Source: Candidatus Hodarchaeota archaeon
GTDB taxonomy: Archaea > Asgardarchaeota > Heimdallarchaeia > Hodarchaeales > Hodarchaeaceae
Length of the DNA stretch: 64,000 nucleotides
Assembly: GCA_016840035.1 (NCBI GenBank)
Contig: JAEOTC010000038.1
Span: 78,760 to 142,759 of the forward strand
Direction: 5' to 3'
This document shows positions 1 to 64,000 of this stretch, one piece after another. A program made the translations under genes and the position numbers. Numbering within the stretch: position 1 is the first letter of the stretch; every line of letters begins with the position of its first letter. The notes beneath the pieces were generated by a model. The model saw only the letters and a list, made by a program, of their open reading frames with translations, did not search any database and was not told the DNA's origin.

Positions 1-245
1 AGAGCACTTACTCCTGCCCAATGATCAGGGTGGGTATGAGTTAGGACTAAATACTTAATATCTGAAGTATCTCTACCTTCTTTCTTCACAAAAGATATTA
101 TATCTTTCCCAACTGATCTTGAAGGTAAATCAATTATTGCAATCTTTTCCCCCATGACCAGATAACTGGCAAATTCTTCTTCTTGCTTACCTGTTTTTCC
201 TACAATCCGAAAAACTCCTGGTGCCCATTCTACAAAGTTTCCCAA
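1..245 (-). CDS. Metallo-beta-lactamase-fold hydrolase (partial, runs off window start)
   Basis: Manual translation from TTG at 245 (AGGTGA upstream): ...IAIIDLP...YLVLTHTHPDHWAG, the HxHxDH motif. Confidence 0.85.
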   Translation of the reverse strand, partial: MGNFVEWAPGVFRIVGKTGKQEEEFASYLVMGEKIAIIDLPSRSVGKDIISFVKKEGRDTSDIKYLVLTHTHPDHWAGVSA

Positions 246-418
246 AAATATTCACCTATTTCAGTTTGATGTGACTTTTTCTGAATAAAACCCTCGTAAT
301 TTCTTTATTAATGCTTTTTGGTGGAGGAGGTCGCTTTTCTGTAAAAGATTTTCTCTGCAACAATAAAGGATAATTTTTAAAAAGAATCTCTAGAATCAAG
401 ATCGTATATGAGAGTCCT

Positions 419-1450
419 TTGAGGGATACCATATTGAACTTAGACGAATTAATCGAACATGGTTTTATACCAACCATTGATCCTACTTCCCCGGATTCAC
501 TAGCTAGTCAAGGAGCCAATGCTTTTCTTGCTGAATATGGAGGAGTAGTTGAAGAAGTAGCACTTGTTTGTAAAAAAGAGGACGGTTTAGTTACTTTTCG
601 AAGTGGAGCCGCTCCTAGTGACCGTAATTATGAAAACTTTTTCACAGACTTTACCGAATTAGCTAATGACCTTGGTATGAAAACCCATGCCTTTTCCTAT
701 GCTTTTGGTGATTCTTATCTTGGATCAGATCCAAATTATTCAATAGGTCGCTCTGATGGGACACTCATGACGACTTATGTTGATCCAAGTATGGAGGGAT
801 ACTGGAAACATCTTAGTCAAATTTCACGTGAGGTTGCTCGTAAACCTATTAGGTCATTAGTTCTGCAAGAATTTCTATTTCCTAGACAGGAGTTTTCTTT
901 TTCAAAGAGAGCTGTTCGAAAATTCGCAGAATTATCAGGTGTAAGCTTAGACACGAGTTACCTTGACATTCAAAAAGACCCTTCAATTCAACGAATGTTT
1001 GAAGATTGGCGTACTGATCTCATAAGCAGAGCATTTCGTCAAGCCGTAGAAAACGCAAGAAGCGAACGTCCAAGTTTAGACATAGGCATGGTCGTACCTG
1101 TCGATCCTGAAACAGAATGGCACAACGGATTTGTGCGTCATTATGGGATAAATCTGGATAGAATTATCGAAATTTGTGGTTATGTTATTTATCACATTAT
1201 GCCCTATTCCCCTATGTACCCTGAGCCAGGTTCCCCTAGTTGGGATACTCTAACGCAAGCCCTCCGTAGTTCCAATCTCTATGAAGAAAGTGGATATAAA
1301 AAAGCCCTTTTTGTCTGGGGCTTGGATTCAGAAGACGATGTCACGTGGTTAGAAACTTTAAAACAAGAAGTTAATGCTGATAAAATATTCGCACGTCTAG
1401 AATATCCGGAGAAATATTCTGTGAAGCGTGAAATACACCGTGGGGTATAA
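419..1450 (+). CDS. Putative glycoside-hydrolase-like TIM-barrel protein
   Basis: 343 aa; pattern (G.VTFRS, YVDP, F..WR..LI, IMPYS) resembles GHL10/DUF187-type barrels; function unclear. Confidence 0.45.
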   Translation: MRDTILNLDELIEHGFIPTIDPTSPDSLASQGANAFLAEYGGVVEEVALVCKKEDGLVTFRSGAAPSDRNYENFFTDFTELANDLGMKTHAFSYAFGDSYLGSDPNYSIGRSDGTLMTTYVDPSMEGYWKHLSQISREVARKPIRSLVLQEFLFPRQEFSFSKRAVRKFAELSGVSLDTSYLDIQKDPSIQRMFEDWRTDLISRAFRQAVENARSERPSLDIGMVVPVDPETEWHNGFVRHYGINLDRIIEICGYVIYHIMPYSPMYPEPGSPSWDTLTQALRSSNLYEESGYKKALFVWGLDSEDDVTWLETLKQEVNADKIFARLEYPEKYSVKREIHRGV

Positions 1451-1457
1451 ATCCCGA

Positions 1458-1910
1458 CTATTTTTGGTTCCAATGCGCATAACGTCGAATATAATCGCCA
1501 ACCTGATTTTGAAAGACCCTTCGATTTCGCTTCCATTGGCGCGCAGCAGTCGCATTTAGGGGGTCATCGGGATTGGGACTTGTTAGAAGGAATCGAATTG
1601 TCTCCACCACCTGCACTAAACTATAAGCTGGACTCCAATCCTTCCCAAGAATACCTACACACACTTTTTCTCTGAATATGTTCACATGCCAAATGGGAGT
1701 CTTAAACCTGACCTTTGGAGGTTCAAATGGATAACTACGAGGAATTTTTATTTCAATTACAAACACTCCCCCCTCATATAACCCAGATCCTAAAATTTCA
1801 CCTTTCCAGAAAGTCAAATCGTTGTTAACTGATCTAAAAGTTGGTTGTTCCCGAGTCAACTCTTGAGCTTCGATTGCAAGTCGATCTAACCATTCTTCTT
1901 CAGTTAACAG
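1458..1910 (-). CDS. Ubiquitin-conjugating enzyme E2
   Basis: YEGGVF, YPFEPPKVRF.TPIWHVNI, catalytic Cys in KVCVGIL.DWSPA, PNPDDPLN. Frame is open upstream of the track start (1859) and encodes helix 1; CTG at 1910 proposed as start. Confidence 0.92.
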   Translation of the reverse strand: MLTEEEWLDRLAIEAQELTREQPTFRSVNNDLTFWKGEILGSGLYEGGVFVIEIKIPRSYPFEPPKVRFKTPIWHVNIFREKVCVGILGKDWSPAYSLVQVVETIRFLLTSPNPDDPLNATAARQWKRNRRVFQNQVGDYIRRYAHWNQK

Positions 1911-2157
1911 ATCTTTTTCACCCTTATTTTTCTCTATATTAAAGGACTGGAACTTTGTTAATAAGTATAAGCAAATGAACCTTAATTATTACTTTCAATA
2001 GATTGGGTATAAAATTAGGTTTATAGGAAAGATGAATTCTAGAAAAGACATAATCTGACAATAACATTTTTATTTATTTCAGAAGGCATAAACTTACAAT
2101 CAAACTTCCCTATACCACAATCTCCGAAAAAAAATACTTGAAAGGTGACTCTGTTAA

Positions 2158-2454
2158 ATGAGTGAAGCATACTTAGACATCCTCGAGAGGTTTACAAAGA
2201 TCCAAGAAATTATGATTCTAGATGATAAGGAGTATCGGAAAAATCCGAAAAAAACCGCCAGAATCGCAAGCATGCTAGTAATGGCGAGTCTTTATTCGAG
2301 ATTCTCCTTAGATCGTCAATATGCAGTATTCAAAGCCATGAAACAATCGATGCGTGAGAAGCTTGATAGTTTTAAGGCACTAGGGGATTCCGTTGATGAT
2401 ATTGCAGCAACCCTGATTTATGCATCTGAAGTTAATAAAAGCAAAACAGGCTAA
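2158..2454 (+). CDS. Hypothetical helical protein
   Basis: 98 aa ORF with AGGTGA upstream of ATG. Confidence 0.6.
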   Translation: MSEAYLDILERFTKIQEIMILDDKEYRKNPKKTARIASMLVMASLYSRFSLDRQYAVFKAMKQSMREKLDSFKALGDSVDDIAATLIYASEVNKSKTG

Positions 2455-2668
2455 TGATCAGAATTTCTAGTCAATACAGGTTATTAATCATTAAACCCGA
2501 TTTCATCCACGATAATTCTTCTTTTCCTTTACTCTTATATTTGGATTAGATAGCCATTCAGTAGACTAATTCAACAATAGAAGGAATTGGTTGGTATGTC
2601 TACAATCTAAGCTGGTATTAGAACTTAAATAGTAATCTACCAGTTGAAATGCAATCTATACAAAGAAG

Positions 2669-2790
2669 AATTAAGAGGGGGGAGGGAGGGGATCCAGCGC
2701 TAATAAAAAACAGAGTTTTTTGGCACGCTGAATCCCAAGGTATTCTCGTTTTTCTTCCAACCATACTAGAAGTGAATGATTGGACAAGAA
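2669..2790 (-). ncRNA. Candidate structured RNA A (two hairpins plus CU-rich tail)
   Basis: Minus-strand stems TCCAATCAT/ATGGTTGGA and GGGATTCAGCG/CGCTGGATCCC, both with G-U pairs that form only on this strand; TTATATA box at 2814-2808. Confidence 0.4.
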
Positions 2791-2985
2791 AGCTTCCGTT
2801 GTAGAACTATATAATATTTTTTGTAAGGTACCCGAAAAAAGCCCTCTTTCTCTTTGCAGATAATATACTTACTTCGTACTTAGTTCTCTCGAATAGCATT
2901 TAGCTTAGATTTCTATCAACTAGTAACAAAATCCTTAGAGAGTATTTAAGCTCGAAAGAATTTTAAACACTCCCTTATTTGCTTT

Positions 2986-3129
2986 TTCTGAGGCGAAATA
3001 ACATGTGGGATTGCCAAATGCTTGAATCACTTTGAACTCTTTTCTGGTCTCTTTCAAGCTAATGTTTTACTTCGCCTAAGCAGAATTGAAACACGGAATT
3101 TTGCGGATCCCTCAACTCCTCTCTTAATT
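2986..3129 (+). ncRNA. Candidate structured RNA B or metG leader
   Basis: Nested stems AGGCGAA/TTCGCCT, AACAT/ATGTT, GCTTGAA/TTCAAGC; TTTTAAA about 25 nt upstream; 3' motif shared with RNA A. Confidence 0.35.
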
Positions 3130-3175
3130 ATATTTGATAATTATAATAGTAGAAGTAAAAATCAGTATTTAGGAT

Positions 3176-5266
3176 GTGTCTTACTTGGAAGATTTAACTG
3201 ATAAGAAATTTGTTGTGTGTCCCGCGTGGCCTTACGTGAATGCTGTTCCTCATCTCGGAACAGTGTTACATTTACTTAGTGCGGATATATATGTTCGTTA
3301 CTTAAGGCTTCGTGGAGCAAATGTAATCTCAGCTACTGGTTCAGACTGTCATGGAACACCAATAGAGGTGGCTGCGCTAGCCACTGGAATATCACCTGAA
3401 AAATTGGTAGAACAACATCATGCTCAAATTTTAGACTTACTGCGGAAATGGAATATTGATCTAAATTATTCAAAAACAGAGAGCTCGCACCATTATTCTT
3501 GGGTACAGGATTTCTATCATCGATGTTTCGAAAATGGATTTATTTTCAGTAAAGAAATTGAACAATTGTACTGTGAGACAGACAAGCGTTTCCTACCCGA
3601 CAGATTCGTTGAAGGAACCTGTCCTCACTGTGAAACCCCAGGAGCTCGTGGAGATCAATGTGATTCCCCTTCTTGTGGAAAACCATTAAGTCCTGTTGAG
3701 TTAATAAATCCTGTGTGTAAAATTTGTGGAAAACCACCTATTACTAAAGTTACAACTCAATGGTATTATGATTTCAGTGCTTTCCAAGAAGAATTGACCG
3801 ATTTTATTAACAAGAATGAAAATTTCCCTGATAATGCACGTAAATTCTCAAATCATATCCTTCAGGAAGGATTACAAGCCCGAACTTTAACACGTGATCT
3901 CGCATGGGGAATACCTGCTGGGCCCGCAATACCTGGAGCAGAAGGAAAATCGATCTATGTATGGTTGGAAGCAGTTTTAGGATATGTTTCAGCATCAGCA
4001 GAATTAGGATTACGTTTATACAAAGACCCTGATTTTTGGAAACAATTTTGGCTTGAACAAGATACTCGGACTATTTTCTTTATTGGAAAAGACAATATTT
4101 TCTTTCATACACTTTTATTTCCAGCTCTTTTATTGGGAACTAAAGATACTTATGGTAAGCCATTTGTTCTTCCATACAATGTTAGTACAACCGAATTTCT
4201 TATTTTTGAGGAGGACAAATTTAGTAAATCCAGAGGTATAGGTGTCTGGATTGATGAAGCTGCCAAGCTCCTTCCTACTGATTATTGGAGGTATTATTTA
4301 GCAGCGACACGTCCAGAAATTAAAGATACGTCATTTACTTGGACTGAATTTGAGCAACGTGTAAACAATGATCTTAATGACGTATTAGGGAACTATATTC
4401 ATCGTGTCTTTGTACTAATTCACAAGTACTTTGAAGGAAAAATCCCAGAATGCCACAGGTTAGATACTACCGATAGAGAATTTGTTTCAGCCATAAATAA
4501 TGTTCCTGAGGCTGTAGCAGACCATTTTGACAATTTTGAATTTAAAAAAGCAGTCGCTGCAATCATTGATTTCGCTCGTGTCGCCAATGGATATCTAAGT
4601 ACAAAAGAACCCTGGAAATTAATAAAATCTGATCCTACAACAGTTGAAACTACATTATACCTTTGTGCTCAATCAGTTGCGACTTTAAGTGTTATTTTAT
4701 CACCTATTATTCCCGACACTGTGAAAAAAATTTGGGAAATCCTGAAACAGGATGGAAGTGTCCACGACCAGCAATTAGAGGATGCTGGAAAGCTAAGATT
4801 AGATCCAGGATCAGTCATTTTAGAATCAAAACCCCTTTTTGCTAAGGTTGAAAGCGAAGAATTACAGAAGGAACTCAACGCTATTCATAAAACGGAGTCT
4901 AAAAAACCAAAAAAGGTGAAAAAATTGCCAGATAGAGAAACAATTCCATTCAAAGATTTTGAGAGACTTGATATCCGAATAGGTACAATCATTAAAGCAG
5001 AAAAAGTTCCTAAAGCCAAGAATCTATTGAAACTAAGAGTAGATCTAGGCGAAGACATCGGAGAAAGACAGCTAGTCGCTGGACTTGCATCTTTTCGTGA
5101 CCCTAAAGACTTAATTAACCAAAGAATCACGGTTATAGTTAATCTGGAACCTACAACAATCAGAGGGGTCAGATCTGAAGGAATGCTCCTCGCTGCAGTC
5201 GAAGGTAAGGAATTAGGATTAATAGTCCCTGATAAAAATATCGCTAATGGCACTAGAGTTAGCTAA
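3176..5266 (+). CDS. metG: Methionyl-tRNA synthetase
   Basis: PYVNAVPHLG (HIGH), zinc knuckle, KFSKS, C-terminal tRNA-binding OB domain. Confidence 0.97.
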   Translation: MSYLEDLTDKKFVVCPAWPYVNAVPHLGTVLHLLSADIYVRYLRLRGANVISATGSDCHGTPIEVAALATGISPEKLVEQHHAQILDLLRKWNIDLNYSKTESSHHYSWVQDFYHRCFENGFIFSKEIEQLYCETDKRFLPDRFVEGTCPHCETPGARGDQCDSPSCGKPLSPVELINPVCKICGKPPITKVTTQWYYDFSAFQEELTDFINKNENFPDNARKFSNHILQEGLQARTLTRDLAWGIPAGPAIPGAEGKSIYVWLEAVLGYVSASAELGLRLYKDPDFWKQFWLEQDTRTIFFIGKDNIFFHTLLFPALLLGTKDTYGKPFVLPYNVSTTEFLIFEEDKFSKSRGIGVWIDEAAKLLPTDYWRYYLAATRPEIKDTSFTWTEFEQRVNNDLNDVLGNYIHRVFVLIHKYFEGKIPECHRLDTTDREFVSAINNVPEAVADHFDNFEFKKAVAAIIDFARVANGYLSTKEPWKLIKSDPTTVETTLYLCAQSVATLSVILSPIIPDTVKKIWEILKQDGSVHDQQLEDAGKLRLDPGSVILESKPLFAKVESEELQKELNAIHKTESKKPKKVKKLPDRETIPFKDFERLDIRIGTIIKAEKVPKAKNLLKLRVDLGEDIGERQLVAGLASFRDPKDLINQRITVIVNLEPTTIRGVRSEGMLLAAVEGKELGLIVPDKNIANGTRVS

Positions 5267-5311
5267 AGTTTAATAAAACCCAGTTCCCATTCAGAGTTTA
5301 GGGATGAGTTT

Positions 5312-6445
5312 ATGCCTGAATGGGATTTAATTCTTTACACAGACGAAAAACAGAAAAATGTTCTGAATAAACTAAAACTTTCTGATAAAACTTTGTCCGC
5401 TGCGGGCCAACACGGAAAAGCCACTATTCTCGTGGATCATCAGGGGAAAGAATGGCTTTTGAAGATTTTCTCTAATATTCTAGATTTAGAGGTAAAAAAA
5501 GTATCCGACTTGGATATCGATATTCAAGATACTCCCGAACGGAGTCGTGACCGACTTCATTTATGGCGAGTATTAAATGAGATTACAGCATCACGACTTG
5601 GAAGACGTTTGTACCTAAATGTTCCCGAAACACGGATAATTTGTTCAGGTAAGGTTGCCAAATTTAAGTTAAAGTCCTCAACAGTCCTTAAAGAAGAAGA
5701 TGTGGTAGTTTTAGATGAGGAAGAGGAAGAAGGGGAATCAGCAGAGGAATTTTATTCTTTTTCTGAGCGAGAAATTGGGTCTTTGAAAACTTCTGATCGG
5801 TTTGAAGAAATTCTAGCTCAAAAAAGTCCACGGAAAAATCCCACAGATATTTTAGCTCTTCTCCAAGAAAAAGTTCCAGATTCTCGGAATATTGATGAAT
5901 ACTTAGATGATCATAAGGCCGATTTAGATGCAGCCTTTGAAAATATTCAAAGCATAGATGATGCTTTTCTCCTTCTGCCTTTTGATATCTGGTTAAACGA
6001 TCCTGATCGAAATGCTGGCAATTATTTAGTCCAGCTGAACGAGAAAAATGAAGCTTCACGAATTTGGGGGATAGATTATGAAATGTGGTCCTTTGGAAGC
6101 GATATTTGGATGGAAGAAGATAATGTAACCCAAGGAAGAAGTTATCTTACCGCAATAATCCATCCAAAAAGTCATATTTTCGATTCACGGGTCAATCAAA
6201 CATTCTACAGAATAAGAATGCTTTCCGATGAGGAAATAGTTCAAATGACTAAAGCTCCTCAATTGGCTTGTAAGTTTTTCGAATTCCACATAAATACGGG
6301 CGATCTACACCCTGATGAGAGAGATAAATTAAAGCAAGTGGAGATTAACCTTGAAGATTTTCTGATTGAGTCCCGTCCACGTTCAGATAAATTAAGTGAA
6401 ATCATCACACGTCAAATAGGTTTACCTAAAGACTTTAAGACTTGA
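5312..6445 (+). CDS. HipA-like / PI3K-PI4K-fold atypical kinase
   Basis: WLLK, NE..ASRLG..L.LNVPET, FDIWLNDPDRNAGNYL, IDYE motifs. Confidence 0.7.
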   Translation: MPEWDLILYTDEKQKNVLNKLKLSDKTLSAAGQHGKATILVDHQGKEWLLKIFSNILDLEVKKVSDLDIDIQDTPERSRDRLHLWRVLNEITASRLGRRLYLNVPETRIICSGKVAKFKLKSSTVLKEEDVVVLDEEEEEGESAEEFYSFSEREIGSLKTSDRFEEILAQKSPRKNPTDILALLQEKVPDSRNIDEYLDDHKADLDAAFENIQSIDDAFLLLPFDIWLNDPDRNAGNYLVQLNEKNEASRIWGIDYEMWSFGSDIWMEEDNVTQGRSYLTAIIHPKSHIFDSRVNQTFYRIRMLSDEEIVQMTKAPQLACKFFEFHINTGDLHPDERDKLKQVEINLEDFLIESRPRSDKLSEIITRQIGLPKDFKT

Positions 6446-6470
6446 AAATAAATTGGTAAATTTCGGGTCT

Positions 6471-7649
6471 TCATAAAACAGCACTCTCAAGCAAGTTCTT
6501 TGTCTTTAAGGCCATCATGTATTCTTCATCGGTAGGAATAACCACAACTTCTATTTTGGATTCTGAAGATGAAATAATCACTTCTTCCTCTCCATTAGCT
6601 CCCTCGTTCTTTGAGATATCAATGGAAACATCTATACTATTCAGTCCCTTCACTATCAGTCTTCGAAAGTAAGAAGATCTCTCACCTATCCCACCTGTGA
6701 ACACAATCGCGTCTAATCCTCCCAAAGCAATAAGGTACGCTCCAATATATTTCCGAATTCTGTAGGCAGCCATCTGAACAGCTAATTCTGCAGAGTGACT
6801 CCCCTTCAGAGCACTTTCCTGGATATCCCGCATATCTCTAAAATTCCCTGTAATTCCCAATAAGCCACTCCTTGAATTTAATTCTTGATCGATTTGATCA
6901 ATGGTCAAATTTCCAGAACGCATCATAGCTAGTATTAAACCTGGGTCTATATCCCCCGATCGCGTGCCCATTATTAGGCCCTCTAAAGGAGTTAACCCCA
7001 TACTTGTATCAATTGATTTTCCATCATATACAGCTGTTACTGAAGCTCCATTCCCAAGATGTAAGACGATTAGCTTTTTAGATTTCTTTAAACTAAGTAA
7101 ACTTCTCGTTCTATTAGTCACATATTCAATAGATGTTCCATGAAACCCATATCTCCGGAAAGAATTTTCCTCATACCACTTTCCTGAAATCGCATATCTG
7201 TATGCATATTCTGGAATCGTAGCATGAAAAGAAGTATCAAAAACTGCAATATGAGGAATAGCTGTTAATTTTTTTTTACTAGCTCGGATTCCAATTAGAT
7301 TAGCGGGATTATGAAGTGGGGCAAGCTTTGATAGTTTTTCTATCTGAGATTCAACCTCAGTATCAATGATCAATTCTCTTCGGAACTGTTCTCCCCCATG
7401 TACTACACGGTGAGCTACAGCTTTAATCGTATTAATGTCGAAGAATGTTAAGACATAATCTACAGCCTCTTCATGAGTAGCACAACTTATTACCTTGGTA
7501 ACTTCCTCCTCCTTGCTTTTATGATATATCTTTGGTTCAGGGAGGCCTATTCGTTCCACTAATCCTTTAGCTATTAGCTGTTCTTTCTCCATGTTATAGA
7601 TCGAATATTTTAGAGAGGAAGATCCTGAATTTATCGTTAAAATTGTCAA
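6471..7649 (-). CDS. ackA: Acetate kinase
   Basis: INSGSSSLKY, HRVVHGG, APLHNPANL, RRYGFHGTS, HLGNGAS, DTSMGLTPLEGL, FTGGIGE, IPTDEE. Confidence 0.97.
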   Translation of the reverse strand: MTILTINSGSSSLKYSIYNMEKEQLIAKGLVERIGLPEPKIYHKSKEEEVTKVISCATHEEAVDYVLTFFDINTIKAVAHRVVHGGEQFRRELIIDTEVESQIEKLSKLAPLHNPANLIGIRASKKKLTAIPHIAVFDTSFHATIPEYAYRYAISGKWYEENSFRRYGFHGTSIEYVTNRTRSLLSLKKSKKLIVLHLGNGASVTAVYDGKSIDTSMGLTPLEGLIMGTRSGDIDPGLILAMMRSGNLTIDQIDQELNSRSGLLGITGNFRDMRDIQESALKGSHSAELAVQMAAYRIRKYIGAYLIALGGLDAIVFTGGIGERSSYFRRLIVKGLNSIDVSIDISKNEGANGEEEVIISSSESKIEVVVIPTDEEYMMALKTKNLLESAVL

Positions 7650-7659
7650 AAAGACCCCT

Positions 7660-9108
7660 CTAGTAGGTACCTTTAGGTGTATCAGTCCCTTTTACAATAG
7701 CAATGGATGCTGATGCACCAATCCTAGTTGCTCCAGCGTTTATCATCTGCTCTGCAATCTCGTGAGTTCTTATCCCTCCAGCTGCTTTTACACCCATTTC
7801 TGGACCTACTGTTTTTCTCATCAGAGCAATATCCTCAACTAATGCTCCTGCAGTACTGAAACCTGTAGAAGTTTTAACAAAATCTGCTCCACTTAATTTT
7901 GTTAACAGACTACCTTTAACTATTTGTTCCTTGGTTAGTAGAGCAGTTTCAAGAATGACCTTTACTATGGCTTTCCCTGCAGCGGCATTTACTACCGCTT
8001 GGATATCCTCCCTAACTAAGTCATCGTTACCTGATTTCAACGCTCCCACGTTAATAACCATGTCTACTTCATCTGCTCCATTTGCTACAGCATCTCGAGT
8101 TTCAATTGCCTTTACGGTGGGGGTAGTTGCTCCTAATGGAAATCCAATTACAGTACATACTTTCACTGAGCTACTTTTCAAATATTTGGCTGCTTTTGCT
8201 ACATTTGTAGGATTAATACATACTGATGCGAATTTATACGTTGCAGCTTCTTCACATAGTTGTTTAATCTCTTCTTCAGTTGCATCTGCACGGAGATTAG
8301 TATGGTCGATATACTGAGCAAGCTCCATATCATACCCATTTATCCCTGTCTCAGAGGTAATTCTTGTTGCTCCTCCATTAACTAATGCTTTAACAGCAGC
8401 TTGAGACTTTCCATCTAATCCAATCTCTTTCCCTGAAGTCCCAATTGTGTATGATCGATCAGAGGTGGTTGGGATATAGGGAGAGGGTTCTTGATCAGTT
8501 ATCTGATGAACATCAACAATTTTGATTCCCATAGTCCTTAATTGATCAATAATTCCCTCAATACGTCTATTCATTGCAGGTGGGACTTGATCTTTCTCAA
8601 TCTGACAACAGTAGATGGAATCATATGCTGCAATAACTGGTTTTCCATACATCAATCCAAATACTAGGGTTATAGTTCCCAAGGAATCTGCGTTCAAGGC
8701 CGCTACTTTAGCTGCAGTATTTAAGGATAATATAGGCACATAAATAACATCTACCCGACTTAAAATATTGTCAAAAAACTGTTCAGAATAATCAGTAATA
8801 ATTGTGGCTCCTTCAGAGACTTGTCTAATATCAGGTAAACCAATTATTTTTATTGCTGCACGAGTCATTACGATGTAAGTATTAGTATACGATTTTGAGA
8901 TTTTTTCTATTTGGTGCATAACTTCATTAATCTCTTTATTCCCCCCACATAGTAGAATTAAAGCTGAGTTTCCTGAAGCTATTGTATAATTGATTTTCCG
9001 ATTAGAAGTCTGTAAATTCGAATCGAACTGTTGTTTGGGAGCGAGATTATCTTGATCAAGCTTCCTCATCACTTCTTCAGTGATTTTCTGTATCATCTCA
9101 TTACTCAT
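7660..9108 (-). CDS. deoC: Deoxyribose-phosphate aldolase with N-terminal encapsulation peptide and flavoprotein-like domain
   Basis: C-terminal [36 protein letters not shown] (Schiff-base Lys), GVKAAGGIR; extra ~260 aa N-terminal region ([12 protein letters not shown]). Confidence 0.92.
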
Positions 9109-9128
9109 TTTCTTTACCCAAAATTATT

Positions 9129-9419
9129 TTAACTTAATTCAGTTTGTTTTCCATCCACTTCAATATAATCAATAACACCTACTATTAATGCATCCACAGC
9201 GGCTTTGTCATTATGCATTATACCTCGTATAGAGTTACCTTCTCGGATAACAAGGACACAATCCCCGATTCCAGATTTGGCTACATCTAGAGCGATGATA
9301 GAAGGCTCAGTGAAATTTCCTTTCAGATCTATCGGACGTACCACAAGTATTTTTCCGTTTTCATGACTCTCAGTTTTAATTGGAGCAACTACATTGCCGA
9401 TTACTTTAGCAAGAATCAT
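9129..9419 (-). CDS. eutN: BMC-P vertex (pentamer) shell protein, EutN/CcmL family
   Basis: MILAKVIGNVVA.IK...IALD...GIGD.VLV..EG...DA.IVGVID. Confidence 0.93.
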   Translation of the reverse strand: MILAKVIGNVVAPIKTESHENGKILVVRPIDLKGNFTEPSIIALDVAKSGIGDCVLVIREGNSIRGIMHNDKAAVDALIVGVIDYIEVDGKQTELS

Positions 9420-9958
9420 TCTGTTTCACTTTCTACAATTTTTGGTTTAATTTCACGAATCTTTTTTGGTTTCTTCTTTCGAGTGGCCCTTTTTCTTGGT
9501 TTTGGTTTAACTACGGGCTTAATTTCTTCAACTACTTCGGGTTCCTCTACTTTCGTTTTCGGGATCGGTTCAAGTATCTCCTCTTTGGGAATTTCCCCGA
9601 TTTCTTCATCTAGACTTATATCAACTTGTTTTAATGTTGCTGGAGGGGCCTTCTTCTTCTTTCTCTTCTGAGGTTTGCGTTTTGCACTTTTTGTAACATA
9701 ATATTCCTCAATATATCCAACTATACACTCATCAATCGGAACGAGTTCCTTTGGAAAGACAATAGCTGCCTCCTTTTTACTTACTACATACACAATATCT
9801 CCAGGTCCTGCAGTTTCAATGCCATCAGCGGCAACATATGGACTTCCCAAGGGTTGAAGATTATCATCTAGACCTTGAACTACTAGAAGTCGGAGAGAAT
9901 TTAATCCTGGATCTTTTGTTGAGGCAACAACATTCCCTATTACTTTTCCAAGTTTCAT
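9416..9958 (-). CDS. BMC-P vertex protein with long charged C-terminal tail
   Basis: MKLGKVIGNVVASTKD...VAADGI..AGPGD...PIDECIVGYIE followed by ~90 aa Lys/Glu/Pro-rich tail. Confidence 0.9.
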   Translation of the reverse strand: MKLGKVIGNVVASTKDPGLNSLRLLVVQGLDDNLQPLGSPYVAADGIETAGPGDIVYVVSKKEAAIVFPKELVPIDECIVGYIEEYYVTKSAKRKPQKRKKKKAPPATLKQVDISLDEEIGEIPKEEILEPIPKTKVEEPEVVEEIKPVVKPKPRKRATRKKKPKKIREIKPKIVESETE

Positions 9959-9962
9959 GTAA

Positions 9963-10421
9963 TCACGCTGATTTTAAATATTTCAATTCAATCTCGGAAA
10001 TCTTATTTACTCTGGTCTCGTGTCTTCCACCACCGAAAGGAGTAGATAACCAAATCTTAACAATATTTTGCGCAATTCCTGGACCAATTACTCTCGCACC
10101 TAAAGTCAGGATGTTAGAATTATTGTGTTCACGAGCGGAATTCGCAGTAAATTCATCCGTGCAAGGAGTTGCTCGAATTCCTTTAATTTTATTTGCTACA
10201 ATTGCGCTAGCTACGCCTGTACCATCGATGAGAATCCCAACGGATTCAACTGAGACTGCAACTGTTTGTGCTACTAATAATGCAATATCAGGATAATCCA
10301 CAGGATCTGTAGAATAACAACCATAGTCCGCAACTTCGTATCCTATTCCTTTCAGGAATTTTATCAGATCATTTTTGAGATGGAAACCACCATGATCCGA
10401 TCCAATTATTATTTTCTTCAT
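9963..10421 (-). CDS. rpiB: RpiB/LacAB-family sugar-phosphate isomerase
   Basis: GSDHGG, VDYPD, ANKIKGIRA, AREHNNSNIL, FGGGRH..RV. Confidence 0.93.
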   Translation of the reverse strand: MKKIIIGSDHGGFHLKNDLIKFLKGIGYEVADYGCYSTDPVDYPDIALLVAQTVAVSVESVGILIDGTGVASAIVANKIKGIRATPCTDEFTANSAREHNNSNILTLGARVIGPGIAQNIVKIWLSTPFGGGRHETRVNKISEIELKYLKSA

Positions 10422-10446
10422 TTGACTTCAACTTGTAATATAAAAC

Positions 10447-10998
10447 TCAAAGCAGAGTTTTTACTAGATCTGGATGAGGAGCAGGAATTACAGCAGTGGA
10501 TAATACTAATCCTTCTCCTTTTACACGATTAACCCCAGCATCTACAGCTGCTCGCACGGCACCCACTTCTCCTGTTAAAACAACAAACGCCTTTCCACCT
10601 ATTGCGCGACTCATCCGAATTTCGATTAACTGTACCTGCGCACTTTTAACAGCTTCGTCACCAACCATGATCGCTGTAGGAGCAGAATAAGTTTCTACTA
10701 CTCCTATCGCGCCTACTTTTTCAACTCCAGATGTACCCGCAATTGCTGGAAAAACCTCAGGATGTATATTGGGAATTACTGTGTAATTTACTAAGGTTTC
10801 ACCTGCTATTTCACTTCCAGCGATTAGAGAGCTTTGAACAGCTGCAACTGCTCCTTGAATAATGATTAAATATTTTCCAGGACATACTGGTGAGGCGAAT
10901 AATAGCTCGACTTCTGCTGTTTTCGCTATTGTATCGGCACTCAGTATACCTCGAGCAATTACATTTGTTTCTAGAACTCCTATAGCACGCATTTTCAT
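10447..10998 (-). CDS. pduT: BMC-T tandem-domain shell protein, PduT-like
   Basis: Two BMC domains; PVCPGKY retains the PduT Fe-S Cys position; GGKAFVVLTGEVGAV. Confidence 0.9.
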   Translation of the reverse strand: MKMRAIGVLETNVIARGILSADTIAKTAEVELLFASPVCPGKYLIIIQGAVAAVQSSLIAGSEIAGETLVNYTVIPNIHPEVFPAIAGTSGVEKVGAIGVVETYSAPTAIMVGDEAVKSAQVQLIEIRMSRAIGGKAFVVLTGEVGAVRAAVDAGVNRVKGEGLVLSTAVIPAPHPDLVKTLL

Positions 10999-11037
10999 TT
11001 TCCTCTAAGATTGTAAACAAAGATGAAAGTAGTGAGC

Positions 11038-11061
11038 ATTAGCTGCTCTCTTGCAGCTAAT
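11038..11061 (-). promoter_or_regulatory. Intra-operon hairpin after the major BMC-H gene
   Basis: Perfect 9-bp inverted repeat ATTAGCTGC-TCTCTT-GCAGCTAAT. Confidence 0.5.
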
Positions 11062-11068
11062 TGTTTAT

Positions 11069-11347
11069 TCAACCTTTCTTTGGGAGAATACTCTCAACTT
11101 CATCATGGGGTCGAGGAATTACATGAGCTGAGGTTAGTTCACCAACTTTTCGTGCAGCGACTGCACCAGCTTCAACAGAAGCTTTCACAGCACCAACGTC
11201 ACCTCTAACCATTACAGTAACAAAACCACCGCCAATAACTTCGCGTCCCATTAAATGAACGTTCGCTGCTTTCACCATAGCGTCAGCTGCTTCAATAGAT
11301 GCAACTAACCCTTTTGTTTCTATCAATCCAAGTGCTTCTTTAGCCAT
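11069..11347 (-). CDS. BMC-H hexamer shell protein (EutM/PduA-like)
   Basis: [10 protein letters not shown]...[11 protein letters not shown]...RGDVGAVKA...HVIPRPH; ATG at 11347 preceded by GGTGA. Confidence 0.97.
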
Positions 11348-11371
11348 TTTTTTCACCAATTTTTTTGTCTT

Positions 11372-12697
11372 TTATTTTGTCTTTTCAATGACAATTTCTT
11401 GTCCAATTTTGCGAATAATTCCGCTAATACTAGCATGAATTACTGCACCTAGTGACCCATCTGGAATCTTTCCTATGAGTGCACCTTTTTCAACCGAATC
11501 TCCTACTTTTACCGTTGGAATTGCAGGATCTCCGATATGTTGTTTGAGAGGGATGGAAACTTTTCGAATCTGTAATTTTCGTTTTCGTATTGGACATTCA
11601 TGATTATAATTCAATAGATCCAATCGTGAAATTAATCTTTTTACAGGTAATTTTCGATATTCCCTCTCAGGATGAATCGATAATACTTTTCGATTATGAG
11701 TATTCTTTAAACCCTCTACCCTCAACTGTCCCTTTACTTCTGTCATCATTTTACATGGATCCAACCCCATAGGACATCCATAATATGTACAAGCTCCACA
11801 TTCCACACAAAGGAATGTTCCCGTCATATAATCGGGTCTTTCTGGAGCACCCCATGCTATTCCTCGCATAACTTTGTCAGGATGTAATTCATGGCCCAAT
11901 AAGAATCTAGGACAGACATCTGTACATAATTGACATCTTATGCATGCTGCTTTGGTAACAATTACTTTGGATGAGATCCGTTCAGTTTTCATTCTGATTA
12001 CAAAATGATTCTCTGGCAAAACAATTATTCCAGAAGTTAATTTGGTAATAGGTTTTTTAGGGGCAATTACTGTACCCATCATGGGTCCATTTATCAATAC
12101 TTGATAATCATCGATTGTAGCTCCCCCTGCAGCTTTTATTGCATCCTTTATTGAGGTACCAATTGGAAATTCCATCGTAGAGGGGTTTTTAACAGCGCCT
12201 GTTATGGTTACATAACGAGATACTATGGGATTTCCTTCAGCGGCCTCAGCTAGATTGATCAATGTATAGACATTATTTACTACGACTCCAATGTCAAGAG
12301 GGAGTCCACTTTCCGGAATTATTTTACCTAAAGCTTCATAAACAAGAACATGTTCATCTCCAGCAGGATAAACATCATCGAGAAGGAATATCTCGATTCT
12401 GGAATCAGCTTTGACCACTTGTTTAAGCTTCTTAATTGCAGTTTTATACTTCCTTTTTACAGCGATTATTCCTCGCTTCGCCCCAGTGGCTTTCATTCCT
12501 AGCTGTAATCCAGTTATTAATTTTCCTGGACAGGTTGTCATTAATTGCTGATCCACTCTTAATAATGGTTCACATTCAGCTGCATTAACTATAAACGTAT
12601 CTACTTTCGCAGAAAGCTTCACATGTGTAGGAAAACCAGCTCCACCAGCTCCAACTATTCCAGAATTTCGTGCCATGTCTGCTATTTCGGAGCTCAC
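11372..12697 (-). CDS. pduS: PduS/RnfC-like flavin and Fe-S oxidoreductase
   Basis: GIVGAGGAGFPTHVK, NAAECEP, YPAGDE, two CxxCxxCxxx(x)CP clusters, C-terminal PLKQHIG barrel. Confidence 0.92.
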   Translation of the reverse strand: MSSEIADMARNSGIVGAGGAGFPTHVKLSAKVDTFIVNAAECEPLLRVDQQLMTTCPGKLITGLQLGMKATGAKRGIIAVKRKYKTAIKKLKQVVKADSRIEIFLLDDVYPAGDEHVLVYEALGKIIPESGLPLDIGVVVNNVYTLINLAEAAEGNPIVSRYVTITGAVKNPSTMEFPIGTSIKDAIKAAGGATIDDYQVLINGPMMGTVIAPKKPITKLTSGIIVLPENHFVIRMKTERISSKVIVTKAACIRCQLCTDVCPRFLLGHELHPDKVMRGIAWGAPERPDYMTGTFLCVECGACTYYGCPMGLDPCKMMTEVKGQLRVEGLKNTHNRKVLSIHPEREYRKLPVKRLISRLDLLNYNHECPIRKRKLQIRKVSIPLKQHIGDPAIPTVKVGDSVEKGALIGKIPDGSLGAVIHASISGIIRKIGQEIVIEKTK

Positions 12698-12724
12698 TTA
12701 TATTTGCCTCGTTTTCTTTTGATT

Positions 12725-14152
12725 TCAAATGATTCTAAAAGCATCCACTAGAGTACAACGTCTTTGACGTGTAAAAGTTCTTGCTGAGGTAAGTCCTTCT
12801 CCCGTTGGTCCTGCAATTGTCATAGTAGTATAGCCTTCCCCTCCGAATCCAATCCCAGCAAAGGAGGGGGCATTTTTGACAAAAATTGTAGTTTCGATAT
12901 CTTTTGCCACAAGACTCATATTTCCAACTGAATCGCTCCACATCATTGCTGTGTGTTTGAATCCATGTTCAGCCTTCTTTGCTTTTTGCAAAGCTTCTTC
13001 TATTGATTTCACTCTAACTATTGGTAAGACTGGCATCAACATTTCAGATATTACGAAGGGATGTTCATCATCAGGCACCTCTGCAATTATCAACCGGATA
13101 TTGTCACTAACCTGCACTCCGATTCCCTCAAGAAGTATTTTGGCATCTTTTCCGATGAAGTCCCTGTTTACTATGGGAAATCTCCCTTTCTTTCCTTTGA
13201 AAACGAGATTAGTCAGTTGGACTATCTGATCTCCAACAATTTCATATGCACCATAATTCTTCATTTCTGCTTTTAATCGATCAGTGATGACATCAAATGC
13301 GAATACTTCTTTTTCTACAATACATACAATATTATTATCAAAACTTGCGCCTTCTACTATTCCTCGGGCTGCTTTTTGAATATTTGCAGTATCATCAACT
13401 ATTACAGGAGGATTTCCTGGTCCTGCACATATCGCTTTTTTTCCAGATTGCATTGCAGCTTTTACTACTGCACTTCCTCCTGTTACAACTAGACACCGAA
13501 TCTTTTTGTGTGTCATTAAAGTCTGGGCTGACTCAATCGTAGGGGATATGGTTGATGTAAGAACATTTTCTGGTCCCCCCGCTTCGAGAATTGCCCTATT
13601 CAATAATCTCACAGCTTCATTACTTGCTCTTTTAGCTGATGGATGAGGATTAAATACTACGCTATTTCCTGCCGTAACCATTGATATTCCATTGTTAATT
13701 ATCGTTGCTGTTGGGTTTGTTGAAGGAGTAATTGACCCAATTACGCCATAAGGAGCCATTTCAACAAGTGTTAATCCTTTATCACCCGTCCATGTATTTG
13801 GTACCAGATCTTCTAAGCCTGGAGTTTTTCGAGCACAGAGCAAATTCTTTGCTACTTTATCCTCTAATCTCCCTAGACCAGTTTCTTGGATTGCTAATTC
13901 AGCTAGATATCGTGCATGTTTAATAGCGGAGTCACGCATCGATTGTATGATTTCTTTTCTTCTCTCCAAAGATAAATCCATTAGTGCTACTTGACTCTTT
14001 TCCGCAGCCTCTATTGCCTGTTCAATGTCCTGGAATATTCCTCCACCTGCACTAGTGGGAATATTCTCCAATCCTGAATAGACTTGATAAGCTCTTATTT
14101 TCTGTACAACAGAATTGACGATTTTTGCAATTTGTTGTTCGTCATATGACAT
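12725..14152 (-). CDS. eutE: CoA-acylating aldehyde dehydrogenase (EutE/PduP family) with N-terminal encapsulation peptide
   Basis: PSTNPT, FNPHP, TGG, AGPGNPP, FDNNIVC (catalytic Cys), GPTGEGLTSARTFTRQRRC. Confidence 0.95.
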   Translation of the reverse strand: MSYDEQQIAKIVNSVVQKIRAYQVYSGLENIPTSAGGGIFQDIEQAIEAAEKSQVALMDLSLERRKEIIQSMRDSAIKHARYLAELAIQETGLGRLEDKVAKNLLCARKTPGLEDLVPNTWTGDKGLTLVEMAPYGVIGSITPSTNPTATIINNGISMVTAGNSVVFNPHPSAKRASNEAVRLLNRAILEAGGPENVLTSTISPTIESAQTLMTHKKIRCLVVTGGSAVVKAAMQSGKKAICAGPGNPPVIVDDTANIQKAARGIVEGASFDNNIVCIVEKEVFAFDVITDRLKAEMKNYGAYEIVGDQIVQLTNLVFKGKKGRFPIVNRDFIGKDAKILLEGIGVQVSDNIRLIIAEVPDDEHPFVISEMLMPVLPIVRVKSIEEALQKAKKAEHGFKHTAMMWSDSVGNMSLVAKDIETTIFVKNAPSFAGIGFGGEGYTTMTIAGPTGEGLTSARTFTRQRRCTLVDAFRII

Positions 14153-14199
14153 TTATCTACCTTCGTTTCGTTTTTTATTTTCTTACATAAAGGGAAATC

Positions 14200-14490
14200 T
14201 TATTTTCGATAAGTTTCTTTTCCATTTATTTGGATAAAATCTATGATAGCTTGGATCGTTGCATCTGTGGGTTTATCCTTGGTCATTGCAGTTAAACGAG
14301 ATGAACTTCCAGTAACAACTAGTACTAATTCGTTCTCTCCCGCACCAACTGCATCAATTGCCACGAAAGGAGAACTCTCTGGTTTTAAATCAGTCATATC
14401 CACTGGTTGTACTATCATTAATTTAAAGCCTTTAATACTGGCATCCTTCTCGGTACTTACTACATTTCCTATTACTTTACACACTTTCAT
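14200..14490 (-). CDS. eutN: BMC-P vertex shell protein, EutN/CcmL family
   Basis: KVIGNVVSTEK...VAIDAVGAG..E.VLVVTGSSSR...DATI.AIID. Confidence 0.95.
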   Translation of the reverse strand: MKVCKVIGNVVSTEKDASIKGFKLMIVQPVDMTDLKPESSPFVAIDAVGAGENELVLVVTGSSSRLTAMTKDKPTDATIQAIIDFIQINGKETYRK

Positions 14491-14501
14491 GTAAATATCT
14501 C

Positions 14502-15221
14502 CTAAATCTTAATTATCTTTATATCAAGCATTTTAGCTTTTTCTTGTGCTAAGGGGGTAATAATAGTTGAATGGGGTACAAATATTTCGTGAATTTTACC
14601 TTTTAATCCCTCTAAATAATCCTCGGTAATTAAATCTGGTATAGCTGGAGTATGTTTGACAAATTGATCTTCTAAGTCCTCTATGTCAACAAGTCTGAAT
14701 CCCATTTCGATTAAAGTAGATAAATATCGACTCAGATTATTAGTTAACATACCCGATGGGCCATAGTCAAATGTTAAATCTGTGGGAGGAAAAGGTGTTA
14801 CAATATAAACAGGAATTTTAAATAACAACCCTTGAAGTAATAAATTAACAGTTGAATTGGAATCTTCAAATTTTGTTATTTTTTTTGCTATTTCAAAACT
14901 AAAGGCACCAAACATAATTGATTTAAGATTACTGTAAAAATTTAGGCAAAAATCTCCAAAAGGATTAACTAAAACGTCCATTGTGGGAATTGAACCTGCT
15001 TTTGTGGTTATTTTCTTAGCCTGGTCAATTTCATCCTTTGTCCAGATCAGGACTTGCATTTTTTGTTCGGCTAATCTAATTAGGGATTGTAATAATTCAT
15101 CCAATCCTTGTCCCATATGGGTTAAGACACCTAGGACATCGTAAGGACCTAGGTTATGCTCATTCTTGAGAACACTCTTAACTTGCTGTGTAACGAGTAA
15201 TTCGAGCTCTTTCTCATTCAT
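14502..15221 (-). CDS. BMC-associated flavoprotein-like protein with putative encapsulation peptide
   Basis: N-terminal amphipathic helix (ELELLVTQQVKSVL), degenerate flavoprotein-like core, C-terminal LITE...IITPLAQEKA..L.I.I motif seen in BMC ancillary proteins. Confidence 0.6.
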   Translation of the reverse strand: MNEKELELLVTQQVKSVLKNEHNLGPYDVLGVLTHMGQGLDELLQSLIRLAEQKMQVLIWTKDEIDQAKKITTKAGSIPTMDVLVNPFGDFCLNFYSNLKSIMFGAFSFEIAKKITKFEDSNSTVNLLLQGLLFKIPVYIVTPFPPTDLTFDYGPSGMLTNNLSRYLSTLIEMGFRLVDIEDLEDQFVKHTPAIPDLITEDYLEGLKGKIHEIFVPHSTIITPLAQEKAKMLDIKIIKI

Positions 15222-15236
15222 GATGCTTCACTCTTG

Positions 15237-15548
15237 TTAATCTCTTCCAGGATCCTCTTCTACGCTTGAAGTTCGACTTCTGACTTTCTCAATAAGATCA
15301 ACCGTCACCTGATCAGGTCTTGGAATTACATTAGTTAATAAACCACAGGAGATCTGACGTAGTTGGACTTTTGCTGCTTCAATTGCTTCACGGACAGCAG
15401 CGACCTCTCCCTCAATTATCACAATAACCAATCCCCCTGAAACACGTTTTAAGGAAATAAGGCTCACATCTGCGGTTTTCATGGCCGTATCTGTTGCCAC
15501 AATGGCTCCTATCCGACCGCATGTCTCCATAAATCCTAAAGCTTTCAT
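15237..15548 (-). CDS. BMC-H hexamer shell protein (divergent)
   Basis: KALGFMET.G...ATD.AMKTADV...GEVAAV...NVIPRP; ATG at 15548 after AGGTGA. Confidence 0.92.
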   Translation of the reverse strand: MKALGFMETCGRIGAIVATDTAMKTADVSLISLKRVSGGLVIVIIEGEVAAVREAIEAAKVQLRQISCGLLTNVIPRPDQVTVDLIEKVRSRTSSVEEDPGRD

Positions 15549-15553
15549 TAAAA

Positions 15554-17410
15554 TCACCTGAACGGAGAATAAGATCCTTCTTTTAAATCCAAAATCAGAC
15601 TCCCCATTTCTCCCGTATTCAGTGCAAGAGCATTACCCTCGTCAAGGTCTAAATGGAGCTCCAAATTATAATCCGGGTGAATTCTAACCATGATCTCGTC
15701 TAGGATTCCAGCTCGGGTTCCAGGAAATTGAACAGCAACTATCTGTCGATCTGACACATTTAACCTTTGCGCATCTTTTGGTGACATGTGGATGTGTCGC
15801 GCTGCGAAAATGACTCCCTTATCCAAAGTGATAGCTCCCTTTGGACCAATTATGTGTACTCCTGGAGTATCTCTTAAATCTCCTGATTGACGTGTTGGTG
15901 GATTAATACCTAATACATAACCGTCACTCCGAGATATTTCAACTTGAGTTTCGTCTCTGAAGGGGCCAAGAATACGAACTCCATAGATGGCTCTTTTGGG
16001 GCCGATTAGATCAACAACTTCTTTGCATGCATACTGTTTTGGTTGAGTTAAGGAATTAAGGGGAGTTAAAACTGCTTTTTCTCCAAATAATTTGTGAAAA
16101 TCGGCTTTTGAAAGGTGGATGTGACGTGCAGATAAGGATACTGGAATTAAATGATCATCGAATACTTTAGTCAGCTCATCGGTGACTAATCTCTTCACTA
16201 GTTCTCCAGCTGCTGACTGTGTACTTCGTTGTGAAATGGGTTGATATTCACAACCTAATGGACCGCAATATCTTCCTACATATTCAGCAGAGGGTCTATA
16301 AATCACTGGTTTGACGGTAGGAGTTTCGGGATACTTCTCTTCTAAAACATGAGCAGTCCAACCAGCGACTCTCGATGTAGTAAAAATCGGTGTAAAGAGT
16401 TCAACTGGGATATTTAAGCTTGTATATACCGTGGCACCATATAGATCCACATTAGGATATATTCCACGATTTTTTCGCTTCTTAAATTCTTTTTGAGTAA
16501 TCTCAACCAACTTATTGGTAGTTTCATACATCCATTGAGCTAATCCACCCTTCCTTCTCACAAGATCTGCAGCCATTTCCTTCAATATTTTGGCTCTCGG
16601 ATCTGTAGTTTTATATACGGCATGTCCCATCCCCATAATTCGTTTACCTTCATTAAATCGATTTTTGACCCATTCCTCAGCACTTGAGACTTTCTTAATC
16701 TCCATTAAGCTTTCATAAACTAAATGATTAGCTCCCCCATGATACATCCCTGATAAAGAACCAATGGCACCAGAAATAGATGCATATAGATCCGCTCCAG
16801 TAGATGCAATGACCCGAGCTGTGAATGTGGAAGCATTGAAAGAGTGTTCTGCATGTAGAATTAGTGTGACATCAAAGATCCTTGCTTCTTCATCAGTTGG
16901 GATACTCCCATGAAGCATGTAGAGGAAATTTGATGCATATTTTAGATTCTTATTTGGAGCGATTGGTTCTTTATTGCTACGAATTCTCTCCCATGCGGTC
17001 ACAATAATAGGAAGCCGAGCTATTATTCTAATTGCAATATTTCGATCGGATTCTCTTTTTCCAGTCCCGATCTCGTTGTTGTATCCTGCTAGTAAAGCTA
17101 ATGAAGATTGGAGTACACTCATAGAAGGGGTATTCTTTGAGGTTTTCTGTAAATGTGAGATTAATTGTGGTGGTAAATCCTGATTTGAAATTATTGCGTT
17201 CTTAAAACTCTCCAATTGATCAAAAGAGGGGAGGTTTCCGTACAGAAGTAAGTAAACTACCTCTTCGTAGGTTGAATTTCTTGCTAACTCATTAATGTCA
17301 TAACCTCGGATAAATAGATTGCCTTTTTCACCTTCTATAAGACAAATATTTGTATCCGCAACCTCAACACCGCGAAGTCCTGTTGATTTGTGGCTATGTT
17401 CTTCAATCAT
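15554..17410 (-). CDS. Citrate (or 2-methylcitrate) synthase fused to PduL phosphotransacylase
   Basis: N-terminal ~390 aa: GLRGV, HAEHSFNASTF, HGGAN, GMGHAVYK..DPR, PNVD. C-terminal ~190 aa: SARHIHL, RHIHM, LHLDLDEGNA. Single uninterrupted frame. Confidence 0.92.
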   Translation of the reverse strand: MIEEHSHKSTGLRGVEVADTNICLIEGEKGNLFIRGYDINELARNSTYEEVVYLLLYGNLPSFDQLESFKNAIISNQDLPPQLISHLQKTSKNTPSMSVLQSSLALLAGYNNEIGTGKRESDRNIAIRIIARLPIIVTAWERIRSNKEPIAPNKNLKYASNFLYMLHGSIPTDEEARIFDVTLILHAEHSFNASTFTARVIASTGADLYASISGAIGSLSGMYHGGANHLVYESLMEIKKVSSAEEWVKNRFNEGKRIMGMGHAVYKTTDPRAKILKEMAADLVRRKGGLAQWMYETTNKLVEITQKEFKKRKNRGIYPNVDLYGATVYTSLNIPVELFTPIFTTSRVAGWTAHVLEEKYPETPTVKPVIYRPSAEYVGRYCGPLGCEYQPISQRSTQSAAGELVKRLVTDELTKVFDDHLIPVSLSARHIHLSKADFHKLFGEKAVLTPLNSLTQPKQYACKEVVDLIGPKRAIYGVRILGPFRDETQVEISRSDGYVLGINPPTRQSGDLRDTPGVHIIGPKGAITLDKGVIFAARHIHMSPKDAQRLNVSDRQIVAVQFPGTRAGILDEIMVRIHPDYNLELHLDLDEGNALALNTGEMGSLILDLKEGSYSPFR

Positions 17411-17643
17411 TGGTAGGCCTTTTTATTTCAAGTAAGATTTCGGTATCAAAAGGTGAAACTTCCTTCCCTTAAAAATCGCTCTTTCAAACGTCTGACGATT
17501 CAAAATGGTAATTTCTTCCCAAACTTACTGAATGTTAATCTGGTTAATATGAGAGAGTTATTTTGTATTATAGATAACCAATAACACTATATAATAGATA
17601 GTAGCTTTTATTAGAAGACTATTCTCTTTGGAGGTTATTATCT

Positions 17644-18591
17644 GTGATGATTAGAGGCTTTTCAAAATATACTTCTTTTACTTGTTCGGATTGTCACATG
17701 AAATGCTGTGCGACCGAGTTCAATCTTCCAATAAGTGGGTTAGAAAAAGAATATCTTACCCAAAATTTTCCAGAATATCGACATTACTTACAATCTACAG
17801 AAAAAGGATCTTTTATACTCCGAGGAAACTCATGTCCTTTCTTGACAACCGCTGGATTGTGCCAACTGCATGCTAAATCAATAAAACCTCTTACATGTAG
17901 AATTTACCCCTTAATTTTCTGGCGATTCAACCAAAAAGATACTTTAGTTTCTATACATCCCTGTCGGGGACATGGATTTCAATGGTATTCTAGAAAGAAA
18001 TCATCTGTTGGTAATAGCTTTATCAATCAGCTATTATCTGCTAGTAAGGAGTATTATGACACTTATTGGGGGGAAGAAATCGATGCAAACAATCCTTATG
18101 AGGGAATTTCTCAAGCAAGAATTAAAGACCAACTCGAAGCTTATCGTCATACTTCAAAGGATAAATTGCTAGTAACCAACTTGAAAAACCCTGATTTATC
18201 CTCACGAATTCCATTTTCTCAGGCGTTTCAGGAGAAGGCTTTAGAGATCATCGATGGAGGGAGCATTGGAAATTTTTTAAATTCTGTTTTCAACTGGTTA
18301 ATTTGGAGTCCAGTAGGCTTGCACTTATCAATAAAAAATGCTCAAACGCTTTTTACTACCGCTGCATTATGGTTAATTGACCAAACTGAGGTAAATTCGA
18401 ACATACTTTCCTCTATTCCTCCTGAATCACAGTATTATGAGCAAACATCCTCGTTCTATGCGAGTTCCTTAACTCCTTCTTTCTGGGAAAATATCCTCGC
18501 TCAGAAAACCCTCCCCACTCTAAGTACCTTTGCAGAGAAAGTCCGCTTAATTCTCATGGGAGAACTTCCACAAGATGATTTACTTAAATGA
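17644..18591 (+). CDS. YkgJ-family cysteine-cluster protein
   Basis: CSDCHMKCC, CPFL, CQLH, KPLTCRIYP. Confidence 0.8.
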   Translation: MMIRGFSKYTSFTCSDCHMKCCATEFNLPISGLEKEYLTQNFPEYRHYLQSTEKGSFILRGNSCPFLTTAGLCQLHAKSIKPLTCRIYPLIFWRFNQKDTLVSIHPCRGHGFQWYSRKKSSVGNSFINQLLSASKEYYDTYWGEEIDANNPYEGISQARIKDQLEAYRHTSKDKLLVTNLKNPDLSSRIPFSQAFQEKALEIIDGGSIGNFLNSVFNWLIWSPVGLHLSIKNAQTLFTTAALWLIDQTEVNSNILSSIPPESQYYEQTSSFYASSLTPSFWENILAQKTLPTLSTFAEKVRLILMGELPQDDLLK

Positions 18592-18691
18592 AATCGTTCT
18601 TTTTGAAAAACGTGAACTTGTAGGTAAACTGTTAAGAAGGAATCAGAAAAGACTATAGAATGACGAAGAGTCGCTATACGAGTGATTTATT

Positions 18692-18874
18692 ATGGCAGGA
18701 AGTCACGGAAGCCTTACAAAAGCTGGGAAAGTTCGAAATCAAACTCCTAAAGTTGAAGGACGTAAAAGAAAAGGATTAACACCTATCTTACGCAACAAAA
18801 AGAATTATATTAAGAGAATTGTTAAAGAGATGCCGGTAGGTCAACCTGAATATCGTCAAGAACGTCGAAGGTAA
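18692..18874 (+). CDS. rps30e: 30S ribosomal protein S30e
   Basis: SHGSLTKAGKVRNQTPKV. Confidence 0.95.
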   Translation: MAGSHGSLTKAGKVRNQTPKVEGRKRKGLTPILRNKKNYIKRIVKEMPVGQPEYRQERRR

Positions 18875-18951
18875 ATTTACCGATTTTTACTTTTAAAATT
18901 AACCTTTGAATTAAATTTCTTTTTGCTTCTAAATATCTACTATTTTTTAAC

Positions 18952-19473
18952 CTATTTTATTGCTTTCACTACCCCATATTTTCCTCGAGAGTAGGTTAAC
19001 ATTCCTTTATAACCCTCTAATCTCCATTGATTATCTATATGCAATGCCACAATTCGTGAAAGGAATAAATCGTGTGTCCCAAGGGGAATAATCTGTTCTA
19101 CCTTGCATTCCATACTCACTGGGCATTCTTTAATCGAGGGAATATTAACCATTTTACTTTCTTCTCTGGTGAAATTACACTCCGACCATTTATCTATGTC
19201 TCTTCCAGACTGTGTTCCACAAATTTCAACTTGTTTAAGTATTGTTTCTGTTGGAAAGTTAATTACAAATTCCTTGGTTTCTTTTATTAGAGAGTATGTG
19301 TACCTTCCAGGTCTCACTCCAATGGAAACAATGGGAGGATCAGAACAACATGTGCCAGCCCATGAAAGTGTAATAATGGATTCTTTTGTACCTTGTTTCG
19401 CTGATACTAATATAACTGGATTAGGATAAAAGAAAGTACTAATTTTAACTTCATTTTTCATAATGAAACTCAT
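18952..19473 (-). CDS. Flavin reductase-like protein
   Basis: YPNPVILVS, EFVINFP, G..SGRD.DK, ECPVSMEC, GTHDLF. Confidence 0.9.
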   Translation of the reverse strand: MSFIMKNEVKISTFFYPNPVILVSAKQGTKESIITLSWAGTCCSDPPIVSIGVRPGRYTYSLIKETKEFVINFPTETILKQVEICGTQSGRDIDKWSECNFTREESKMVNIPSIKECPVSMECKVEQIIPLGTHDLFLSRIVALHIDNQWRLEGYKGMLTYSRGKYGVVKAIK

Positions 19474-19608
19474 CCAATGTCGAGAGGTTTCTATTTTGTT
19501 ACCTTTAGAATGGATAATTTTACGATAATAAAGGAAGTAAAAAAGGCCTTGGTATATAAATCCCTTCCCAAATTAATAATGTTTCATGCCTCAGGTTGAG
19601 AAAACCAG

Positions 19609-19899
19609 CTATCTTTTAATATGATTTCCGCACCTTTCACAAAATCGTGATTCGGGAGATAATTGAGCTCCGCACTGAGTACAGAAACGAATTTGTTTCA
19701 TTTTTGGTTTTAAATCACTTTTTGGATCCTTTTTTTTCGCATAATCCGCCCAAGCTGATTTATGAGGATCTAATCCCTTTTCCTCAGCATATTTAAACCA
19801 TACAGACTTTTCTGTTCTCTTTTTTTTCAATTGCGCACCCCTGGCTGCCACTAGCAATGTTACTCCTTTAGTTAGGAATTCGATTGAATTATGCCTCAA
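19609..19899 (-). CDS. Small zinc-ribbon protein
   Basis: C-terminal FCTQCGAQL...SRFCERCG; start uncertain. Confidence 0.6.
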   Translation of the reverse strand: MRHNSIEFLTKGVTLLVAARGAQLKKKRTEKSVWFKYAEEKGLDPHKSAWADYAKKKDPKSDLKPKMKQIRFCTQCGAQLSPESRFCERCGNHIKR

Positions 19900-20095
19900 G
19901 GACTAAAAAAGGGTTATCATTACGGAATTCATACACTATTTTCTCGTAGGAATTCCACCTTTGCACAACTAAGACTTGAACAGGTGGAATTGCCCTTTAT
20001 AGCGGATTATAAAGAATTTAACTCCTTCTATTCACGTATTTCCTCCCAAAAACAGCAAAGATTTCTTAAAGACAGTTTCAAGGATAAAAATAGAG

Positions 20096-20193
20096 TGGTA
20101 GCGGCTGGAGGATTTGAACCATCCGATCTCGGGGTATCGCAAGAATTCCATCTTTATGAGCCCCGCGGGATAACCTAGCTACCCTAAGCCGCT
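20096..20193 (-). tRNA. Initiator tRNA-Met(CAT) with 19-nt intron (20136-20154) and encoded CCA
   Basis: A1-U72 acceptor AGCGGCT/AGCCGCT, G-C-rich anticodon stem CGGGG/CCCCG, relaxed BHB at 37/38. Confidence 0.92.
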
Positions 20194-20695
20194 AGTCCAA
20201 TCAGATAAGGAGACTTCCACATATGCAGGGAGAAGGATGTTTCTTTCTTTAGATGTTCAATACAAGCATCTCCAAGCAAAAGGAAAATACTAACAGATTC
20301 AATTTAACTTTTTCTAATAAAATATCCATCTACTATTCTATCCATTTTTTATAGTTAATAATCGAACTAGTTCCTATTCTTGATTTTTATCTTCAAATCT
20401 GAATTGGTTTAATCATTGTTGCATCTAGATATTCAGGTACATTTTTCAACATTCATGACTAATCTTCATAGGCAATCTTGAATATAGGAATAGAATTTTA
20501 CTGGATTAAAGCTTTCAATAATACTCATAGTAATTATGGATGAATCTTATGCTAAAAAGTATATATTATTCCTTTAGTAGCATGATCGATAAATCTTACA
20601 AGAATTTAGAAAGAAAGATGGACACTGAAAGAAACTGATAGAAAAAGTAAAGGAAGGATTAAATCATATTTTCTGTCTCAAACCCTCTAATTTAT

Positions 20696-21634
20696 ATTGA
20701 AAATAATCACCCGATTAAGATTTTCGATTCGCATGTCCATCTTTGGGGTCTTAGATACTTTAGCGAATATTTAGAATATATTAAGCAATTCGGTATTTGC
20801 AAAATAGTGGGAATAGGGGATCGGAAATTAAAACGTAAATTTGCTTCAAAGGGGCTCAGTGATAATATTGTTTTTTGTAACTACCTGAGCTCTTATGATT
20901 TTTTGAAATTTAATATAAAAAAGTTGCTGGATCAGATTGATAAGGCTCATGCCACTGGGATTAGCCATCTGAAAATTTTTGTAGGCCCGATGTTTCAATT
21001 TTTTACCAGAAATAAATCTTTCTTTAGAATTAATGATTCTAGATTAGACTCTGTATATTCACAGATAGAAAACTATGATATGACAGTTTTGATACACGTA
21101 GCAGATCCAGATATTTCGTACATGAAGAAATACAAGAACAAACAAAAATATGGATCGAAAACCGAAAGAATTAATGATTTTTCAGATATGCTCGATAAAT
21201 TTCCTAAGATTAGAATGATTTCTGCTCATTTAGGATGTTTACCAGAAGATGTTGACAAATTAGGAGATTTATTAGAAAGACATCCCCAGCTTTATGTTGA
21301 TACCGCATCTACTCGTTGGATGATACGTGAGCTTGGAAAAAACGTAAGTAGATCTAAAGAATGGTTAGAAAAATATCAAGATAGAATATTATTTGGTTCA
21401 GATCTCGGGAATTTCGAATTCAATTTAAAATTCTTCATGAGTAAGAAGCGTCGTGAATATTACTGGGGTAGTAGGTACTGGTCTCAACGATTATTCTGGG
21501 AAACATCTCACCAGACTCCTTTACCCTTTAAGGACAAGGATAATCCAGAAGGAACAATTATAAAAGGATTAAATCTGTCAGAATCGACATTAAAAAAATT
21601 ATATTTTGGAAATGCATCAAAAATTCTAGACTGA
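20696..21634 (+). CDS. Amidohydrolase-family (Amidohydro_2) protein
   Basis: In-frame FDSHVH upstream of the track start (20807), LIHVADP, AHLG, RILFGSD; true start approximate. Confidence 0.85.
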   Translation: MENNHPIKIFDSHVHLWGLRYFSEYLEYIKQFGICKIVGIGDRKLKRKFASKGLSDNIVFCNYLSSYDFLKFNIKKLLDQIDKAHATGISHLKIFVGPMFQFFTRNKSFFRINDSRLDSVYSQIENYDMTVLIHVADPDISYMKKYKNKQKYGSKTERINDFSDMLDKFPKIRMISAHLGCLPEDVDKLGDLLERHPQLYVDTASTRWMIRELGKNVSRSKEWLEKYQDRILFGSDLGNFEFNLKFFMSKKRREYYWGSRYWSQRLFWETSHQTPLPFKDKDNPEGTIIKGLNLSESTLKKLYFGNASKILD

Positions 21635-21774
21635 TTGGATTCTCTCTAAAGAAAATTCTGAATGATCTGTTTTCATATTCCTTTATCTGTGCTATTACCT
21701 TATAATTTCCTTTTATACCCGAAAATTATACATTGATTCTGAATTACTCGTGATATATCACTTGTTGATAGTAA

Positions 21775-22182
21775 CTAATTCAGGAAACCTATCATAAGTA
21801 TTCCTAGACCGAAGCATATTAACGCTGCTAATATCGTAGGTAGGTCTCTCATCTGCCTAGTTATTATTTCATCAGAATACCGTGTGGGACCACTAGGAGC
21901 TCGACCCCATTGTGTTGTCATTACTGCAACACTTTTTGTACGCTGAGCGGTAAATGATAACGCCAGAAGGACTATGATCCCAGTAAGTGTCAAAATAGTC
22001 GCAAAAGTTAGAAACAAGTCGTGTAAATTTGATGAACTTAGAACATTTGTGAGGTTTGGTGAACCAAACACGATAAAAATAATAATTGACAATGGAATGT
22101 CAAATAATAGAAATTTATTTAGTACTTTGACAACAAGTCGTACTACGGATCTAAACTCTCCTCGATCAGGTGTTAAATTCAT
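21775..22182 (-). CDS. Small membrane protein
   Basis: 135 aa, three hydrophobic segments. Confidence 0.6.
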   Translation of the reverse strand: MNLTPDRGEFRSVVRLVVKVLNKFLLFDIPLSIIIFIVFGSPNLTNVLSSSNLHDLFLTFATILTLTGIIVLLALSFTAQRTKSVAVMTTQWGRAPSGPTRYSDEIITRQMRDLPTILAALICFGLGILMIGFLN

Positions 22183-22283
22183 TTTGACTCACAATACTCA
22201 ACGGAGAGAAGTATGGTATATATAATGCCTGATACTGGAATCCAATGAGTGAAAGATGATTGTATTTGTTAGTATTTGAGTCT

Positions 22284-22652
22284 TTACTCGAAGAAAAATG
22301 CCTTGAATTCAGTATCTTGCTGTAATAGTTCTGTCACCTGGAGACCTAAAGGTGTTAATTGCCACCCTTTCTCTCCCCGTTCGACTAATCCTATATCTAA
22401 AAGTGAGCGACTATACTTCCCAGTTCGAATGTGACTTCTTATTGTGTCTAAACCGACCCCTATGATTTTACTCAATCTTTTATAGCCAACGGAGTCACGG
22501 TATAATTCGATCAAAATACGTTTTTTCGTACGCCCCAATCGTTCCATGATTTCCTTCGGATCTTGAGCAATTGCTGAATCTTCAGTATGTTTTATATCAT
22601 TATTAACATCAGAATTCGATAAATCACTTTTAGGGTCTTCTTTATCCGCCAT
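22284..22652 (-). CDS. Winged helix-turn-helix protein
   Basis: IL.EL...GY..LS..IGV..DTIRSH...GLVER....WQLTPLG. Confidence 0.7.
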   Translation of the reverse strand: MADKEDPKSDLSNSDVNNDIKHTEDSAIAQDPKEIMERLGRTKKRILIELYRDSVGYKRLSKIIGVGLDTIRSHIRTGKYSRSLLDIGLVERGEKGWQLTPLGLQVTELLQQDTEFKAFFFE

Positions 22653-22695
22653 ATTGAAATCCCAAAGATACCATTAGTAAAGAATGCGAAATAAT

Positions 22696-22998
22696 TTAGG
22701 CTCTTTGAAGTTCAGATCTTCTTGCTCTGGGTCGGCTACGAATCCATTTTTTCCCGCATTCTTCACATGTAATTCGGATATCAACCTTCTTGGTAGTTTT
22801 TGAGGTCATATTTCGTGAAGCGATTGGTCTTCGAGAATAACGTCCATGATTTCCAATTCGAGAAGTCCATCGAGCCATACGTCGACTTCCTTGCCCCATT
22901 CCACCTCCACGTTGTTTCGCTTTTTCAAGTTTCACTGCTTGAACTGTATGTTTATTGCAATGTGGACAGAATGTTCGCATCTTTGCGGGAATTTTCAC
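22696..22998 (-). CDS. rpl44e: 50S ribosomal protein L44e (eL42)
   Basis: MKIP....TFCPHCNKHT, KTTKKVDIR..CEECGK. Confidence 0.95.
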   Translation of the reverse strand: MKIPAKMRTFCPHCNKHTVQAVKLEKAKQRGGGMGQGSRRMARWTSRIGNHGRYSRRPIASRNMTSKTTKKVDIRITCEECGKKWIRSRPRARRSELQRA

Positions 22999-23187
22999 CT
23001 TAATTAGCTCCAGTCCGATTACCGTTTTATCCCTTCTGTAAATGTAAGAAGGTTGTTAGTAACTCACTTTTTCCCTAATGTTAAAAACTTCTGCTTTTCT
23101 GATGACTATTCCCTATATTTTTGTTATTCTGCAGACTCCTGCGATAGTCCTAAAAAGTTGATGTTGTTCCACTGAATTTGAACTGAC

Positions 23188-24321
23188 TTGCCTTTAGACA
23201 AAAAGTACAAAACAATTTTTGAATCAGGGATATTATTAGGGTCAGCTGTAATCCTAGCGATTATTATATCACTATCATTAGTAGGTTTTCTCGGTAATTC
23301 GTCTATGCCCAATGTGGCTGTATCTACATATAGTATGATGCCGATTTATAAGGGATTTGAAGGTTCAACTACCCTACACCCACTTCAGGGGGATATCCTC
23401 TTAGTAAAAAATGTTCCAGCCGAATCTCTGGAAATTGGAGATGTGATTGTATTTGATACACCCTCCATTCCTGATCCTGTAGTACATAGGATAATAGCGC
23501 GGTGGCAGAATAGTTCAGGTCATTTCTTCTTCAAAACTAATGGAGATAACAAAGAAACAAATAAATATCCTGATTCGTGGACTGTTCATGAAAAAGACGT
23601 TATTGGCAAGGTTGTCATTCGAATCCCTCATATAGGATGGTTCCTACTAACTTTACAAACAAATTTAGGTAAAATTTTGATCCTTTCTCTAGCTATTCTG
23701 GTTTTATTTGGAGAGGATATCTTTGGTTATCTCGGTCTTACAAAGAAAGAGGATAATAACAGCTCTACACGAACCGAACTACAAAAAAATGGGAATTCCG
23801 AAGCTAAAAAACCATCCAGATCGTATATTAATATTATAAAAAGGAAAGAATCAATCTACATATTTTTGGGAACAAGCATATTCCTAATATTTATCTTTAG
23901 TAATTTCTTGGCTGGATTCTCGCAGACCCCTTCAATTGATGTTTTTAAAATCAATGATTCGGCAGAGAGCAATAGTCTTCTAGATTCTTCACCTGATTCA
24001 CTTATGTCTCTCAATCCTCAAGGGGAATGGACAGAAATAATTGAAAATTTTCCACAGAGAGTCTATTTCTATCCAATATTGATTAAGCTTCGATCAGGGG
24101 GAATTTTCAATAATATACATTACTTTGAAATTCGTGTTAACCAAAATCAAGGTCTTTATAGATGGACAATCGTCAATAATTATATCGGAACCCATACAAT
24201 AAGCGGGGGAATCATTTCGCAAATAAACGGAACTGTTAACATCTCTATTCACTTATATTCAAGAGGTTTGTTTGCAAGCCCAATACAAACGTTTACTTTT
24301 CCATTATTTCTTCAAGGTTAG
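23188..24321 (+). CDS. Signal peptidase I (Sec11/SipW type) with C-terminal extension
   Basis: VSTYSM.P, GD.IVF, PVVHRI, TNGDN, VIGKV..RIP.IG. Confidence 0.88.
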   Translation: MPLDKKYKTIFESGILLGSAVILAIIISLSLVGFLGNSSMPNVAVSTYSMMPIYKGFEGSTTLHPLQGDILLVKNVPAESLEIGDVIVFDTPSIPDPVVHRIIARWQNSSGHFFFKTNGDNKETNKYPDSWTVHEKDVIGKVVIRIPHIGWFLLTLQTNLGKILILSLAILVLFGEDIFGYLGLTKKEDNNSSTRTELQKNGNSEAKKPSRSYINIIKRKESIYIFLGTSIFLIFIFSNFLAGFSQTPSIDVFKINDSAESNSLLDSSPDSLMSLNPQGEWTEIIENFPQRVYFYPILIKLRSGGIFNNIHYFEIRVNQNQGLYRWTIVNNYIGTHTISGGIISQINGTVNISIHLYSRGLFASPIQTFTFPLFLQG

Positions 24322-24331
24322 TGCATTCATC

Positions 24332-25087
24332 ATGGTAAACATATGTTATTTAGTTGGTACAGCAGGTTCAGGAAAAACTATGCTGATTTCATCTCTTCAG
24401 CAATATCTAAAACAAAAAGGAGCAAGTTTGACAATAGTTAACCTTGATCCTGCCGTTCGACATATCCCTTATCAAGCTGATATAGATATAAGAGACTATA
24501 TTGATTTTGATCAGCTTGTAGATGAATACAAACTTGGACCAAATGGGGCGTTAATAGCTGCGACTGATCTTGTTGCCGATTACATAAATGATATCAGAGA
24601 AAACGTTGAGGAGTTAGGAGAAAGTTCCGATATCGTATTAGTAGATACTCCGGGTCAAGTGGAACTTTTTGCTTACCGAAACGCGAGTATAAGAATCACC
24701 AAGAGCTTTCCAACAGATTCAACTTTACTTGCCTTTTTGTTTGATTCTGCCTTGGTTTCGAATATTTCAGGCTATTTGTCTGTAAACCTGTTAGCGACTT
24801 CTGTACAAATTCGTTTGAACTTACCTATTATTCATGTAATGTCAAAAACCGATTTACTTAAACCTCATCAAGTTGATGATATTTTGGATTGGAGAGAAAA
24901 TCCGTATGATGCCATTGATCAGCTATACGGAATGAACCGTGAATTTGCATTCAAAACTGGCCAAATTTTTGAAGATATGGGCGATATACCCTTAATACCT
25001 GTTAGCTCATTGTCTGGAGAAGGATTAGAGCTTCTCAGCGCTCAATTAAGCAGAACTTTTTCTGCGGGGGATGATTGGTCCATTTAA
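24332..25087 (+). CDS. GPN-loop GTPase
   Basis: GTAGSGKT, NLDPA, LGPNGA, DTPGQVELF, SKTD; ATG at 24332. Confidence 0.93.
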   Translation: MVNICYLVGTAGSGKTMLISSLQQYLKQKGASLTIVNLDPAVRHIPYQADIDIRDYIDFDQLVDEYKLGPNGALIAATDLVADYINDIRENVEELGESSDIVLVDTPGQVELFAYRNASIRITKSFPTDSTLLAFLFDSALVSNISGYLSVNLLATSVQIRLNLPIIHVMSKTDLLKPHQVDDILDWRENPYDAIDQLYGMNREFAFKTGQIFEDMGDIPLIPVSSLSGEGLELLSAQLSRTFSAGDDWSI

Positions 25088-25098
25088 TCGCTATTTCT

Positions 25099-25500
25099 CT
25101 AGTGTATGGGTCCAGGAAGCATCCAAATTAGAGAAGTAATCACGATGAATAACAAGGTGAATGTAAATGTCCCCGAAAAGATTAATCGTTTCTGATCAAC
25201 TTCTTCAGGAGTAATCCTTAAACCTAGTCTGACAAATGTAATGCAAATCCCTAAACCAGAAAGCCAGAAGAGAAACCATGATCCAGGAGAAATTGCAGGA
25301 AAAAGGACAAATGTGCTTCCAGTTATTATACCACTGATTGCACCGAAAATTACTTTTGTATAATACATCTGAGTGTTGGGAGACAGTCCTTTGAAATTGA
25401 AGTTTGATCTTTTCACTGGGGCGCTGATAATTTCATCCTCGGGCTTTTGACTTATCCTCCGGATCTTCCTCTGACTGATATTTCGTCGTTCTCTTGACAT
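25099..25500 (-). CDS. EMC6/OPTI (Rab5ip)-like small membrane protein
   Basis: YYTKVIFGAISGIITG ... LIFSG.FTF.LLFIV..SLIW resembles the EMC6/C20orf24 TM1 and TM3 patterns. Confidence 0.55.
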   Translation of the reverse strand: MSRERRNISQRKIRRISQKPEDEIISAPVKRSNFNFKGLSPNTQMYYTKVIFGAISGIITGSTFVLFPAISPGSWFLFWLSGLGICITFVRLGLRITPEEVDQKRLIFSGTFTFTLLFIVITSLIWMLPGPIH

Positions 25501-25786
25501 GATTACTTCCTTCTTTATAAAATGTTACAAGTTTCGGTTAAATTGAGGAATATTTGAATATACGAATTATGTATACATATTAAGGTCATAAATGACAATA
25601 ATAGATGATTAGAAACAAAGTTTTAATTTTTGTGAGAGCGGCTAGTAACTAACTCAGAAGTCAAGAATTAAAGAAATTAAGTTTTAATCTTTAATTATGG
25701 ATATTCCTTAATACCCATAAAATCACTATTAATATTCGTAGACATAATTACTATAATTAGTATGAAATAGTGGGTTGCTTTGAAAA

Positions 25787-26401
25787 ATGAGTTATTCTGG
25801 AGAATATTTAGTTAAGCTTGCTAGAAGGACTATTGAGACTTTTTTAAGAAGCAAAATCAAAATCAAGTCACCCAAAGATGCTCCTTCTGATCTCAAGGAT
25901 CAATCAGGAGTTTTTGTTACCCTCCACCGTATTGACCAAGGCGATAAACCAGTTTTAAGGGGGTGTATTGGAAGAATACAGAGCCCAGGAAGTACTCTTA
26001 TTCAATCTACTATTGATTCAGCAATAGATGCAATAATTCATGATTATCGCTTTCCTAATGTCACGTACTCTGAATTAGACAAGATAACCATAGAAGTTAC
26101 TGTATTATCCATCCCAAAAAAAATCGAAGTAAACGACCCAGAAGAGTATTTCGACATAATAGAAATTGGTCGTCATGGATTAATTGCGGAGAGGGGTTCA
26201 ATTCAGCGTGGATTATTGTTACCACAAGTACCTGTTGAACAGGGGTGGGACATCAAATCATACTTAGATTATGTATGCCAAAAAGCAGGTTTACCATCTA
26301 ATTCTTGGCAAAATCTCGAAACAGCGATTTCATCCTTCGAGGGATTTATATTTTCAGAAATTTCTCCCAATGGAGAGATAAAGCCAAAATTAAGTCATTG
26401 A
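25787..26401 (+). CDS. AMMECR1-domain protein
   Basis: GVFVTL, LRGCIG, D.RF, IEVTVLS, G.LLPQV..EQGW. Confidence 0.93.
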   Translation: MSYSGEYLVKLARRTIETFLRSKIKIKSPKDAPSDLKDQSGVFVTLHRIDQGDKPVLRGCIGRIQSPGSTLIQSTIDSAIDAIIHDYRFPNVTYSELDKITIEVTVLSIPKKIEVNDPEEYFDIIEIGRHGLIAERGSIQRGLLLPQVPVEQGWDIKSYLDYVCQKAGLPSNSWQNLETAISSFEGFIFSEISPNGEIKPKLSH

Positions 26402-27507
26402 GCTAAGATAATATCGAGTACTTCCCGAATTTTTTTGAGATCAAGGTCTTTAGGGAGGGATATTGCGAGTTTAGTTTGGTACTCACAACAAGGAGTATTT
26501 GGTAAATTTTCGCAGGAAGGTTCAACTCCATGAAACCCGAATTGCATGGGCCGTAAGGCCGTTATGTCCACCTCAGATTCTAGTGTTCTTAAAGCTTCTA
26601 AACTGATAAATTCATCATTAAAATTAAATGACGTTGGACTTATGATTGCTTGAACAACTTCATCTGACAAGTATTTTCGACAGATTGTTTCACAAATATA
26701 TTGGCAATAGAAACAAAGATTCTTTCCAGCCTTAAACACGTCAAATAATGGTTTTAAATCAACGAATGAAAGTACTGGAGAGAAATTTGATTCTACATAT
26801 CGAACATACTTTTCTTCCGAGCTTTTCTCAGTTTTAAAGAACAGAGGAATGATCTTTACTCCTCTCTTCTTCATAAGCCAAGCTGATAAAATTGAGTTAA
26901 TATTTGGACGAAGTAAAGCTAATGCAGCTCCCTGAGAAGTAGAGGGTATCCCGTCGATACCATAATTAATCTCTGAATAAATGAATGCTAAATTTCCACG
27001 AATATCAAGGAAAATTTCTGTATCTGGGTTAGTAAGATCTACACGAAGTCCAAGGATATCAGAATCTAGAATATCACTCCCTAATTTCGCAGCAATCTCC
27101 ATGGATGAATAGGCGTGTACGCCTTCACGACGTGCCCTCACGGCAAAAGTACTCTGAGGTAATAAGTATTTTTTAACTTCCTTTACTCCATTAACCAGGA
27201 TTTCCTCTTCACTACTCTCACTCACGAAAACTCGGCTTATTGACGAAATCCCACTGATTTGGCTGGTAATCGTTTTGTCAATTGCTCGAGGGAAGTCATC
27301 AGTACTGAATGCAATCAATAGCCGTCCACGGAAATCAACTATCGAATAGGATAAATCAAACCTCTCTAAAAGTGAATTAAGATTCGACCGTAGTAAGCTA
27401 ATCATTCGCCGTCTGGTTCGACGACTTTTGATACCTAACTCCCCTCCCAATCTAAGCAATAGAACATATCTACCGATTAGATTAGAGTATGGTTGATTGT
27501 GCTCCAA
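26395..27507 (-). CDS. THUMP-domain ThiI-like protein with degenerate PP-loop
   Basis: GELGIKS..TR, THUMP (TFAVRARR, VDLTNPD), GIDGIP...QG; LLRPNINS where SGGxDS is expected. Confidence 0.8.
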   Translation of the reverse strand: MEHNQPYSNLIGRYVLLLRLGGELGIKSRRTRRRMISLLRSNLNSLLERFDLSYSIVDFRGRLLIAFSTDDFPRAIDKTITSQISGISSISRVFVSESSEEEILVNGVKEVKKYLLPQSTFAVRARREGVHAYSSMEIAAKLGSDILDSDILGLRVDLTNPDTEIFLDIRGNLAFIYSEINYGIDGIPSTSQGAALALLRPNINSILSAWLMKKRGVKIIPLFFKTEKSSEEKYVRYVESNFSPVLSFVDLKPLFDVFKAGKNLCFYCQYICETICRKYLSDEVVQAIISPTSFNFNDEFISLEALRTLESEVDITALRPMQFGFHGVEPSCENLPNTPCCEYQTKLAISLPKDLDLKKIREVLDIILAQ

Positions 27508-27574
27508 TGTTAACCCAATAGTATTTGGATAAGAGACTTCAAGGAACTACACATATCATTATTTTGAACAGGAC

Positions 27575-27646
27575 ATGAGCGATTCAGAGTAACTATAATC
27601 TATCATAGCAAAGCTCATACTTGTCAGGTTTCATCATTACGCTCAT
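27575..27646 (-). ncRNA. Box C/D methylation-guide sRNA (dual guide, LSU H69/H71)
   Basis: Terminal stem ATGAGCG/CGCTCAT; C ATGATGA, 12-nt guide, D' ATGA, C' ATGATAG, 12-nt guide, D CTGA; guides complementary to conserved LSU rRNA. Confidence 0.88.
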
Positions 27647-27663
27647 AGACTGTTGGGATCTAT

Positions 27664-28080
27664 TTAATCCTCAATATCAGTGTCGTCTTCTTTGAGTTCC
27701 TCTGAAGATCTTATTAATTCAGCCATGGAATATTGTTGATCAAATTTTTTCCAGATTGAGGAGACTATAACTTCGTCTAAGCCTTTTATCTTCTTTGTGA
27801 CAACTTTTTTAGCTGCATCTCGCTTCTCTGGTAATTCTGTGAAACCCCACATAGCTGCTGGAACAGCTTCTGGGTTTTTTTCAATTATATATACTGTACC
27901 CTCCTGTTGTTGAAAAGAAAAAAACTGTGGTTGAATAAGTGGACAATCAGATAGCTTATGCAGTCCAGTAACTGTGAATAGGTGATTACATCTTGTTTTC
28001 TCAGGGGATGTAGCAGATGACTTAAATGCGCAATGACCTTTGTCAAGGTATCTCCATGCTGTAATTAATTCAGTTTTCAT
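27664..28080 (-). CDS. Mak16 / ribosomal L28e-family protein
   Basis: W.....GHCAF...C....TVTGL....CPL...G.VY...K.PE..PA..W..L aligns by eye with the yeast Mak16 N-terminus. Confidence 0.75.
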   Translation of the reverse strand: MKTELITAWRYLDKGHCAFKSSATSPEKTRCNHLFTVTGLHKLSDCPLIQPQFFSFQQQEGTVYIIEKNPEAVPAAMWGFTELPEKRDAAKKVVTKKIKGLDEVIVSSIWKKFDQQYSMAELIRSSEELKEDDTDIED

Positions 28081-28136
28081 TATTGGTCACTTTTTGTTCT
28101 TGAAAGTCGATATAATTTCGTATTTGTTGAGATAAT

Positions 28137-28209
28137 AGCCGCTGGTGGGACTTGAACCCACGGCCAACAGATTACAAGTCTGTCGCTCTACCAACTAAGC
28201 CACAGCGGC
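28137..28209 (-). tRNA. tRNA-Thr(TGT)
   Basis: GCCGCTG/CAGCGGC acceptor, ACAGA-CTTGTAA-TCTGT arm, GGTTCAAGTCC. Confidence 0.95.
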
Positions 28210-28421
28210 AAACTCTGCAGTTAAATCTATTTTAAATAATAGATCTTTGTTGATAGGATGATTAAGTTTGTTTAATTCGGCTTAGGTTTGGATAATAATA
28301 TAGGGGACATCCTATACACTATTCAACCTACAGGTGGCTTCTATCTCCACTCCTTTAAACTCCTCTTAAATTTGTTTAAAACATTCTCCAATAAGGGCTA
28401 GTCAGAAAGAAGCTATTCTTC

Positions 28422-28892
28422 TTACTCAACCATTAAATAGGTCTGATTTCTGATAAAAACTGTTTGCAACCCTTTTTTTCTAGCTAATCGTTTCAATTGT
28501 TTATCATTAGTAGCAATGACCCCATTGTAACGCTCTCCATATTCTAGAAGTATAAAATCAATATTCTTATGGTCATAATCTGTATCCCAAATCTCACATT
28601 CTTTATCTACGAAAAAAAGAGCAATTTGAGCCTCTTTTTCTACCTTTTTTTTACCAGACTTATTTAATTTTGATAACTCATCGAAAACTGGTTTCAATAC
28701 CACGAGCTTCCTTTTTTCAGGAAAAACACGATCGAGCTCAAAGGTTAAATTAAAGCCTTTCATTTGACCCATGGCCATAAGAAAGTTAGTATCAAGAAAA
28801 ATAGTTTTTACAGAATCTCCAAATGACGAGATTATTGCCCCGCCCGTTGTTCTTTTCCACCTGTGATAGTTCCCCATCCTATCAAACGCCAT
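28422..28892 (-). CDS. PIN-domain RNase (Fcf1/Utp24-like)
   Basis: IFLDTNFLM, V..EL, ID, IATND..L; directly after aIF2-gamma; true start probably nearer 28830. Confidence 0.88.
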   Translation of the reverse strand: MAFDRMGNYHRWKRTTGGAIISSFGDSVKTIFLDTNFLMAMGQMKGFNLTFELDRVFPEKRKLVVLKPVFDELSKLNKSGKKKVEKEAQIALFFVDKECEIWDTDYDHKNIDFILLEYGERYNGVIATNDKQLKRLARKKGLQTVFIRNQTYLMVE

Positions 28893-30343
28893 CTCCTGTC
28901 AATTTGGCGACTGATCGCAATTCTAATTCCAGTCTCGGCGCATACTGGTAACCGTAAGTTCACCGCGATGTTACCTTTTGCAGACATAACAACTTTCCCA
29001 ACAGTTTTTGCCGTTCCCACGCTAAGCATTAGATTTTCATTCATCTCGATATTTTGAACCGTACTTTGAGATTCACTCCCCACAACCCTTTCCATGAGGT
29101 GTGATTCAAACTCTAGAGTATCCCAACTCGGTGGTAATGAGTCAGAGTATCCAACAACATGTCCAACTAGCATATCGCTTTTTGTTAGTGCAGGATCAAG
29201 ATTAGTCCCAATGCCAATTAATCCCCCTGGATGAGCAGTATCTAATTCTCCGAAACCAGACCGTAAGCTTACAATCTTCGTATTTAGAAATTTATATTTG
29301 TTCCCTCTCCGAACACCTGGTCTAATCTGTATATCATCCCCCACAGAGAATTTTCCCTGAATTATACTTCCTCCAACAACACCACCTTTGAGTTTTTCAG
29401 GTGATTGACCAGGTTTATTGACATCAAATGATCTAGCAATAAGCATTTGAGGGGATAAATCCGCGTCGCGAGGAGGAGTTGGAAGATTTTCCTCAATACT
29501 TTGTATTAATAAATCGATATTTGAGTGGTGAACTGCACTAATAGGAATTACTGGAGATTTTTTTGCAGAGGTGGTAGAAATAAACTTTTTTAAATCCTTA
29601 AAATTATTGAGGGCTTCTTTTTCAGAGACTAACTCAATTTTATTTTGACAGACTATAACCTTCTCCATCCCAATAATGTCCATGGCTGCAAGATGTTCCC
29701 GAGTTTGAGGCATAGGCACTCGTTCATTTGTGGCTACAACAAGGATTGCTCCATCCATGATACTTGCACCAGAAAGCATTGTAGCCATTAATACTTCGTG
29801 TCCTGGTGCATCTACAAACGCTACGCGTCTTAGCAGAATAGTTTCCTTACCACAGTTCGGACATTCTTTTTTTGTTGTATATTTAGTAGGAGCTTTGCAG
29901 GTAGGACATTCACGGAATTCTGTTTCTGCGTACCCAAGACGTATTGAAATTCCTCTTCTGATTTCTTCGCTATGAGTATCAGGGAATTTACCAGTAAGCG
30001 CTTGAGTTAATGTGGACTTTCCGTGATCTACATGTCCGATCATACCCAAGCTAATCTCTGCCTGATTAGGTGCTGTTTCAACAACTTTCTTTTTTGTAGT
30101 GGCTTTTTTCTTAGCTTTACTGGCCGTTTTTGCCTTAGATTTCTTTGCTTTAGTTGTTGTTGATTTTGCAGTCTTTTTTGTTGCAGCAGGAGCTTTTTTC
30201 ACCGCGGTTTTCTTCTTTTTTGCTGTAGTTTTCTTTGTAGTCTTCTTCGTCGTTTTCGACGATTTAGTGGATTCTACCTCTTTTGTCTTGGATGAGGTAT
30301 CTTCTTTCTTACTTGTAGAAGCTTTCTTCTTTCGCGGTGACAT
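28832..30343 (-). CDS. eif2g: Translation initiation factor aIF2 gamma with Lys-rich N-terminal extension
   Basis: GHVDHGKST, DTHSEE..RGISIRLGY, zinc ribbon, DAPGHE.LMATMLSG, QNKIE, RWRLIGWG. Confidence 0.97.
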   Translation of the reverse strand: MSPRKKKASTSKKEDTSSKTKEVESTKSSKTTKKTTKKTTAKKKKTAVKKAPAATKKTAKSTTTKAKKSKAKTASKAKKKATTKKKVVETAPNQAEISLGMIGHVDHGKSTLTQALTGKFPDTHSEEIRRGISIRLGYAETEFRECPTCKAPTKYTTKKECPNCGKETILLRRVAFVDAPGHEVLMATMLSGASIMDGAILVVATNERVPMPQTREHLAAMDIIGMEKVIVCQNKIELVSEKEALNNFKDLKKFISTTSAKKSPVIPISAVHHSNIDLLIQSIEENLPTPPRDADLSPQMLIARSFDVNKPGQSPEKLKGGVVGGSIIQGKFSVGDDIQIRPGVRRGNKYKFLNTKIVSLRSGFGELDTAHPGGLIGIGTNLDPALTKSDMLVGHVVGYSDSLPPSWDTLEFESHLMERVVGSESQSTVQNIEMNENLMLSVGTAKTVGKVVMSAKGNIAVNLRLPVCAETGIRIAISRQIDRRWRLIGWGTITGGKEQRAGQ

Positions 30344-30363
30344 ATGAATCCTCGAATTTTATT

Positions 30364-30738
30364 TTAAAGTAATTCTTCTATAGGGCTGCTGCCTCTTTCA
30401 GTAATCTTCAGGTTAATCTGATAAATATCTTCACTAATCAGGGAGCCTCGGACACGTTTCCGTCTTCTCCTTCCTTTCCGTTTAGGTTTGTATCCTACTC
30501 CTCTATGACCAATGAGTATTCGTTTTGGCATTGCACCATCTACACCAGGAGCCATTGGAAATCCAGAATGATCAGAACCGCCTGTGATCTTGAATTTATA
30601 TCCTTCAAAACCGATAATTGAACCTTCTAGCTCATCACCAACGGACATTCCGATTAGTGGACGAGTCATAGAGTCCTCATCTATTTCTTTCTTGTAGCTC
30701 TGTTTCTCATCAGCTAAATTTATTTGAAATCGAACCAT
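30364..30738 (-). CDS. rps6e: 30S ribosomal protein S6e
   Basis: KITGGSD.SGFPM, RRRKRVRG, QINLKI. Confidence 0.95.
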   Translation of the reverse strand: MVRFQINLADEKQSYKKEIDEDSMTRPLIGMSVGDELEGSIIGFEGYKFKITGGSDHSGFPMAPGVDGAMPKRILIGHRGVGYKPKRKGRRRRKRVRGSLISEDIYQINLKITERGSSPIEELL

Positions 30739-30977
30739 GTTATCATCTCTAACCGTTTTACATTACTACAAGGGCGTGAACTCGTAGTAGCCAATAGTAG
30801 TATTGTTAACAGGTCAATGGTGTCATTAGATGTTCTTAAGCTCCAGATTCTTATTTCTTCTGATGAAAGATTTTAAGTCTTTACCGAGGAGCTTTTTCCT
30901 CTTGGTTTGTTTGTTATAGAAGAAAATATGTCATATTAAGAATAATGGCATAGTTTTCAGTGTGAAATATTCCTACA

Positions 30978-32828
30978 TTAAAAAGCCCAATATTTATTGA
31001 CAGTTCGTCGTTTTATTTCTATTAATTCACTTAACGCATCCATTTCTGATCCAGAAAGAATTTTATCCGCCAGTATCTTTCGTGCATGAGTCTCGGGAAC
31101 ATTTACCCAGAGCTCATCATCTTCTCTAATTTGTCTACCTGCTGTAGGGCCTTTTAATGCCACTGCAACTTGATTACTGACCTCTGCTTTAGGTAAATTT
31201 TCTCCACGATCTTGGATCTGCAACAAATGTCCGATTATTTTGTTATCACGATTTATGAGATCAACTTTTGGAGTAAGTACTCCAGAGAGAACTTCAACAC
31301 CAACAATACAGGGTTTACACTGTCTAAAGATATAGGGGAGAACTTTTATCTTACTTGGTCGTATGATATCTTTAAGAGCTTCTTCTTCTTCTTCCTGTTG
31401 GACTTTATATTGATATTCTTGATATTCCTCACTTAATTGGTAGATAATATCACTTTGTAGTATAGGTATTCCTAACCTATTTCCCTCTTCTTGTGCATCC
31501 TCAAGAACTATGGTTCTAAACGCAAGAATGATTCCAAATGATTTATCCTTTTCCTTAGCAAGAGAGGCTTGATAAATATCCTTTTTTGTAACATCTCCGA
31601 CAGCAGCAAATCGAATTTGAATACTCGAATCCCTAAGAAAATTGACTAACGCTTCTAAAGAACCTAACGCATCAGCTTTTACAATTACCCCTGCATCGTC
31701 AGTTTCAACTAAAATACTTGCTAATTCGTCCTCAATCTTTTTAACAGCTTCATCTTCAGATTCCTCTGAAACAACGTAGAGAGAGGATCCCGCAATTGCA
31801 TCTTCTAACTCAGGGGCTACTATTTTCACTCCTATCGCAGCTATTGCTTCATTTACGTTTCCAAATTTATTACGAGGGTCACGAATTTCATCAAGATCTT
31901 TCGGTAGCAGAAGTGCCCTAACTTTGGTTGATATAACACCATTCTTACCAGCAAGTACAATGTGGGAATTATTTCGTATTATTCCATCGAATAAAATCAC
32001 ATCAAGGGTTGTTCCAAGACCTACTTCCTTTTTGACTTCTAGAACCACTCCCTTTCCACTATCAAGATGTAGAGCAAGCTGTGTTTTTAAGTACTGTTCC
32101 GTTAAAGTTGCTAAAACAAGGAATAATTCAGGGATGCCTTCTCCTGTGACCGCAGAAGTCGGTATAATGGCAATTTTCTTTGCAAAATTCTTTATCTTGT
32201 CGTATCTCTCGGGTTCTAGATTGAAATGACTTAATTCAGCCATAATTTCATAAATAACAGTTTGGAGTGCATCCTGAGTTGTGCTAGACTGTTTTTTTAA
32301 TGATTGAACAAGTGATAATTTTGGATAACTACGCCAACCTGGTAATCTATCAATTTTATTTGCAGCAATAAGAAAGGGTACTTTATTTCGAACTAAAATT
32401 CGTAAAGATTCCACTGTTTGAGGTTGTATACCTCGTCGCACATCAATCACAAGTATTGAAAAGTTGGCTGTGCTTGCTCCTCTTGACCTGAGATTCATAA
32501 AGGCAGCATGACCTGGTGTATCAATAATAAGAATTCCAGGTATATTAAGACTTTTCTTACCATCTCCCAATAATTTTCCACACAAAGCAGTAACCGTATC
32601 GATAGGAAAAAAACTAGCTCCAATATGTTGAGTTATCCCGCCAGTTTCTCTTGCCTGTACTGCTGTACCTCTCACTTTATCCAGTAAGCTTGTTTTTCCG
32701 GAGTCAACATGTCCCAAGATAACTGTAATTGGACTCCTCATTAATTCTTTAGAATTATTGTCTTCGGTCAAGATAATCACTCCAGAGTTAATTAATTTTC
32801 CATACTCCTCAGAATACTGTTTGATCAC
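30978..32828 (-). CDS. infB: Translation initiation factor aIF5B (IF-2)
   Basis: RSPI..ILGHVDSGKT, GGITQHIGA, DTPGH, NKID, GSLEAL; true start probably somewhat downstream of 32828. Confidence 0.96.
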   Translation of the reverse strand: MIKQYSEEYGKLINSGVIILTEDNNSKELMRSPITVILGHVDSGKTSLLDKVRGTAVQARETGGITQHIGASFFPIDTVTALCGKLLGDGKKSLNIPGILIIDTPGHAAFMNLRSRGASTANFSILVIDVRRGIQPQTVESLRILVRNKVPFLIAANKIDRLPGWRSYPKLSLVQSLKKQSSTTQDALQTVIYEIMAELSHFNLEPERYDKIKNFAKKIAIIPTSAVTGEGIPELFLVLATLTEQYLKTQLALHLDSGKGVVLEVKKEVGLGTTLDVILFDGIIRNNSHIVLAGKNGVISTKVRALLLPKDLDEIRDPRNKFGNVNEAIAAIGVKIVAPELEDAIAGSSLYVVSEESEDEAVKKIEDELASILVETDDAGVIVKADALGSLEALVNFLRDSSIQIRFAAVGDVTKKDIYQASLAKEKDKSFGIILAFRTIVLEDAQEEGNRLGIPILQSDIIYQLSEEYQEYQYKVQQEEEEEALKDIIRPSKIKVLPYIFRQCKPCIVGVEVLSGVLTPKVDLINRDNKIIGHLLQIQDRGENLPKAEVSNQVAVALKGPTAGRQIREDDELWVNVPETHARKILADKILSGSEMDALSELIEIKRRTVNKYWAF

Positions 32829-33056
32829 CTGAAATACAGGTTATCTCAATTTCAAACGCGCGTTAAATTAGTGATACCATATTAAATAAGCTATTTCACC
32901 AGATTTCTTTGGTAAACTTGCGATCGTTTAGCTTACAGGTCATGGAATAGGAAATCCTAACACATTGAATTACTTACCGTTGATTGAAAGCTAAAATTTA
33001 TGACCATATTGATTGTGTGTTGATATATCGTAGAAAGGTTCGGAGAATGTAAATTT

Positions 33057-33464
33057 TTGCGCAGAGATAATACCCATTATTTTATATATCCAGAATATTT
33101 CGATAAATCTCTTAAACGTCGTGAAGGACGAAGATTACCTATTAGTGATTCATTAGAAAATCCCTCATTATTAGAAATTCGATTAGCGGCAGAGAAAATA
33201 GGTTTGGATTATGAAATTAGGGAAAATGGAAGTTACCCCCGTCAATGGTGGAATCCAAAAGGTTTGATTCTTATTGAGAAAAAGGATTCAAAATTGACGA
33301 CTATTCGGAAGTTAAGCCTTGAAATAGAAAAGAATATCAAACCTGCTCTTGAGAAAAAGAGAAAGGAAGTTAAGGAAGCCAAAAAAAAGAAGAGTTCGAA
33401 ACCTAGATATAAAACCACAAAAAAGAAATCTCAAACAGAATTTCGACCTAAGCGTCGTAGATAA
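33057..33464 (+). CDS. srp19: Signal recognition particle protein SRP19
   Basis: IYPEYFD....R.EGRR.P, YPR.WW..G. Confidence 0.93.
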   Translation: MRRDNTHYFIYPEYFDKSLKRREGRRLPISDSLENPSLLEIRLAAEKIGLDYEIRENGSYPRQWWNPKGLILIEKKDSKLTTIRKLSLEIEKNIKPALEKKRKEVKEAKKKKSSKPRYKTTKKKSQTEFRPKRRR

Positions 33465-33565
33465 CTTTAAACTATTGAATCTATCTATTCTGGAATCTAG
33501 ATTCAATTTATAAAAGCTAGATTAGGTGTTCAAATATGTTAACATCCTACTAAGGGGAGGTACGA

Positions 33566-34207
33566 ATGAGAAAAAAACGTGATGTTTACACCAAACGCGC
33601 GAAACAGGAAGGGTATAGAAGTCGAGCTTTCTATAAACTACAACAGATCAACAGCAAATTTAAGATCTTTCACTCCAACCAAATCATAATTGATCTCTGT
33701 GGTGCCCCTGGGGGATTTTCTCAGGTAGCAAGAGATTGTACGCGAGGAAAAGCATCAATAATCCTTGTTGATCTTGCTAGAATTAAACCAATTCCCGGTA
33801 TTACAGAAATAATTAAAGGAAATATTACTGATGTCTCTACTGTCTTCAAAATTCGCGAAGTTGTTGAAAAACATCGATCTCGTAAACAGGAAATAGTAGT
33901 TCTTGCTGATTGTTCTCCTAATGTTTCGGGAAATTGGCCTACCGATCATGCAATACAAATATGGTTATCGAGAGTGGCTCTTGGAATTTCAAATTATTTT
34001 TTAGCCGTCAAATTTATTTCTAAAGCTTTTCAGGGAGAATCATTCCCAGATTTTCTTGCAGAAATTAAGGAATACTTTCAGGATGTAAAAATTAGTAAAC
34101 CCCCTACTTCACGAAAAACCAGTGCGGAAGTATATATCGTTGCACAGAATAGACGAGATTCAAATCTGACATTATTTGATACGAATATACTCCTTAAAGA
34201 TGAATGA
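33566..34207 (+). CDS. rlmE: 23S rRNA 2'-O-methyltransferase RlmE/FtsJ
   Basis: AKQEGYRSRA.YKL, DLCGAPGG.SQ, D.SPN.SG, KP..SR..S.E.Y. Confidence 0.93.
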   Translation: MRKKRDVYTKRAKQEGYRSRAFYKLQQINSKFKIFHSNQIIIDLCGAPGGFSQVARDCTRGKASIILVDLARIKPIPGITEIIKGNITDVSTVFKIREVVEKHRSRKQEIVVLADCSPNVSGNWPTDHAIQIWLSRVALGISNYFLAVKFISKAFQGESFPDFLAEIKEYFQDVKISKPPTSRKTSAEVYIVAQNRRDSNLTLFDTNILLKDE

Positions 34208-34224
34208 TCGGTTAAGGGATAATT

Positions 34225-35403
34225 GTGGATTTAACCAAGATTATTGAGGGAAGAAGAGAATATTTTATTCCTTCTCCTATCGTTGATGGTTCAATTCCCA
34301 GAAAAGTAGACGATGCATTCTTTAATCCTCATCAAAAGTTGAATAGGGATTTTTCTGTTCTAATACTGAGAATTTATGCCAAAATAAATAAAAAACTCAC
34401 ACTCAGAATATGCGAACCCTTCGGAGGGGTTGGTGTAAGAACTTGTCGTTATGCAGTAGAGGTTCCTTCTGAAGCAATTCACTATAATGATGTCAATTCT
34501 GATGCTATTAAGGTAGCTCACCAGAATTTCTCGACTCTATCAAAGCAGGATCGGAATAAAATCAGTATTTACAATAAGGAGTTTACTGATTTCTTGCATT
34601 CACTATATATTGATCATCCAATAATGGATTTCATTGATATAGATCCATATGGATCTCCAATTCCTTTCGTTTCTAGAAGTCTTAAATTCGTTACATTACG
34701 CGGGTTACTTGCTTTTACGGCAACTGATTTGGCTAGCCTATCTGGACTATATCCTCGAGCTTTATACTCAAAATATGGTATTGGTATATTTGAGACACGA
34801 ATTGGGAATGTTCATGAACTTGCTGCACGTAATTTAATCACTGGAATTCAAAAAATAGGTTTAACTCAAAATCAATCAGTTCTTCCAGTTTTTACAGTTT
34901 ATTATCGACATTTCATTAGGACATTTCTGATTAGAGAACGGGGAGTTGATAAAGTTCTCGATTCAACTGGTTTTCTCCACAAATGCCAAAAATGCAATTG
35001 CATTTTCCACACTTCTCTGAAATCCAAAAATGTTAGATGTATTTCATGCGATAGTGTTCAGCTTCGGAGTATTGGTCCTTTATATCTGGGAAAACTTCAC
35101 GATGAGATGTACCTATCATATCTCAAGGAAGAACCTCATCTTATGGATTTAAATGGCGCTAAGAAGATAAAAAAATTAATTAATTTAATTAATGAAGAAA
35201 ATAAGCTTGATATTCCTTGGTCATTTGATGTACAGAACATTGCAAAAGATATTAATGAACCAATTCCTCCTATGAATTTCATTGTTAAAAGAATTATTGA
35301 TAGGGGTCACAAATGTTACAAAACCCATTTTTCAGGATCTTGTCTAAAGACAAATGCGAGTTATAACGATTTATGTGAAATTGTGAAGGCTGGTATCGAG
35401 TAG
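34225..35403 (+). CDS. trm1: tRNA (guanine-26-N2)-dimethyltransferase
   Basis: FFNP.Q.LNRD, G.GVR..RY, IDIDPYGSP, TATD, GPLYLG, THFS...KT. Confidence 0.92.
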   Translation: MDLTKIIEGRREYFIPSPIVDGSIPRKVDDAFFNPHQKLNRDFSVLILRIYAKINKKLTLRICEPFGGVGVRTCRYAVEVPSEAIHYNDVNSDAIKVAHQNFSTLSKQDRNKISIYNKEFTDFLHSLYIDHPIMDFIDIDPYGSPIPFVSRSLKFVTLRGLLAFTATDLASLSGLYPRALYSKYGIGIFETRIGNVHELAARNLITGIQKIGLTQNQSVLPVFTVYYRHFIRTFLIRERGVDKVLDSTGFLHKCQKCNCIFHTSLKSKNVRCISCDSVQLRSIGPLYLGKLHDEMYLSYLKEEPHLMDLNGAKKIKKLINLINEENKLDIPWSFDVQNIAKDINEPIPPMNFIVKRIIDRGHKCYKTHFSGSCLKTNASYNDLCEIVKAGIE

Positions 35404-35493
35404 TGTTATTCATCGTTTTTCCGAAAAAAGATTTGTTTAAGTAGAAATGAAACAAACAAAAACAAATTCATGAACGAAGATAAAAAACAAGAG

Positions 35494-35635
35494 TAGGGAC
35501 GGCGGGATTTGAACCCACGACCTCTTGGTATTCTGATAACCAACATCGGTTGGTTATTCCCAAACCAAGAATCATCTAGTCGTTATTTCCGTGTTATTCC
35601 AGAGAATAACTAAAACCATGCTAGACTACGTCCCT
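35494..35635 (-). tRNA. tRNA-Pro(TGG) with two introns
   Basis: AGGGACG/CGTCCCT acceptor; 29-nt BHB intron at 37/38 (35530-35558); second ~36-39-nt intron in the D-loop (about 35575-35613). Confidence 0.88.
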
Positions 35636-35924
35636 AATGTTCACACGAAAAATTTCTGAAGCTCCTGACTAATTGTTTCACCTAAATCTTTCAGTAGAAA
35701 GACTCTTCAATTCAGGTTTAATTTTTTTTCTCTCTTTTCTCCATTTAAAGCTTTTCCAAAAGAAAAAGATTGAAGAAAAATTATTCCATCAAGTCTTGTT
35801 ACCAAAATCAATTTTGACATTTGTGTCTTTCTGCTCTATTAGATCATAATAACAGCATCTCATTAGTTCAAAAAAAGCATTCCTTAATTCTCTGGATTTT
35901 CCATGGTCATTCTCTTTACCACGT

Positions 35925-36524
35925 TTACTTAGGATTTTTCTGAGATAATCTTATAGTATCCACTAATTCTTTCTGTTTAACAGGACTGGATTCAATTTCT
36001 TGGTAATTAAAAAGTTCCATTTCAAACGATAGCGCTTTTAGTTCCTCTAAACAAATTTTATTTTGATGTTTCTCTTTTGCAACTTTTACATTCACTTTTC
36101 TATTGATTTGAGACTCAGAACGATTTTCAATGTTAAGTTTTTGATCAACCGTATCATTTAAATCCTTCATATATGTTTCCAATTTCTCTTCTATCTGTCT
36201 GTCCTTTGAGTCAGTTTCTTTAAGTTGCTTATCTCTAATGCAATCTTCAAGGTAATTATGATCTATATTATAATCAATTCTGGATTGTTTTAGGAATTTC
36301 TCACAATCCTCCTCATTTTCTTTTACAATTGTCGGTTCTTTCTCTTCAAAATAAGAAACCTCACTTTTTTTACTATCTTCATTAAAGACCACAATTTGAT
36401 CCTCATATGGCCCCTCTGCGAGTAGAATTTCCTCTAATTTCTCAATCTCTTTGTATTTATCTCTAGTTTTCTGTTCTAGTTCCTTATCCTTTTCCTTCCA
36501 TTTCATAGCTTCCTCTGGTGACAA
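35925..36524 (-). CDS. Hypothetical Glu/Lys-rich protein (possible remnant)
   Basis: 199 aa low-complexity ORF in an AT-rich stretch; no recognisable motif. Confidence 0.45.
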   Translation of the reverse strand: MSPEEAMKWKEKDKELEQKTRDKYKEIEKLEEILLAEGPYEDQIVVFNEDSKKSEVSYFEEKEPTIVKENEEDCEKFLKQSRIDYNIDHNYLEDCIRDKQLKETDSKDRQIEEKLETYMKDLNDTVDQKLNIENRSESQINRKVNVKVAKEKHQNKICLEELKALSFEMELFNYQEIESSPVKQKELVDTIRLSQKNPK

Positions 36525-36784
36525 TTCAGGAGTTCACTCCAAAAAATTCTTTGAATTACCGATGTTCAATATGGATCAGTTGATCCCCTTAAATATCAAA
36601 AATCACAAGTGAGTAAACAATGAGAACTTTTCTTTCGGAAATTGGATTTATCCGTTCAGTTTACTACAAATGCATTTTTTCATCACAATGTGCCTAATTT
36701 CAGCCAATCAAAAAATATTTTTACCCCACTCTTAATAAAGCCTATACAGATTGAGAGAGATGAGTAAAAATGAAACCGATATTG

Positions 36785-36802
36785 AATCCCGTCGTCCCTA
36801 CT
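36785..36802 (+). repeat. Inverted 17/18-nt copy of the tRNA-Pro 3' end (att-like)
   Basis: AATCCCGTCGTCCCTACT versus AATCCCGCCGTCCCTACT (reverse complement of 35492-35509). Confidence 0.7.
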
Positions 36803-36869
36803 TTTCTAATTATTTTTAAAGTCTAATAAGGATATATTGAATACCTAGACAAGTTGGATAGAAGTTAAT

Positions 36870-37745
36870 ATGAAAAAATTGTCAATGAACGGAAAAATCT
36901 GTCTTATAACAGGCGCAAATAGTGGAATTGGAAAATTCACGGCCCTAGAATTAGCGAAATTAGGATCACACGTTGTGATGATCTGTCGAAATTATGAAAG
37001 GGGTGTAAAGGCTCAAAAAGAAATTATTGAGCAGTCAAAAAATCCTGATATTGACCTTTATATTGTAGATTTGGCTTCTCAATCAGCAATTAAGAATTTC
37101 GCCGAGGATTTCAAAAAGAAGTATGATATGTTACACATCCTAATTAATAATGCAGGTACAATTACCAAAACTTGGACAGCGACAGAAGATGGAATTGAAA
37201 GGACTTTTGCTGTTAATCATCTTGGTCCATTCTTAATTACAAACCTCCTCCTTGATTTTTTAAACGCTGGAGCCCCCTCGAGGATAATTACTATAACCTC
37301 AGGAATGCATTCTAAGGATCCTATTTCTATTGATAGTATTCAATCTCAGGAAAATTACAGTAATTTAAAGGCGTATTCCATCTCCAAACTAGCAAATATT
37401 CTCTTTACTTATGAATTGAGCAATCGCTTACTTAATTCAGGAATTAAGACTGTTACAGCTAATGTTGTTCATCCTGGTTTCACTCGTACGAATTTTGGAA
37501 AGGAGGGCCTCTCTTTTCTACAAAAACTAGGTCTTACGCTTATTCATCCATTTATGGCTGTGTCTCTGCAAAAAGGTGCAGAAACTCCGATTTTTCTAGC
37601 TATTTCCCCCGATGTTGAAGGGATTACTGGTAAATATTATGTAAACAAGAAGATTGAACAATCAGCTCCAAATACTTATGATCAAGAGAATCAGAACCTG
37701 TTATGGAAAATAAGTGAAAAATTAACCGCTATTAAGACAATATAA
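36870..37745 (+). CDS. SDR-family oxidoreductase (retinol dehydrogenase-like)
   Basis: TGANSGIG, LINNAG, VNHLG.F, YSISK, HPGFTRT. Confidence 0.92.
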   Translation: MKKLSMNGKICLITGANSGIGKFTALELAKLGSHVVMICRNYERGVKAQKEIIEQSKNPDIDLYIVDLASQSAIKNFAEDFKKKYDMLHILINNAGTITKTWTATEDGIERTFAVNHLGPFLITNLLLDFLNAGAPSRIITITSGMHSKDPISIDSIQSQENYSNLKAYSISKLANILFTYELSNRLLNSGIKTVTANVVHPGFTRTNFGKEGLSFLQKLGLTLIHPFMAVSLQKGAETPIFLAISPDVEGITGKYYVNKKIEQSAPNTYDQENQNLLWKISEKLTAIKTI

Positions 37746-37762
37746 GTAGAATTTAGAACAGT

Positions 37763-39898
37763 TTACTCTTGTAATTCTGCGATTAGTTCTTCACTAAGCG
37801 TTTTAGGTGAGGGAAAACGAATTCGGTTCACATATAATTCTTGACGTTGAACTGTTTCTTCTTGTACTTCTTGAGTCTTTAATTGAATACGTCCTTTTAA
37901 TTGAACAGTTTTACCCTCAGATTCATTCTGCATTTCTTCAAATATTTGGTCATCTGTTTTTCCTTCATTAATCATCTGCTCAATATCTCTTTCTTTAAAT
38001 CCCGTTAGAATTTCACCTGAAATTCCAAAGAAAGTTACTTTTATTGTACCTGTACCATCATCCAGTAATCCACTTATTCTCACTCGAATCGTAGGTTCAA
38101 CAATTCCATGTTCACGACAATTCCATTCATTGCCATCTTCTGTTTGATCAACCTTTTTCTTACAAATAGAGCAACCATGATAGTAAGGAGATTGTTGGAA
38201 TAGTCTGATTACCTTTCCTACGACCTCAATAGTGTCACCATCTGCTTCATTAGATAACTCTGCAAGATGAGTTTTTATATAATCAATCGTTGATTGACTG
38301 GTCTCAGTGGTATATTGCTTCTTTTGAATATGCTGTAAGCTTGAGGGAATTTCACTCTCTTCTCGAACTTCACTCTGAAAGTTTAAGTGAATCTCGACCC
38401 GTCCTTCTTGGTTTTCACGGATCCCCCCGTATAATATTTTGACATAGTTTGTCTTCTCAGGATCTAAATGATCAAATTTCTCGACATTATCATTCCATGC
38501 AACGATACGTATACTATCTGAATCGTCTTCAAGTTCTATAGACCTAACTTTTCCAGAAGATCCATCTGATCGATTAAATTCCCTTATATCGGATACAGAT
38601 TGTAAAATACCTTGAACGCATCCGATTCCCTTTTCTGTTTGAAGAGATGTAATTTGAGTTACAGGAGGCCCTGAATTGATTTTATTTGTTGTATCTTCTG
38701 AAAAAGTTGTATTCGTTGTTGTATGGAGTTCTATTGTATTAAATTTTGATAGAGAAACTCGTAAATTACTAATTTGAATTGATTGATCATTAAAATTGTC
38801 AAATTCAGAATTTCCATCACCCCATAGGACGATAGATACTACTCCAGTATTATCAAATATGATTCCACGACGTACGCTCCCAATCGATCCATCTTTTCGA
38901 GTAAACTCGCGAATATCACTTATAGGCCCTTTTTTCACTTCAACTGATATAAAATTATCTTCTGAGCTGATATCTTGAATTTCTTTCACTTTAGAACTTT
39001 GAATTTCCCCCTCTGGTCCGATTTTTTCTTCCAATGGTGGTAAAGAGGTATGTCCAACTTTCGTTACGTTAGTAGATCGATTAGAATGTAATTCTGGTTT
39101 TCCATCACGATCCAGCTTTACATTTGCTCCCTGAATCAGGAGTTCATCCCCACGGGTGAAATTGAATGCATCCTCTGCTCTTTGATCCCAAAAAACTATT
39201 CGTGTACTTACTCGATTTCCCTTCAGGAACACATTTGATACACGCCCTTCTGTCCCATCAGCCCTATTAAATGTGACAAGACGACCGAGTTTTGTAACAG
39301 TTCCTTTGGTGTCTATTTCTTCCATTTCTTCATCTAGTACATCGAGATCAATTATTTCGTCTTCTGGATCAGGGTAAGCTTCTTTTTCTGCATCGATTAT
39401 AATATTAACAAATCCACGATCTCCTAAGTGTAATTCTAGATCCTTATTTCTTCCTAATTTTGTATAACCCTGTTTTAGATTAACTATGGTACCTCGTCTC
39501 AGTTGATTCTCTGTGACTTGACGAGCTTTTGTTCCCCAGAGGAGAGTTCTTATACTATCAGAGCCGTCATGCAGAAGAATCGGGGCTAAAAGACTTTTTC
39601 CTCCCTCTCGTGAAAATTCTATTGGATTATATATACGTAAAATAACTCCTGTTATATTAACTCCTGATAATCCTGGTTCCATTTGCTTTAATTTCTTTAT
39701 TGTTAATTCAGGTTTTTTTTGAGATTCTGGTCTCCCAATAGGGACATTAAAGTCCTTTGCAATGATATGCGCTGCCGCAATATCATTTATGAGATGCTCA
39801 AGTTCTTCTTTTTTTGCATCAATCTTTTGCTTTATTTCCGCTCGTGAAAGCCCTGTATGTTGAGAAATTTTCTGTATCAAGTCTTCAATGTTAGCCAC
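37763..39898 (-). CDS. rpa: Replication protein A, multi-OB-fold ssDNA-binding protein with zinc finger
   Basis: Repeated F.R.DG..G.V and D.TG...W OB repeats; CSICKKKV..CREHG, LDDGTG. Confidence 0.88.
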   Translation of the reverse strand: MANIEDLIQKISQHTGLSRAEIKQKIDAKKEELEHLINDIAAAHIIAKDFNVPIGRPESQKKPELTIKKLKQMEPGLSGVNITGVILRIYNPIEFSREGGKSLLAPILLHDGSDSIRTLLWGTKARQVTENQLRRGTIVNLKQGYTKLGRNKDLELHLGDRGFVNIIIDAEKEAYPDPEDEIIDLDVLDEEMEEIDTKGTVTKLGRLVTFNRADGTEGRVSNVFLKGNRVSTRIVFWDQRAEDAFNFTRGDELLIQGANVKLDRDGKPELHSNRSTNVTKVGHTSLPPLEEKIGPEGEIQSSKVKEIQDISSEDNFISVEVKKGPISDIREFTRKDGSIGSVRRGIIFDNTGVVSIVLWGDGNSEFDNFNDQSIQISNLRVSLSKFNTIELHTTTNTTFSEDTTNKINSGPPVTQITSLQTEKGIGCVQGILQSVSDIREFNRSDGSSGKVRSIELEDDSDSIRIVAWNDNVEKFDHLDPEKTNYVKILYGGIRENQEGRVEIHLNFQSEVREESEIPSSLQHIQKKQYTTETSQSTIDYIKTHLAELSNEADGDTIEVVGKVIRLFQQSPYYHGCSICKKKVDQTEDGNEWNCREHGIVEPTIRVRISGLLDDGTGTIKVTFFGISGEILTGFKERDIEQMINEGKTDDQIFEEMQNESEGKTVQLKGRIQLKTQEVQEETVQRQELYVNRIRFPSPKTLSEELIAELQE

Positions 39899-40150
39899 AA
39901 TACTTCATTCCACTGCTTTTTTGAATGATTACTTTGATCGGATTCAATACGTTTCCGAATATTTTATCGCTAATAAGTTGGGTTTAGTAATTTCATTAAC
40001 TTATTTTTGCTTCAATGACTGTTTGCTTGAGATTATCAATCAACATATATTCTTGATGTAGCTTATATATTCATAAAAATCGGTTAACATTGAAGAATAG
40101 ACCCAAAATTAGGATATTTCATCATAAAAATGGGTTTTCTTCTTAAAACC

Positions 40151-40744
40151 CTACCAATTTTGATATTTTACACCCAATTCTTTTACAATTAAATTACGAA
40201 CCATACTACGGAAATCACGGCATCCATCTTTTGTTTTAAAAGAAGTAGGAAGAATTTCTATCCTTGGTAACTTATATGTGGAAAGAATATCTACATTTCG
40301 GTTAAATAGAACAGTATTAACCTTATCAATCTTATTCATTAGCACTATGGGAGGGTTCTTTGTCACTTCTCCTAAGAACTGTATCATCTCAATGTCAATT
40401 GGGATTATTCCTTTTTTCTCAAGATTTTCTGTGACGATGTGAAATGTTGAGGAATCGATGACATGTATTCCGAATATTATGGGATTTTCTGGGTTTTCCA
40501 GAAAATTGACAATCTGATCCTTAATCTTTTCCTCGAGAGATTTAGAGCGTCGTGTAATTCTTCCAAATCCGGGTAAATCTACTAAGAAAACGTCATTAAC
40601 TAGCTGTACAGGAGCAATTCGAAGTGTAGTTCCAGCTCTTTTCCCCACGGGACGTTTAGAACGTGCCAGAAAGTTAATTACAGTTGTTTTACCTGCATTA
40701 GGTCTACCAGTTACTGGGATATTGTAAGAGTTGTTCATAATCAA
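40151..40744 (-). CDS. engB: EngB/YihA-like GTPase
   Basis: GRPNAGKTT, VGKRAGTT, DLPGFG, PIDIEM, NKIDK. Confidence 0.88.
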   Translation of the reverse strand: MIMNNSYNIPVTGRPNAGKTTVINFLARSKRPVGKRAGTTLRIAPVQLVNDVFLVDLPGFGRITRRSKSLEEKIKDQIVNFLENPENPIIFGIHVIDSSTFHIVTENLEKKGIIPIDIEMIQFLGEVTKNPPIVLMNKIDKVNTVLFNRNVDILSTYKLPRIEILPTSFKTKDGCRDFRSMVRNLIVKELGVKYQNW

Positions 40745-41391
40745 AACTTTAACAGGAAAGTGAGTAATAAACCAGATAGGACTGGCACGGTAATATTATC
40801 GTTTAATTTATCCCCTGTGGTTAATTCGACAAGGGCAGATATGAAGCAGACGAGGAAATTGATAACGATAAAGTATATCGTTTGGAGATCTTCAGGTCCT
40901 TTAATTCTAAAAAATGTAAGATCAGGTGTAATTTCTGGATTCAACCCTACAAAAAAGAAAAGAATCGAACTGCTGATGAATCCTGCAAGAAGGAAGGCTA
41001 AAAAACCCTCAAAACTTTTATTTTGAAAACGTGGAAATCTTCTTCGACCGAATCTCGATCCAATGACATTAGCAAAACCATCACCGAAAGCCATTATACA
41101 GAAAACAGCAGCTGCAATCCGCAAATCCAAAAGTATTACGGAGATCATAACCATGAGAATATATAGCAGGGGGCCGTATAAATAACCTGTTTTAACATCC
41201 CTTTCACGTGATGCCATAGCTTCAAACCCTCTCTTCCACATATTTGGCCGGGCAATGACTATGATAAAGAACAAAGCAATCAGAGTAATTAAAATCAGTA
41301 ACATGCGTGGAAATATTGCTATCAAGGGAGTAAGAAACCCAAATCCGATATGGATTGATTTTCTTTTAGTTTCTTGATCCATCAAGATCAC
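40741..41391 (-). CDS. Polyprenol/diacylglycerol kinase family (SEC59/DGK1/VTE5)
   Basis: RKSIHI, GDGFA..IG..FG, KSFEG, DNITVP. Confidence 0.85.
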   Translation of the reverse strand: MILMDQETKRKSIHIGFGFLTPLIAIFPRMLLILITLIALFFIIVIARPNMWKRGFEAMASRERDVKTGYLYGPLLYILMVMISVILLDLRIAAAVFCIMAFGDGFANVIGSRFGRRRFPRFQNKSFEGFLAFLLAGFISSSILFFFVGLNPEITPDLTFFRIKGPEDLQTIYFIVINFLVCFISALVELTTGDKLNDNITVPVLSGLLLTFLLKF

Positions 41392-41424
41392 TTCTTGCTC
41401 TGAGAATCAGAGAAGTCTATCCCA

Positions 41425-41721
41425 TTATGATTCATCAGTAATGTTGGGACTTTCGTCTGATATTTTAGTTTCCTGTCCTTTTTCAGAGTCTTCTACTAGA
41501 GCATCAAGCCAATCTCCAAAAACATCAACGCGTTCTTCAATTGGACGGATGGGTTTAGTGGTCTGAACTTTACATTTTCCACAAAATATTACTGCTGTGC
41601 GGATTTTTCGATTGATGTCGATATTGATCGAATTTGTAGTGCCACATATAGGACAATCAAACACAGTAGGTAATGTAGGTATTGGTTTTGTTCTTACTAT
41701 TCTTTTTCTTTTTCGACCCAT
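41425..41721 (-). CDS. elf1: Transcription elongation factor Elf1
   Basis: MGRKRK...LPTVFDCPIC...C.KC...E.VDVF..W.D. Confidence 0.92.
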   Translation of the reverse strand: MGRKRKRIVRTKPIPTLPTVFDCPICGTTNSINIDINRKIRTAVIFCGKCKVQTTKPIRPIEERVDVFGDWLDALVEDSEKGQETKISDESPNITDES

Positions 41722-41726
41722 AAGAT

Positions 41727-42896
41727 TTACTTCCTCCGATCGCTTTTAGCATGTTTTTGAATCTGACGTAGACGTCTATCACGCTTTGTTTGTTTTGCTG
41801 GCGTCTTTCTAACTTTTTCTTCAGAAGAAACATCCTTATCTTTTTTCTCTTTTGCTTCAACCTTTTCTTTTACTTTTAATACGGTAATTTCTTGACCAGA
41901 GCCAACCATGAATATTGCAGCTCCTCCAACTACAAAAATAACGGCTATTGTACTCATACCTAGTAAAAACGGATCGTAAAGTTCTTTATTTGGTTGTTGA
42001 ATTGTCTCTTCTTCTATCTCATCCCCTAACCATCTAACAACATTTCTCCATAATTTTGCATTATCACCCGCTTCATACCATGAAGTTGCAAGTAAGGGAT
42101 CCACAAGATCACTAAACATCGTTGTAGATCCACCCAGAGCCACTTTTGCGTCGAAGGTTTCCGACGTTCCAGCAAGAGCAAATAAAACGATATTAGTTGA
42201 ATATGTATGAGGATCACCCACTGGTGGATCTGCATAAGCCTGGGTTGAACCAATGATTATTTCATTTCTCGAGTTTTTAATTGAGCAACTTGTTGTAACT
42301 ATCGTACTCACATTTTCGTGGTTAGAGAGGATCTCGTGATTTGTCGCATTTATGTCTAAAATTAAATATTCGGGTTTTCCTGCATTGTGGAAATCATTCT
42401 TAACTATATCAGTAGGCTTCTTTGGTTGTGCTGAAGTTTCATCTGTCCAGAAACTTGATACAATTCCAAACTCTTGCGCATCTAAGACAAAATTAAGATA
42501 GTCACTGTGTCCGTCAAGAGTATCATTTGTCTCTGTTAAGGGATTTGCTAAAACGAGCATTGAATTTTCTGCTAGGAGAAAATCTCGAACATGGATCCTT
42601 TCATCAAAGCTTATCTTCTCCTGTGGATCAGTTAGAATGAGTAGGTCAACACCTTCAAAAGTAGTCTCATTAAATTCTTCAGTATTAAATTCAACTCGTA
42701 AACCTAAATCTTCAAGATCAGCAATGGCCTTACTATATAAGGTTCGATTAAAAAACTGTCCGTGACCTTCGTCAAATAATACAATCATTGGATCTTCATC
42801 TGCAAGAATTGCACCATTAACTTCAACGACGAAGGTAACACTGACTAAAACACATAGAAGAGAACAAAGTAACAAATGTTTAATGCTAACTGACAA
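41727..42896 (-). CDS. Single-pass membrane protein with GIFT/DUF4350-like extracellular domain
   Basis: Signal peptide, VLFDEGHGQF, GS..MFSD, DN..L..N...WL, C-terminal TM and basic tail. Confidence 0.6.
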   Translation of the reverse strand: MSVSIKHLLLCSLLCVLVSVTFVVEVNGAILADEDPMIVLFDEGHGQFFNRTLYSKAIADLEDLGLRVEFNTEEFNETTFEGVDLLILTDPQEKISFDERIHVRDFLLAENSMLVLANPLTETNDTLDGHSDYLNFVLDAQEFGIVSSFWTDETSAQPKKPTDIVKNDFHNAGKPEYLILDINATNHEILSNHENVSTIVTTSCSIKNSRNEIIIGSTQAYADPPVGDPHTYSTNIVLFALAGTSETFDAKVALGGSTTMFSDLVDPLLATSWYEAGDNAKLWRNVVRWLGDEIEEETIQQPNKELYDPFLLGMSTIAVIFVVGGAAIFMVGSGQEITVLKVKEKVEAKEKKDKDVSSEEKVRKTPAKQTKRDRRLRQIQKHAKSDRRK

Positions 42897-43154
42897 CGTT
42901 TTTTCCTCAATACCAGAAACACCACTAGAATTGCTAAAACTAGCAAAGTGAAGAGAATTTTCAAAAAAGAGGGAATTTGTGAATATCTTTTGTGTCTTTC
43001 CTGAACAACGCTACAACTAAAAACCTCAACTAATTTCTTCCTAGTTGGTTTAAGATAAGAATTCAATCCGAGTATGTGTATCTTATTAGAAATAAAGATA
43101 TTCCTTTACTATTAAACACATCTTATCTGAATTTCAATTATTGGAGAACAAACA

Positions 43155-43601
43155 ATGGTTTCAGCACAGATGGTCCCCAGTGAGTTATTAATAGAAGTCA
43201 TTGCTGAGGAACTAAGATCGAATGAAAAAGTATTCCAACCCCCGAATTGGGCAGACTATGTAAAAACCGGAGTCTCACGTGAGAACGCTCCAGAAAACCG
43301 AAAAGACTGGTGGTATACTCGTGTAGCCTCTATATTAAGAAAAATTTACCTAAAAGGTCCAATAGGAGTTATCCATCTAAGGAAATCATACGGGGGGCGA
43401 AAAAATAGGGGTAGTAAACCTGAACATTCAAGAACTGGATCAGGTGCCATTATTAGACTTGCTATTCACCAACTTGAAAAAGCTGGGTACGTTACTATTG
43501 CCAATACTAGTGGTAGAATAGTTACACCTGCTGGAAGAAGTTTTGTTGATAAATTAGCGATGAAAGCGAAGGAAGAGCTTCCAGAACTTGCCAACTACTA
43601 A
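43155..43601 (+). CDS. rps19e: 30S ribosomal protein S19e
   Basis: PP.WA..VKTG...E..P...DWWY.R.AS, YGGRK.RG, GSG.IIR. Confidence 0.96.
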   Translation: MVSAQMVPSELLIEVIAEELRSNEKVFQPPNWADYVKTGVSRENAPENRKDWWYTRVASILRKIYLKGPIGVIHLRKSYGGRKNRGSKPEHSRTGSGAIIRLAIHQLEKAGYVTIANTSGRIVTPAGRSFVDKLAMKAKEELPELANY

Positions 43602-43728
43602 TTCAGTTCCTATTTCGAGAAAATAATTAATTTGATTAAGAATTTGGGGATACAAAGATTGACTGTTCTTATCACGTAAAATTTAATAATTAAGTTTCCT
43701 AATATCTCCTCAATAAGGGGTATAATCA

Positions 43729-44082
43729 ATGGTTGATGATGATCGTGAATTGGAAGAACTTCGAAAAAGACGTGCTGCCCAACTCCAAAATGACCAATTA
43801 GAGCAACAACAATTACAAAAACAGCAAGAAGAACAGCTTCGTCAGATTGAACAGCAGCGTCAAATAGTTTTGAAAAGTATTTTGACTGACGAAGCACGCG
43901 AACGTCTTGGTCGGATAAAATTAGCAAAACCTGACTATGCCACATCTTTAGAGAATCAATTAATTCAGCTCGCCTCATCTCGTAGAATTTCAGAGAAAAT
44001 CACAGATGATCAATTAAAATCTCTCCTGCAACAGATGACAAAATCTAAGAGAGAAAGCAAAATCACTTTTAAAAGACGTTAA
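43729..44082 (+). CDS. PDCD5-like dsDNA-binding protein
   Basis: ELEELRKRR..QL, ILT.EARERL.RI.LAKP, ITDDQLK; usual neighbour of S19e. Confidence 0.93.
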   Translation: MVDDDRELEELRKRRAAQLQNDQLEQQQLQKQQEEQLRQIEQQRQIVLKSILTDEARERLGRIKLAKPDYATSLENQLIQLASSRRISEKITDDQLKSLLQQMTKSKRESKITFKRR

Positions 44083-44092
44083 TGGGTTTAAT

Positions 44093-44542
44093 ATGAGTAC
44101 TATATCAAAGTTTTCTTGGAAACGTACGGAGGGTATAGGTCTAATAGTTTCATCACTTGGGATTGCACTTATCTTACAGATTCCTCCAACATTCTTCACT
44201 CTTCACTTATTAGAATTCAATCTTGAAATAGATTTCTTAATAATGATAGGTGTAATTTTTGGTACAATGATTCTAATATCAGCGATTTCTTGTTCACTTA
44301 CAGAAGATTGGGATAACAAAAAATCACCCACTTTAAGATCAACCGTTACTGTATCTTTCTTATTGAGTATTATATTCATTGCTGGATTCTTTGTGTTTTT
44401 TGTACTTCAACCGAACTTTCCTCCAGAAATGCGGGATCTTGAAACAAATCAACGATATCTAGCTGCCTATACAACCGGTTTAAGCTTGATCGGGATCCTT
44501 GTAGTAATTTTCTATAAAGGTAGGGCATTTTTTAGTAGATAA
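44093..44542 (+). CDS. 4-TM membrane protein
   Basis: Four hydrophobic segments. Confidence 0.65.
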   Translation: MSTISKFSWKRTEGIGLIVSSLGIALILQIPPTFFTLHLLEFNLEIDFLIMIGVIFGTMILISAISCSLTEDWDNKKSPTLRSTVTVSFLLSIIFIAGFFVFFVLQPNFPPEMRDLETNQRYLAAYTTGLSLIGILVVIFYKGRAFFSR

Positions 44543-44653
44543 ATTATTATAACGGGAGAAACAGATTAAATCCCAATTCTACATTTTCTGCTTATTGATC
44601 GTTTATCCTCCAGTATTCGTTACTAATAATTGTAACTTAAACGATTAATTATT

Positions 44654-45445
44654 TTGGAGAAACAGTCAATGTCTGGTTTACTAAGAAAAACATACTTAGA
44701 TTCAGATCTTATCTCTACAGTTTTCCACTTTTCAGAGGTGGGGTCAACAAATAATATTGCGAAAAAGATGATCTTAAAGGAAAAAGAGGGGGGTTTCGCA
44801 GTTATTTCAGATATTCAAACTGCTGGATATGGTCGACGGGGAGATTTCTGGGAATCTCCTAAAGGTGGTTTATGGTGTTCTTTAGCGATTAAACCAGACA
44901 TAAATCCTAGTATAATTGGTCTAATCCCCATCATATGTGCTTTAAGCGTATCTAAAGCTCTTGAATCGCATGATATTAAAACACGACTGAAATGGCCTAA
45001 TGACATCTTACATTCCAGGGATGAAGCAAAAATTGCAGGTATAATCGTTGAGGGCAAAGTATCATCAAAAATGGTTGAGTACATCATTATTGGTATTGGT
45101 ATCAATGTGAATATCGAATTAGAGCAATTTTCACCCCCCTTGCGAAATCACATTACTTCAACCTTGAAAATTAAACGAACTAAGATCTCTTTGGAGGAAC
45201 TGCTACACACAATCATATTCTATCTTGAAGAAGGATTTGACAAGATGAAGAAGGGAGAAGAGAATCACATTCTTTCACAATGGAAACAAAGAGATAATAT
45301 TTTGGGGAGAAAAATTGTAATAACATCAAATAATATTGAATATGAAGGAATTGCAAAAGATCTTACATTATATGGACAAATGATATTGGAACTTGTAGAT
45401 GGAAGGAAAATTACTTTTTCTTCAGGAAATGTTAAACTATTATAA
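44654..45445 (+). CDS. birA: Biotin--protein ligase
   Basis: STN, QTAGYGRRG..WESP.GG, LKWPND, KIAGI, GIGINV; no HTH domain. Confidence 0.92.
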   Translation: MEKQSMSGLLRKTYLDSDLISTVFHFSEVGSTNNIAKKMILKEKEGGFAVISDIQTAGYGRRGDFWESPKGGLWCSLAIKPDINPSIIGLIPIICALSVSKALESHDIKTRLKWPNDILHSRDEAKIAGIIVEGKVSSKMVEYIIIGIGINVNIELEQFSPPLRNHITSTLKIKRTKISLEELLHTIIFYLEEGFDKMKKGEENHILSQWKQRDNILGRKIVITSNNIEYEGIAKDLTLYGQMILELVDGRKITFSSGNVKLL

Positions 45446-45496
45446 TCAAGTAATTCTTGGAGTTTAAGTTGTTGTAACAGAATGAGGTGAAAAATC

Positions 45497-46054
45497 ATTG
45501 TCTACAATATCAAGACTGGATCTAATACTGTTCTACGAGGATTAATTGCGGAAGAGTTTGCTCGTTATACTCTTAGCAAACGTTATTCATTATTAATACT
45601 TAGACCGACGAAAGTTATAGAATTTTTGTCCGATTATCAAATTAAGGGATCACATTATAATTTTTTAGTCCAATACCAGCAAACGATGGATTTTATAGGA
45701 TTTGGACCAATAAAAAATAACGAAACGTCTCTCCCAGAGCTAGGGAGTGGATTGGTTAGGAATTACTTCTATGAACAAGATGGATTAACACCCTTCTTGC
45801 CATCCAACTCGGAACAGACCAAAATTAACGGATACATTATTGAGGTCAAGTCTCGGACAACAAAAAATCATTGGAAGCCATTTACTTATTCATTTTCAAT
45901 AAACCAAGAGAAAATGTTCTCAAAATCCGTGAAATATAAGTTTAAAGTAGTTTTATGTGGAGTATCGTTTGCAGAGGATTGGGAACTATCGGTAGTTCTC
46001 ACAAATCCTCAAGGAAAAATCCTCCCAGAAGATTATTTTAATTCAGATCAATAA
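45497..46054 (+). CDS. Putative PD-(D/E)XK nuclease
   Basis: Frame extends upstream of the track start to GLIAEEFA; MDFIG...IIEVKS...FS.NQ; ATT at 45497 follows GAGGTGA. Confidence 0.6.
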   Translation: MVYNIKTGSNTVLRGLIAEEFARYTLSKRYSLLILRPTKVIEFLSDYQIKGSHYNFLVQYQQTMDFIGFGPIKNNETSLPELGSGLVRNYFYEQDGLTPFLPSNSEQTKINGYIIEVKSRTTKNHWKPFTYSFSINQEKMFSKSVKYKFKVVLCGVSFAEDWELSVVLTNPQGKILPEDYFNSDQ

Positions 46055-47198
46055 AAATGGGTTCTGCGTTTGTAAGGACTTTAGGACCATTACGAGTCAT
46101 AAGAACATCATTTTCTAACCTAAATCCTCCAACATCCTTTTCGTATATGCCAGGTTCAATAGTAAAGATCATTCCTTCTTCTATACGCGTAGGTGTCCAG
46201 TGTTTGAGCAGAGATTCATGTGATGGTTTCTGTCGCAACAGGGGGGAGTCATGCACCGTCAACCCAATTCCATGACCCAAAGAATGAGGCATCTTGTATC
46301 CTTGCTTTTCAATGATATTGTGAGCGATCTCTGCAACTTCATGTAAATATTGCGACTCTGAGATTGCATCAATTGCACTATCATGAGCAGATTTAACTGT
46401 TTCAACAATCGTTTTCATTTTCTCGTTCATTGAACCCATTATAAAAGGGAGAGTGACATCTGAAGTTAATGCTTCAGCTTGTACACCAAAGTCGATCAGT
46501 GCAAGTCCTTTTTGAAATAGTGATTGATTTGGATCTGCTCGTGGATATGTATGTATCTGCCAAGATCGGGCACTACTAGCTACAAGAGATTCAAATCCAA
46601 CAGCAAAAGCCCCTAATTCTCGCATTCTGCTCTCAACAAAAACTGCAAGATCCATTTCCGTTTTAATCTTTGATTGAGAGATAACTACCTCTTCAATTTC
46701 CGTAACGAGTTGATTACTAATCTCGATAGATTTTTTCATCATAGTGATTTCTTCTTTTGATTTTGTGGATCTTAAGTCTGCTAACAGACTATCAATTATC
46801 GTGGGATTATAGATAATCTCTGCACTCGGAACTTTATCTAATATTAGTTGTACATTATCATATGGAATCCCTCTTGGAATTCCAACCTTCGGATTAGATG
46901 TAGATGATTCAGAAAATACTTCAACCGTAGCAGCAGTTACTCCTTTGTATTCTGCCATATTAATGATTCTATCAGCTTCTGAATACATTTTCGCTAGCTG
47001 ATAATCCCATGGTATAAGTGTAGTCTGTCGATTCTTCACATCGATAAATAAAGTAGCGTCCTCTGGATGACCAGTAAGGTATTTCACGTTAACATCTCTA
47101 TGTGCCTCTGAATCGGTAAGATAGAGAAAATCTAGATTGTGGGTAGTTAAGGAGTCATACAACTTTGTTAATTTATCTTGAGTAATATAACGTGCCAC
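46038..47198 (-). CDS. Xaa-Pro aminopeptidase (M24)
   Basis: IDFG....SDVT, HSLGHGIGL.VHD, FTIEPGIY, GGFRLENDV. Confidence 0.92.
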   Translation of the reverse strand: MARYITQDKLTKLYDSLTTHNLDFLYLTDSEAHRDVNVKYLTGHPEDATLFIDVKNRQTTLIPWDYQLAKMYSEADRIINMAEYKGVTAATVEVFSESSTSNPKVGIPRGIPYDNVQLILDKVPSAEIIYNPTIIDSLLADLRSTKSKEEITMMKKSIEISNQLVTEIEEVVISQSKIKTEMDLAVFVESRMRELGAFAVGFESLVASSARSWQIHTYPRADPNQSLFQKGLALIDFGVQAEALTSDVTLPFIMGSMNEKMKTIVETVKSAHDSAIDAISESQYLHEVAEIAHNIIEKQGYKMPHSLGHGIGLTVHDSPLLRQKPSHESLLKHWTPTRIEEGMIFTIEPGIYEKDVGGFRLENDVLMTRNGPKVLTNAEPIFIDLN

Positions 47199-47427
47199 TT
47201 AGTTTCACCTAAAAAATTCTTCGAGTTGTTAGGAAAATCAAGTTTAGAATTTTAAAAATCTGCTCTTGTACTATTGTATTTATCATCTAGATATTTATTT
47301 TCACCAAAATAATCTTTTAAGAGAGTCTCTCAAGGACCATGAAAAGAGAGAATTTAGGATGCTAAGAATCATAAAAACAATATTTTAGATACGGTTCAGA
47401 ACAAAGGTTGTCAAATTTATCCAGTTT

Positions 47428-47658
47428 TTATTCTACCTTAATTTTGTGCCACTTCTTGTTTTTGGACTCAGGACGTAATGTTTTTCTTTGAGTATTACTC
47501 AATTTTTGCCCTTGCTGTTGTTTAAGCAGATTTCTTTGGGTCATTTTGGATATTTTACGCGTAATTAATTGTAATTCTGAACTATTTGGACGATAGGATT
47601 TTAATAGTTTCTGAAATTCAAGGAGAAGCGCGTTTACCTTTTTTTTGTCTACTGCCAT
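47428..47658 (-). CDS. Small basic hypothetical protein
   Basis: 76 aa ATG-started ORF divergent from EF-2. Confidence 0.4.
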   Translation of the reverse strand: MAVDKKKVNALLLEFQKLLKSYRPNSSELQLITRKISKMTQRNLLKQQQGQKLSNTQRKTLRPESKNKKWHKIKVE

Positions 47659-47899
47659 TCTGTTTTACCATAATATTTACTAAAAATAAATTTTTGGGAA
47701 CGGTTCAGCAATCCTCTCTGATTTCTCCTCGAGACAAAATCATTGTTAAAGTAAATATATCATTTCCAAAATTTCCTGAATGAAGATCTTCATGCTTTTA
47801 GTCTCCGTTTCACTAATTATACGGTAAAAGAAAGTATGATACCAATTTGAATTGATAATAACTACTAAATCTAATCATATTATTATGGAGTAATGTCAA

Positions 47900-50335
47900 A
47901 TGCCAAAATTTACTATCGAAGAAGCTCAAAAACTTCTCGTCGATCGAGATTATGTGCGAAACCTTGGAGTTATAGCACACATCGACCATGGTAAAAGTAC
48001 ACTCACAGACTCGCTTCTTGCTGCGAGTGGATTATTAGCAGAAAAAGTAGCTGGCGAAGCTAGAGCAACAGACACACGAGAAGACGAACAAGAACGTGGT
48101 ATCACTATAAAGACTACAGGAATCTCTCTAGTTCACGAATTAAAAGAAAGGACTTTTCTCGTGAACTTACAAGACACTCCAGGGCACGTTGACTTTTCTG
48201 GAGAAGTCACATCAGCACTACGAGTTGTAGACGGAGCTCTTGTTGTAGTAGATGCAGTTGAAGGTGTTATGGTTCAAACTGAAGTAGTTACTCAGCAAGC
48301 ACTTGCAGAACGAGTTCGTCCTGTCTTGATTATCAATAAAGTTGACCGTTTAATAACTGAGATGCGTATGACACCCGATAACGCATATGAACAATTCAAA
48401 AAGATTATTAGTGATTTCAACGTACTAGTTGAAACCTATGCTCCTCCTGAATTTAAAAAGAAATGGAGAGTTGATCCTAGACAAGGTACTGTTGCATTTG
48501 GATCTGCTATTCATCGGTTTGGTTTGACAATTCCAGCTCTAGCCGAAATTTGGCATGAAAAAACTGGTCAACCAATTGACAAATTAGTAAAGAATCTCTG
48601 GATGAAAAATAATTTCGTTAATGGAGTTCTTAAACCAACCTATGAAATATATGAAAAAGCTGAAGAAAATGATACAGAATCTCTAAAAAAGGTAGCAGAA
48701 CAATTAACGCTTCGTATTGATGAAAGCGTTTGGCTTGAACCACCTAAGAGAATTGCAAAAGCATTGTTGGAAAAATGGCTACCTGTAGAGAAGGCAGTAC
48801 TCGATATGGTTGTCGCATTCTGTCCTTCTCCAATAGACGCACAAAAGTATCGATTTAAAAGCTTCTGGACTGGAGAAATGGAATCTCCTGAAGGTAAAGG
48901 TCTTCTTACTTGTGATCCCGACGCTCCCGTTATGATATCAATATCTAAAATGATTCCGGGAAGAGCAAAACGAATAATTGCCATGGGACGAGTATTTTCT
49001 GGAACCGTTAAGGCTGGACAGAAGATCACCGCTCTTCTACCAGGTTATCAGCCTGGAAGTAAGGAACGGACGTTTACAACGAATATCCAACAGGTTTCTA
49101 TGTTAATGGGAGCAAAGGCTGAAAAAGTTGATTTTATCCCTGCTGGAAACATTGTTGCATTACAAGGCCTTCGTGGTGCGACAGCAAGTAGTACAATCAC
49201 AAGTCTGGAATCAGCACTTCCATTTAAAGCATTGAGTTATGCAGTGGAACCAGTCGTTACAATTGCAATTGAAGCAAAATCTCCTAGTGAACTACCAAAG
49301 CTTGCAGAAGGATTACAACTAATGGAATTAGTGGATCCATCATTAAAAACAAAAGTGAACGAAGAAACTGGAGAATTCCTTCTCTCTGGGACAGGAGAGC
49401 TTCATCTGGAAATAGCCGTAAAAGACTTGCAGGACTTACAAAAAATAGAAGTAACGCAAAGTGAACCCATTGTTGTATTTAGGGAATCAGTCTCTGCTGA
49501 ATCTACTCAACAAGCCCTTGCAAAGTCTCCGAACAAACACAATCGTCTATGGGTTCGAGCTGCTCCATTAGAGGAAGATGTCATAAAAATCATTGAAGCT
49601 GGAACTATACACCAATATACAGATCGAAAGGAAATGGGACAAATTCTGAGAGATCAAGCTGGATGGGATGCCAAAGTTGGTCGTAAAGTCTTAGGTATGG
49701 GACCAGCGGAAAATGATCCAAATTTCTACATTGATGCAACTAAAGGTGTTCAATACCTACGTGAAGTTAAGGATTATCTCCTACAAGGTTTCCGTTGGGC
49801 TGCAAGGGAAGGGCCTTTGTGTGGTGAACCGTTCTACGGTATTAAATTTTTGTTAGAAGATGTTAAGCTTCATGAGGATCCTGTACACCGAGGAGCAGGG
49901 CAAACAATGCCTGTTTCGCGAAGAGCGTGTTTCGGTGCAGCTTTATTGGCATCTCCCATACTTCTTGAACCTGTTTATAAGGTTCAAGTTCAAGTTCCAG
50001 AGCAGTACCTCGGTAATGTCTATAAAGTTCTTACAAAACGAAGAGGTAGAGTAATTGATACTCAAAAGCGAGAAGGAACCCCCTTAAATATTATCATTGC
50101 AGAGGTTCCTGTTTCTGAATCTTTTGGAATTACGACTGATTTACGATCTGAGACTTCAGGCTTTGCATTTTCTCAAATGGTTTTTGATCATTGGGAGAAA
50201 GTTCCTGGAAATCCAGCCAAGGAAGAAGAACAAGGCGGTGGATTAGCACGTAAGTTTGTTATAGAAACACGAAAGCGTAAAGGATTTCACAATCCTAATC
50301 CTCCAAAACCTGAAGACTATTACGATAAACTCTAA
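47900..50335 (+). CDS. fusA: Translation elongation factor EF-2
   Basis: AHIDHGKST, RGITI, DTPGHVDF, NKVD, GELHLE, SPNKHN, diphthamide loop HEDPVHRG. Confidence 0.97.
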   Translation: MPKFTIEEAQKLLVDRDYVRNLGVIAHIDHGKSTLTDSLLAASGLLAEKVAGEARATDTREDEQERGITIKTTGISLVHELKERTFLVNLQDTPGHVDFSGEVTSALRVVDGALVVVDAVEGVMVQTEVVTQQALAERVRPVLIINKVDRLITEMRMTPDNAYEQFKKIISDFNVLVETYAPPEFKKKWRVDPRQGTVAFGSAIHRFGLTIPALAEIWHEKTGQPIDKLVKNLWMKNNFVNGVLKPTYEIYEKAEENDTESLKKVAEQLTLRIDESVWLEPPKRIAKALLEKWLPVEKAVLDMVVAFCPSPIDAQKYRFKSFWTGEMESPEGKGLLTCDPDAPVMISISKMIPGRAKRIIAMGRVFSGTVKAGQKITALLPGYQPGSKERTFTTNIQQVSMLMGAKAEKVDFIPAGNIVALQGLRGATASSTITSLESALPFKALSYAVEPVVTIAIEAKSPSELPKLAEGLQLMELVDPSLKTKVNEETGEFLLSGTGELHLEIAVKDLQDLQKIEVTQSEPIVVFRESVSAESTQQALAKSPNKHNRLWVRAAPLEEDVIKIIEAGTIHQYTDRKEMGQILRDQAGWDAKVGRKVLGMGPAENDPNFYIDATKGVQYLREVKDYLLQGFRWAAREGPLCGEPFYGIKFLLEDVKLHEDPVHRGAGQTMPVSRRACFGAALLASPILLEPVYKVQVQVPEQYLGNVYKVLTKRRGRVIDTQKREGTPLNIIIAEVPVSESFGITTDLRSETSGFAFSQMVFDHWEKVPGNPAKEEEQGGGLARKFVIETRKRKGFHNPNPPKPEDYYDKL

Positions 50336-50455
50336 TTTTCTTGAGTTTACTTTCCTTTTTTCTTATTATTCCCAACCGCTTGAAAAATAACAATATCTTT
50401 ACTGCTAGATACCTTTCTAAAAGACTGAAGCAAATGAAAGGAATTGTTAAAAAAG

Positions 50456-50530
50456 CGGATCCGGAGGGATTTGAACCCACGACATTCTGCTCCGAAGGCA
50501 GACGCTCTATCCATGCTGAGCCACGGATCC
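50456..50530 (-). tRNA. tRNA-Arg(TCG)
   Basis: GGATCCG/CGGATCC acceptor, TCTGC-CTTCGGA-GCAGA arm, GGTTCAAATCC. Confidence 0.95.
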
Positions 50531-50714
50531 ATTAATATCTAATTCAATGGTTTTGTTAAAATCTGTTTCTAGAGGGGATTACAAGACAATTGTTTGAATA
50601 ATAAGAATATATTGGAAACAAGATTAGTAACTTAGTTTGAAATAGAGGAGCTATTTCAAATCATGAACAGTTTAGCAATTCATTTTCAAATTTCAAGACT
50701 GAAGGAGAATCTAT

Positions 50715-50990
50715 TCATCTATTCTTCCGTTCAGCTGAAGATCGGATTTTCACTTGATGTCTGTGAATTGCACAGGAAACGCAGAAGTATCGAACATATG
50801 GAACTCGAGCAATTTGGGTTCCAGCTTGACGTAATTCCTTTGCAATCGTGAAATCAACTAAGTTTTTATAGCTGGTTTTTCGCTTGGCCTTATCTCTTGG
50901 GACTAATCGTCCACATGAAGAGCATTGAACTTTACCTAAGTTGCCTTTCCCACCTTTACTTCGACCGCCAGATTTTCTTTTTTTGCCCAT
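50715..50990 (-). CDS. rps26e: 30S ribosomal protein S26e
   Basis: MGKKRKSGGRSK, VQCSSCGR.VPRDKA, CVSCAIH. Confidence 0.95.
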   Translation of the reverse strand: MGKKRKSGGRSKGGKGNLGKVQCSSCGRLVPRDKAKRKTSYKNLVDFTIAKELRQAGTQIARVPYVRYFCVSCAIHRHQVKIRSSAERKNR

Positions 50991-51066
50991 TACGAGAACA
51001 CCTTTCATATGTGAAGTTACGTTAAAAAAACTGTTTAAATCGAATTTTACCTACAATTTCATGTCT

Positions 51067-51738
51067 TTATGGGTTGTTTTTATTCTCTCCCATTACTTGT
51101 GGAATGGTTTTCTTGGTAATGAACAACGCTAAATTTTCTAAATTTAAGTGATAAGATTGTTCCGAATCGTAAAAAGGTGCAATCTCAGGAAATTCTCCTT
51201 TTATATATTCGAAGACACTTTTTTTAATCAGATCAATTTGTTTAAAATAATCCTCTGAATACCTTTGGATCTTCTGGTAGAGCTCACTTGTCAAGAGGAC
51301 AAAATGTGGGGTTTCATCACCAGAGAGAATTTTCTCACTGATTAAATCATATAATTGTTCTTGATTCTTCCCGTTTGAAAGAATCAGGAAAAAACCAGGC
51401 ATAGGTAATAGAAATAAAATCATTATTGGGGAAAGAAATCCAAACTGAGTTTCAAATCGTACTATAGAATCGTTCGAAATAATCATTGCTGAAATTATAA
51501 GATTTAGTGACGCTGTAAGTGTCGATTGAAAGGACCCTCGTCCTATCCAGTAAAGTTTACCTGAATATTGATGAATTGGATCTTTATTGGAAAAACTCAC
51601 CCCTTGGTAGTTAATTATTGAATAAAAAATTATCGTCCAAGGAAGGACGCATAGGAGTAAGAGGTAGTTATCGTAAAAGCCGATAAAAAAGATAAATGTA
51701 AAATTTATCAAAGAGAGAATAAAAAAAAGAGAGGGCAC
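51067..51738 (-). CDS. Hypothetical membrane protein
   Basis: About four TM segments followed by a soluble tail. Confidence 0.55.
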   Translation of the reverse strand: MPSLFFILSLINFTFIFFIGFYDNYLLLLCVLPWTIIFYSIINYQGVSFSNKDPIHQYSGKLYWIGRGSFQSTLTASLNLIISAMIISNDSIVRFETQFGFLSPIMILFLLPMPGFFLILSNGKNQEQLYDLISEKILSGDETPHFVLLTSELYQKIQRYSEDYFKQIDLIKKSVFEYIKGEFPEIAPFYDSEQSYHLNLENLALFITKKTIPQVMGENKNNP

Positions 51739-51771
51739 AGAAATTACATTCCTGTATTTTAAAAAGACCGT

Positions 51772-52206
51772 CTAACTCAAAAGATCTTTTAATTCTGAAA
51801 CCAAGCTGGAAATGTCTTTTTCCTCTTCTTTGAATATTTCAGGTATTTTGTGGCTGTAGCGTCGAAGTACTCGAATTGCTAGCCCTAGTGAATGTGCTTC
51901 GTTTGATGCACCAATTAAAATAAAATCTTCTGCAGAACTTAATACCGTGTAACCTTTCTCTCCACGGACTAGGACTTCCCATAGTTGTCCATGATCCATT
52001 CTGTCAACGACCATACCACCTGTAGATAGTACAGCGGCTGAAAGGGCAGAGAATAAATCTGGGTCTGCATCTTTTTCGGAGAAGAATGCTACACTCATCC
52101 CAGTACGAGTAACTAGTGCTAACGCTTCTAAATCTGCATAACGTACGATTTCTTGTAATAATTTAATCAATTTCTTTTTTTGCTCAACTGTAAGTGCAAA
52201 GGCCAT
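51772..52206 (-). CDS. Roadblock/LC7-domain protein
   Basis: ALV.RTG, FSALSAA, L..G.L..V.VRGEKGY, LGL. Confidence 0.88.
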   Translation of the reverse strand: MAFALTVEQKKKLIKLLQEIVRYADLEALALVTRTGMSVAFFSEKDADPDLFSALSAAVLSTGGMVVDRMDHGQLWEVLVRGEKGYTVLSSAEDFILIGASNEAHSLGLAIRVLRRYSHKIPEIFKEEEKDISSLVSELKDLLS

Positions 52207-52508
52207 TTTTTCACCTTCAGGAAGGTTCTCACAATACTTAAAGTTCCTTTTTAATATGAGATACGTTTCTAGATTGAGATAATGGTCTGGACGACGATTA
52301 TACTCTAATTAGGTAATTATCATCGGGTAATGATTTAAACCTTACTAAACCTCGAATCAGCAGAAATTGATTTTCACTAATCTTAGTTAAAGAACATGTA
52401 ACGGGTATCAATCTTGGGTTTGTGGAAAACACTAGAAATTTCTAAAAATTAAAATATATCTTATCTATCAGTGTTAAAGTGAATCTGATCTAAATATCAG
52501 GGTGAGAT

Positions 52509-53498
52509 ATGATGGATACTTCTCAAGAAAAGGTGATTCTAGGATTATTTGTACTAGATAAAATCATCACAACTCATTCTCCGTCTTCCTTTACTAAACA
52601 AGATAATCGTATTGATTTTTCACTTGGAGGCCCACCCACTTTCATGTTGTTTTTTTCTGATATATTAGGGACTTTTTTTCCAATTATCAAATCACCAACG
52701 GTTTTTTCACATATTTCTCCTGAAACTAAGGATTTCCACGAGGAATTTTCCTTTATTTCCCAAGCTCAAGTACAATTCATCAATTATGAAAAAACTCCGA
52801 AATTCATACTTGATTACTCCCAAGGATCTCCTGAAAGAAAATTGGTTTTATATGATCCTCCTGATGATTTTAAATTTGAATCTTTTAACTGGAATTTTCA
52901 TCATCCTCCAATATTAATAATTAGTTCGATTTATCAAGAGTTTAATTCAATTAAAACTTTTTCTTTTTTTCGTGAGAGAGGAAGCTTTCTAGCTTTTGAT
53001 CCCCAAGGATGTTTTAGAGAGAGATTATCGAATGGGGAAATAAGATATTCTGAATGGTTAGAAAAGGACATAATTTCACAACTCGACTGTATTAAACTCT
53101 CGAAAAATGAAGCAGAACTCCTTGGATTGGGATACGATGAGGTAGAGATTATCAAGAAACTACTAAATATCTCTCCAAAATTTGTGATTATTACAAAGGG
53201 AAAAAAAGGATCTTTACTTGGTGTCAGATACACAGGATCAGAAAAGAGTAAGATATTCTACATTCCACCATTTCCTGTAGAGAATGTAAAAACCGAAACT
53301 GGGGCTGGAGATGGCTTTTTGTATTGTTTTATTAGTTTTTTACAATTGTTAAACGATGAATTAGCTGCTATTGCTTATGCAACGAGTTTAATATCTTTAT
53401 TTTTGGAACATGGCCTTGATAAAGAAAAATTTACCTTACAAGAAATTAAATATCGACAGAAATTAATTCATTCTAAGATTCGAAATATACTGGATTAA
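52509..53498 (+). CDS. PfkB-family carbohydrate kinase
   Basis: GGPP, FDPQG, KLS..EA, ITKG.KGS, ETGAGDGF. Confidence 0.85.
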   Translation: MMDTSQEKVILGLFVLDKIITTHSPSSFTKQDNRIDFSLGGPPTFMLFFSDILGTFFPIIKSPTVFSHISPETKDFHEEFSFISQAQVQFINYEKTPKFILDYSQGSPERKLVLYDPPDDFKFESFNWNFHHPPILIISSIYQEFNSIKTFSFFRERGSFLAFDPQGCFRERLSNGEIRYSEWLEKDIISQLDCIKLSKNEAELLGLGYDEVEIIKKLLNISPKFVIITKGKKGSLLGVRYTGSEKSKIFYIPPFPVENVKTETGAGDGFLYCFISFLQLLNDELAAIAYATSLISLFLEHGLDKEKFTLQEIKYRQKLIHSKIRNILD

Positions 53499-53535
53499 AT
53501 TTTCGCATCCCAGACATCAATTGTAAAGATAAGGT

Positions 53536-53754
53536 TTAATCAACCTTAATGTAGAGGATATTATTTCCCCGAAGAAATGCTCGTCCATATCGCTTGGTTA
53601 TTTTCCCATCCTCCATTTCGGAACAGTTCTCTAGTATTAAATTCATATATTGGTCTGTTATTTTTAATCGTCCTGTGTAGGACTGGTTACTTTTTAATGT
53701 CACAGTAATTGTTTTACCAATTGCTTTTTCTAATGTTTGTAGTGGATTGGACAT
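53536..53754 (-). CDS. Sm/LSm protein
   Basis: V.LK....Y.G.L...DQYMNL.L, G..FLRGNNILYI. Confidence 0.95.
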   Translation of the reverse strand: MSNPLQTLEKAIGKTITVTLKSNQSYTGRLKITDQYMNLILENCSEMEDGKITKRYGRAFLRGNNILYIKVD

Positions 53755-53853
53755 AATACTAGTTCCTTAAAATTTAATAAAATCAAGAATAAGATTAAAT
53801 GCTCCTCATTTTAAAGAATTCTAAAAATGTTTCTTCACTTACTCTGAGATGAT

Positions 53854-56058
53854 TCATTCTTCTTCCGAATGAAAATCTTGGAGTAGATCAAGATCAGGAG
53901 TGTTATACAGAGCAAAATACTCTTCCTTGAAGTCATTCAATAAATTTTCTATACTAAATTCGGTCACTTGGGTGTCTTTAGAAGCTACTTTCTTTTCAAT
54001 GAGATAAGACATTCTTTTTCGTCGTAGTTTCTCCTCTAATTGTAATTCTCGCTTACGGATCTCTTCTTTAACGGAAATATCGGTTAAATATAATTCATCA
54101 TAAACCCAAATTTCTAAAGGAGGATTGGTTGAAGTTCGATCTCTCTCTGTATACTCACCTAGAGGAAGCTCAAAGCAGGGTACACAATTCTCATCGAAGA
54201 TCTGAATAGCTTGATCGGAGAATTTAGGACTTTCTTCAGGTATAATTACTCCGCGAATCCCAAAATCGATAAGTTTAATGGCTGTTTGAGCTCCTCCACC
54301 ACTTGGATCAAGCACGAGTACAATATCACCCTCATGTAAGCCATAATTGGTGTTTGTATCTCGAATTGCTGAATCAGAAAATGATTTTAATGGTTTCAAT
54401 GGAAACTCATGTCCTTGAACCCAAAAATTCTTTATTTCCTTCAATTTTTTAATTTCTGATTGATTCTTTTTTATCATCTGTCTAAATAATCGATTTTCCT
54501 CTTTAATCTGACCAACTTCTCTATCCACAACTTCAGTTACTTTCTTCCGAGTTTGCTTTGAATTCCTTACTTTTGATTTTTCGAATAAATTATTGATTCT
54601 CTTTAGTTCCTGTGATTGGTCTCGTGATCTGTTCCGCCAGTATCTCACTTCTTGATCGATCTTTTCCATCTCTTCTGATACAGTTTCAAATTTCGCTTGC
54701 CATTGGATATTTTCATTCTTTAATGAGTTAATTAGATGCTTAAAGTCTGTTTCTTTGATTTCAGTGACAAAAGATTCTTCCCTTCCTTGAATTAATGAAA
54801 CTGCATTCGATATGCTATTTCCTGAAAGAACTAATCGCTGAATTTCGGAAATATGGGAAATCAACGATGGGTACGATTCTTCGATCAATCTCCCAATTTT
54901 CTCAAATTGGGGTTTGAGGAGATTAAATCCTTTCAAAGCTCCAAATAATGCATCTCGTTCGTGAGAGTTAAGATGACTATAATTAACAGTCAGATCTGAA
55001 TAATCTTGAAGGTAACTTCTTTTCTGAGCTGCAGTAGCAAGAACAGAGGGGGTTAACAATTTTGCTCCTGTGATTTTTGCGACTCTTTCAACCATTGCGG
55101 GAGCAGGGACTACATCAGCGGCCACACAGCTTACTTTACCGTATTTCGTGGAGATACGAATAATTTCAGAGATTCCACATTCTCGTTTTGATCCTAGATA
55201 TAGTACATTTCCACGATTACAATCTAAAATGGCAATACCCGTTGTTGTCCCTGGATCTAGGCCCAAAATGACATTTTTCAAAGATCTAGCAGAAGGGGCC
55301 ATCGCAACATCCAGTGGTTTGAAGTCAAGAGTTGTTCGAGTAATCCTTTGGAGAATTACTTTGACCAAATCAGTATTCAGACCTTTAATTTTCATCTGTA
55401 AGGTTGAAATTAACTTATTTTCTAATTGAACTAAGTAAACTCGTTTTTGTGGGTATTTGAATATATCCCATTTAAGATTCTGTTCTTTGAGTATTGCTGC
55501 TACTTCTTTTGATGCCTGTTGGACTGCTGTGCTGCTTATTCGCTCATATCGTGGGGCAGACCACCCTCCTTTCCCGTGAGATTTTTTTCGGGTAATCCGA
55601 ATCTTAATTTCATCCTCAAATGCTTCGACAATATGTCCAACTCGTTTTACGCATAATCTTGCTGCTACTTCAGCAGTTTCTATAGATGATAATTTCTGAG
55701 CTTTATATGAAAAACTAACCATTTTTCTAATATTGTGTTTCGTAATAAGATGAGAAATTTTTTCCATTCCTGTACGAGGGTTCCCAGTCACTTGTACTAG
55801 CAATGAGGTGGGAGGAAAAAGTTCAAGTAATCTGATGATTCCCTGAGCATTTGGTGCCAACTCGAAAATATTATCGATCGCAATATAATCTGGACGTATA
55901 TCCTGTATCTTCTTTAATAATTGACGCTTGTTGATTTTTGGATGCTTCTCAAGATGATTATTGTTTATTATCACCAATGAATATACACGAGAAGTCTTTT
56001 TCCCTCTTTCTTTATATGCTAGGACATCAATACCGAATATTATAAGTGAGTTCTTCAT
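53854..56058 (-). CDS. DUF460-domain protein
   Basis: IAIDNIFEL, LVQVTG, GKGGWS..RY, GLDPGTT.GIA, HERDAL, coiled coil. Confidence 0.85.
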   Translation of the reverse strand: MKNSLIIFGIDVLAYKERGKKTSRVYSLVIINNNHLEKHPKINKRQLLKKIQDIRPDYIAIDNIFELAPNAQGIIRLLELFPPTSLLVQVTGNPRTGMEKISHLITKHNIRKMVSFSYKAQKLSSIETAEVAARLCVKRVGHIVEAFEDEIKIRITRKKSHGKGGWSAPRYERISSTAVQQASKEVAAILKEQNLKWDIFKYPQKRVYLVQLENKLISTLQMKIKGLNTDLVKVILQRITRTTLDFKPLDVAMAPSARSLKNVILGLDPGTTTGIAILDCNRGNVLYLGSKRECGISEIIRISTKYGKVSCVAADVVPAPAMVERVAKITGAKLLTPSVLATAAQKRSYLQDYSDLTVNYSHLNSHERDALFGALKGFNLLKPQFEKIGRLIEESYPSLISHISEIQRLVLSGNSISNAVSLIQGREESFVTEIKETDFKHLINSLKNENIQWQAKFETVSEEMEKIDQEVRYWRNRSRDQSQELKRINNLFEKSKVRNSKQTRKKVTEVVDREVGQIKEENRLFRQMIKKNQSEIKKLKEIKNFWVQGHEFPLKPLKSFSDSAIRDTNTNYGLHEGDIVLVLDPSGGGAQTAIKLIDFGIRGVIIPEESPKFSDQAIQIFDENCVPCFELPLGEYTERDRTSTNPPLEIWVYDELYLTDISVKEEIRKRELQLEEKLRRKRMSYLIEKKVASKDTQVTEFSIENLLNDFKEEYFALYNTPDLDLLQDFHSEEE

Positions 56059-56085
56059 AATTTGAAAACCATTTAATTTATGGTG

Positions 56086-56982
56086 TCAATCCATCATTTT
56101 AACAATTTCTGAGATGTCATAATGAGTTTTTACCGTGAATTTTTTCTCAAAATAATTTATTACATTCTGGCAATCTCGAATTAGAATTTCTTCAGCTTGA
56201 GAATCTGAAGTCGAAATAAATTGTGGCCAGTCTATTAGAACTGGATAGTCGCTCTCATTCAAGCGAATATTATATTCACTCAAATCACCATGAATATATC
56301 CTTGGGAAACAACTTTTTTGATTTCTTCAATAATATTGTGAAATAAAGAGGCAATTTCCTCTTCATTCTCGAAGTCATTTCTCTTCATGCGATAAAGATC
56401 CTGGCCTTTCACGATCTCCATAACAACTAAATGACGGTTTTGAGCAATGGGCTTTGGAACACTGGTATTTGCTTCATAAAGATCTTTTAATACTTTAAAT
56501 TCTCTTTCTGCAGATAATCGACTTTCATACAAGGGAGAAAGATGTCTTTTTTCTGCAATAAAGGCACGGCTTTTCCTAGTTGCGCGGAAATCTAGTTTCC
56601 CAAGACGATGGAATTTGATTATGAACTCAATCTGATCATCATCCATTCCCAGATAGATATTACTTTCTTTTCCTGCACCGATTTCTGGTCCTATCTGAGC
56701 TAATATTCCCTTTTCAACCAGTGCCTTTAGTGCCAGCGCATCATATCCAATAAAGGTTAGGGCTGCACCTAGATAATGACGCTGCGCAATGAAGATTAAC
56801 TTCATTCGTTTTAATCTCCCTAATCGATTCTCAATCCGCTTTTCGGAATATTTCATGAACCGTGCTATCTCTTCAAGAGGAACAAACTCATGTTTAGCCA
56901 TTAGAATTTCAATAACTGAAAGAATTCGAAAATCGAGTTTTTCAATTTCACGAAAAGATTGGGTAATGGTTAAACGAGCCAT
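56086..56982 (-). CDS. rio2: Serine/threonine kinase RIO2
   Basis: wHTH (HEFVP, LT..GYD.LAL), G.GKES, KFHRLG, IHGDLSEYN, IDWPQ. Confidence 0.93.
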   Translation of the reverse strand: MARLTITQSFREIEKLDFRILSVIEILMAKHEFVPLEEIARFMKYSEKRIENRLGRLKRMKLIFIAQRHYLGAALTFIGYDALALKALVEKGILAQIGPEIGAGKESNIYLGMDDDQIEFIIKFHRLGKLDFRATRKSRAFIAEKRHLSPLYESRLSAEREFKVLKDLYEANTSVPKPIAQNRHLVVMEIVKGQDLYRMKRNDFENEEEIASLFHNIIEEIKKVVSQGYIHGDLSEYNIRLNESDYPVLIDWPQFISTSDSQAEEILIRDCQNVINYFEKKFTVKTHYDISEIVKMMD

Positions 56983-57004
56983 ATTTCACACTCATGGATA
57001 TATT

Positions 57005-57098
57005 TTAGATCAGAAAGTGCAACTGTCATCATAAGCAATAGGACTTAGAAATTACTAATCCTATTGGCCTCCGTAGACCGTCTTTTTCATCATCAGGG
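57005..57098 (-). ncRNA. Box C/D guide sRNA (peptidyl-transferase-centre targets) with internal hairpin
   Basis: C ATGATGA (57093-57087), guide AAAAGACGGTCTA, D' CGGA, hairpin, C' ATGATGA, guide CAGTTGCACTTT, D CTGA (57013-57010); ends approximate. Confidence 0.85.
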
Positions 57099-57248
57099 AT
57101 AAAGAGAAATTTAAAACTCACTTTATCTCCTCAAAGACTTAATCAAACGCTGTTAATTAGCATTAATTTTCTTTTCTGACACAATTTTTGAACTAGTATT
57201 TTTTTAGGTCGTAATTCTCTTCTCAGTAAAATATTTCAATGAAATTCC

Positions 57249-58790
57249 ATGGCATATTCAAACATGAAATCGAGAAAGAAGTACTCTTCGAGGTTAATGA
57301 TCATAGGAGTACTGCTCACCTTTATAACTCCTTTTGTAGATGCTCAAACTGCCGATGCAGGTTCTGAAGACTCACACTTAACAATATTGAGACCTTCTTT
57401 TGCAAATCCTGTTATCTGTGCTGAAGGAGAAACAATTGAAATCTTTTTAAAATCGATAGCTGAAGTTACTCCAATAACTGTGAAATTATCATCCCCCTTC
57501 ATAAGTTATACACTTTCTATCAGTGCTGGAAGCTTTCAGGATGGTATTCTGACCCATTCAATCCTGATTCCTGAACAGGTAATTCCTCAAATCTATGGAT
57601 TATATCTCGAATACTCGGACGAGGTAATTTACGTACCAAATGCTGTAATGATACCTCCCCAAGAGACAGAGAACAACAGTTTTATTGATATGATTCATAT
57701 CACAGATACACAAATTTATGGAGAGGACGAAAGAACGCAACAATTAGAGCATTTAATATCAGAGGTCAATCTATTACGTCCTGATCTCGTTTTATTTACT
57801 GGAGATCTGGTTGAGGGATTAACTACTGTTGATGGGGGCCCTGTGGGTGCAGATATTCAGTTCCCAATATTATACGAGGCCTTAAAGGAATTAAATGTTC
57901 CTGTCCTACTCTGTAATGGGAACCATGATTTTTACATAAATGACTATGGAAATGGAGTAGAACTGTGGGAGAATTATTTTCTTCCCATAGATTATATTAG
58001 TCAATTATATTACAAAAATGTACTTTTTGTTGGAGCCTCTACTTACGATTTAACTGGATTAACTGCCCCTCAGATAAATGACATTACTACAATCTTCAAC
58101 CAAAATTCAGAAGGAATTAACATATTTTTCGCTCATTCAGACTATGCATCGCAGTTTGAAACGGTATATTCCCAAGGAAATGTCATGACAGCATTTTTAG
58201 GACACGAACATATAGGTTCTGTCTATACTGTTGGCACCACGCTTGAAATAATAACTGATAACTCCATTCCTTATCCTCTTCATACAAGCGCTCCTGGGCA
58301 TTTCCGTATTTGTCGTATAAATGATACTGCTATAGAGTTTTATAACGAAGTTGAAAGTCTTAAGCTCTTTTCAACCTATAATCAATCAGCGGTCTCAGAG
58401 AATGAAACAAAAATATCAGGAAGAATTAGAAGTGATCACGCAAGCGAGAGATTTGACCAAATGTTTGAAGAAATTACCCTCCCTGGTTTATGGGAGCTTA
58501 ATTCATTCGAGAATGTATCTGACTTAGCATTGTATCATAACAATTCACATACGAGGATAGACATTAAATTTCAGAATATAACTCATGGACTTCATACCTA
58601 TACGATAAATCTCTCAAAAATTGTGGAGATTACTACTGACACTACTCCTTCCACACAGAGTTCTTCCCAGACTACAAGTAGTTTTGAATCAATGTCTACA
58701 ACCGAAAGATCTACTAATATATTCTACTTGCCCCTTATAATCGGATTAATATATTTGAATCTGAAAAAAAGGAAGAGAGAAAGAGTTTAA
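57249..58790 (+). CDS. Secreted, C-terminally anchored metallophosphoesterase
   Basis: Signal peptide; HITDTQ, TGDL, GNHD, AH, GHEH; Ser/Thr linker, TM, basic tail. Confidence 0.85.
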   Translation: MAYSNMKSRKKYSSRLMIIGVLLTFITPFVDAQTADAGSEDSHLTILRPSFANPVICAEGETIEIFLKSIAEVTPITVKLSSPFISYTLSISAGSFQDGILTHSILIPEQVIPQIYGLYLEYSDEVIYVPNAVMIPPQETENNSFIDMIHITDTQIYGEDERTQQLEHLISEVNLLRPDLVLFTGDLVEGLTTVDGGPVGADIQFPILYEALKELNVPVLLCNGNHDFYINDYGNGVELWENYFLPIDYISQLYYKNVLFVGASTYDLTGLTAPQINDITTIFNQNSEGINIFFAHSDYASQFETVYSQGNVMTAFLGHEHIGSVYTVGTTLEIITDNSIPYPLHTSAPGHFRICRINDTAIEFYNEVESLKLFSTYNQSAVSENETKISGRIRSDHASERFDQMFEEITLPGLWELNSFENVSDLALYHNNSHTRIDIKFQNITHGLHTYTINLSKIVEITTDTTPSTQSSSQTTSSFESMSTTERSTNIFYLPLIIGLIYLNLKKRKRERV

Positions 58791-58801
58791 TCTTAATCTC
58801 T

Positions 58802-60868
58802 TTAGTTCCGCTTTGAACGTCTGTAGATAAAGAATATTGGGATCAGTAATAAGAACTCAAAAAGTAAATACCCAGATGATGCCGTTGTAGTTGTCGTGGT
58901 GGTTTCCGGCATTGTAGTAGTTGTAGTAGTAGGGAGTACGTCTGTAGTGGATGTAGGAAGTTCACCAATCTTTGAGATTGTCACACTTCGAGTTGAATTT
59001 GCAGCTACAGTCATAATAACATCAACTGTAGTTATTCCTCCTCTTGTAGTTTGAGATTCTATAACCCCTGTATCTGTATCATACACGCCTGAATTCATTT
59101 TGAAATGTATGTGAGCTTCAGGTAGATTATGGGCTAATGTATTATTTACCGAGGCACTAAGACTTGTGAGAGTCCCATCATTTGCATCAGAATAGGTCAA
59201 TGAAACATTATTGATTGGATTGGAGGGAGCATAATGCATCGAACCATAGTTTGCTTCAACATAGGCTAGATCAGGAGGGTTTGAGATATCATAGAGATAC
59301 TTTGTAATATTATTATTCTCTACCTCAATCAATCGGTATCCTGGAAAATCTCCTACTGCTTCAGTTGTACCAATGTGTGGAAGATCTCCCACCTCAGTAT
59401 AAACGTTTGCATGATAATGTCCATGGAAAAAGGCATCCGCACCAATTGTTTGAAGTTTATTAACGATCGCATCACTTTCAGTCGCTGAAAGAATAGGTTC
59501 AGGATCAGGTTCCCCATATGTGACTAAGGGATGATGGAGCATAAGATACTTCATATCAGCCGAGTTTATTTCATCTAGAGAATCCATGACAAAATTATAG
59601 GCATCGATTCCATCCTCAACATCAAATTGACGATCTGAACTGTCACCTCTAACGAACGCATGAGTTCCATACCAAAAAATCCCTGCTGATGGGCCAATGA
59701 TGTTATTCCACATTCCGCGACCGCTTCCCCATTCCCAGATTCCAAGAGAGGCAGTACCTTCCCAATCATCATGGTTCCCCATTATTGAAACAACAGGTGT
59801 ATCATCCAAATAAAGATCACACCATTTTCTAAAGTTTAACAAGGCAATTTCATCAGTCCATTCCGTTAAATCACCTACAACTAAGATAAACTCAGGATTA
59901 ACTATATTCACTTCCTGAAGAATTGAAGTAAAATTACCGATACCAGTCTCTAAACTTCTGTATTCATGTCCTGCAGATCCATCACGGTGAAACTGGGGGT
60001 CACCAAACACTGCAAACCTATAAGAGGATTTAAATTCCTCAACTATCTTCAATGAGTTCGGTTCCCAATCAAATTGTGTATTTCCATCAATTAGTGCTGA
60101 AATATTCATATCATAAAGTCCAATGGCCGAAGGGGCAGTAAATGAGATTTCCCATAATTCGGAGCTAAAAAGTGAATTTACTGTCGGTTCTTTTGGATTT
60201 CCCACACCACTCAATGTTACATGCCAATTCGATGCCGTGTCAGACGCATTGACTAGGACAACTACAGCTGAAGATTGGAGTAAAATTTGTGGTTCAGCAA
60301 AAGTTGGACTCAAAACAGTAACACGATCTTCTAAGAGTTGAGAATTGACTAACCAGTAATTATTATCATTTTTATCCTGGTTCCCAATACCATCTTCGAA
60401 ATAACAGGCAAGATAATCAGGTCTATCATTTAGTACAATAGAAATAGACCAAATTCCTGAACTCTCGTCCTTAGTCATTGGGGATTTAGCAAAGCGATAT
60501 GGAGCTAATACTTCAGTATCTTCTGGCCACATTTCAGGCGAAGGAGGAACAGCACCAAAGGGTTTATTTTTTAACAATTGGTTTCCTCTTAGATACATTC
60601 CCCACACGAGTGAAACATTTTCAGCACTTGGTGTGAGGACAGCATTGGTTGCTGAAGGATCGTAAGAAATGGTTACCTCTTCTCCAACATTGGGTATCAA
60701 AGGATTCCAACTCACTGGATCATCAGCGTTGATTTTTCCCGCTATACTTTGAATGTTTACCAATCCTGCCATTAAAAAAAGAGCTAAGGATAGAGAAAGG
60801 ATTTTTATTAATTTAGTTTTGGAAATCGCTCTCATAAGAATATTACACCTATAATCAGTATAAGACAT
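58802..60868 (-). CDS. Secreted, C-terminally anchored metallophosphoesterase with CBM-like N-terminal domain
   Basis: GDPQ, VGDL, GNHD, LHHP, HGHYH; Thr-rich linker, TM, basic tail. Confidence 0.87.
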   Translation of the reverse strand: MSYTDYRCNILMRAISKTKLIKILSLSLALFLMAGLVNIQSIAGKINADDPVSWNPLIPNVGEEVTISYDPSATNAVLTPSAENVSLVWGMYLRGNQLLKNKPFGAVPPSPEMWPEDTEVLAPYRFAKSPMTKDESSGIWSISIVLNDRPDYLACYFEDGIGNQDKNDNNYWLVNSQLLEDRVTVLSPTFAEPQILLQSSAVVVLVNASDTASNWHVTLSGVGNPKEPTVNSLFSSELWEISFTAPSAIGLYDMNISALIDGNTQFDWEPNSLKIVEEFKSSYRFAVFGDPQFHRDGSAGHEYRSLETGIGNFTSILQEVNIVNPEFILVVGDLTEWTDEIALLNFRKWCDLYLDDTPVVSIMGNHDDWEGTASLGIWEWGSGRGMWNNIIGPSAGIFWYGTHAFVRGDSSDRQFDVEDGIDAYNFVMDSLDEINSADMKYLMLHHPLVTYGEPDPEPILSATESDAIVNKLQTIGADAFFHGHYHANVYTEVGDLPHIGTTEAVGDFPGYRLIEVENNNITKYLYDISNPPDLAYVEANYGSMHYAPSNPINNVSLTYSDANDGTLTSLSASVNNTLAHNLPEAHIHFKMNSGVYDTDTGVIESQTTRGGITTVDVIMTVAANSTRSVTISKIGELPTSTTDVLPTTTTTTMPETTTTTTTASSGYLLFEFLLLIPIFFIYRRSKRN

Positions 60869-61182
60869 TAATCTTCCAATCGTACACTAAGCTGGATATA
60901 AAAATATTGTTGGCAAGTTAAATGTGCTTAAAAATGGTCAAATGACGTAAATTCGTGAAACGAATGAAAGTCCATAGGAAATAGATAAAATGTAACCTCT
61001 CCGTTTTTCATTATTATTTTCTTTGTCACTTCCTTATTTTTGACTAATAATAGGTTGAAATGTCACTTTTTAGCCAAGTTTTATACTAGAAAATTATATA
61101 ATAACATCAAATATCCTGAATATCCCCAAAATTAAGTATCTTCTATCTATAATAATATGAAAATAACAGAAGTGAAGAATGA

Positions 61183-63162
61183 ATGAAAAAGAATTCTACA
61201 AAATTATTACTAATAGCGTTAATTTTTCTTTTAACATCTATTACAGTTGGATTGAGTCCAATTGGAGCCTCTACCTCTGATACTGTAACAATTTCACCCG
61301 AAAATCCGAACGTGGGTGATATAATTACTATCCAATATGATACCAGCACTGGTACCCTTGATTCCTCTAGTGCTTCTATCTATCTTCAGTGGGCTTTTAT
61401 TTTTAACGGAAATTTTGATGAAAATCAACAAGCATTAACACCAGTGCCACCTAGTAAACTATGGTACGTAGAAAACACCGCAGAAGGATATGCAGGACGT
61501 TTTCTATCATCTCCCATGACTAATATCTCAGCGACAGTTTGGGAGATATCCATTGAAGCTAAGGACGATCTCCCTGATCGTATTCAGTTCTTCTTTTCCG
61601 ATACTGCAGATGGACTAGCAAATAGGGACAGAAATGATAACAATTATTGGTTCATTGATCCACAGTTCGCAGCTGACTATGTATACATTATCGATCCGAG
61701 CTTTGCGGAAACAAATTTCTACCTTCCAGGCGGATCAATTACTATCACTGCCCGTGGTAATGCCGCTTCTACAGATTGGGAAGTTCAATTAACTGATAGA
61801 ACGGATGAACCGATCGATTTAGTGGTTACCACCTCGAGTCATGATGCTGGAACGGAATTGTGGACAATAATAGCCAACATCCCTGCTGTGATTGATGAAG
61901 GTCTTTATGACTTGAAAGTATCGACTTCAGTTGGTGGATTCTTGACAACAGACATTGAAGAAAATTCAATTCAAATAACAGCAGAGTACAAAAACGATTA
62001 TACCATTGTCCTTCTTGGTGATCAAGAAATGAATGCCTATGCTGGAGTTAACTATGCAGTTGATGGGGGACTACATCAAGGCCATAATCTTTCTACATTT
62101 CTTACCGAAATGTCCGTTGTTAATGCAGATTTATTTGTAAATCTTGGATCAGCAACATTCTGGGGTGATGTTGAAACAATGCAACAATATCGGGAGTATG
62201 TAGGCCTTTTCTACAACCTACCGCATGTCTACGTCTCTTCTCATCGTGATAGGTTTATGGGATCAGAAGCAGATTGGGAATATCGAGGTGCAGGAATTGG
62301 TGCTCTAGATAAAATTGTAGGTATTAGACATAAAGAATGGACATACGGAGATCATTATTATGTGAGTATATTCACAGGTGATCATCGGATGGACGATTCA
62401 GAGATTGCATGGTTTGATGCGGCAATGAGTGCTTCTACGGGTGACGCGAAATTCGGTATGATTCATGATCCGATTGGTTATGAAACAGACTATAATCCAG
62501 GAGAAATAAATGCTATTGATGTCGATGGACGCACACAATTAGCTCCAATATGCAAAAGTAATGGATTAGACTACTGGATTCATACTTCTGCAGGTATAGA
62601 TGGATCTCAAGCAGTGACCGAAACTGGTGCATTCCATATTGGAATGGCAGGAGCGATCAGTGGCTATCGAATTCTACAAATTTCTGGAGATGTTATAGCA
62701 GGATGGGGGTATAATGATAGTACGGATGGTCTATATCCGTTCTACAAAGTTAATGCCAACCATACAGGGCTAAATGATGGTACCGAAACAACTGCCGTGG
62801 CAGTAATAACTAATAACCTATTAGAGGATCTTCCAGCTGCACGAACTGTTTTTAAAATGGCTCCTGGAGTCTATGAAACAGATAAAGGGTCAATATTCTC
62901 TCAATACACTAAAGATGGAATGACGTATGTTGAAGTCAATGTGCTAGTGACTTCTGGTGCAAATGAGACACTAACCGTAACTAAAGTTGCAGATCTTCCC
63001 ACATCCACCACTGATGTCCCAACATCTGTTCCTACTACAACAGATACTTCCATACCAACGACTACAACAACTTCTGATGATTCTACACCAATAGAACTCT
63101 ATATGTTCGCATTGGGATTAATTGTGGTCACAGCAGTAAACAGAAAGAAGAATCGCAAATAG
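61183..63162 (+). CDS. Secreted metallophosphoesterase paralog with degenerate active site
   Basis: Colinear with 58802-60868 but LGSA, SSHRD and IHTS replace GDL, GNHD and GHxH. Confidence 0.75.
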   Translation: MKKNSTKLLLIALIFLLTSITVGLSPIGASTSDTVTISPENPNVGDIITIQYDTSTGTLDSSSASIYLQWAFIFNGNFDENQQALTPVPPSKLWYVENTAEGYAGRFLSSPMTNISATVWEISIEAKDDLPDRIQFFFSDTADGLANRDRNDNNYWFIDPQFAADYVYIIDPSFAETNFYLPGGSITITARGNAASTDWEVQLTDRTDEPIDLVVTTSSHDAGTELWTIIANIPAVIDEGLYDLKVSTSVGGFLTTDIEENSIQITAEYKNDYTIVLLGDQEMNAYAGVNYAVDGGLHQGHNLSTFLTEMSVVNADLFVNLGSATFWGDVETMQQYREYVGLFYNLPHVYVSSHRDRFMGSEADWEYRGAGIGALDKIVGIRHKEWTYGDHYYVSIFTGDHRMDDSEIAWFDAAMSASTGDAKFGMIHDPIGYETDYNPGEINAIDVDGRTQLAPICKSNGLDYWIHTSAGIDGSQAVTETGAFHIGMAGAISGYRILQISGDVIAGWGYNDSTDGLYPFYKVNANHTGLNDGTETTAVAVITNNLLEDLPAARTVFKMAPGVYETDKGSIFSQYTKDGMTYVEVNVLVTSGANETLTVTKVADLPTSTTDVPTSVPTTTDTSIPTTTTTSDDSTPIELYMFALGLIVVTAVNRKKNRK

Positions 63163-63200
63163 GGAGTCGAAAAATACTCCTTTTTCCTTTTTTTTTTATT
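63161..63200 (+). terminator. Hairpin plus T-tract terminator
   Basis: GGAGT-N8-ACTCC followed by TTTTTCCTTTTTTTTTT directly after the stop. Confidence 0.6.
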
Positions 63201-63527
63201 TTATCCTTGAGAAAAGATTGAATTTGCTATTTTTTTGTTAGTAATCATCAAAACTACTATTTTCACAATTAATTCTCTAATAATCCATGTTGAATTTTAT
63301 ATTTATCAAAAGATATTGTATCAACTGTTAGAAAGTATAACATTAGCTACATTGTAAAGTGTCTAACCGACAAAAATCAATATCCAAAAAGATAAATAAA
63401 CTTCAGATGAGCACTAATTACTGGTTTTCAGGTAACTGAAAACTCTGGAAATAGTTTATCTCTAATGATAAGAAACTTTCAGATACTTGTTATTAGAAAC
63501 AACCCCGAAATATGATTTATTTTGGAT

Positions 63528-64000
63528 GTGAAAAAATTTTTGAAAACTACACGAAAAATGAGTATAATACTACTTGCCATGGCATTAACTCTCGGTGTAA
63601 TTGCTAGTCAACCCGCATCAGTATCCGCTACCTCCATTATGAGCACAAGGATGCCAAGAATTGTGGTCTTTAATGGAAACGGTGCCTACCACACTGATGT
63701 ATCTGGCTTTGTCACCAATGCTTCTACATGGGGATATGAAGTTTTTACAACTAATGTCCTTGATGCAGGTGTTTTGAGTGCAGCCAGCATGCTTATTCTT
63801 AACGGAAATGATTTCCTCACACAAGGGGAAATGGATCTTGTTGAAGCATGGTGGGAATCAGGTAATTATACTGTCTGGTTTGCTGGAGAAAGCGATTATG
63901 GCGGTCTCTGGAGCCCTGCTAGTATGAACCTTCTGGCGCTACAGCTCGGTTTGAATGTCATTATTCAAGACGACGCATTGAACGATCCCATCTGGAACGA
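63528..64000 (+). CDS. Secreted DUF4350/GIFT-like protein (partial, runs off window end)
   Basis: Manual translation: signal peptide, ...ASMLILNG...E...V.AWW..G..TVWFAGESDYGG...N.L...LG...QDD. Confidence 0.6.
   Translation, partial: MKKFLKTTRKMSIILLAMALTLGVIASQPASVSATSIMSTRMPRIVVFNGNGAYHTDVSGFVTNASTWGYEVFTTNVLDAGVLSAASMLILNGNDFLTQGEMDLVEAWWESGNYTVWFAGESDYGGLWSPASMNLLALQLGLNVIIQDDALNDPIWN

Follow-up and report, generated by a model that had tools for sequence, protein, structure and literature searches.

The window, a stretch of 64,000 nucleotides corresponding to positions 78760–142759 of a 142,759-bp contig from a Candidatus Hodarchaeota archaeon, contains a microcompartment (BMC) operon on its minus strand, at 6471–17410. 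An ORF list combined with Pfam scans yielded exactly 13 co-oriented genes, with intergenic gaps of −4 to 70 bp, among them two BMC-H, one BMC-T and three BMC-P genes, just as the initial annotation had read them. Its description of the ribosome-binding sites also held, with SD-like GGAG, GAGG or GTGA motifs found upstream of most operon starts. The genes in order of transcription, preceded by the upstream region and followed by three flanking features, are:

17411–17643, no strand: divergent intergenic region of 233 bp, AT-rich, lying upstream of the first operon gene and presumed from its sequence to be the promoter region
15554–17410, minus: first operon gene, citrate synthase (CS) and phosphotransacylase (PduL/PTAC) fusion, 618 aa (PF00285, PF06130, PDB matches)
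15237–15557, minus: BMC-H 1, hexamer shell protein, 106 aa (PF00936, E 4e-21)
14502–15221, minus: 239-aa "DUF" protein, without a Pfam match of its own (family profile, AF2, Foldseek)
14200–14490, minus: BMC-P 1, pentamer vertex protein, 96 aa (PF03319, E 2.3e-29)
12725–14152, minus: CoA-acylating aldehyde dehydrogenase (AldDH), EutE/PduP-like, 475 aa (PF00171, E 1.4e-38)
11372–12697, minus: PduS-like metabolosome NADH dehydrogenase (MNdh) with FMN and 4Fe-4S domains, 441 aa (PF01512, E 8e-46; SLBB, Fer4_17, RnfC_N)
11069–11359, minus: BMC-H 2, 96 aa as listed (PF00936, E 8e-29)
10447–10998, minus: BMC-T, tandem BMC domains, 183 aa (PF00936, E 1.8e-43, two stretches)
9963–10421, minus: RpiB/LacAB-family protein, 152 aa (PF02502, E 2.8e-52)
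9416–9958, minus: BMC-P 2, 180 aa (PF03319, E 2.4e-20 over residues 1–83)
9129–9419, minus: BMC-P 3, 96 aa (PF03319, E 4.9e-20)
7660–9108, minus: fusion of a flavoprotein-like N-domain with deoxyribose-5-phosphate aldolase (DERA), 482 aa (PF01791, E 1.2e-17)
6471–7649, minus: last operon gene, acetate kinase, 392 aa (PF00871, E 3.3e-133)
1458–1859: E2 (UQ_con)
18692–18874: S30e
35494–35635: intron-bearing tRNA, 142 nt

The BMC-H 1 gene overlaps the upstream CS-PduL gene by 4 bp, as BMC-P 3 does BMC-P 2, and at the distal end the acetate kinase gene stops 25 bp short of the end of orf377, with which it is convergent. The annotated start of BMC-H 2 is a TTG, an internal ATG four codons downstream being likelier. 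The shell set is complete: within 11 kb there are two single-domain PF00936 genes, one tandem PF00936 gene and three PF03319 genes, clustered with seven further genes for cargo or accessory proteins, of which six carry enzyme domains, and genome-wide PF00936 is confined to the shell genes of this operon. BMC-H 2 shows 100% identity over 93 aa with its YT2_004 and YT2_065 orthologues (dN 0.000, dS 0.31). BMC-T carries at residues 39–42 a CPGK motif that has been read as an Fe-S site (Du et al., bioRxiv Nov 2025, PMC12747264). BMC-P 2 ends in a 92-residue low-complexity C-terminal tail containing 23 Lys, 15 Glu, 12 Pro and 6 Arg, that is, 29 Lys or Arg in 92 residues beside the 15 Glu, and the orthologue has been shown to bind nucleic acid (Du et al., PMC12747264).

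Pfam recovered the DeoC, RpiB-family, AldDH, PduL, AckA and PduS-like proteins named in the initial annotation, but both gene fusions (CS-PduL and flavoprotein-DERA), the BMC-P 2 tail, the 239-aa protein and a Cys-to-Asp change in the RpiB-like protein had been missed there. In the first fusion, a citrate synthase domain (PF00285, E 1.1e-122, residues 11–373; PDB match 1iom, 2e-84) is joined to a PduL domain (PF06130, E 1.9e-70, residues 423–597; 5cuo, 1e-49) by a linker whose hydrophobic moment indicates an amphipathic helix at about residues 402–419. The AldDH, whose relatives bear the names EutE or propionaldehyde dehydrogenase, has an N-terminal encapsulation-peptide-like helix at residues 5–21, with the highest hydrophobic moment of the protein at residues 6–20. 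An acylating AldDH and a phosphotransacylase constitute the metabolosome core, and both are present in the locus (PF00171, PF06130). In the DERA fusion, the DeoC part covers residues 264–465 of 482 and matches a solved DERA (8qps) at E 1e-82, and the additional N-domain (residues 1–260) starts with an amphipathic helix. Amphipathic, encapsulation-peptide-like helices were seen on four cargo proteins altogether, and such helices have been tested on orthologues (Du et al., PMC12747264). TIM and class II aldolase domains were not found among the 13 operon genes.

Alignment of the RpiB-like protein with 3he8 revealed that an Asp replaces the catalytic Cys (GILIDGTG vs GIVICGTG). As the RPI partner protein of SPU-type BMCs typically lacks the active-site Cys (Dwyer, Sutter & Kerfeld 2024, PMC11585597), the protein is more likely a partner of DERA than an R5P isomerase.

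Although no Pfam match was obtained for the 239-aa protein itself, 12 of 50 relatives match PF02441 (best E 1.2e-14) and 4 of 50 match PF15953. Its AF2 model (pLDDT 84.5) gave UbiX/HFCD chains as top Foldseek PDB matches (E 2e-5, target TM 0.5–0.64), and the protein can be read as a UbiX/HFCD-like (PF02441-like) Rossmann domain preceded by an amphipathic helix at the N-terminus and followed by a C-terminal tail of the PDU_like type. The DERA N-domain scored against PF02441 with E 0.0056 and 16.7 bits, below the gathering cut-off of 22.7, and was aligned with the "DUF" family by hhalign at 99.7% (E 7.8e-26). Profile comparison and the structural model thus indicate that the 239-aa protein is a paralogue of the DERA N-domain and that they have a UbiX/HFCD-like fold (PF02441), the N-terminal glycine-rich motif having diverged in both.

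The view that no archaeal BMC had been characterised, expressed in the initial annotation, is out of date. Of 111 Hodarchaeales genomes, 66 carry this operon type according to Du et al. (PMC12747264), who called it the type I "archaeal microcompartment" (AMC); shells from the B3_Heim operon were assembled in E. coli, as followed by TEM and SEC, and the same authors state that the compartments still await observation in cells of Hodarchaeales. The type I AMC reference operon (B3_Heim, NJBF01000010.1 = GCA_003144275.1) has these 13 genes in the same order and in the same metG/CxxC slot; the window operon is its orthologue and hence represents an already-known operon type. Common to both are two H, one T(s) and three P shell proteins, the Lys/Arg-rich P2 tail, CPGK in the T protein, the Flav+DERA and CS+PTAC fusions, MNdh, DUF, RPI and AK; an extra H3, TPI and class II aldolase are absent, and the host belongs to Hodarchaeales. 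The window comes from a different species-level genome, with no structural differences from the reference operon. Its proteins are 71–96% identical in amino acids to those of B3_Heim, for which shell assembly was obtained, the window operon being known from sequence. The paralogy and fold of the "DUF" protein, together with the Asp that replaces the catalytic Cys of the RpiB-like protein, are small additions to the published AMC description.

SPU BMCs are defined by DERA, their signature enzyme, whose catalytic activity has been verified (Dwyer et al. 2024, PMC11585597); the earlier proposal of DeoC plus RpiB as SPU signature agrees with that work. The window operon shares with SPU loci this enzyme and an RPI-like protein without the active-site Cys, as well as AldDH, PTAC, the PduS-like protein and an H/T/P shell set. 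By its gene content, including DERA, an RpiB-family partner with Asp at the Cys position, and AldDH plus phosphotransacylase, the operon classifies as SPU-type and type I AMC. The nearest sampled SPU locus, L118 from Myxococcota (GCA_018820615.1), has the order PTAC-DUF-P-AldDH-MNdh-T-P-TIM-RpiB-H-P-H-DeoC, is collinear with the window operon over PTAC-DUF-P-AldDH-MNdh, and encodes a DUF homologue matched at E 1e-13. Unlike the window operon, L118 includes a triose-phosphate isomerase, has unfused DERA (240 aa) and PTAC (230 aa), and is without citrate synthase, an in-locus acetate kinase or a long P tail, in addition to the difference in host domain. The Pdu/Eut metabolosomes of enteric bacteria (PduP/EutE, PduL, PduS, PduT) have the same aldehyde-trapping core logic, with an acylating AldDH, a CoA-recycling PduL, and redox exchange through PduS-like and Fe-S BMC-T proteins. 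Their signature enzyme, however, is a B12 diol dehydratase or an ammonia lyase instead of an aldolase, and the window operon differs further in its citrate synthase fusion and in the absence from the locus of an alcohol dehydrogenase for NAD+ recycling.

BMCs were long held to be exclusive to bacteria, which would favour a binning or assembly chimera, with a bacterial (e.g. Myxococcota) BMC contig misjoined or misbinned into an Asgard genome. The composition of the operon, towards the high end of the genome-wide distribution for both GC (38.5% vs 36.1%, 98th percentile of random 10.9-kb segments) and tetranucleotide distance (94th percentile), could be taken in the same sense, but this mild offset comes with no break and fits either an old horizontal origin or high expression. 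Against a chimera, the operon lies 85–96 kb into the contig, with over 46 kb of contig sequence beyond either end and with archaeal/Asgard genes, informational ones among them, on both flanks (E2, S30e, metG, aIF2-gamma, aIF5B, aEF2, RPA, Trm1 and the intron-bearing tRNA), which bears out the archaeal surroundings described earlier. Moreover, the order metG-orf377-[operon]-CxxC is kept in five relatives, including B3_Heim and the single-contig chromosomes CP070695.1 (4.94 Mb) and CP070760.1 (3.16 Mb); these syntenic orthologous loci, flanks included, belong to records titled Candidatus Hodarchaeota, Heimdallarchaeota or Hodarchaeales, in the same genus as the window genome, supporting the Asgard host proposed initially. 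No acetate kinase turned up near the CP070695.1 locus, of whose surroundings 30 kb were examined. Close bacterial copies were not found, the best named bacterial AldDH relatives being Myxococcota proteins with 58–61% identity, and dS is similar in operon genes (0.3–3.1) and flanking genes (1.5–2.5). Synteny in closed chromosomes effectively rules out the chimera, to which we assign a negligible probability; the locus is native.

A recent mobile island, acquired lately and independently by the window genome and no stable lineage trait, would be consistent with the compositional offset and with the patchy spread of the locus: nine of the order's 24 genomes have PF00936, these nine belonging to a single genus, and same-genus genomes that are 93–99% complete are without the operon. 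The absence of the locus from the other 15 of the 24 genomes implies that it is dispensable. Nevertheless, every carrier examined has the operon at the same insertion site, and operon divergence among them follows that of the flanks (45–100% vs 57–86% amino acid identity), with dS saturated in both. No integrase or transposase was found among the flanking ORFs scanned, as had been noted before, and in a small AldDH tree the window sequence falls inside an Asgard clade of its own (100/100), the Asgard-Myxococcota relation being a polytomy. The operon tree is also congruent with the species tree, with losses inferred (Du et al., PMC12747264). Recent acquisition is thus very improbable, and the horizontal acquisition followed by domestication that had been suggested earlier agrees with a native locus whose nearest bacterial relatives point to an old transfer.

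Taken together, the region is very probably a native, vertically inherited and functional type I AMC operon for an SPU-type metabolosome in a Hodarchaeales chromosome; dN/dS is 0.00–0.12 across all 13 operon genes. A real shell could serve instead for another sugar phosphate or aldehyde, or mainly for acetyl-CoA conversion to citrate for biosynthesis, rather than for catabolism of DNA-derived deoxyribose-5-phosphate, as the loss of the catalytic Cys in the RpiB-like protein, a citrate synthase fusion unusual for metabolosomes and the presence of two flavoprotein-like domains might suggest. However, the DERA domain is very close to characterised DERAs, and it keeps what we take to be the Schiff-base Lys context of the E. 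coli enzyme (VKTSTGF) together with the GVKAAGG and VDMVIN motifs. The fusion is moreover the only DeoC-family gene found in the genome (87% complete), and it encodes the enzyme that defines SPU BMCs, so that a different role seems unlikely.

For the SPU-type metabolosome we propose that facets would be tiled by the two BMC-H and BMC-T proteins and vertices capped by the three BMC-P proteins, as suggested by the domains seen here, with the lysine-rich tail of BMC-P 2 presumably on the shell exterior. Deoxyribose-5-phosphate would be supplied by cytosolic nucleoside phosphorylases (PNP_UDP_1 occurs in four genes of this genome, a PYNP_C domain in two) and cleaved in the shell by Flav-DERA, with the RpiB-like protein as its likely partner, to glyceraldehyde-3-phosphate and acetaldehyde. 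The acylating AldDH would convert acetaldehyde, CoA and NAD+ to acetyl-CoA and NADH. The PduS-like flavo-iron-sulfur protein may dock on the CPGK-bearing BMC-T, passing electrons out and regenerating NAD+ (after Du et al.), and CS-PduL would recycle CoA with formation of acetyl-phosphate or citrate. ATP could then be made from acetyl-phosphate by the operon acetate kinase, presumably outside the shell. The four cargo proteins would carry their amphipathic helices as encapsulation peptides.

As a more tentative extension, the "DUF" protein and the DERA N-domain might be two copies of a BMC-specific module, in which a UbiX/HFCD-like domain comes after an encapsulation helix, and might act as a hub, maybe flavin-dependent or purely scaffolding, that nucleates the cargo core, tethers DERA and perhaps feeds the PduS-like electron exit; we consider this possible rather than probable. 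If true, together with a non-isomerising RpiB-like protein, it would mean that in SPU as well as archaeal compartments the lumen is organised by degenerate enzymes serving as scaffolds.

Thirteen ORFs, all on the minus strand and spaced by −4 to 70 bp in the ORF list, fill positions 6471–17410 of the window.

Genes of the microcompartment operon in transcription order, as assigned by Pfam
15554–17410, −, citrate synthase + PduL fusion, 618 aa
15237–15557, −, BMC-H
14502–15221, −, 239-aa protein without Pfam match
14200–14490, −, BMC-P
12725–14152, −, acylating aldehyde dehydrogenase
11372–12697, −, PduS-like Complex1_51K/SLBB/Fer4/RnfC_N protein
11069–11359, −, BMC-H (H2)
10447–10998, −, BMC-T, tandem-domain
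9963–10421, −, RpiB-family protein
9416–9958, −, BMC-P with long tail, 180 aa
9129–9419, −, BMC-P
7660–9108, −, 482-aa protein, DeoC domain restricted to residues 264–465
6471–7649, −, acetate kinase

Pfam bore out the gene inventory of the initial annotation, in which, however, both fusions, the gene without assignment and the long tail of one pentamer had been overlooked. A CPGK motif occupies residues 39–42 of BMC-T, and the tail of the 180-aa BMC-P (P2) contains 23 Lys, 6 Arg, 15 Glu and 12 Pro in its 92 residues. N-terminal amphipathic helices were detected in the aldehyde dehydrogenase (AldDH) and in the 482-aa fusion (Flav-DERA), with the highest and the second highest hydrophobic moment within their respective proteins. 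A third such helix, also recognized by hydrophobic moment, lies in the linker of the citrate synthase–PduL fusion, and an N-terminal helix was modelled at residues 3–19 of the 239-aa protein.

This type of operon is already known, and its significance has been claimed with experiments: "archaeal microcompartments" were described in 66 of 111 Hodarchaeales genomes (Du et al., bioRxiv, November 2025, PMC12747264). The type I operon defined there comprises 2 H, 1 T(s) and 3 P shell proteins, Flav+DERA, AldDH, citrate synthase fused to PTAC (PduL), MNdh (a PduS-like NADH dehydrogenase), the protein named DUF, RPI (RpiB-like) and acetate kinase; its P2 bears a disordered Lys/Arg-rich tail that binds DNA and RNA, and its T(s) a CPGK Fe-S motif (PMC12747264). 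All defining type I features were looked for in the operon of the window, and all were found. Shells of the GCA_003144275 operon were assembled in vitro and in E. coli (Du et al., PMC12747264). As NJBF01000010.1 (B3_Heim), one of five syntenic loci compared here, is part of GCA_003144275.1, and the window operon shares 71–96% identity per protein with it, the window operon is an orthologue of the experimentally studied one.

The contig measures 142,759 bp; the window makes up its final 64 kb, and the operon lies at 85–96 kb of the contig. Flanking archaeal genes, claimed in the initial annotation, were identified on both sides, including archaeal or Asgard-typical genes for an E2 ubiquitin-conjugating enzyme, metG, S30e, a GPN-loop GTPase, aIF2-gamma, aIF5B, Trm1, RPA and aEF2, together with a 142-nt tRNA match (35494–35635, −; Rfam, 39.3 bits; unreported by ARAGORN) that is presumably an intron-containing archaeal tRNA. 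Eukaryote-signature genes near the operon encode E2 (1458–1859, −), S30e (18692–18874, +) and the GPN-loop GTPase (PF03029; 24272–25087, +).

Further genes of the window deserve mention. An EF-2/EF-G family gene of 811 aa (47900–50335, +) coincides with a local rise in GC to about 40%; typical archaeal aEF2 is shorter, and this gene may be of the eukaryote-like EF2 type that some Asgard archaea are reported to have. The aIF2-gamma ORF (28832–30343, −), 503 aa as listed, has its GTPase domain from residue 98, so that either the protein carries an N-terminal extension or the listed start codon lies upstream of the true one. A DUF460 protein of 734 aa (53854–56058, −) adjoins two long calcineurin-like phosphoesterases (57249–58790, +, 513 aa; 58802–60868, −, 688 aa).

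Of 24 genomes from the same order, 9 carry PF00936, and these belong to a single genus; the locus was compared gene by gene in five of them: CP070695.1 (4.94 Mb) and CP070760.1 (3.16 Mb), both single-contig chromosomes of Candidatus Heimdallarchaeota, Candidatus Hodarchaeota YT2_004 and YT2_065, and B3_Heim. The order metG, orf377, operon, CxxC protein was kept in all five, with the exception of acetate kinase in CP070695.1, for which no homologue was found within the 30 kb examined around the microcompartment locus. In that chromosome an insertion of about 4.4 kb (approximately 4022–8470 of the extracted locus) separates metG from the orf377 homologue. orf377 itself (5312–6445, +, 377 aa), which adjoins the operon and keeps its position in all five relatives at 62–85% identity, has no Pfam family, a faint HipA_C kinase-like match (E 0.097) and an acidic stretch.

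Two readings would make the operon foreign to this chromosome, a chimeric assembly and a recently acquired island. In their favour, its GC content is 38.5% versus 36.1% (98th percentile of random genome segments) and its tetranucleotide distance falls at the 94th percentile, a mild offset. Operon proteins are 45–100% identical to their orthologues and flanking proteins 57–86%, a similar divergence. Chimerism is effectively excluded by the occupation of the same slot in five relatives, closed chromosomes included, by the archaeal flanks and by the distance of the bacterial matches; a recent island is effectively excluded by the synteny and the flank-like divergence. The operon is intact and native to an archaeal chromosome, its assembly being judged by synteny in closed chromosomes, and the initial interpretation of the locus was correct.

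Near-identity to a bacterium, which would have pointed to a chimeric assembly, was not observed: the first named bacterial AldDH relatives, from Myxococcota, share 58–61% identity and rank after some 35 Asgard matches. Locus searches with DUF and AldDH alignments returned almost only Asgard records; as such pattern-based searches are too insensitive for bacterial relatives, named protein matches and one Myxococcota contig were used instead. That contig (GCA_018820615.1) has a locus collinear with the operon, PTAC-DUF-P-AldDH-MNdh-T-P-TIM-RpiB-H-P-H-DeoC, in which an unassigned gene of 251 aa is a homologue of the 239-aa protein of the window (E 1e-13). A 265-aa gene after its DeoC, without Pfam match, was considered as an unfused counterpart of Flav and found unsupported, the match (E 0.008) being short and out of register. 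In an AldDH tree of 38 rows, the window sequence groups with Hodarchaeales and Heimdall sequences (100/100). This main Asgard clade splits from a Firmicutes group (96/94) together with a further Asgard pair and with a clade of Myxococcota and Deltaproteobacteria, and the tree shows the branching among these three as a polytomy. It therefore agrees with, and does not independently prove, the transfer from Myxococcota inferred by Du et al. (PMC12747264). The best-fitting history is an ancient horizontal acquisition, after which the operon was inherited vertically and lost in some lineages, in keeping with the acquisition and domestication initially proposed.

Strong purifying selection acts on all 13 genes, with dN/dS of 0.00–0.12 against YT2_004 and B3_Heim; synonymous divergence is saturated, as in flanking genes. 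BMC-H2 is invariant at the protein level against two relatives, YT2_004 and YT2_065, and has unusually low dS, which agrees with the very high expression of H2 reported in strain SC1 (Du et al., PMC12747264).

The 239-aa DUF protein belongs to a family: 177 cluster representatives were recovered by a profile search, and among 50 aligned relatives 12 matched PF02441 Flavoprotein (best E 1.2e-14) and 4 a C-terminal PF15953 PDU_like domain; its AlphaFold2 model (pLDDT 84.5) predicts a fold whose best structural matches are UbiX/HFCD flavoproteins. Although its own PF02441 match is sub-threshold, the N-terminal domain of the DERA fusion is clearly paralogous to this family by profile alignment (hhalign 99.7%, E 7.8e-26, 223 columns, N-terminal helix included). 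The module is thus encoded twice in the operon, as a free protein and as part of the DERA fusion, and its paralogy and fold are the small residual novelty.

The RpiB-like protein has Asp at the position of the catalytic Cys of Clostridium thermocellum RpiB (3he8), a change matching the RPI proteins of SPU microcompartments, which bind DERA and barely isomerise R5P (Dwyer et al. 2024, PMC11585597). Apart from the operon's DERA, the genome (87% complete) contains no DeoC-family gene; its four nucleoside phosphorylases of the PNP_UDP_1 family and two genes with a PYNP_C domain could supply the substrate of DERA.

In the proposed mechanism, deoxyribose-5-P would be cleaved inside the shell, and the acetaldehyde trapped and oxidised to acetyl-CoA. 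The PduS-like protein and BMC-T would carry electrons out of the shell and so restore NAD+, and CoA would be recycled via PduL, with acetyl-P yielding ATP by acetate kinase, or alternatively via citrate synthase. The present analysis showed domain identities, motifs, synteny and selection. On orthologues, Du et al. (PMC12747264) showed that the shells assemble, that cargo is recruited through peptides and that the tail binds nucleic acid; for the present operon we infer the substrate, the fluxes and the in-cell bodies.

The window adds an independent, cleanly verified instance on a long contig, evidence of purifying selection on 13 genes, a DERA that is the sole one in its genome and, as minor annotations, the paralogy of DUF and Flav with its UbiX-like fold and the Cys-to-Asp change in the RpiB-like protein. 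Microcompartments offer a handle on how Hodarchaeales gain energy from DNA that they scavenge. It is a striking biological fact that protein-shelled metabolic organelles occur in the archaeal order nearest to eukaryotes: compartmentalised catabolism, derived from bacteria, existed in that order.

Follow-up and report, generated by a model that had tools for sequence, protein, structure and literature searches.

A citrate synthase-PduL fusion of apparently mixed archaeal and bacterial ancestry at the head of a Hodarchaeales microcompartment operon

The closest described systems are the 'CS+PTAC' fusions that Du et al. (2025, bioRxiv; PMC12747264) reported from the 'archaeal microcompartments' of Hodarchaeales. 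The preprint text reports a linker encapsulation peptide (EP) together with shell-recruitment experiments, takes its reference operon from GCA_003144275, and proposes two CoA-releasing routes. The protein analysed here, P0001, matches these fusions in architecture, operon position, proposed dual CoA release and linker EP; relative to what the preprint text describes, it is an orthologue from another species that differs in nothing essential. Fusion, linker targeting peptide and the proposed two-way CoA release are therefore already known (PMC12747264); the main text of that work is silent on where the citrate synthase (CS) half came from, on the series of related architectures and on ATP-citrate lyase.

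Each half also has described counterparts. The rPduL of bacterial metabolosomes (5CUO) aligns gap-free and over its full length with the PduL half of P0001, including both RH.H motifs; as in P0001, an EP helix directly precedes its catalytic domain and its gene lies in a microcompartment operon. In P0001, however, the EP is internal, a 395-residue citrate synthase is attached ahead of it, and the host is an archaeon. Other PduL fusions (P0034-P0052, proteins from bacterial metagenomes) are of the AckA-PduL type, and some of them add a cNMP-binding domain. They likewise join PduL to the enzyme of an adjoining reaction step, but their partner, acetate kinase, catalyses the sequential step, while the partner in P0001 opens a competing branch. 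Archaeal/type II dimeric citrate synthases (PDB 1AJ8 and 1IOM) are ∼40-45% identical to the CS half across the whole domain, with motifs kept; P0001, in contrast, falls in a mostly archaeal subclade with a YCGP.GC C-terminal tail and carries the fused EP-PduL.

Fusion gene and operon

Within the window, i.e. the whole 64,000-nucleotide stretch analysed, the ORF listing and translation give a frame of 618 codons without stop or frame change, on the minus strand of a Hodarchaeales metagenome-assembled genome (MAG; 293 contigs, 87%-complete). It is the first gene of a co-oriented microcompartment operon (6471-17410), which bears out the leading position assigned to it in the initial annotation. 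The features are as follows.

15554..17410, minus strand: CS-EP-PduL fusion gene (P0001), 618 aa (ORF listing, translation, Pfam PF00285 and PF06130, homologue conservation)
16226..17410, minus strand: citrate synthase domain, residues 1-395 (Pfam, TIGR01800, alignment to 1IOM/1AJ8)
16154..16225, minus strand: linker, residues 396-419 (junction alignment, hydrophobic moment, DSSP of AF2 model)
16196..16198, minus strand: in-frame GTG (Val405) after GGAG, a proposed internal start judged to be a chance feature
15557..16153, minus strand: PduL (phosphotransacylase) domain, residues 420-618 (Pfam PTAC, NF011652, alignment to 5CUO)
6471..15557, minus strand: rest of the operon, first half in the order listed: BMC-H shell gene, 239-aa DUF, BMC-P shell gene, acylating aldehyde dehydrogenase (AldDH), RnfC/PduS-like NADH dehydrogenase, BMC-H shell gene (Pfam)
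6471..15557, minus strand: rest of the operon, second half in the order listed: BMC-T shell gene, RpiB, BMC-P shell gene with tail, BMC-P shell gene, flavoprotein-DERA, acetate kinase (Pfam; TIGR00126 deoC)
17411..17643, no strand: AT-rich divergent intergenic region, presumed operon promoter region (sequence)
17644-18591, plus strand: CxxCxxCC-domain gene, divergent from the fusion gene (sequence)

The CS domain matched Citrate_synt (PF00285) over residues 11-373 (model positions 1-356 of 357, E 1.1e-122) and ends in the clade-specific C-terminal tail YRPSAEY..YCGP.GC. The three catalytic motifs that had been read as intact, HGGAN (His224), GHAVY (His263) and PNVD (Asp322), are all present, invariant in 28 fused homologues, and aligned with HGGA, GH.VY and NVD of the solved structures 1IOM and 1AJ8. 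Arg272, Arg347 and Arg372, the presumed oxaloacetate/citrate-binding residues of the citrate synthase family, are also invariant across the 28 homologues, down to 60% identity. In the PduL half, PTAC (PF06130) matched residues 423-597 (model positions 1-175 of 176, E 1.9e-70) and NF011652 scored 249 bits, above its 209-bit cut-off. The two-metal ligands of rPduL, reported in the 2016 structure paper to be His48, His50, Glu109, His157, His159 and His204, map to H430, H432, E491, H539, H541 and H586, all invariant in the 28 homologues. The downstream genes provide the setting of a PduL, namely a BMC locus (BMC-H, BMC-T and BMC-P) with an acylating AldDH; since DERA and RpiB lie in the same locus, it also has the gene content of a sugar-phosphate-utilisation (SPU) metabolosome. 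With both Pfam domains in one intact frame, a citrate synthase runs through the linker helix into a full PduL, as first proposed, and by sequence P0001 is a genuine CS-EP-PduL fusion in which neither half has lost a catalytic motif.

The combination is not peculiar to this genome. In assemblies other than this one, ∼33 independent clusters of proteins (57-85% identity) show the same 609-649-aa architecture, a recurrence that places the fusion beyond chance. Homologous loci do not always carry two separate genes: the fused form occurs in eight of nine Hodarchaeales species genomes with PduL. When 1.84 billion protein representatives were searched exhaustively, the fusion turned up in a single 50%-identity cluster only. 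L017, from the 'B3_Heim' MAG, which we assume to be the preprint's reference genome, is 85% identical to P0001 over the CS half.

Linker helix

Residues 396-416 of the linker read STQSAAGELVKRLVTDELTKV. In the junction alignment, a variable spacer (396-403) is followed by a conserved amphipathic helix with the motif.L...LV.QELQK, whose hydrophobic moment of 0.54 is at the 99th percentile within P0001. DSSP placed a helix at 401-419 of the AF2 model, at low pLDDT; the model, run on the 28-sequence alignment, was confident in the CS domain and had pLDDT < 50 in the PduL domain and linker. Motif and moment agree with the EP-like helix noted earlier at the junction, and the linker has the short amphipathic helix (∼15-20 aa), set off by a poorly conserved spacer, that is expected of an EP. 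EPs are expected to be terminal, however, and this one is internal. The motif is internal in fused forms, N-terminal in PduL-only forms and located after the CS in extended CS forms, and the CS-to-EP and EP-to-PduL distances are the same in these different architectures. Because it is N-terminal in PduL-only and split orthologues, the EP is terminal only relative to the PduL domain. We infer that the linker helix is an encapsulation peptide that formerly stood at the PduL N-terminus. For the orthologous CS+PTAC, the preprint text reports EP-dependent recruitment to shells by experiment (PMC12747264).

Ancestry of the two halves

Separate phylogenies of the halves, both from 'quick' searches and with several polytomies, gave an archaeal-type CS and a bacterial-type PduL. 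Shell-linked CS proteins form one clade (SH-aLRT 97-98), whose sister is a stand-alone CS in a HIT-CS-sucDC context; farther out stand an Asgard CS adjoining isocitrate dehydrogenase (G135/P0099), Bathyarchaeota, Nitrososphaeria and Methanoperedens. One Myxococcales CS shares the EP and the C-terminal module; the AU test (p 0.287) is compatible with a position either within the shell-linked clade or next to it, so CS may have been recruited in the archaeon or in a bacterial donor. As for PduL, on the other side of the junction, just 3 of the 201 Asgard genomes sampled had a match above the Pfam cut-off, each of them a fusion-carrying Hodarchaeales genome, and its nearest named relatives are bacterial. 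From tree position and gene context, we conclude that the CS half probably derives from the host-type TCA citrate synthase native to archaea and that the PduL half, bacterial in type, arrived with the bacterial microcompartment operon. On this reading, the fusion protein is an inter-domain chimera.

Several related architectures survive. In one relative (G008) the protein is split, its PduL having an N-terminal EP. A precursor-like arrangement has CS-EP-small domain (CS-EXT), a 19-nt gap, and then EP-PduL. Separate CS genes of deeper lineages already bear their own EP, and extended CS forms, although no PduL domain is fused to them, contain an EP or a pair of EPs; when the C-terminal module of these forms was compared with Pfam up to E 10, only an insignificant E3_binding match (E 0.15) appeared. 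In the PduL tree, the fused forms lie in one clade with a PduL-only clade nested inside, and the split G008 form is sister to the fused P0021/P0022 (SH-aLRT 97). Most likely, the fusion arose once, inside Hodarchaeales, from the adjacent genes CS-EP-small domain and EP-PduL, perhaps by a deletion running from one EP helix to the similar second one; subsequently at least one lineage split it and another lost it. The split and PduL-only forms look secondary, one fusion followed by split or loss being the parsimonious reading of weakly supported nodes.

The initial annotation had suggested that the bacterial locus was grafted onto a host gene and its promoter. The host-type CS half upholds the first element of this idea, but grafting in situ is disfavoured. 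The divergent CxxCxxCC-domain neighbour is also present in G008 and L129, and at L129 the same upstream neighbours (S30e and the CxxCxxCC gene) precede an operon that opens with PduL alone. Because of this PduL-first locus and the EP-bearing separate CS of deeper lineages, recruitment of a host CS into the operon is favoured.

Proposed function and alternatives

Our preferred reading, to which we assign a probability of roughly 0.7, is that P0001 is a bifunctional cargo enzyme of an SPU compartment, chimeric in origin, targeted by its EP and able to release CoA in two ways. Luminal DERA and acylating AldDH would convert deoxyribose-5-phosphate to acetyl-CoA, thereby trapping CoA. The PduL domain would free it by forming acetyl-phosphate, which would exit and yield ATP via the operon's acetate kinase; the CS domain would free it by condensing acetyl-CoA with oxaloacetate to citrate, which would leave the shell to supply the TCA cycle, biosynthetic pathways or ATP-citrate lyase. 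One amphipathic helix between the domains would bring both activities into the lumen at a 1:1 ratio. We infer both activities, the branch point and the passage of metabolites through the shell from domain content and gene context; the two-way fate of acetyl-CoA, as initially annotated and as independently proposed in the preprint text (PMC12747264), is the most economical reading of a CS-PduL fusion.

A more far-reaching version, which we regard as a tentative minority view, is that the chimera works as the lumen-side half of a citrate/oxaloacetate shuttle, with ATP-citrate lyase remaking acetyl-CoA in the cytosol and CS acting as the sole luminal CoA recycler in some lineages. ATP-citrate lyase genes are present in the source genome, and in one lineage they lie directly upstream of the shell-linked CS, which makes citrate-based export of acetyl units a testable idea. 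In eukaryotes, the citrate shuttle consists of mitochondrial citrate synthase and cytosolic ATP-citrate lyase. By analogy only, the Hodarchaeales genome would also pair a CS inside a compartment whose boundary stops acetyl-CoA with ATP-citrate lyase genes; here, however, the boundary is a protein shell and not a membrane, and the comparison does not imply that the two compartments are homologous. We know of no carrier for a citrate shuttle via a protein shell.

Unlikely, although it can be compatible with the preferred reading, is that the CS domain serves mainly as a scaffold, the CS-EP-PduL chain cross-linking cargo into a network that nucleates the compartment core, with catalysis secondary. 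The EP lies between two self-associating domains, an obligately dimeric CS and a PduL that binds to itself, and CS is also fused to another compartment-linked module, one shared with the operon's DUF protein. Yet the CS catalytic and substrate-binding residues are all invariant across the 28 homologues described above, which argues for selection on CS catalysis.

It is improbable that the CS domain is instead a 2-methylcitrate synthase, handling propionyl-CoA and linking the compartment to the methylcitrate cycle rather than the TCA cycle. Its best NCBIfam match is TIGR01800 cit_synth_II, a mixed family ('2-methylcitrate synthase/citrate synthase II'), at 413 bits just below the 421-bit cut-off, and PduL enzymes take propionyl-CoA, as established for Pdu compartments. 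However, the signature enzymes DERA and RpiB lead to acetaldehyde and hence acetyl-CoA, the sister CS genes sit in a TCA context, their neighbours being sucCD and isocitrate dehydrogenase, and no other full-length CS was found in the 87%-complete source genome.

That same count could be turned against targeting: with no other full-length CS found in the assembly, CS activity may be required in the cytosol, and an internal rather than terminal EP is unusual. A fusion of neighbouring genes that leaves the CS on the cytosolic side, or the whole protein unencapsulated, nevertheless seems a poor account of the locus. Extended CS forms bear EPs of their own even without PduL, three fusion-bearing genomes (G002, G010 and G020) retain a second, distant CS paralogue, and CS+PTAC is recruited to shells in an EP-dependent manner according to the preprint text (PMC12747264).

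Very improbable is the earlier proposal that the gene yields two products, with internal initiation at GTG 16198 adding a stand-alone EP-PduL. The GGAG 5 nt before this in-frame GTG (residue 405) is indeed present, and a few other fused forms (P0027, P0022) have an in-frame ATG at the PduL-only start position. In seven other distinct fused loci, however, the GGAG is absent and the codon at the Val405 position is GTT, GTA, ATA, GTC or ACA; among the fused loci compared, the GTG start is seen only in this window, and we rejected it as a conserved feature. An assembly or frameshift artefact joining two genes, conceivable given a 293-contig MAG and the split form in one relative, was rejected as next to impossible since dozens of independent assemblies, the single-contig genomes G009 and G010 among them, preserve the reading frame at 57-85% identity.

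New here are the archaeal ancestry of the CS half as against the bacterial ancestry of the PduL half, the confinement of the architecture to one clade, the intermediate architectures and the presence of ATP-citrate lyase, in one lineage adjacent. If the shuttle held true, CS would be the sole luminal CoA recycler in type II operons and in the Myxococcales genome with the shell-linked-type CS, in which PduL was not detectable. Hodarchaeales are the archaea closest to eukaryotes; the recent discovery of microcompartments in them is striking, and the CS-PduL fusion counts among the odd features of these compartments. The surviving intermediate architectures suggest a route by which it formed, and a host-type archaeal TCA enzyme joined to a bacterial organelle enzyme would show an imported compartment wired into the central metabolism of its host.

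A fused citrate synthase–PduL gene at the head of a metabolosome operon

The initial annotation described an intact citrate synthase (CS) continuing in frame, through a linker resembling an encapsulation peptide (EP), into PduL, the CoA-recycling phosphotransacylase (PTAC), as the first gene of an operon. Each of these points was borne out. The protein (P0001) contains complete Citrate_synt (residues 11-373, E 1.1e-122) and PTAC/PduL (residues 423-597, E 1.9e-70) Pfam domains, and its gene heads a co-oriented gene set:

Fusion gene and operon in the window
15554-17410, minus strand: CS-EP-PduL fusion gene (P0001), a single open frame of 618 aa
Residues 396-416 of P0001: linker quoted in the initial annotation
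6471-17410, minus strand: operon, all genes co-oriented, fusion gene at its head
16198, minus strand: GTG codon (Val405), with GGAG 5 nt upstream

Shell proteins encoded in the operon are two BMC-H, one BMC-T and three BMC-P; its other products are an acylating aldehyde dehydrogenase, RpiB, acetate kinase, an RnfC/PduS-like flavo-iron-sulfur protein, a fusion of flavoprotein and DERA, and a 239-aa protein of unassigned family. The set is that of a sugar-phosphate-utilisation (SPU) metabolosome. Its source genome is a 4.3 Mb MAG (293 contigs, 87% complete), the closest homologues of P0001 carry Hodarchaeales/Heimdallarchaeota annotation, and ribosomal protein S30e is encoded among the flanking genes. 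Upstream of the window's operon (region 17644-18874) lies a divergent CxxCxxCC-domain gene (17644-18591, plus strand), which has the same place in genome G008 (L013) and at locus L129; it is conserved with fused, split and PduL-only operon heads alike. The next gene is S30e in the window and at L129, and probably also in G008 (a putative 96-aa ORF).

For the first BMC-H gene the probable start codon is an ATG at 15548, 5 nt past the fusion stop (window 15546-15557; product MKALGF...), while its longest-ORF start is a GTG at 15557 that overlaps the stop codon of the fusion gene. One BMC-P gene (9416-9958, minus strand) has a 180-aa product whose EutN domain is restricted to residues 1-83; the ~95-aa tail may match the disordered, K/R-rich DNA-binding region that a bioRxiv preprint on "archaeal microcompartments" of Hodarchaeales describes (Du et al., 2025; PMC12747264). 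The DERA gene (7660-9108, minus strand; 482 aa) carries a DeoC domain at 262-472, and its N-terminal ~260 aa, which gave no match in Pfam, are named a flavoprotein domain in the same preprint.

Linker, catalytic residues and distribution

In the junction alignment the linker opens with a spacer of variable sequence, and behind it comes a conserved motif,.L...LV.QELQK. The motif is internal in all fused proteins, N-terminal in PduL-only and split PduL proteins (e.g. G008), and immediately behind the CS domain in extended CS forms lacking a PduL domain (CS-EXT). The CS-to-helix spacing of fused proteins equals that of extended forms, and their helix-to-PduL spacing equals that of PduL-only forms. 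The helical hydrophobic moment is 0.54, which ranks at the 99th percentile among 14-residue windows of P0001, and the AF2 model places a helix at 401-419 with low confidence. We read the linker as a conserved helix that probably serves targeting.

Both halves retain their catalytic residues. His224 (HGGAN), His263 (GHAVY) and Asp322 (PNVD) match the HGGA, GH.VY and NVD motifs of the solved structures 1IOM and 1AJ8, and are invariant across homologue alignments; the same holds for Arg272, Arg347 and Arg372, which we take to be the substrate-binding arginines of the CS family. The PduL half aligns gap-free with rPduL (5CUO, chain residues 5-188). The metal ligands of rPduL, presumably His48, His50, Glu109, His157, His159 and His204, correspond by the alignment offset to H430, H432, E491, H539, H541 and H586 of P0001, all invariant in 28 fused homologues. 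The PduL half scores above the NCBIfam cut-off for phosphate propanoyltransferase; the CS half, at 413 bits, falls just below the 421-bit cut-off of a mixed 2-methylcitrate/citrate synthase II subfamily, so its sequence does not reveal substrate preference.

A search with the PduL part as query, restricted to proteins of 339-1082 aa, returned ~33 clusters in which both Pfam domains occur; they share 57-79% identity with the PduL half, and full-length fused members measure 609-649 aa. Every named fused cluster was from Hodarchaeales or Heimdallarchaeota. PduL is present in 9 of 24 Hodarchaeales species genomes, eight of which, the single-contig genomes G009 and G010 among them, carry it fused with CS in one 615-625-aa open frame; G008 alone has two separate genes. 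The fusion is a real gene and not an artefact. When 1.84 billion representatives (50% identity) were searched exhaustively with phmmer, exactly one, P0022 (903 bits), spanned both halves, and the remaining top matches covered the CS half only. Since a more distant CS-PduL fusion should score above ~300 bits and be listed, the architecture appears confined to this clade. Other PduL fusions occur: bacterial metagenomic proteins (P0034-P0052) join acetate kinase to PduL, some with an additional cyclic-nucleotide-binding domain, and further partners are Cob_adeno_trans or aminotransferase domains.

The proposal that PduL could also be made alone from the internal GTG found no support. GGAG-N5-GTG was found in the window alone; at the same codon the other distinct fused loci carry GTT, GTA, ATA, GTC or ACA, and they lack the GGAG. 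Two fused lineages keep an in-frame ATG at the start position of PduL-only genes, probably a vestige of a former start codon.

Ancestry of the two halves and order of events

In CS trees (IQ-TREE quick search, LG+C20 PMSF) the shell-linked CS, whether fused, split or extended, form a single clade (SH-aLRT 97-98) whose sister group is stand-alone CS of ~400 aa; in Hodarchaeales genome G014 and in P0065 its context is HIT-CS-sucD-sucC. G014 has no shell genes and no PduL; its CS (L014:1492-2691, minus strand), the closest stand-alone CS to the shell-linked clade, adjoins sucCD and contains one in-frame TAG, which may reflect a pseudogene or a sequencing error. Next outward come the CS of another Asgard class (P0099 of G135, beside isocitrate dehydrogenase) and those of Bathyarchaeota, Nitrososphaeria and Methanoperedens, as well as a small subclade of Thermodesulfobacteriota. 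Hodarchaeales also have a second CS paralogue, ~40% identical, which is placed far off. Among 201 sampled Asgard genomes, PduL exceeded the Pfam cut-off in only 3, each of them fusion-bearing, and the 23 PduLs of Hodarchaeales form a monophyletic group (SH-aLRT 100) with Bacillota as nearest named relatives. Given the archaeal neighbourhood of CS versus the rare, bacterial-affine PduL of Asgard archaea, the fusion is best read, from these sequence comparisons, as the union of an archaeal CS with a bacterial PduL. The initial annotation had suggested that the operon may have been grafted onto a host gene and promoter; the CS trees uphold the archaeal ancestry of CS, but a graft in situ is not supported. 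The preprint attributes the operon to transfer from Myxococcota (PMC12747264).

A Myxococcales MAG (G024, 50% GC) encodes a 507-aa CS (L021, P0074) with an EP-like helix and the C-terminal module of the type II CS listed below, at a GC content equal to that of the rest of the MAG. G024 has an SPU-type microcompartment locus (also L107), to which this CS is a satellite, and no detectable PduL; CS may be its CoA recycler. Because the G024 CS is placed inside or beside the shell-linked clade, and Hodarchaeales monophyly without it is not rejected (AU test, p 0.287), CS could first have been recruited to the compartment in either partner.

Operon-head architectures
L097/L098 (type II operon): CS of 530 aa, comprising CS, EP-like helix and ~43-aa C-terminal module
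L133: CS-EXT of 496 aa, 19-nt gap, separate EP-PduL of 223 aa
G008: CS without EP of 402-406 aa, 47-nt gap, EP-PduL of 234 aa
The window: fused CS-EP-PduL
L129, L130: PduL alone; L129 shares the upstream neighbours of the window

L099/L100 resemble L133, and the type II operon contains no PduL. The CS-EXT module has a homologue in the operon's 239-aa DUF protein, at its C-terminus (47% identity over 43 residues, E 6e-9). The module follows the pattern ..LITE..(about 15 aa)..ITPLA.(D/E).A...I.I, lies at residues 196-237 of the DUF protein (window 14502-15221, minus strand), residues 486-528 of P0068 and the C-terminus of P0074, and in Pfam gave solely an insignificant match to an E3-binding domain (E 0.15).

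In the PduL tree, PduL-only heads (e.g. L130) and CS-EXT-adjacent PduLs diverge earliest. The fused forms fall within one clade (16 rows), in which the PduL-only L129 group is nested; the split G008 PduL pairs as sister of fused P0021/P0022 (SH-aLRT 97). Although several nodes are weak, this topology suggests that fusion happened once and that one secondary split and one loss of CS came later. The conserved spacings flanking the helix are consistent with a deletion running from the EP helix of CS-EXT to the similar one of the downstream PduL; it would have taken out both the C-terminal module and the spacer between the genes.

CoA recycling and a possible citrate shuttle

The branch point proposed initially, in which both activities free CoA, is supported and had been read in the same way in the preprint, where CS and PTAC release CoA by distinct routes, a predicted EP links the two domains, and GFP-tagged enzymes are recruited to shells in E. 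coli in an EP-dependent manner (PMC12747264). The fusion and its main interpretation are therefore already known, and the central idea of the initial annotation stands independently in the literature; beyond this preprint we found nothing joining citrate synthase, bacterial microcompartment and PduL.

The fusion is the sole full-length CS in the window's assembly (87% complete). The other Citrate_synt matches there are the C-terminal domain of AclA and a 259-aa CS-like protein, which spans only the C-terminal part of the domain and may be a citryl-CoA lyase; three other fusion-bearing genomes retain the distant CS paralogue. The ATP-citrate lyase (ACL) genes aclB and aclA lie on a separate contig of the same genome (C281; L003, L132). 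In one type II Hodarchaeales operon, aclB/aclA are immediately upstream of, and co-oriented with, the shell-linked CS (L097:6731-9866; L098); they are missing from this position on a related contig. With CS in the lumen and ACL in the cytosol, acetyl units would exit as citrate and acetyl-CoA would be regenerated, a citrate shuttle that we offer as a hypothesis only; the main text of the preprint does not mention ACL (PMC12747264). The remaining interest of the locus lies in its chimeric ancestry, its surviving intermediates and this possible citrate shuttle.

Follow-up and report, generated by a model that had tools for sequence, protein, structure and literature searches.

Directly behind a Mak16/eL28-like gene of a Hodarchaeales genome lies a 72-nt stretch that raises two questions: does it encode a guide RNA for rRNA methylation and, if so, does the coincidence of its predicted target nucleotides with two methylated nucleotides of yeast rRNA point to a special relationship between Asgard archaea and eukaryotes? 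The locus was examined within a window of 64,000 nucleotides, which is the whole stretch of DNA that was analysed, and was compared with related genomes and with published archaeal and eukaryotic guide RNAs.

Architecture, conservation and surroundings of the sRNA

The sRNA, terminal stem included, occupies positions 27575–27646 on the minus strand, as do all of its parts. It begins with the 5' half of the terminal stem, ATGAGCG (27640–27646), which is complementary to the 3' half, CGCUCAU (27575–27581); the stem was supported by a per-sequence duplex test and by the MFE fold. Enclosed by it are box C (AUGAUGA, 27631–27637), the D' guide AACCUGACAAGU (DNA AACCTGACAAGT, 27619–27630), a variant box D' (AUGA, 27615–27618), the linker GCTTTGCT with a 2-bp mini-stem, GC...GC (27607–27614), a degenerate box C' (AUGAUAG, 27600–27606), the D guide AUUAUAGUUACU (DNA ATTATAGTTACT, 27588–27599) and box D (CUGA, 27584–27587). 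Gaps of 2 nt separate the 5' stem from box C (TA) and box D from the 3' stem (AT), and both guide spacers are exactly 12 nt long (class expectation ~12 nt). The complete C-D'-C'-D layout that had been claimed in an earlier note, made from the letters of this stretch, was found here, and the architecture is that of a textbook archaeal dual-guide box C/D sRNA, in agreement with the note's proposal of such an RNA in an Asgard archaeon.

In the predicted fold, a terminal stem of 7–8 bp places boxes C and D side by side, as a kink-turn would require. Boxes D' (AUGA) and C' (AUGAUAG) deviate from consensus and retain the UGA/GA cores able to form a K-loop. The stem is a plain one, lengthened by AACAG/CUGUU across a 2x2 internal loop. 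A bulge-helix-bulge frame for the sRNA was rejected, being absent from the fold. The z-score of the whole-RNA fold was a modest -1.25, as expected of a protein-scaffolded RNA.

The layout is rare. A strict regular expression (RTGATGA, 12 nt, NTGA, 2–14 nt, NTGANNN, 12 nt, CTGA) matched the genome of 4,302,992 bp once, at the sRNA locus, and gave no match in three shuffled genomes. An Rfam scan at the gathering threshold assigned no sRNA family to the locus. At a relaxed E-value the best hit reached 19.7 bits against a cut-off of 45, with nothing near threshold, and generic CD-box snoRNA families, hit on the minus strand, made up 15 of the 16 weak matches. The genome was also scanned with a relaxed, target-driven, snoscan-like search, which returned no excess over reversed-rRNA decoys (36 vs 54; 7 vs 18), so that it is unusable for counting the other sRNAs of the genome; a still looser scan of this kind returned noise only.

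BLAST and a covariance model, R1, recovered one copy of the sRNA in each genome of the genus (22/22). In alignment A1, which comprises 20 diverse homologous sequences, the UGAUGA core of box C, box D and the GA cores of D' and C' are invariant. Box D' is AUGA or UUGA in most homologues, and box C' combines an invariant AUGA core with a variable 3' half. Positions 1–11 of the 12-nt D guide are invariant, as are positions 2–10 of the D' guide, whose positions 11–12 are nearly so (G at position 11 in one homologue). The terminal stem, linker and flanks vary. The D'-C' mini-stem is paired in 97.5% of cells, with one double change. A complementary terminal stem of its own is present in every one of the 20 homologues (mean z -3.6 against shuffles). 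When the stem was counted column by column in a gap-free alignment, 66% was paired and 28 of 500 shuffles scored as high, a weak signal due to stems that are out of register between homologues.

In the copies from genomes G001 and G017 (L021 and L025), box D' (GUGA, not AUGA) lies 2 nt closer to the guide, which is itself unchanged. With such a shift, the site predicted in helix 71 would either lie 2 nt away or no longer be methylated.

The upstream neighbour, which is not part of the RNA, is a 138-aa ORF on the same strand (27664–28080). It matches Pfam Ribosomal_L28e with an E-value of 5.5e-7 and 30.6 bits, below the cut-off of 33.2, and of the PDB entries Mak16 N-terminal domains match it best (E 1.3e-5). 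Between its stop codon and the start of the sRNA are 17 nt, and the placement directly behind Mak16 described in the earlier note holds, with the neighbour identified as Mak16/eL28-like. In all 22 genomes of the genus the sRNA follows the Mak16-like gene and precedes a THUMP gene. The linkage to Mak16 is restricted to the genus: a KaiC-like ORF precedes the sRNA in G019, and unrelated genes surround it in family f4. Most archaeal C/D sRNA genes overlap an ORF or lie at most 25 nt from one and are processed from longer transcripts (PMC7994747), which makes the adjacency to Mak16 ordinary. TATA-like runs near the sRNA were found only inside the last codons of the upstream gene. The Mak16-like gene is a probable co-transcription partner, and the 17-nt gap suggests that the sRNA is probably cut from a read-through transcript of that gene.

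The Mak16-like gene is itself preceded, at a distance of 56 nt, by a tRNA-Thr(UGU) gene of the same strand (28137–28209, minus). The resulting run of tRNA, Mak16-like gene, C/D sRNA and THUMP/ThiI-like gene may form one transcription unit. Two other features of the window were recorded on the minus strand. The first, at 57005–57098, has two ATGATGA boxes, a long D'-C' hairpin, the D' guide AAAAGACGGTCT and, before CTGA, the D guide CAGTTGCACTTT, of which a 9-mer is complementary to the 5' half of the same-genus 23S rRNA; it is probably another box C/D sRNA. The second, a 142-nt Rfam tRNA match at 35494–35635 (39 bits, uncalled by ARAGORN), is probably a tRNA that contains an intron.

Predicted targets in 23S rRNA

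The 23S and 16S rRNA genes were searched for in the MAG that carries the sRNA (87% complete, 293 contigs), and neither was found. The targets were therefore read on 23S copies of the same genus. Three such copies from other species (L008, L029 and L030), identical over helices 69–71, were used as reference; their target region reads AGTAACTATAAC, then CCTTGTCAGGTA 32 nt on. A further copy, L001 (G001:C57:307-3242), is full-length and was the top 23S hit. It was set aside as a target reference: its helices 69–71 are unlike those of the three other same-genus copies, one of which lies on contig C38 of the same genome, G001. The L001 contig is probably a contaminant of the G001 bin.

On the reference copies, the D guide (positions 1–11) pairs with AGUAACUAUAA in the loop of helix 69 through an unbroken run of 11 Watson-Crick pairs, and the D' guide (positions 2–11) with CUUGUCAGGU at the base of helix 71 through one of 10; at least 9 bp are expected of guides of this class. 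The N+5 pair is of the Watson-Crick type at both predicted sites. Among 3000 shuffles of each guide, a pairing run of this length through N+5 was matched by 2 for the D guide (11 bp) and by 16 for the D' guide (10 bp). With the 11 parsed tRNAs as targets, the best runs were 6 and 4, none comparable to those on rRNA.

The sites were numbered by alignment to E. coli K-12 rrlH, which was verified on U1911, U1915, U1917, C1962, G2251 and U2552. The N+5 nucleotides correspond to A1913 for the D guide and G1945 for the D' guide. Both pairings, and both E. coli positions derived by the +5 rule, had been put forward in the earlier note and are borne out by the same-genus 23S copies and the rrlH alignment; its second target, placed about 30 nt downstream, does lie downstream, at a distance of exactly 32 nt. 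We take the A1913 equivalent to be part of bridge B2a and a contact of the A site, and the G1945 equivalent, at the base of H71, to belong to bridge B3.

Yeast A2256 is the counterpart of E. coli A1913 (bioRxiv 10.1101/755652), and the yeast guides snR63 and snR75 direct Am2256 and Gm2288, respectively (PMC5199042; PMC8307265). G2288 is located at the base of H71 (PMC4174444). A2256 and G2288 are 32 nt apart, the spacing also found in E. coli and Hodarchaeales 23S rRNA and in the site pairs of human, Arabidopsis and Ostreococcus (PMC11542601). This constant spacing, together with the location of G2288 at the foot of helix 71, indicates that G1945 corresponds to yeast G2288. The claimed match to yeast Am2256 and snR63 is stated directly in the literature, and so is the assignment of snR75 to Gm2288; the equivalence of G1945 and G2288 comes by way of the spacing and the helix position.

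The two guides change together with their 23S targets in family f4. The D' guide is AACCTGACAAG in genus g1, where the 23S rRNA reads CTTGTCAGGT; it is AATCTGACAAG in G028, with CTTGTCAGAT, and AATCCGACAAG in G030, with CTTGTCGGAT. In each of these three cases the opposite strand of helix 71 is altered as well. The D guide likewise reads TTATAGTTAC with AACTATAA in g1 and TCATAGTTAC with AACTATGA in f4. This covariation between guide and target is the strongest computational support for the predicted targets, and its three-way form, involving the guide and both the 5' and the 3' strand of the rRNA helix, is unusually direct support of this kind. As a separate observation, the 23S gene of G028 (L004) carries an insert of ~870 nt at ~3536–4415, immediately behind the sequence of the helix 69 loop and ahead of CTTAAGGTAGC. 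An rRNA intron at the helix 69/70 junction, adjoining the target of the D guide, is the probable explanation.

We consider it likely that the sRNA is a canonical archaeal box C/D guide RNA for the A1913 and G1945 equivalents, with 2'-O-methylation as the predicted outcome. Fibrillarin and Nop5 genes are adjacent on contig C112 of the MAG that carries the sRNA (G000), which also encodes an L7Ae-family protein. According to the mechanism known for the class, the terminal stem would join box C to box D in a kink-turn, and D' and C' would form an internal K-loop. L7Ae would bind both the kink-turn and the K-loop, and a Nop5 dimer would bridge them and position two copies of fibrillarin. The D guide would then pair with the helix 69 loop of the nascent 23S rRNA and the D' guide with the base of helix 71, 32 nt downstream. 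Counting upstream from each D-type box, fibrillarin would 2'-O-methylate the nucleotide paired with the fifth guide base, and the sites predicted in this way fall at the positions of yeast Am2256 and Gm2288. Two nearby segments of domain IV would be held together in the process, which may also aid folding.

Distribution in Asgard archaea and counterparts elsewhere

Covariance model R1 also detected the sRNA in the order's two other genera and in 9 of the 12 genomes of family f4, which belongs to the same class. A strict dual-guide pattern was matched in 35 of 400 Asgard genomes, with one hit in the backwards control; families f3 and f5 gave no match to this pattern. Convincing copies were present in three further families of other Asgard classes (G084, G128 and G147). 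The pattern is blind to lineages with a different helix 69 or helix 71 sequence, so the patchiness within Asgard archaea is partly technical.

The copies in f4, G084, G128 and G147 have the same two guides in the same order, fitted to their own 23S rRNA, and differ from the Hodarchaeales sRNA in form: their length is ~100 nt, D' and C' are separated by a real hairpin, box C (AUGAAGA) and box D (CCGA or CGGA) are variant, and the gene neighbourhood is different. Among the f4 copies (L065–L071, L110 and L111), box C is AUGAAGA and box D is CCGA, CGGA or CUGA. With these variants, A-C or A-U takes the place of the U-U pair usual in the kink-turn, which looks like compensated drift of the protein-binding boxes.

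Outside the Asgard archaea, the closest counterpart was found in published data for Ignicoccus hospitalis and Sulfolobus acidocaldarius (Dennis et al. 2015, PMC4644070, Additional files 1 and 3). As we read its published sequence, I. hospitalis sR91 matches the Hodarchaeales sRNA in both guides, in their order and in their registers. Its D' guide, ...CUCGGCAAG(C) followed by CCGA, when set against CUUGCCGGGU, puts N+5 at the G of CUUG, the G1945 equivalent. Its D guide, AUCAGAGUUACG followed by CUGA, when set against the helix 69 loop, puts N+5 at the A1913 equivalent; GUUACG stands before CUGA, in the register of the Hodarchaeales sRNA. In the published alignment (PMC4644070), I91 is used as a label in two blocks, those of helix 69 and helix 71. 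Unlike the Hodarchaeales sRNA, sR91 comes from a hyperthermophilic host of the Thermoproteota; its D' spacer measures 13 nt, and one of its pairs is G-U. Beyond boxes and guides the two sequences share no similarity, and common descent can therefore not be shown. S. acidocaldarius sR113, again in our own reading, has the D guide CUCAGAGUUACU followed by CUGA, with an identical GUUAC-N-CUGA register and N+5 at the A1913 equivalent, but its D' guide is unrelated to helix 71. Targets of D and D' that lie at most 100 nt from each other have a precedent in Pyrobaculum, where they are found for 45% of sRNAs (Lui et al. 2018, PMC6009581).

In yeast, the two nucleotides predicted here as targets are modified under the guidance of snR63 and snR75, with an enzymatic mechanism identical to that predicted for the Hodarchaeales sRNA. 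The yeast RNAs differ from it in being two separate, longer snoRNAs without demonstrable homology to it, and the eukaryotic snoRNA covariance models for both sites gave no family match to it (sub-threshold generic CD-box hits only).

Alternative readings and biological meaning

The earlier note had read the locus as a single Asgard RNA covering sites that are served by two yeast snoRNAs. The sites are indeed the same, but the arrangement is not peculiar to Asgard archaea, Ignicoccus sR91 being alike. Together, I. hospitalis sR91 and S. acidocaldarius sR113 imply that the dual design and both sites exist outside Asgard archaea. On balance we favour the explanation that the coincidence with yeast reflects a pan-archaeal hotspot of methylation, whether through ancient inheritance or through repeated convergence, and no specific legacy from Asgard archaea to eukaryotes. 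Besides the two sites in sR91 and the A1913 register in sR113, this agrees with the description of helices 68, 69 and 71 as methylation hotspots, with predicted sites dense around A1912 (Dennis et al. 2015, PMC4644070), and with the patchy occurrence of the strict pattern among Asgard genomes, including the lack of matches in f3 and f5. Against a pan-archaeal hotspot stand the partly technical nature of that patchiness and P. abyssi, in which neither site has a listed equivalent (PMC11542601).

The dual guide could instead be an ancient archaeal gene that was present in the Asgard ancestor, its guides having been inherited and split into the snoRNA lineages for Am2256 and Gm2288. If this were true, both pan-eukaryotic methylations and their guides would predate eukaryogenesis by descent, not by convergence. 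We regard such a history as unlikely. A special Asgard-eukaryote relationship is not established by the present data, which the pan-archaeal hotspot explains at least as well.

A different kind of alternative concerns function. The sRNA might act mainly as a folding chaperone on helices 69 and 71, with one of its guides, likeliest D', directing little or no methylation. The degenerate D' and C' boxes are compatible with this, as is the displaced D' box of G001 and G017, next to which the guide is nevertheless conserved, and conserved pairing without methylation has been proposed for some Pyrobaculum families (PMC6009581). Yet both sites have Watson-Crick pairing at N+5, the K-loop retains its GA cores and both spacers are exactly 12 nt, and we find a predominantly chaperoning role improbable. 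Finally, the position 17 nt behind a gene and the modest fold z-score would suit a chance box-like motif or a 3'-UTR/terminator hairpin of the Mak16-like gene without guide function, but this is highly improbable for a strict motif that occurs nowhere else in the genome and never in shuffles, whose two guides match adjacent conserved rRNA sites and covary with them, whose conservation is focused on boxes and guides rather than the stem, and which recurs in other gene contexts in other families. The sRNA is thus very probably a functional guide, a further representative of a known class.

In yeast, human, plants and a green alga, both predicted target nucleotides carry methylation (PMC11542601), and Gm2288 is important for 60S stability and fitness in yeast (PMC4174444). 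Coincidences of this type should be read with caution as eukaryote-specific heritage, because Thermoproteota share the design. Our literature search found no paper describing Asgard C/D sRNAs with A1913 and G1945 targets. With the sRNA described here, the Hodarchaeales gain a well-supported and previously unannotated C/D guide RNA, and at least this group of Asgard archaea is predicted to mark two nucleotides of intersubunit bridges.
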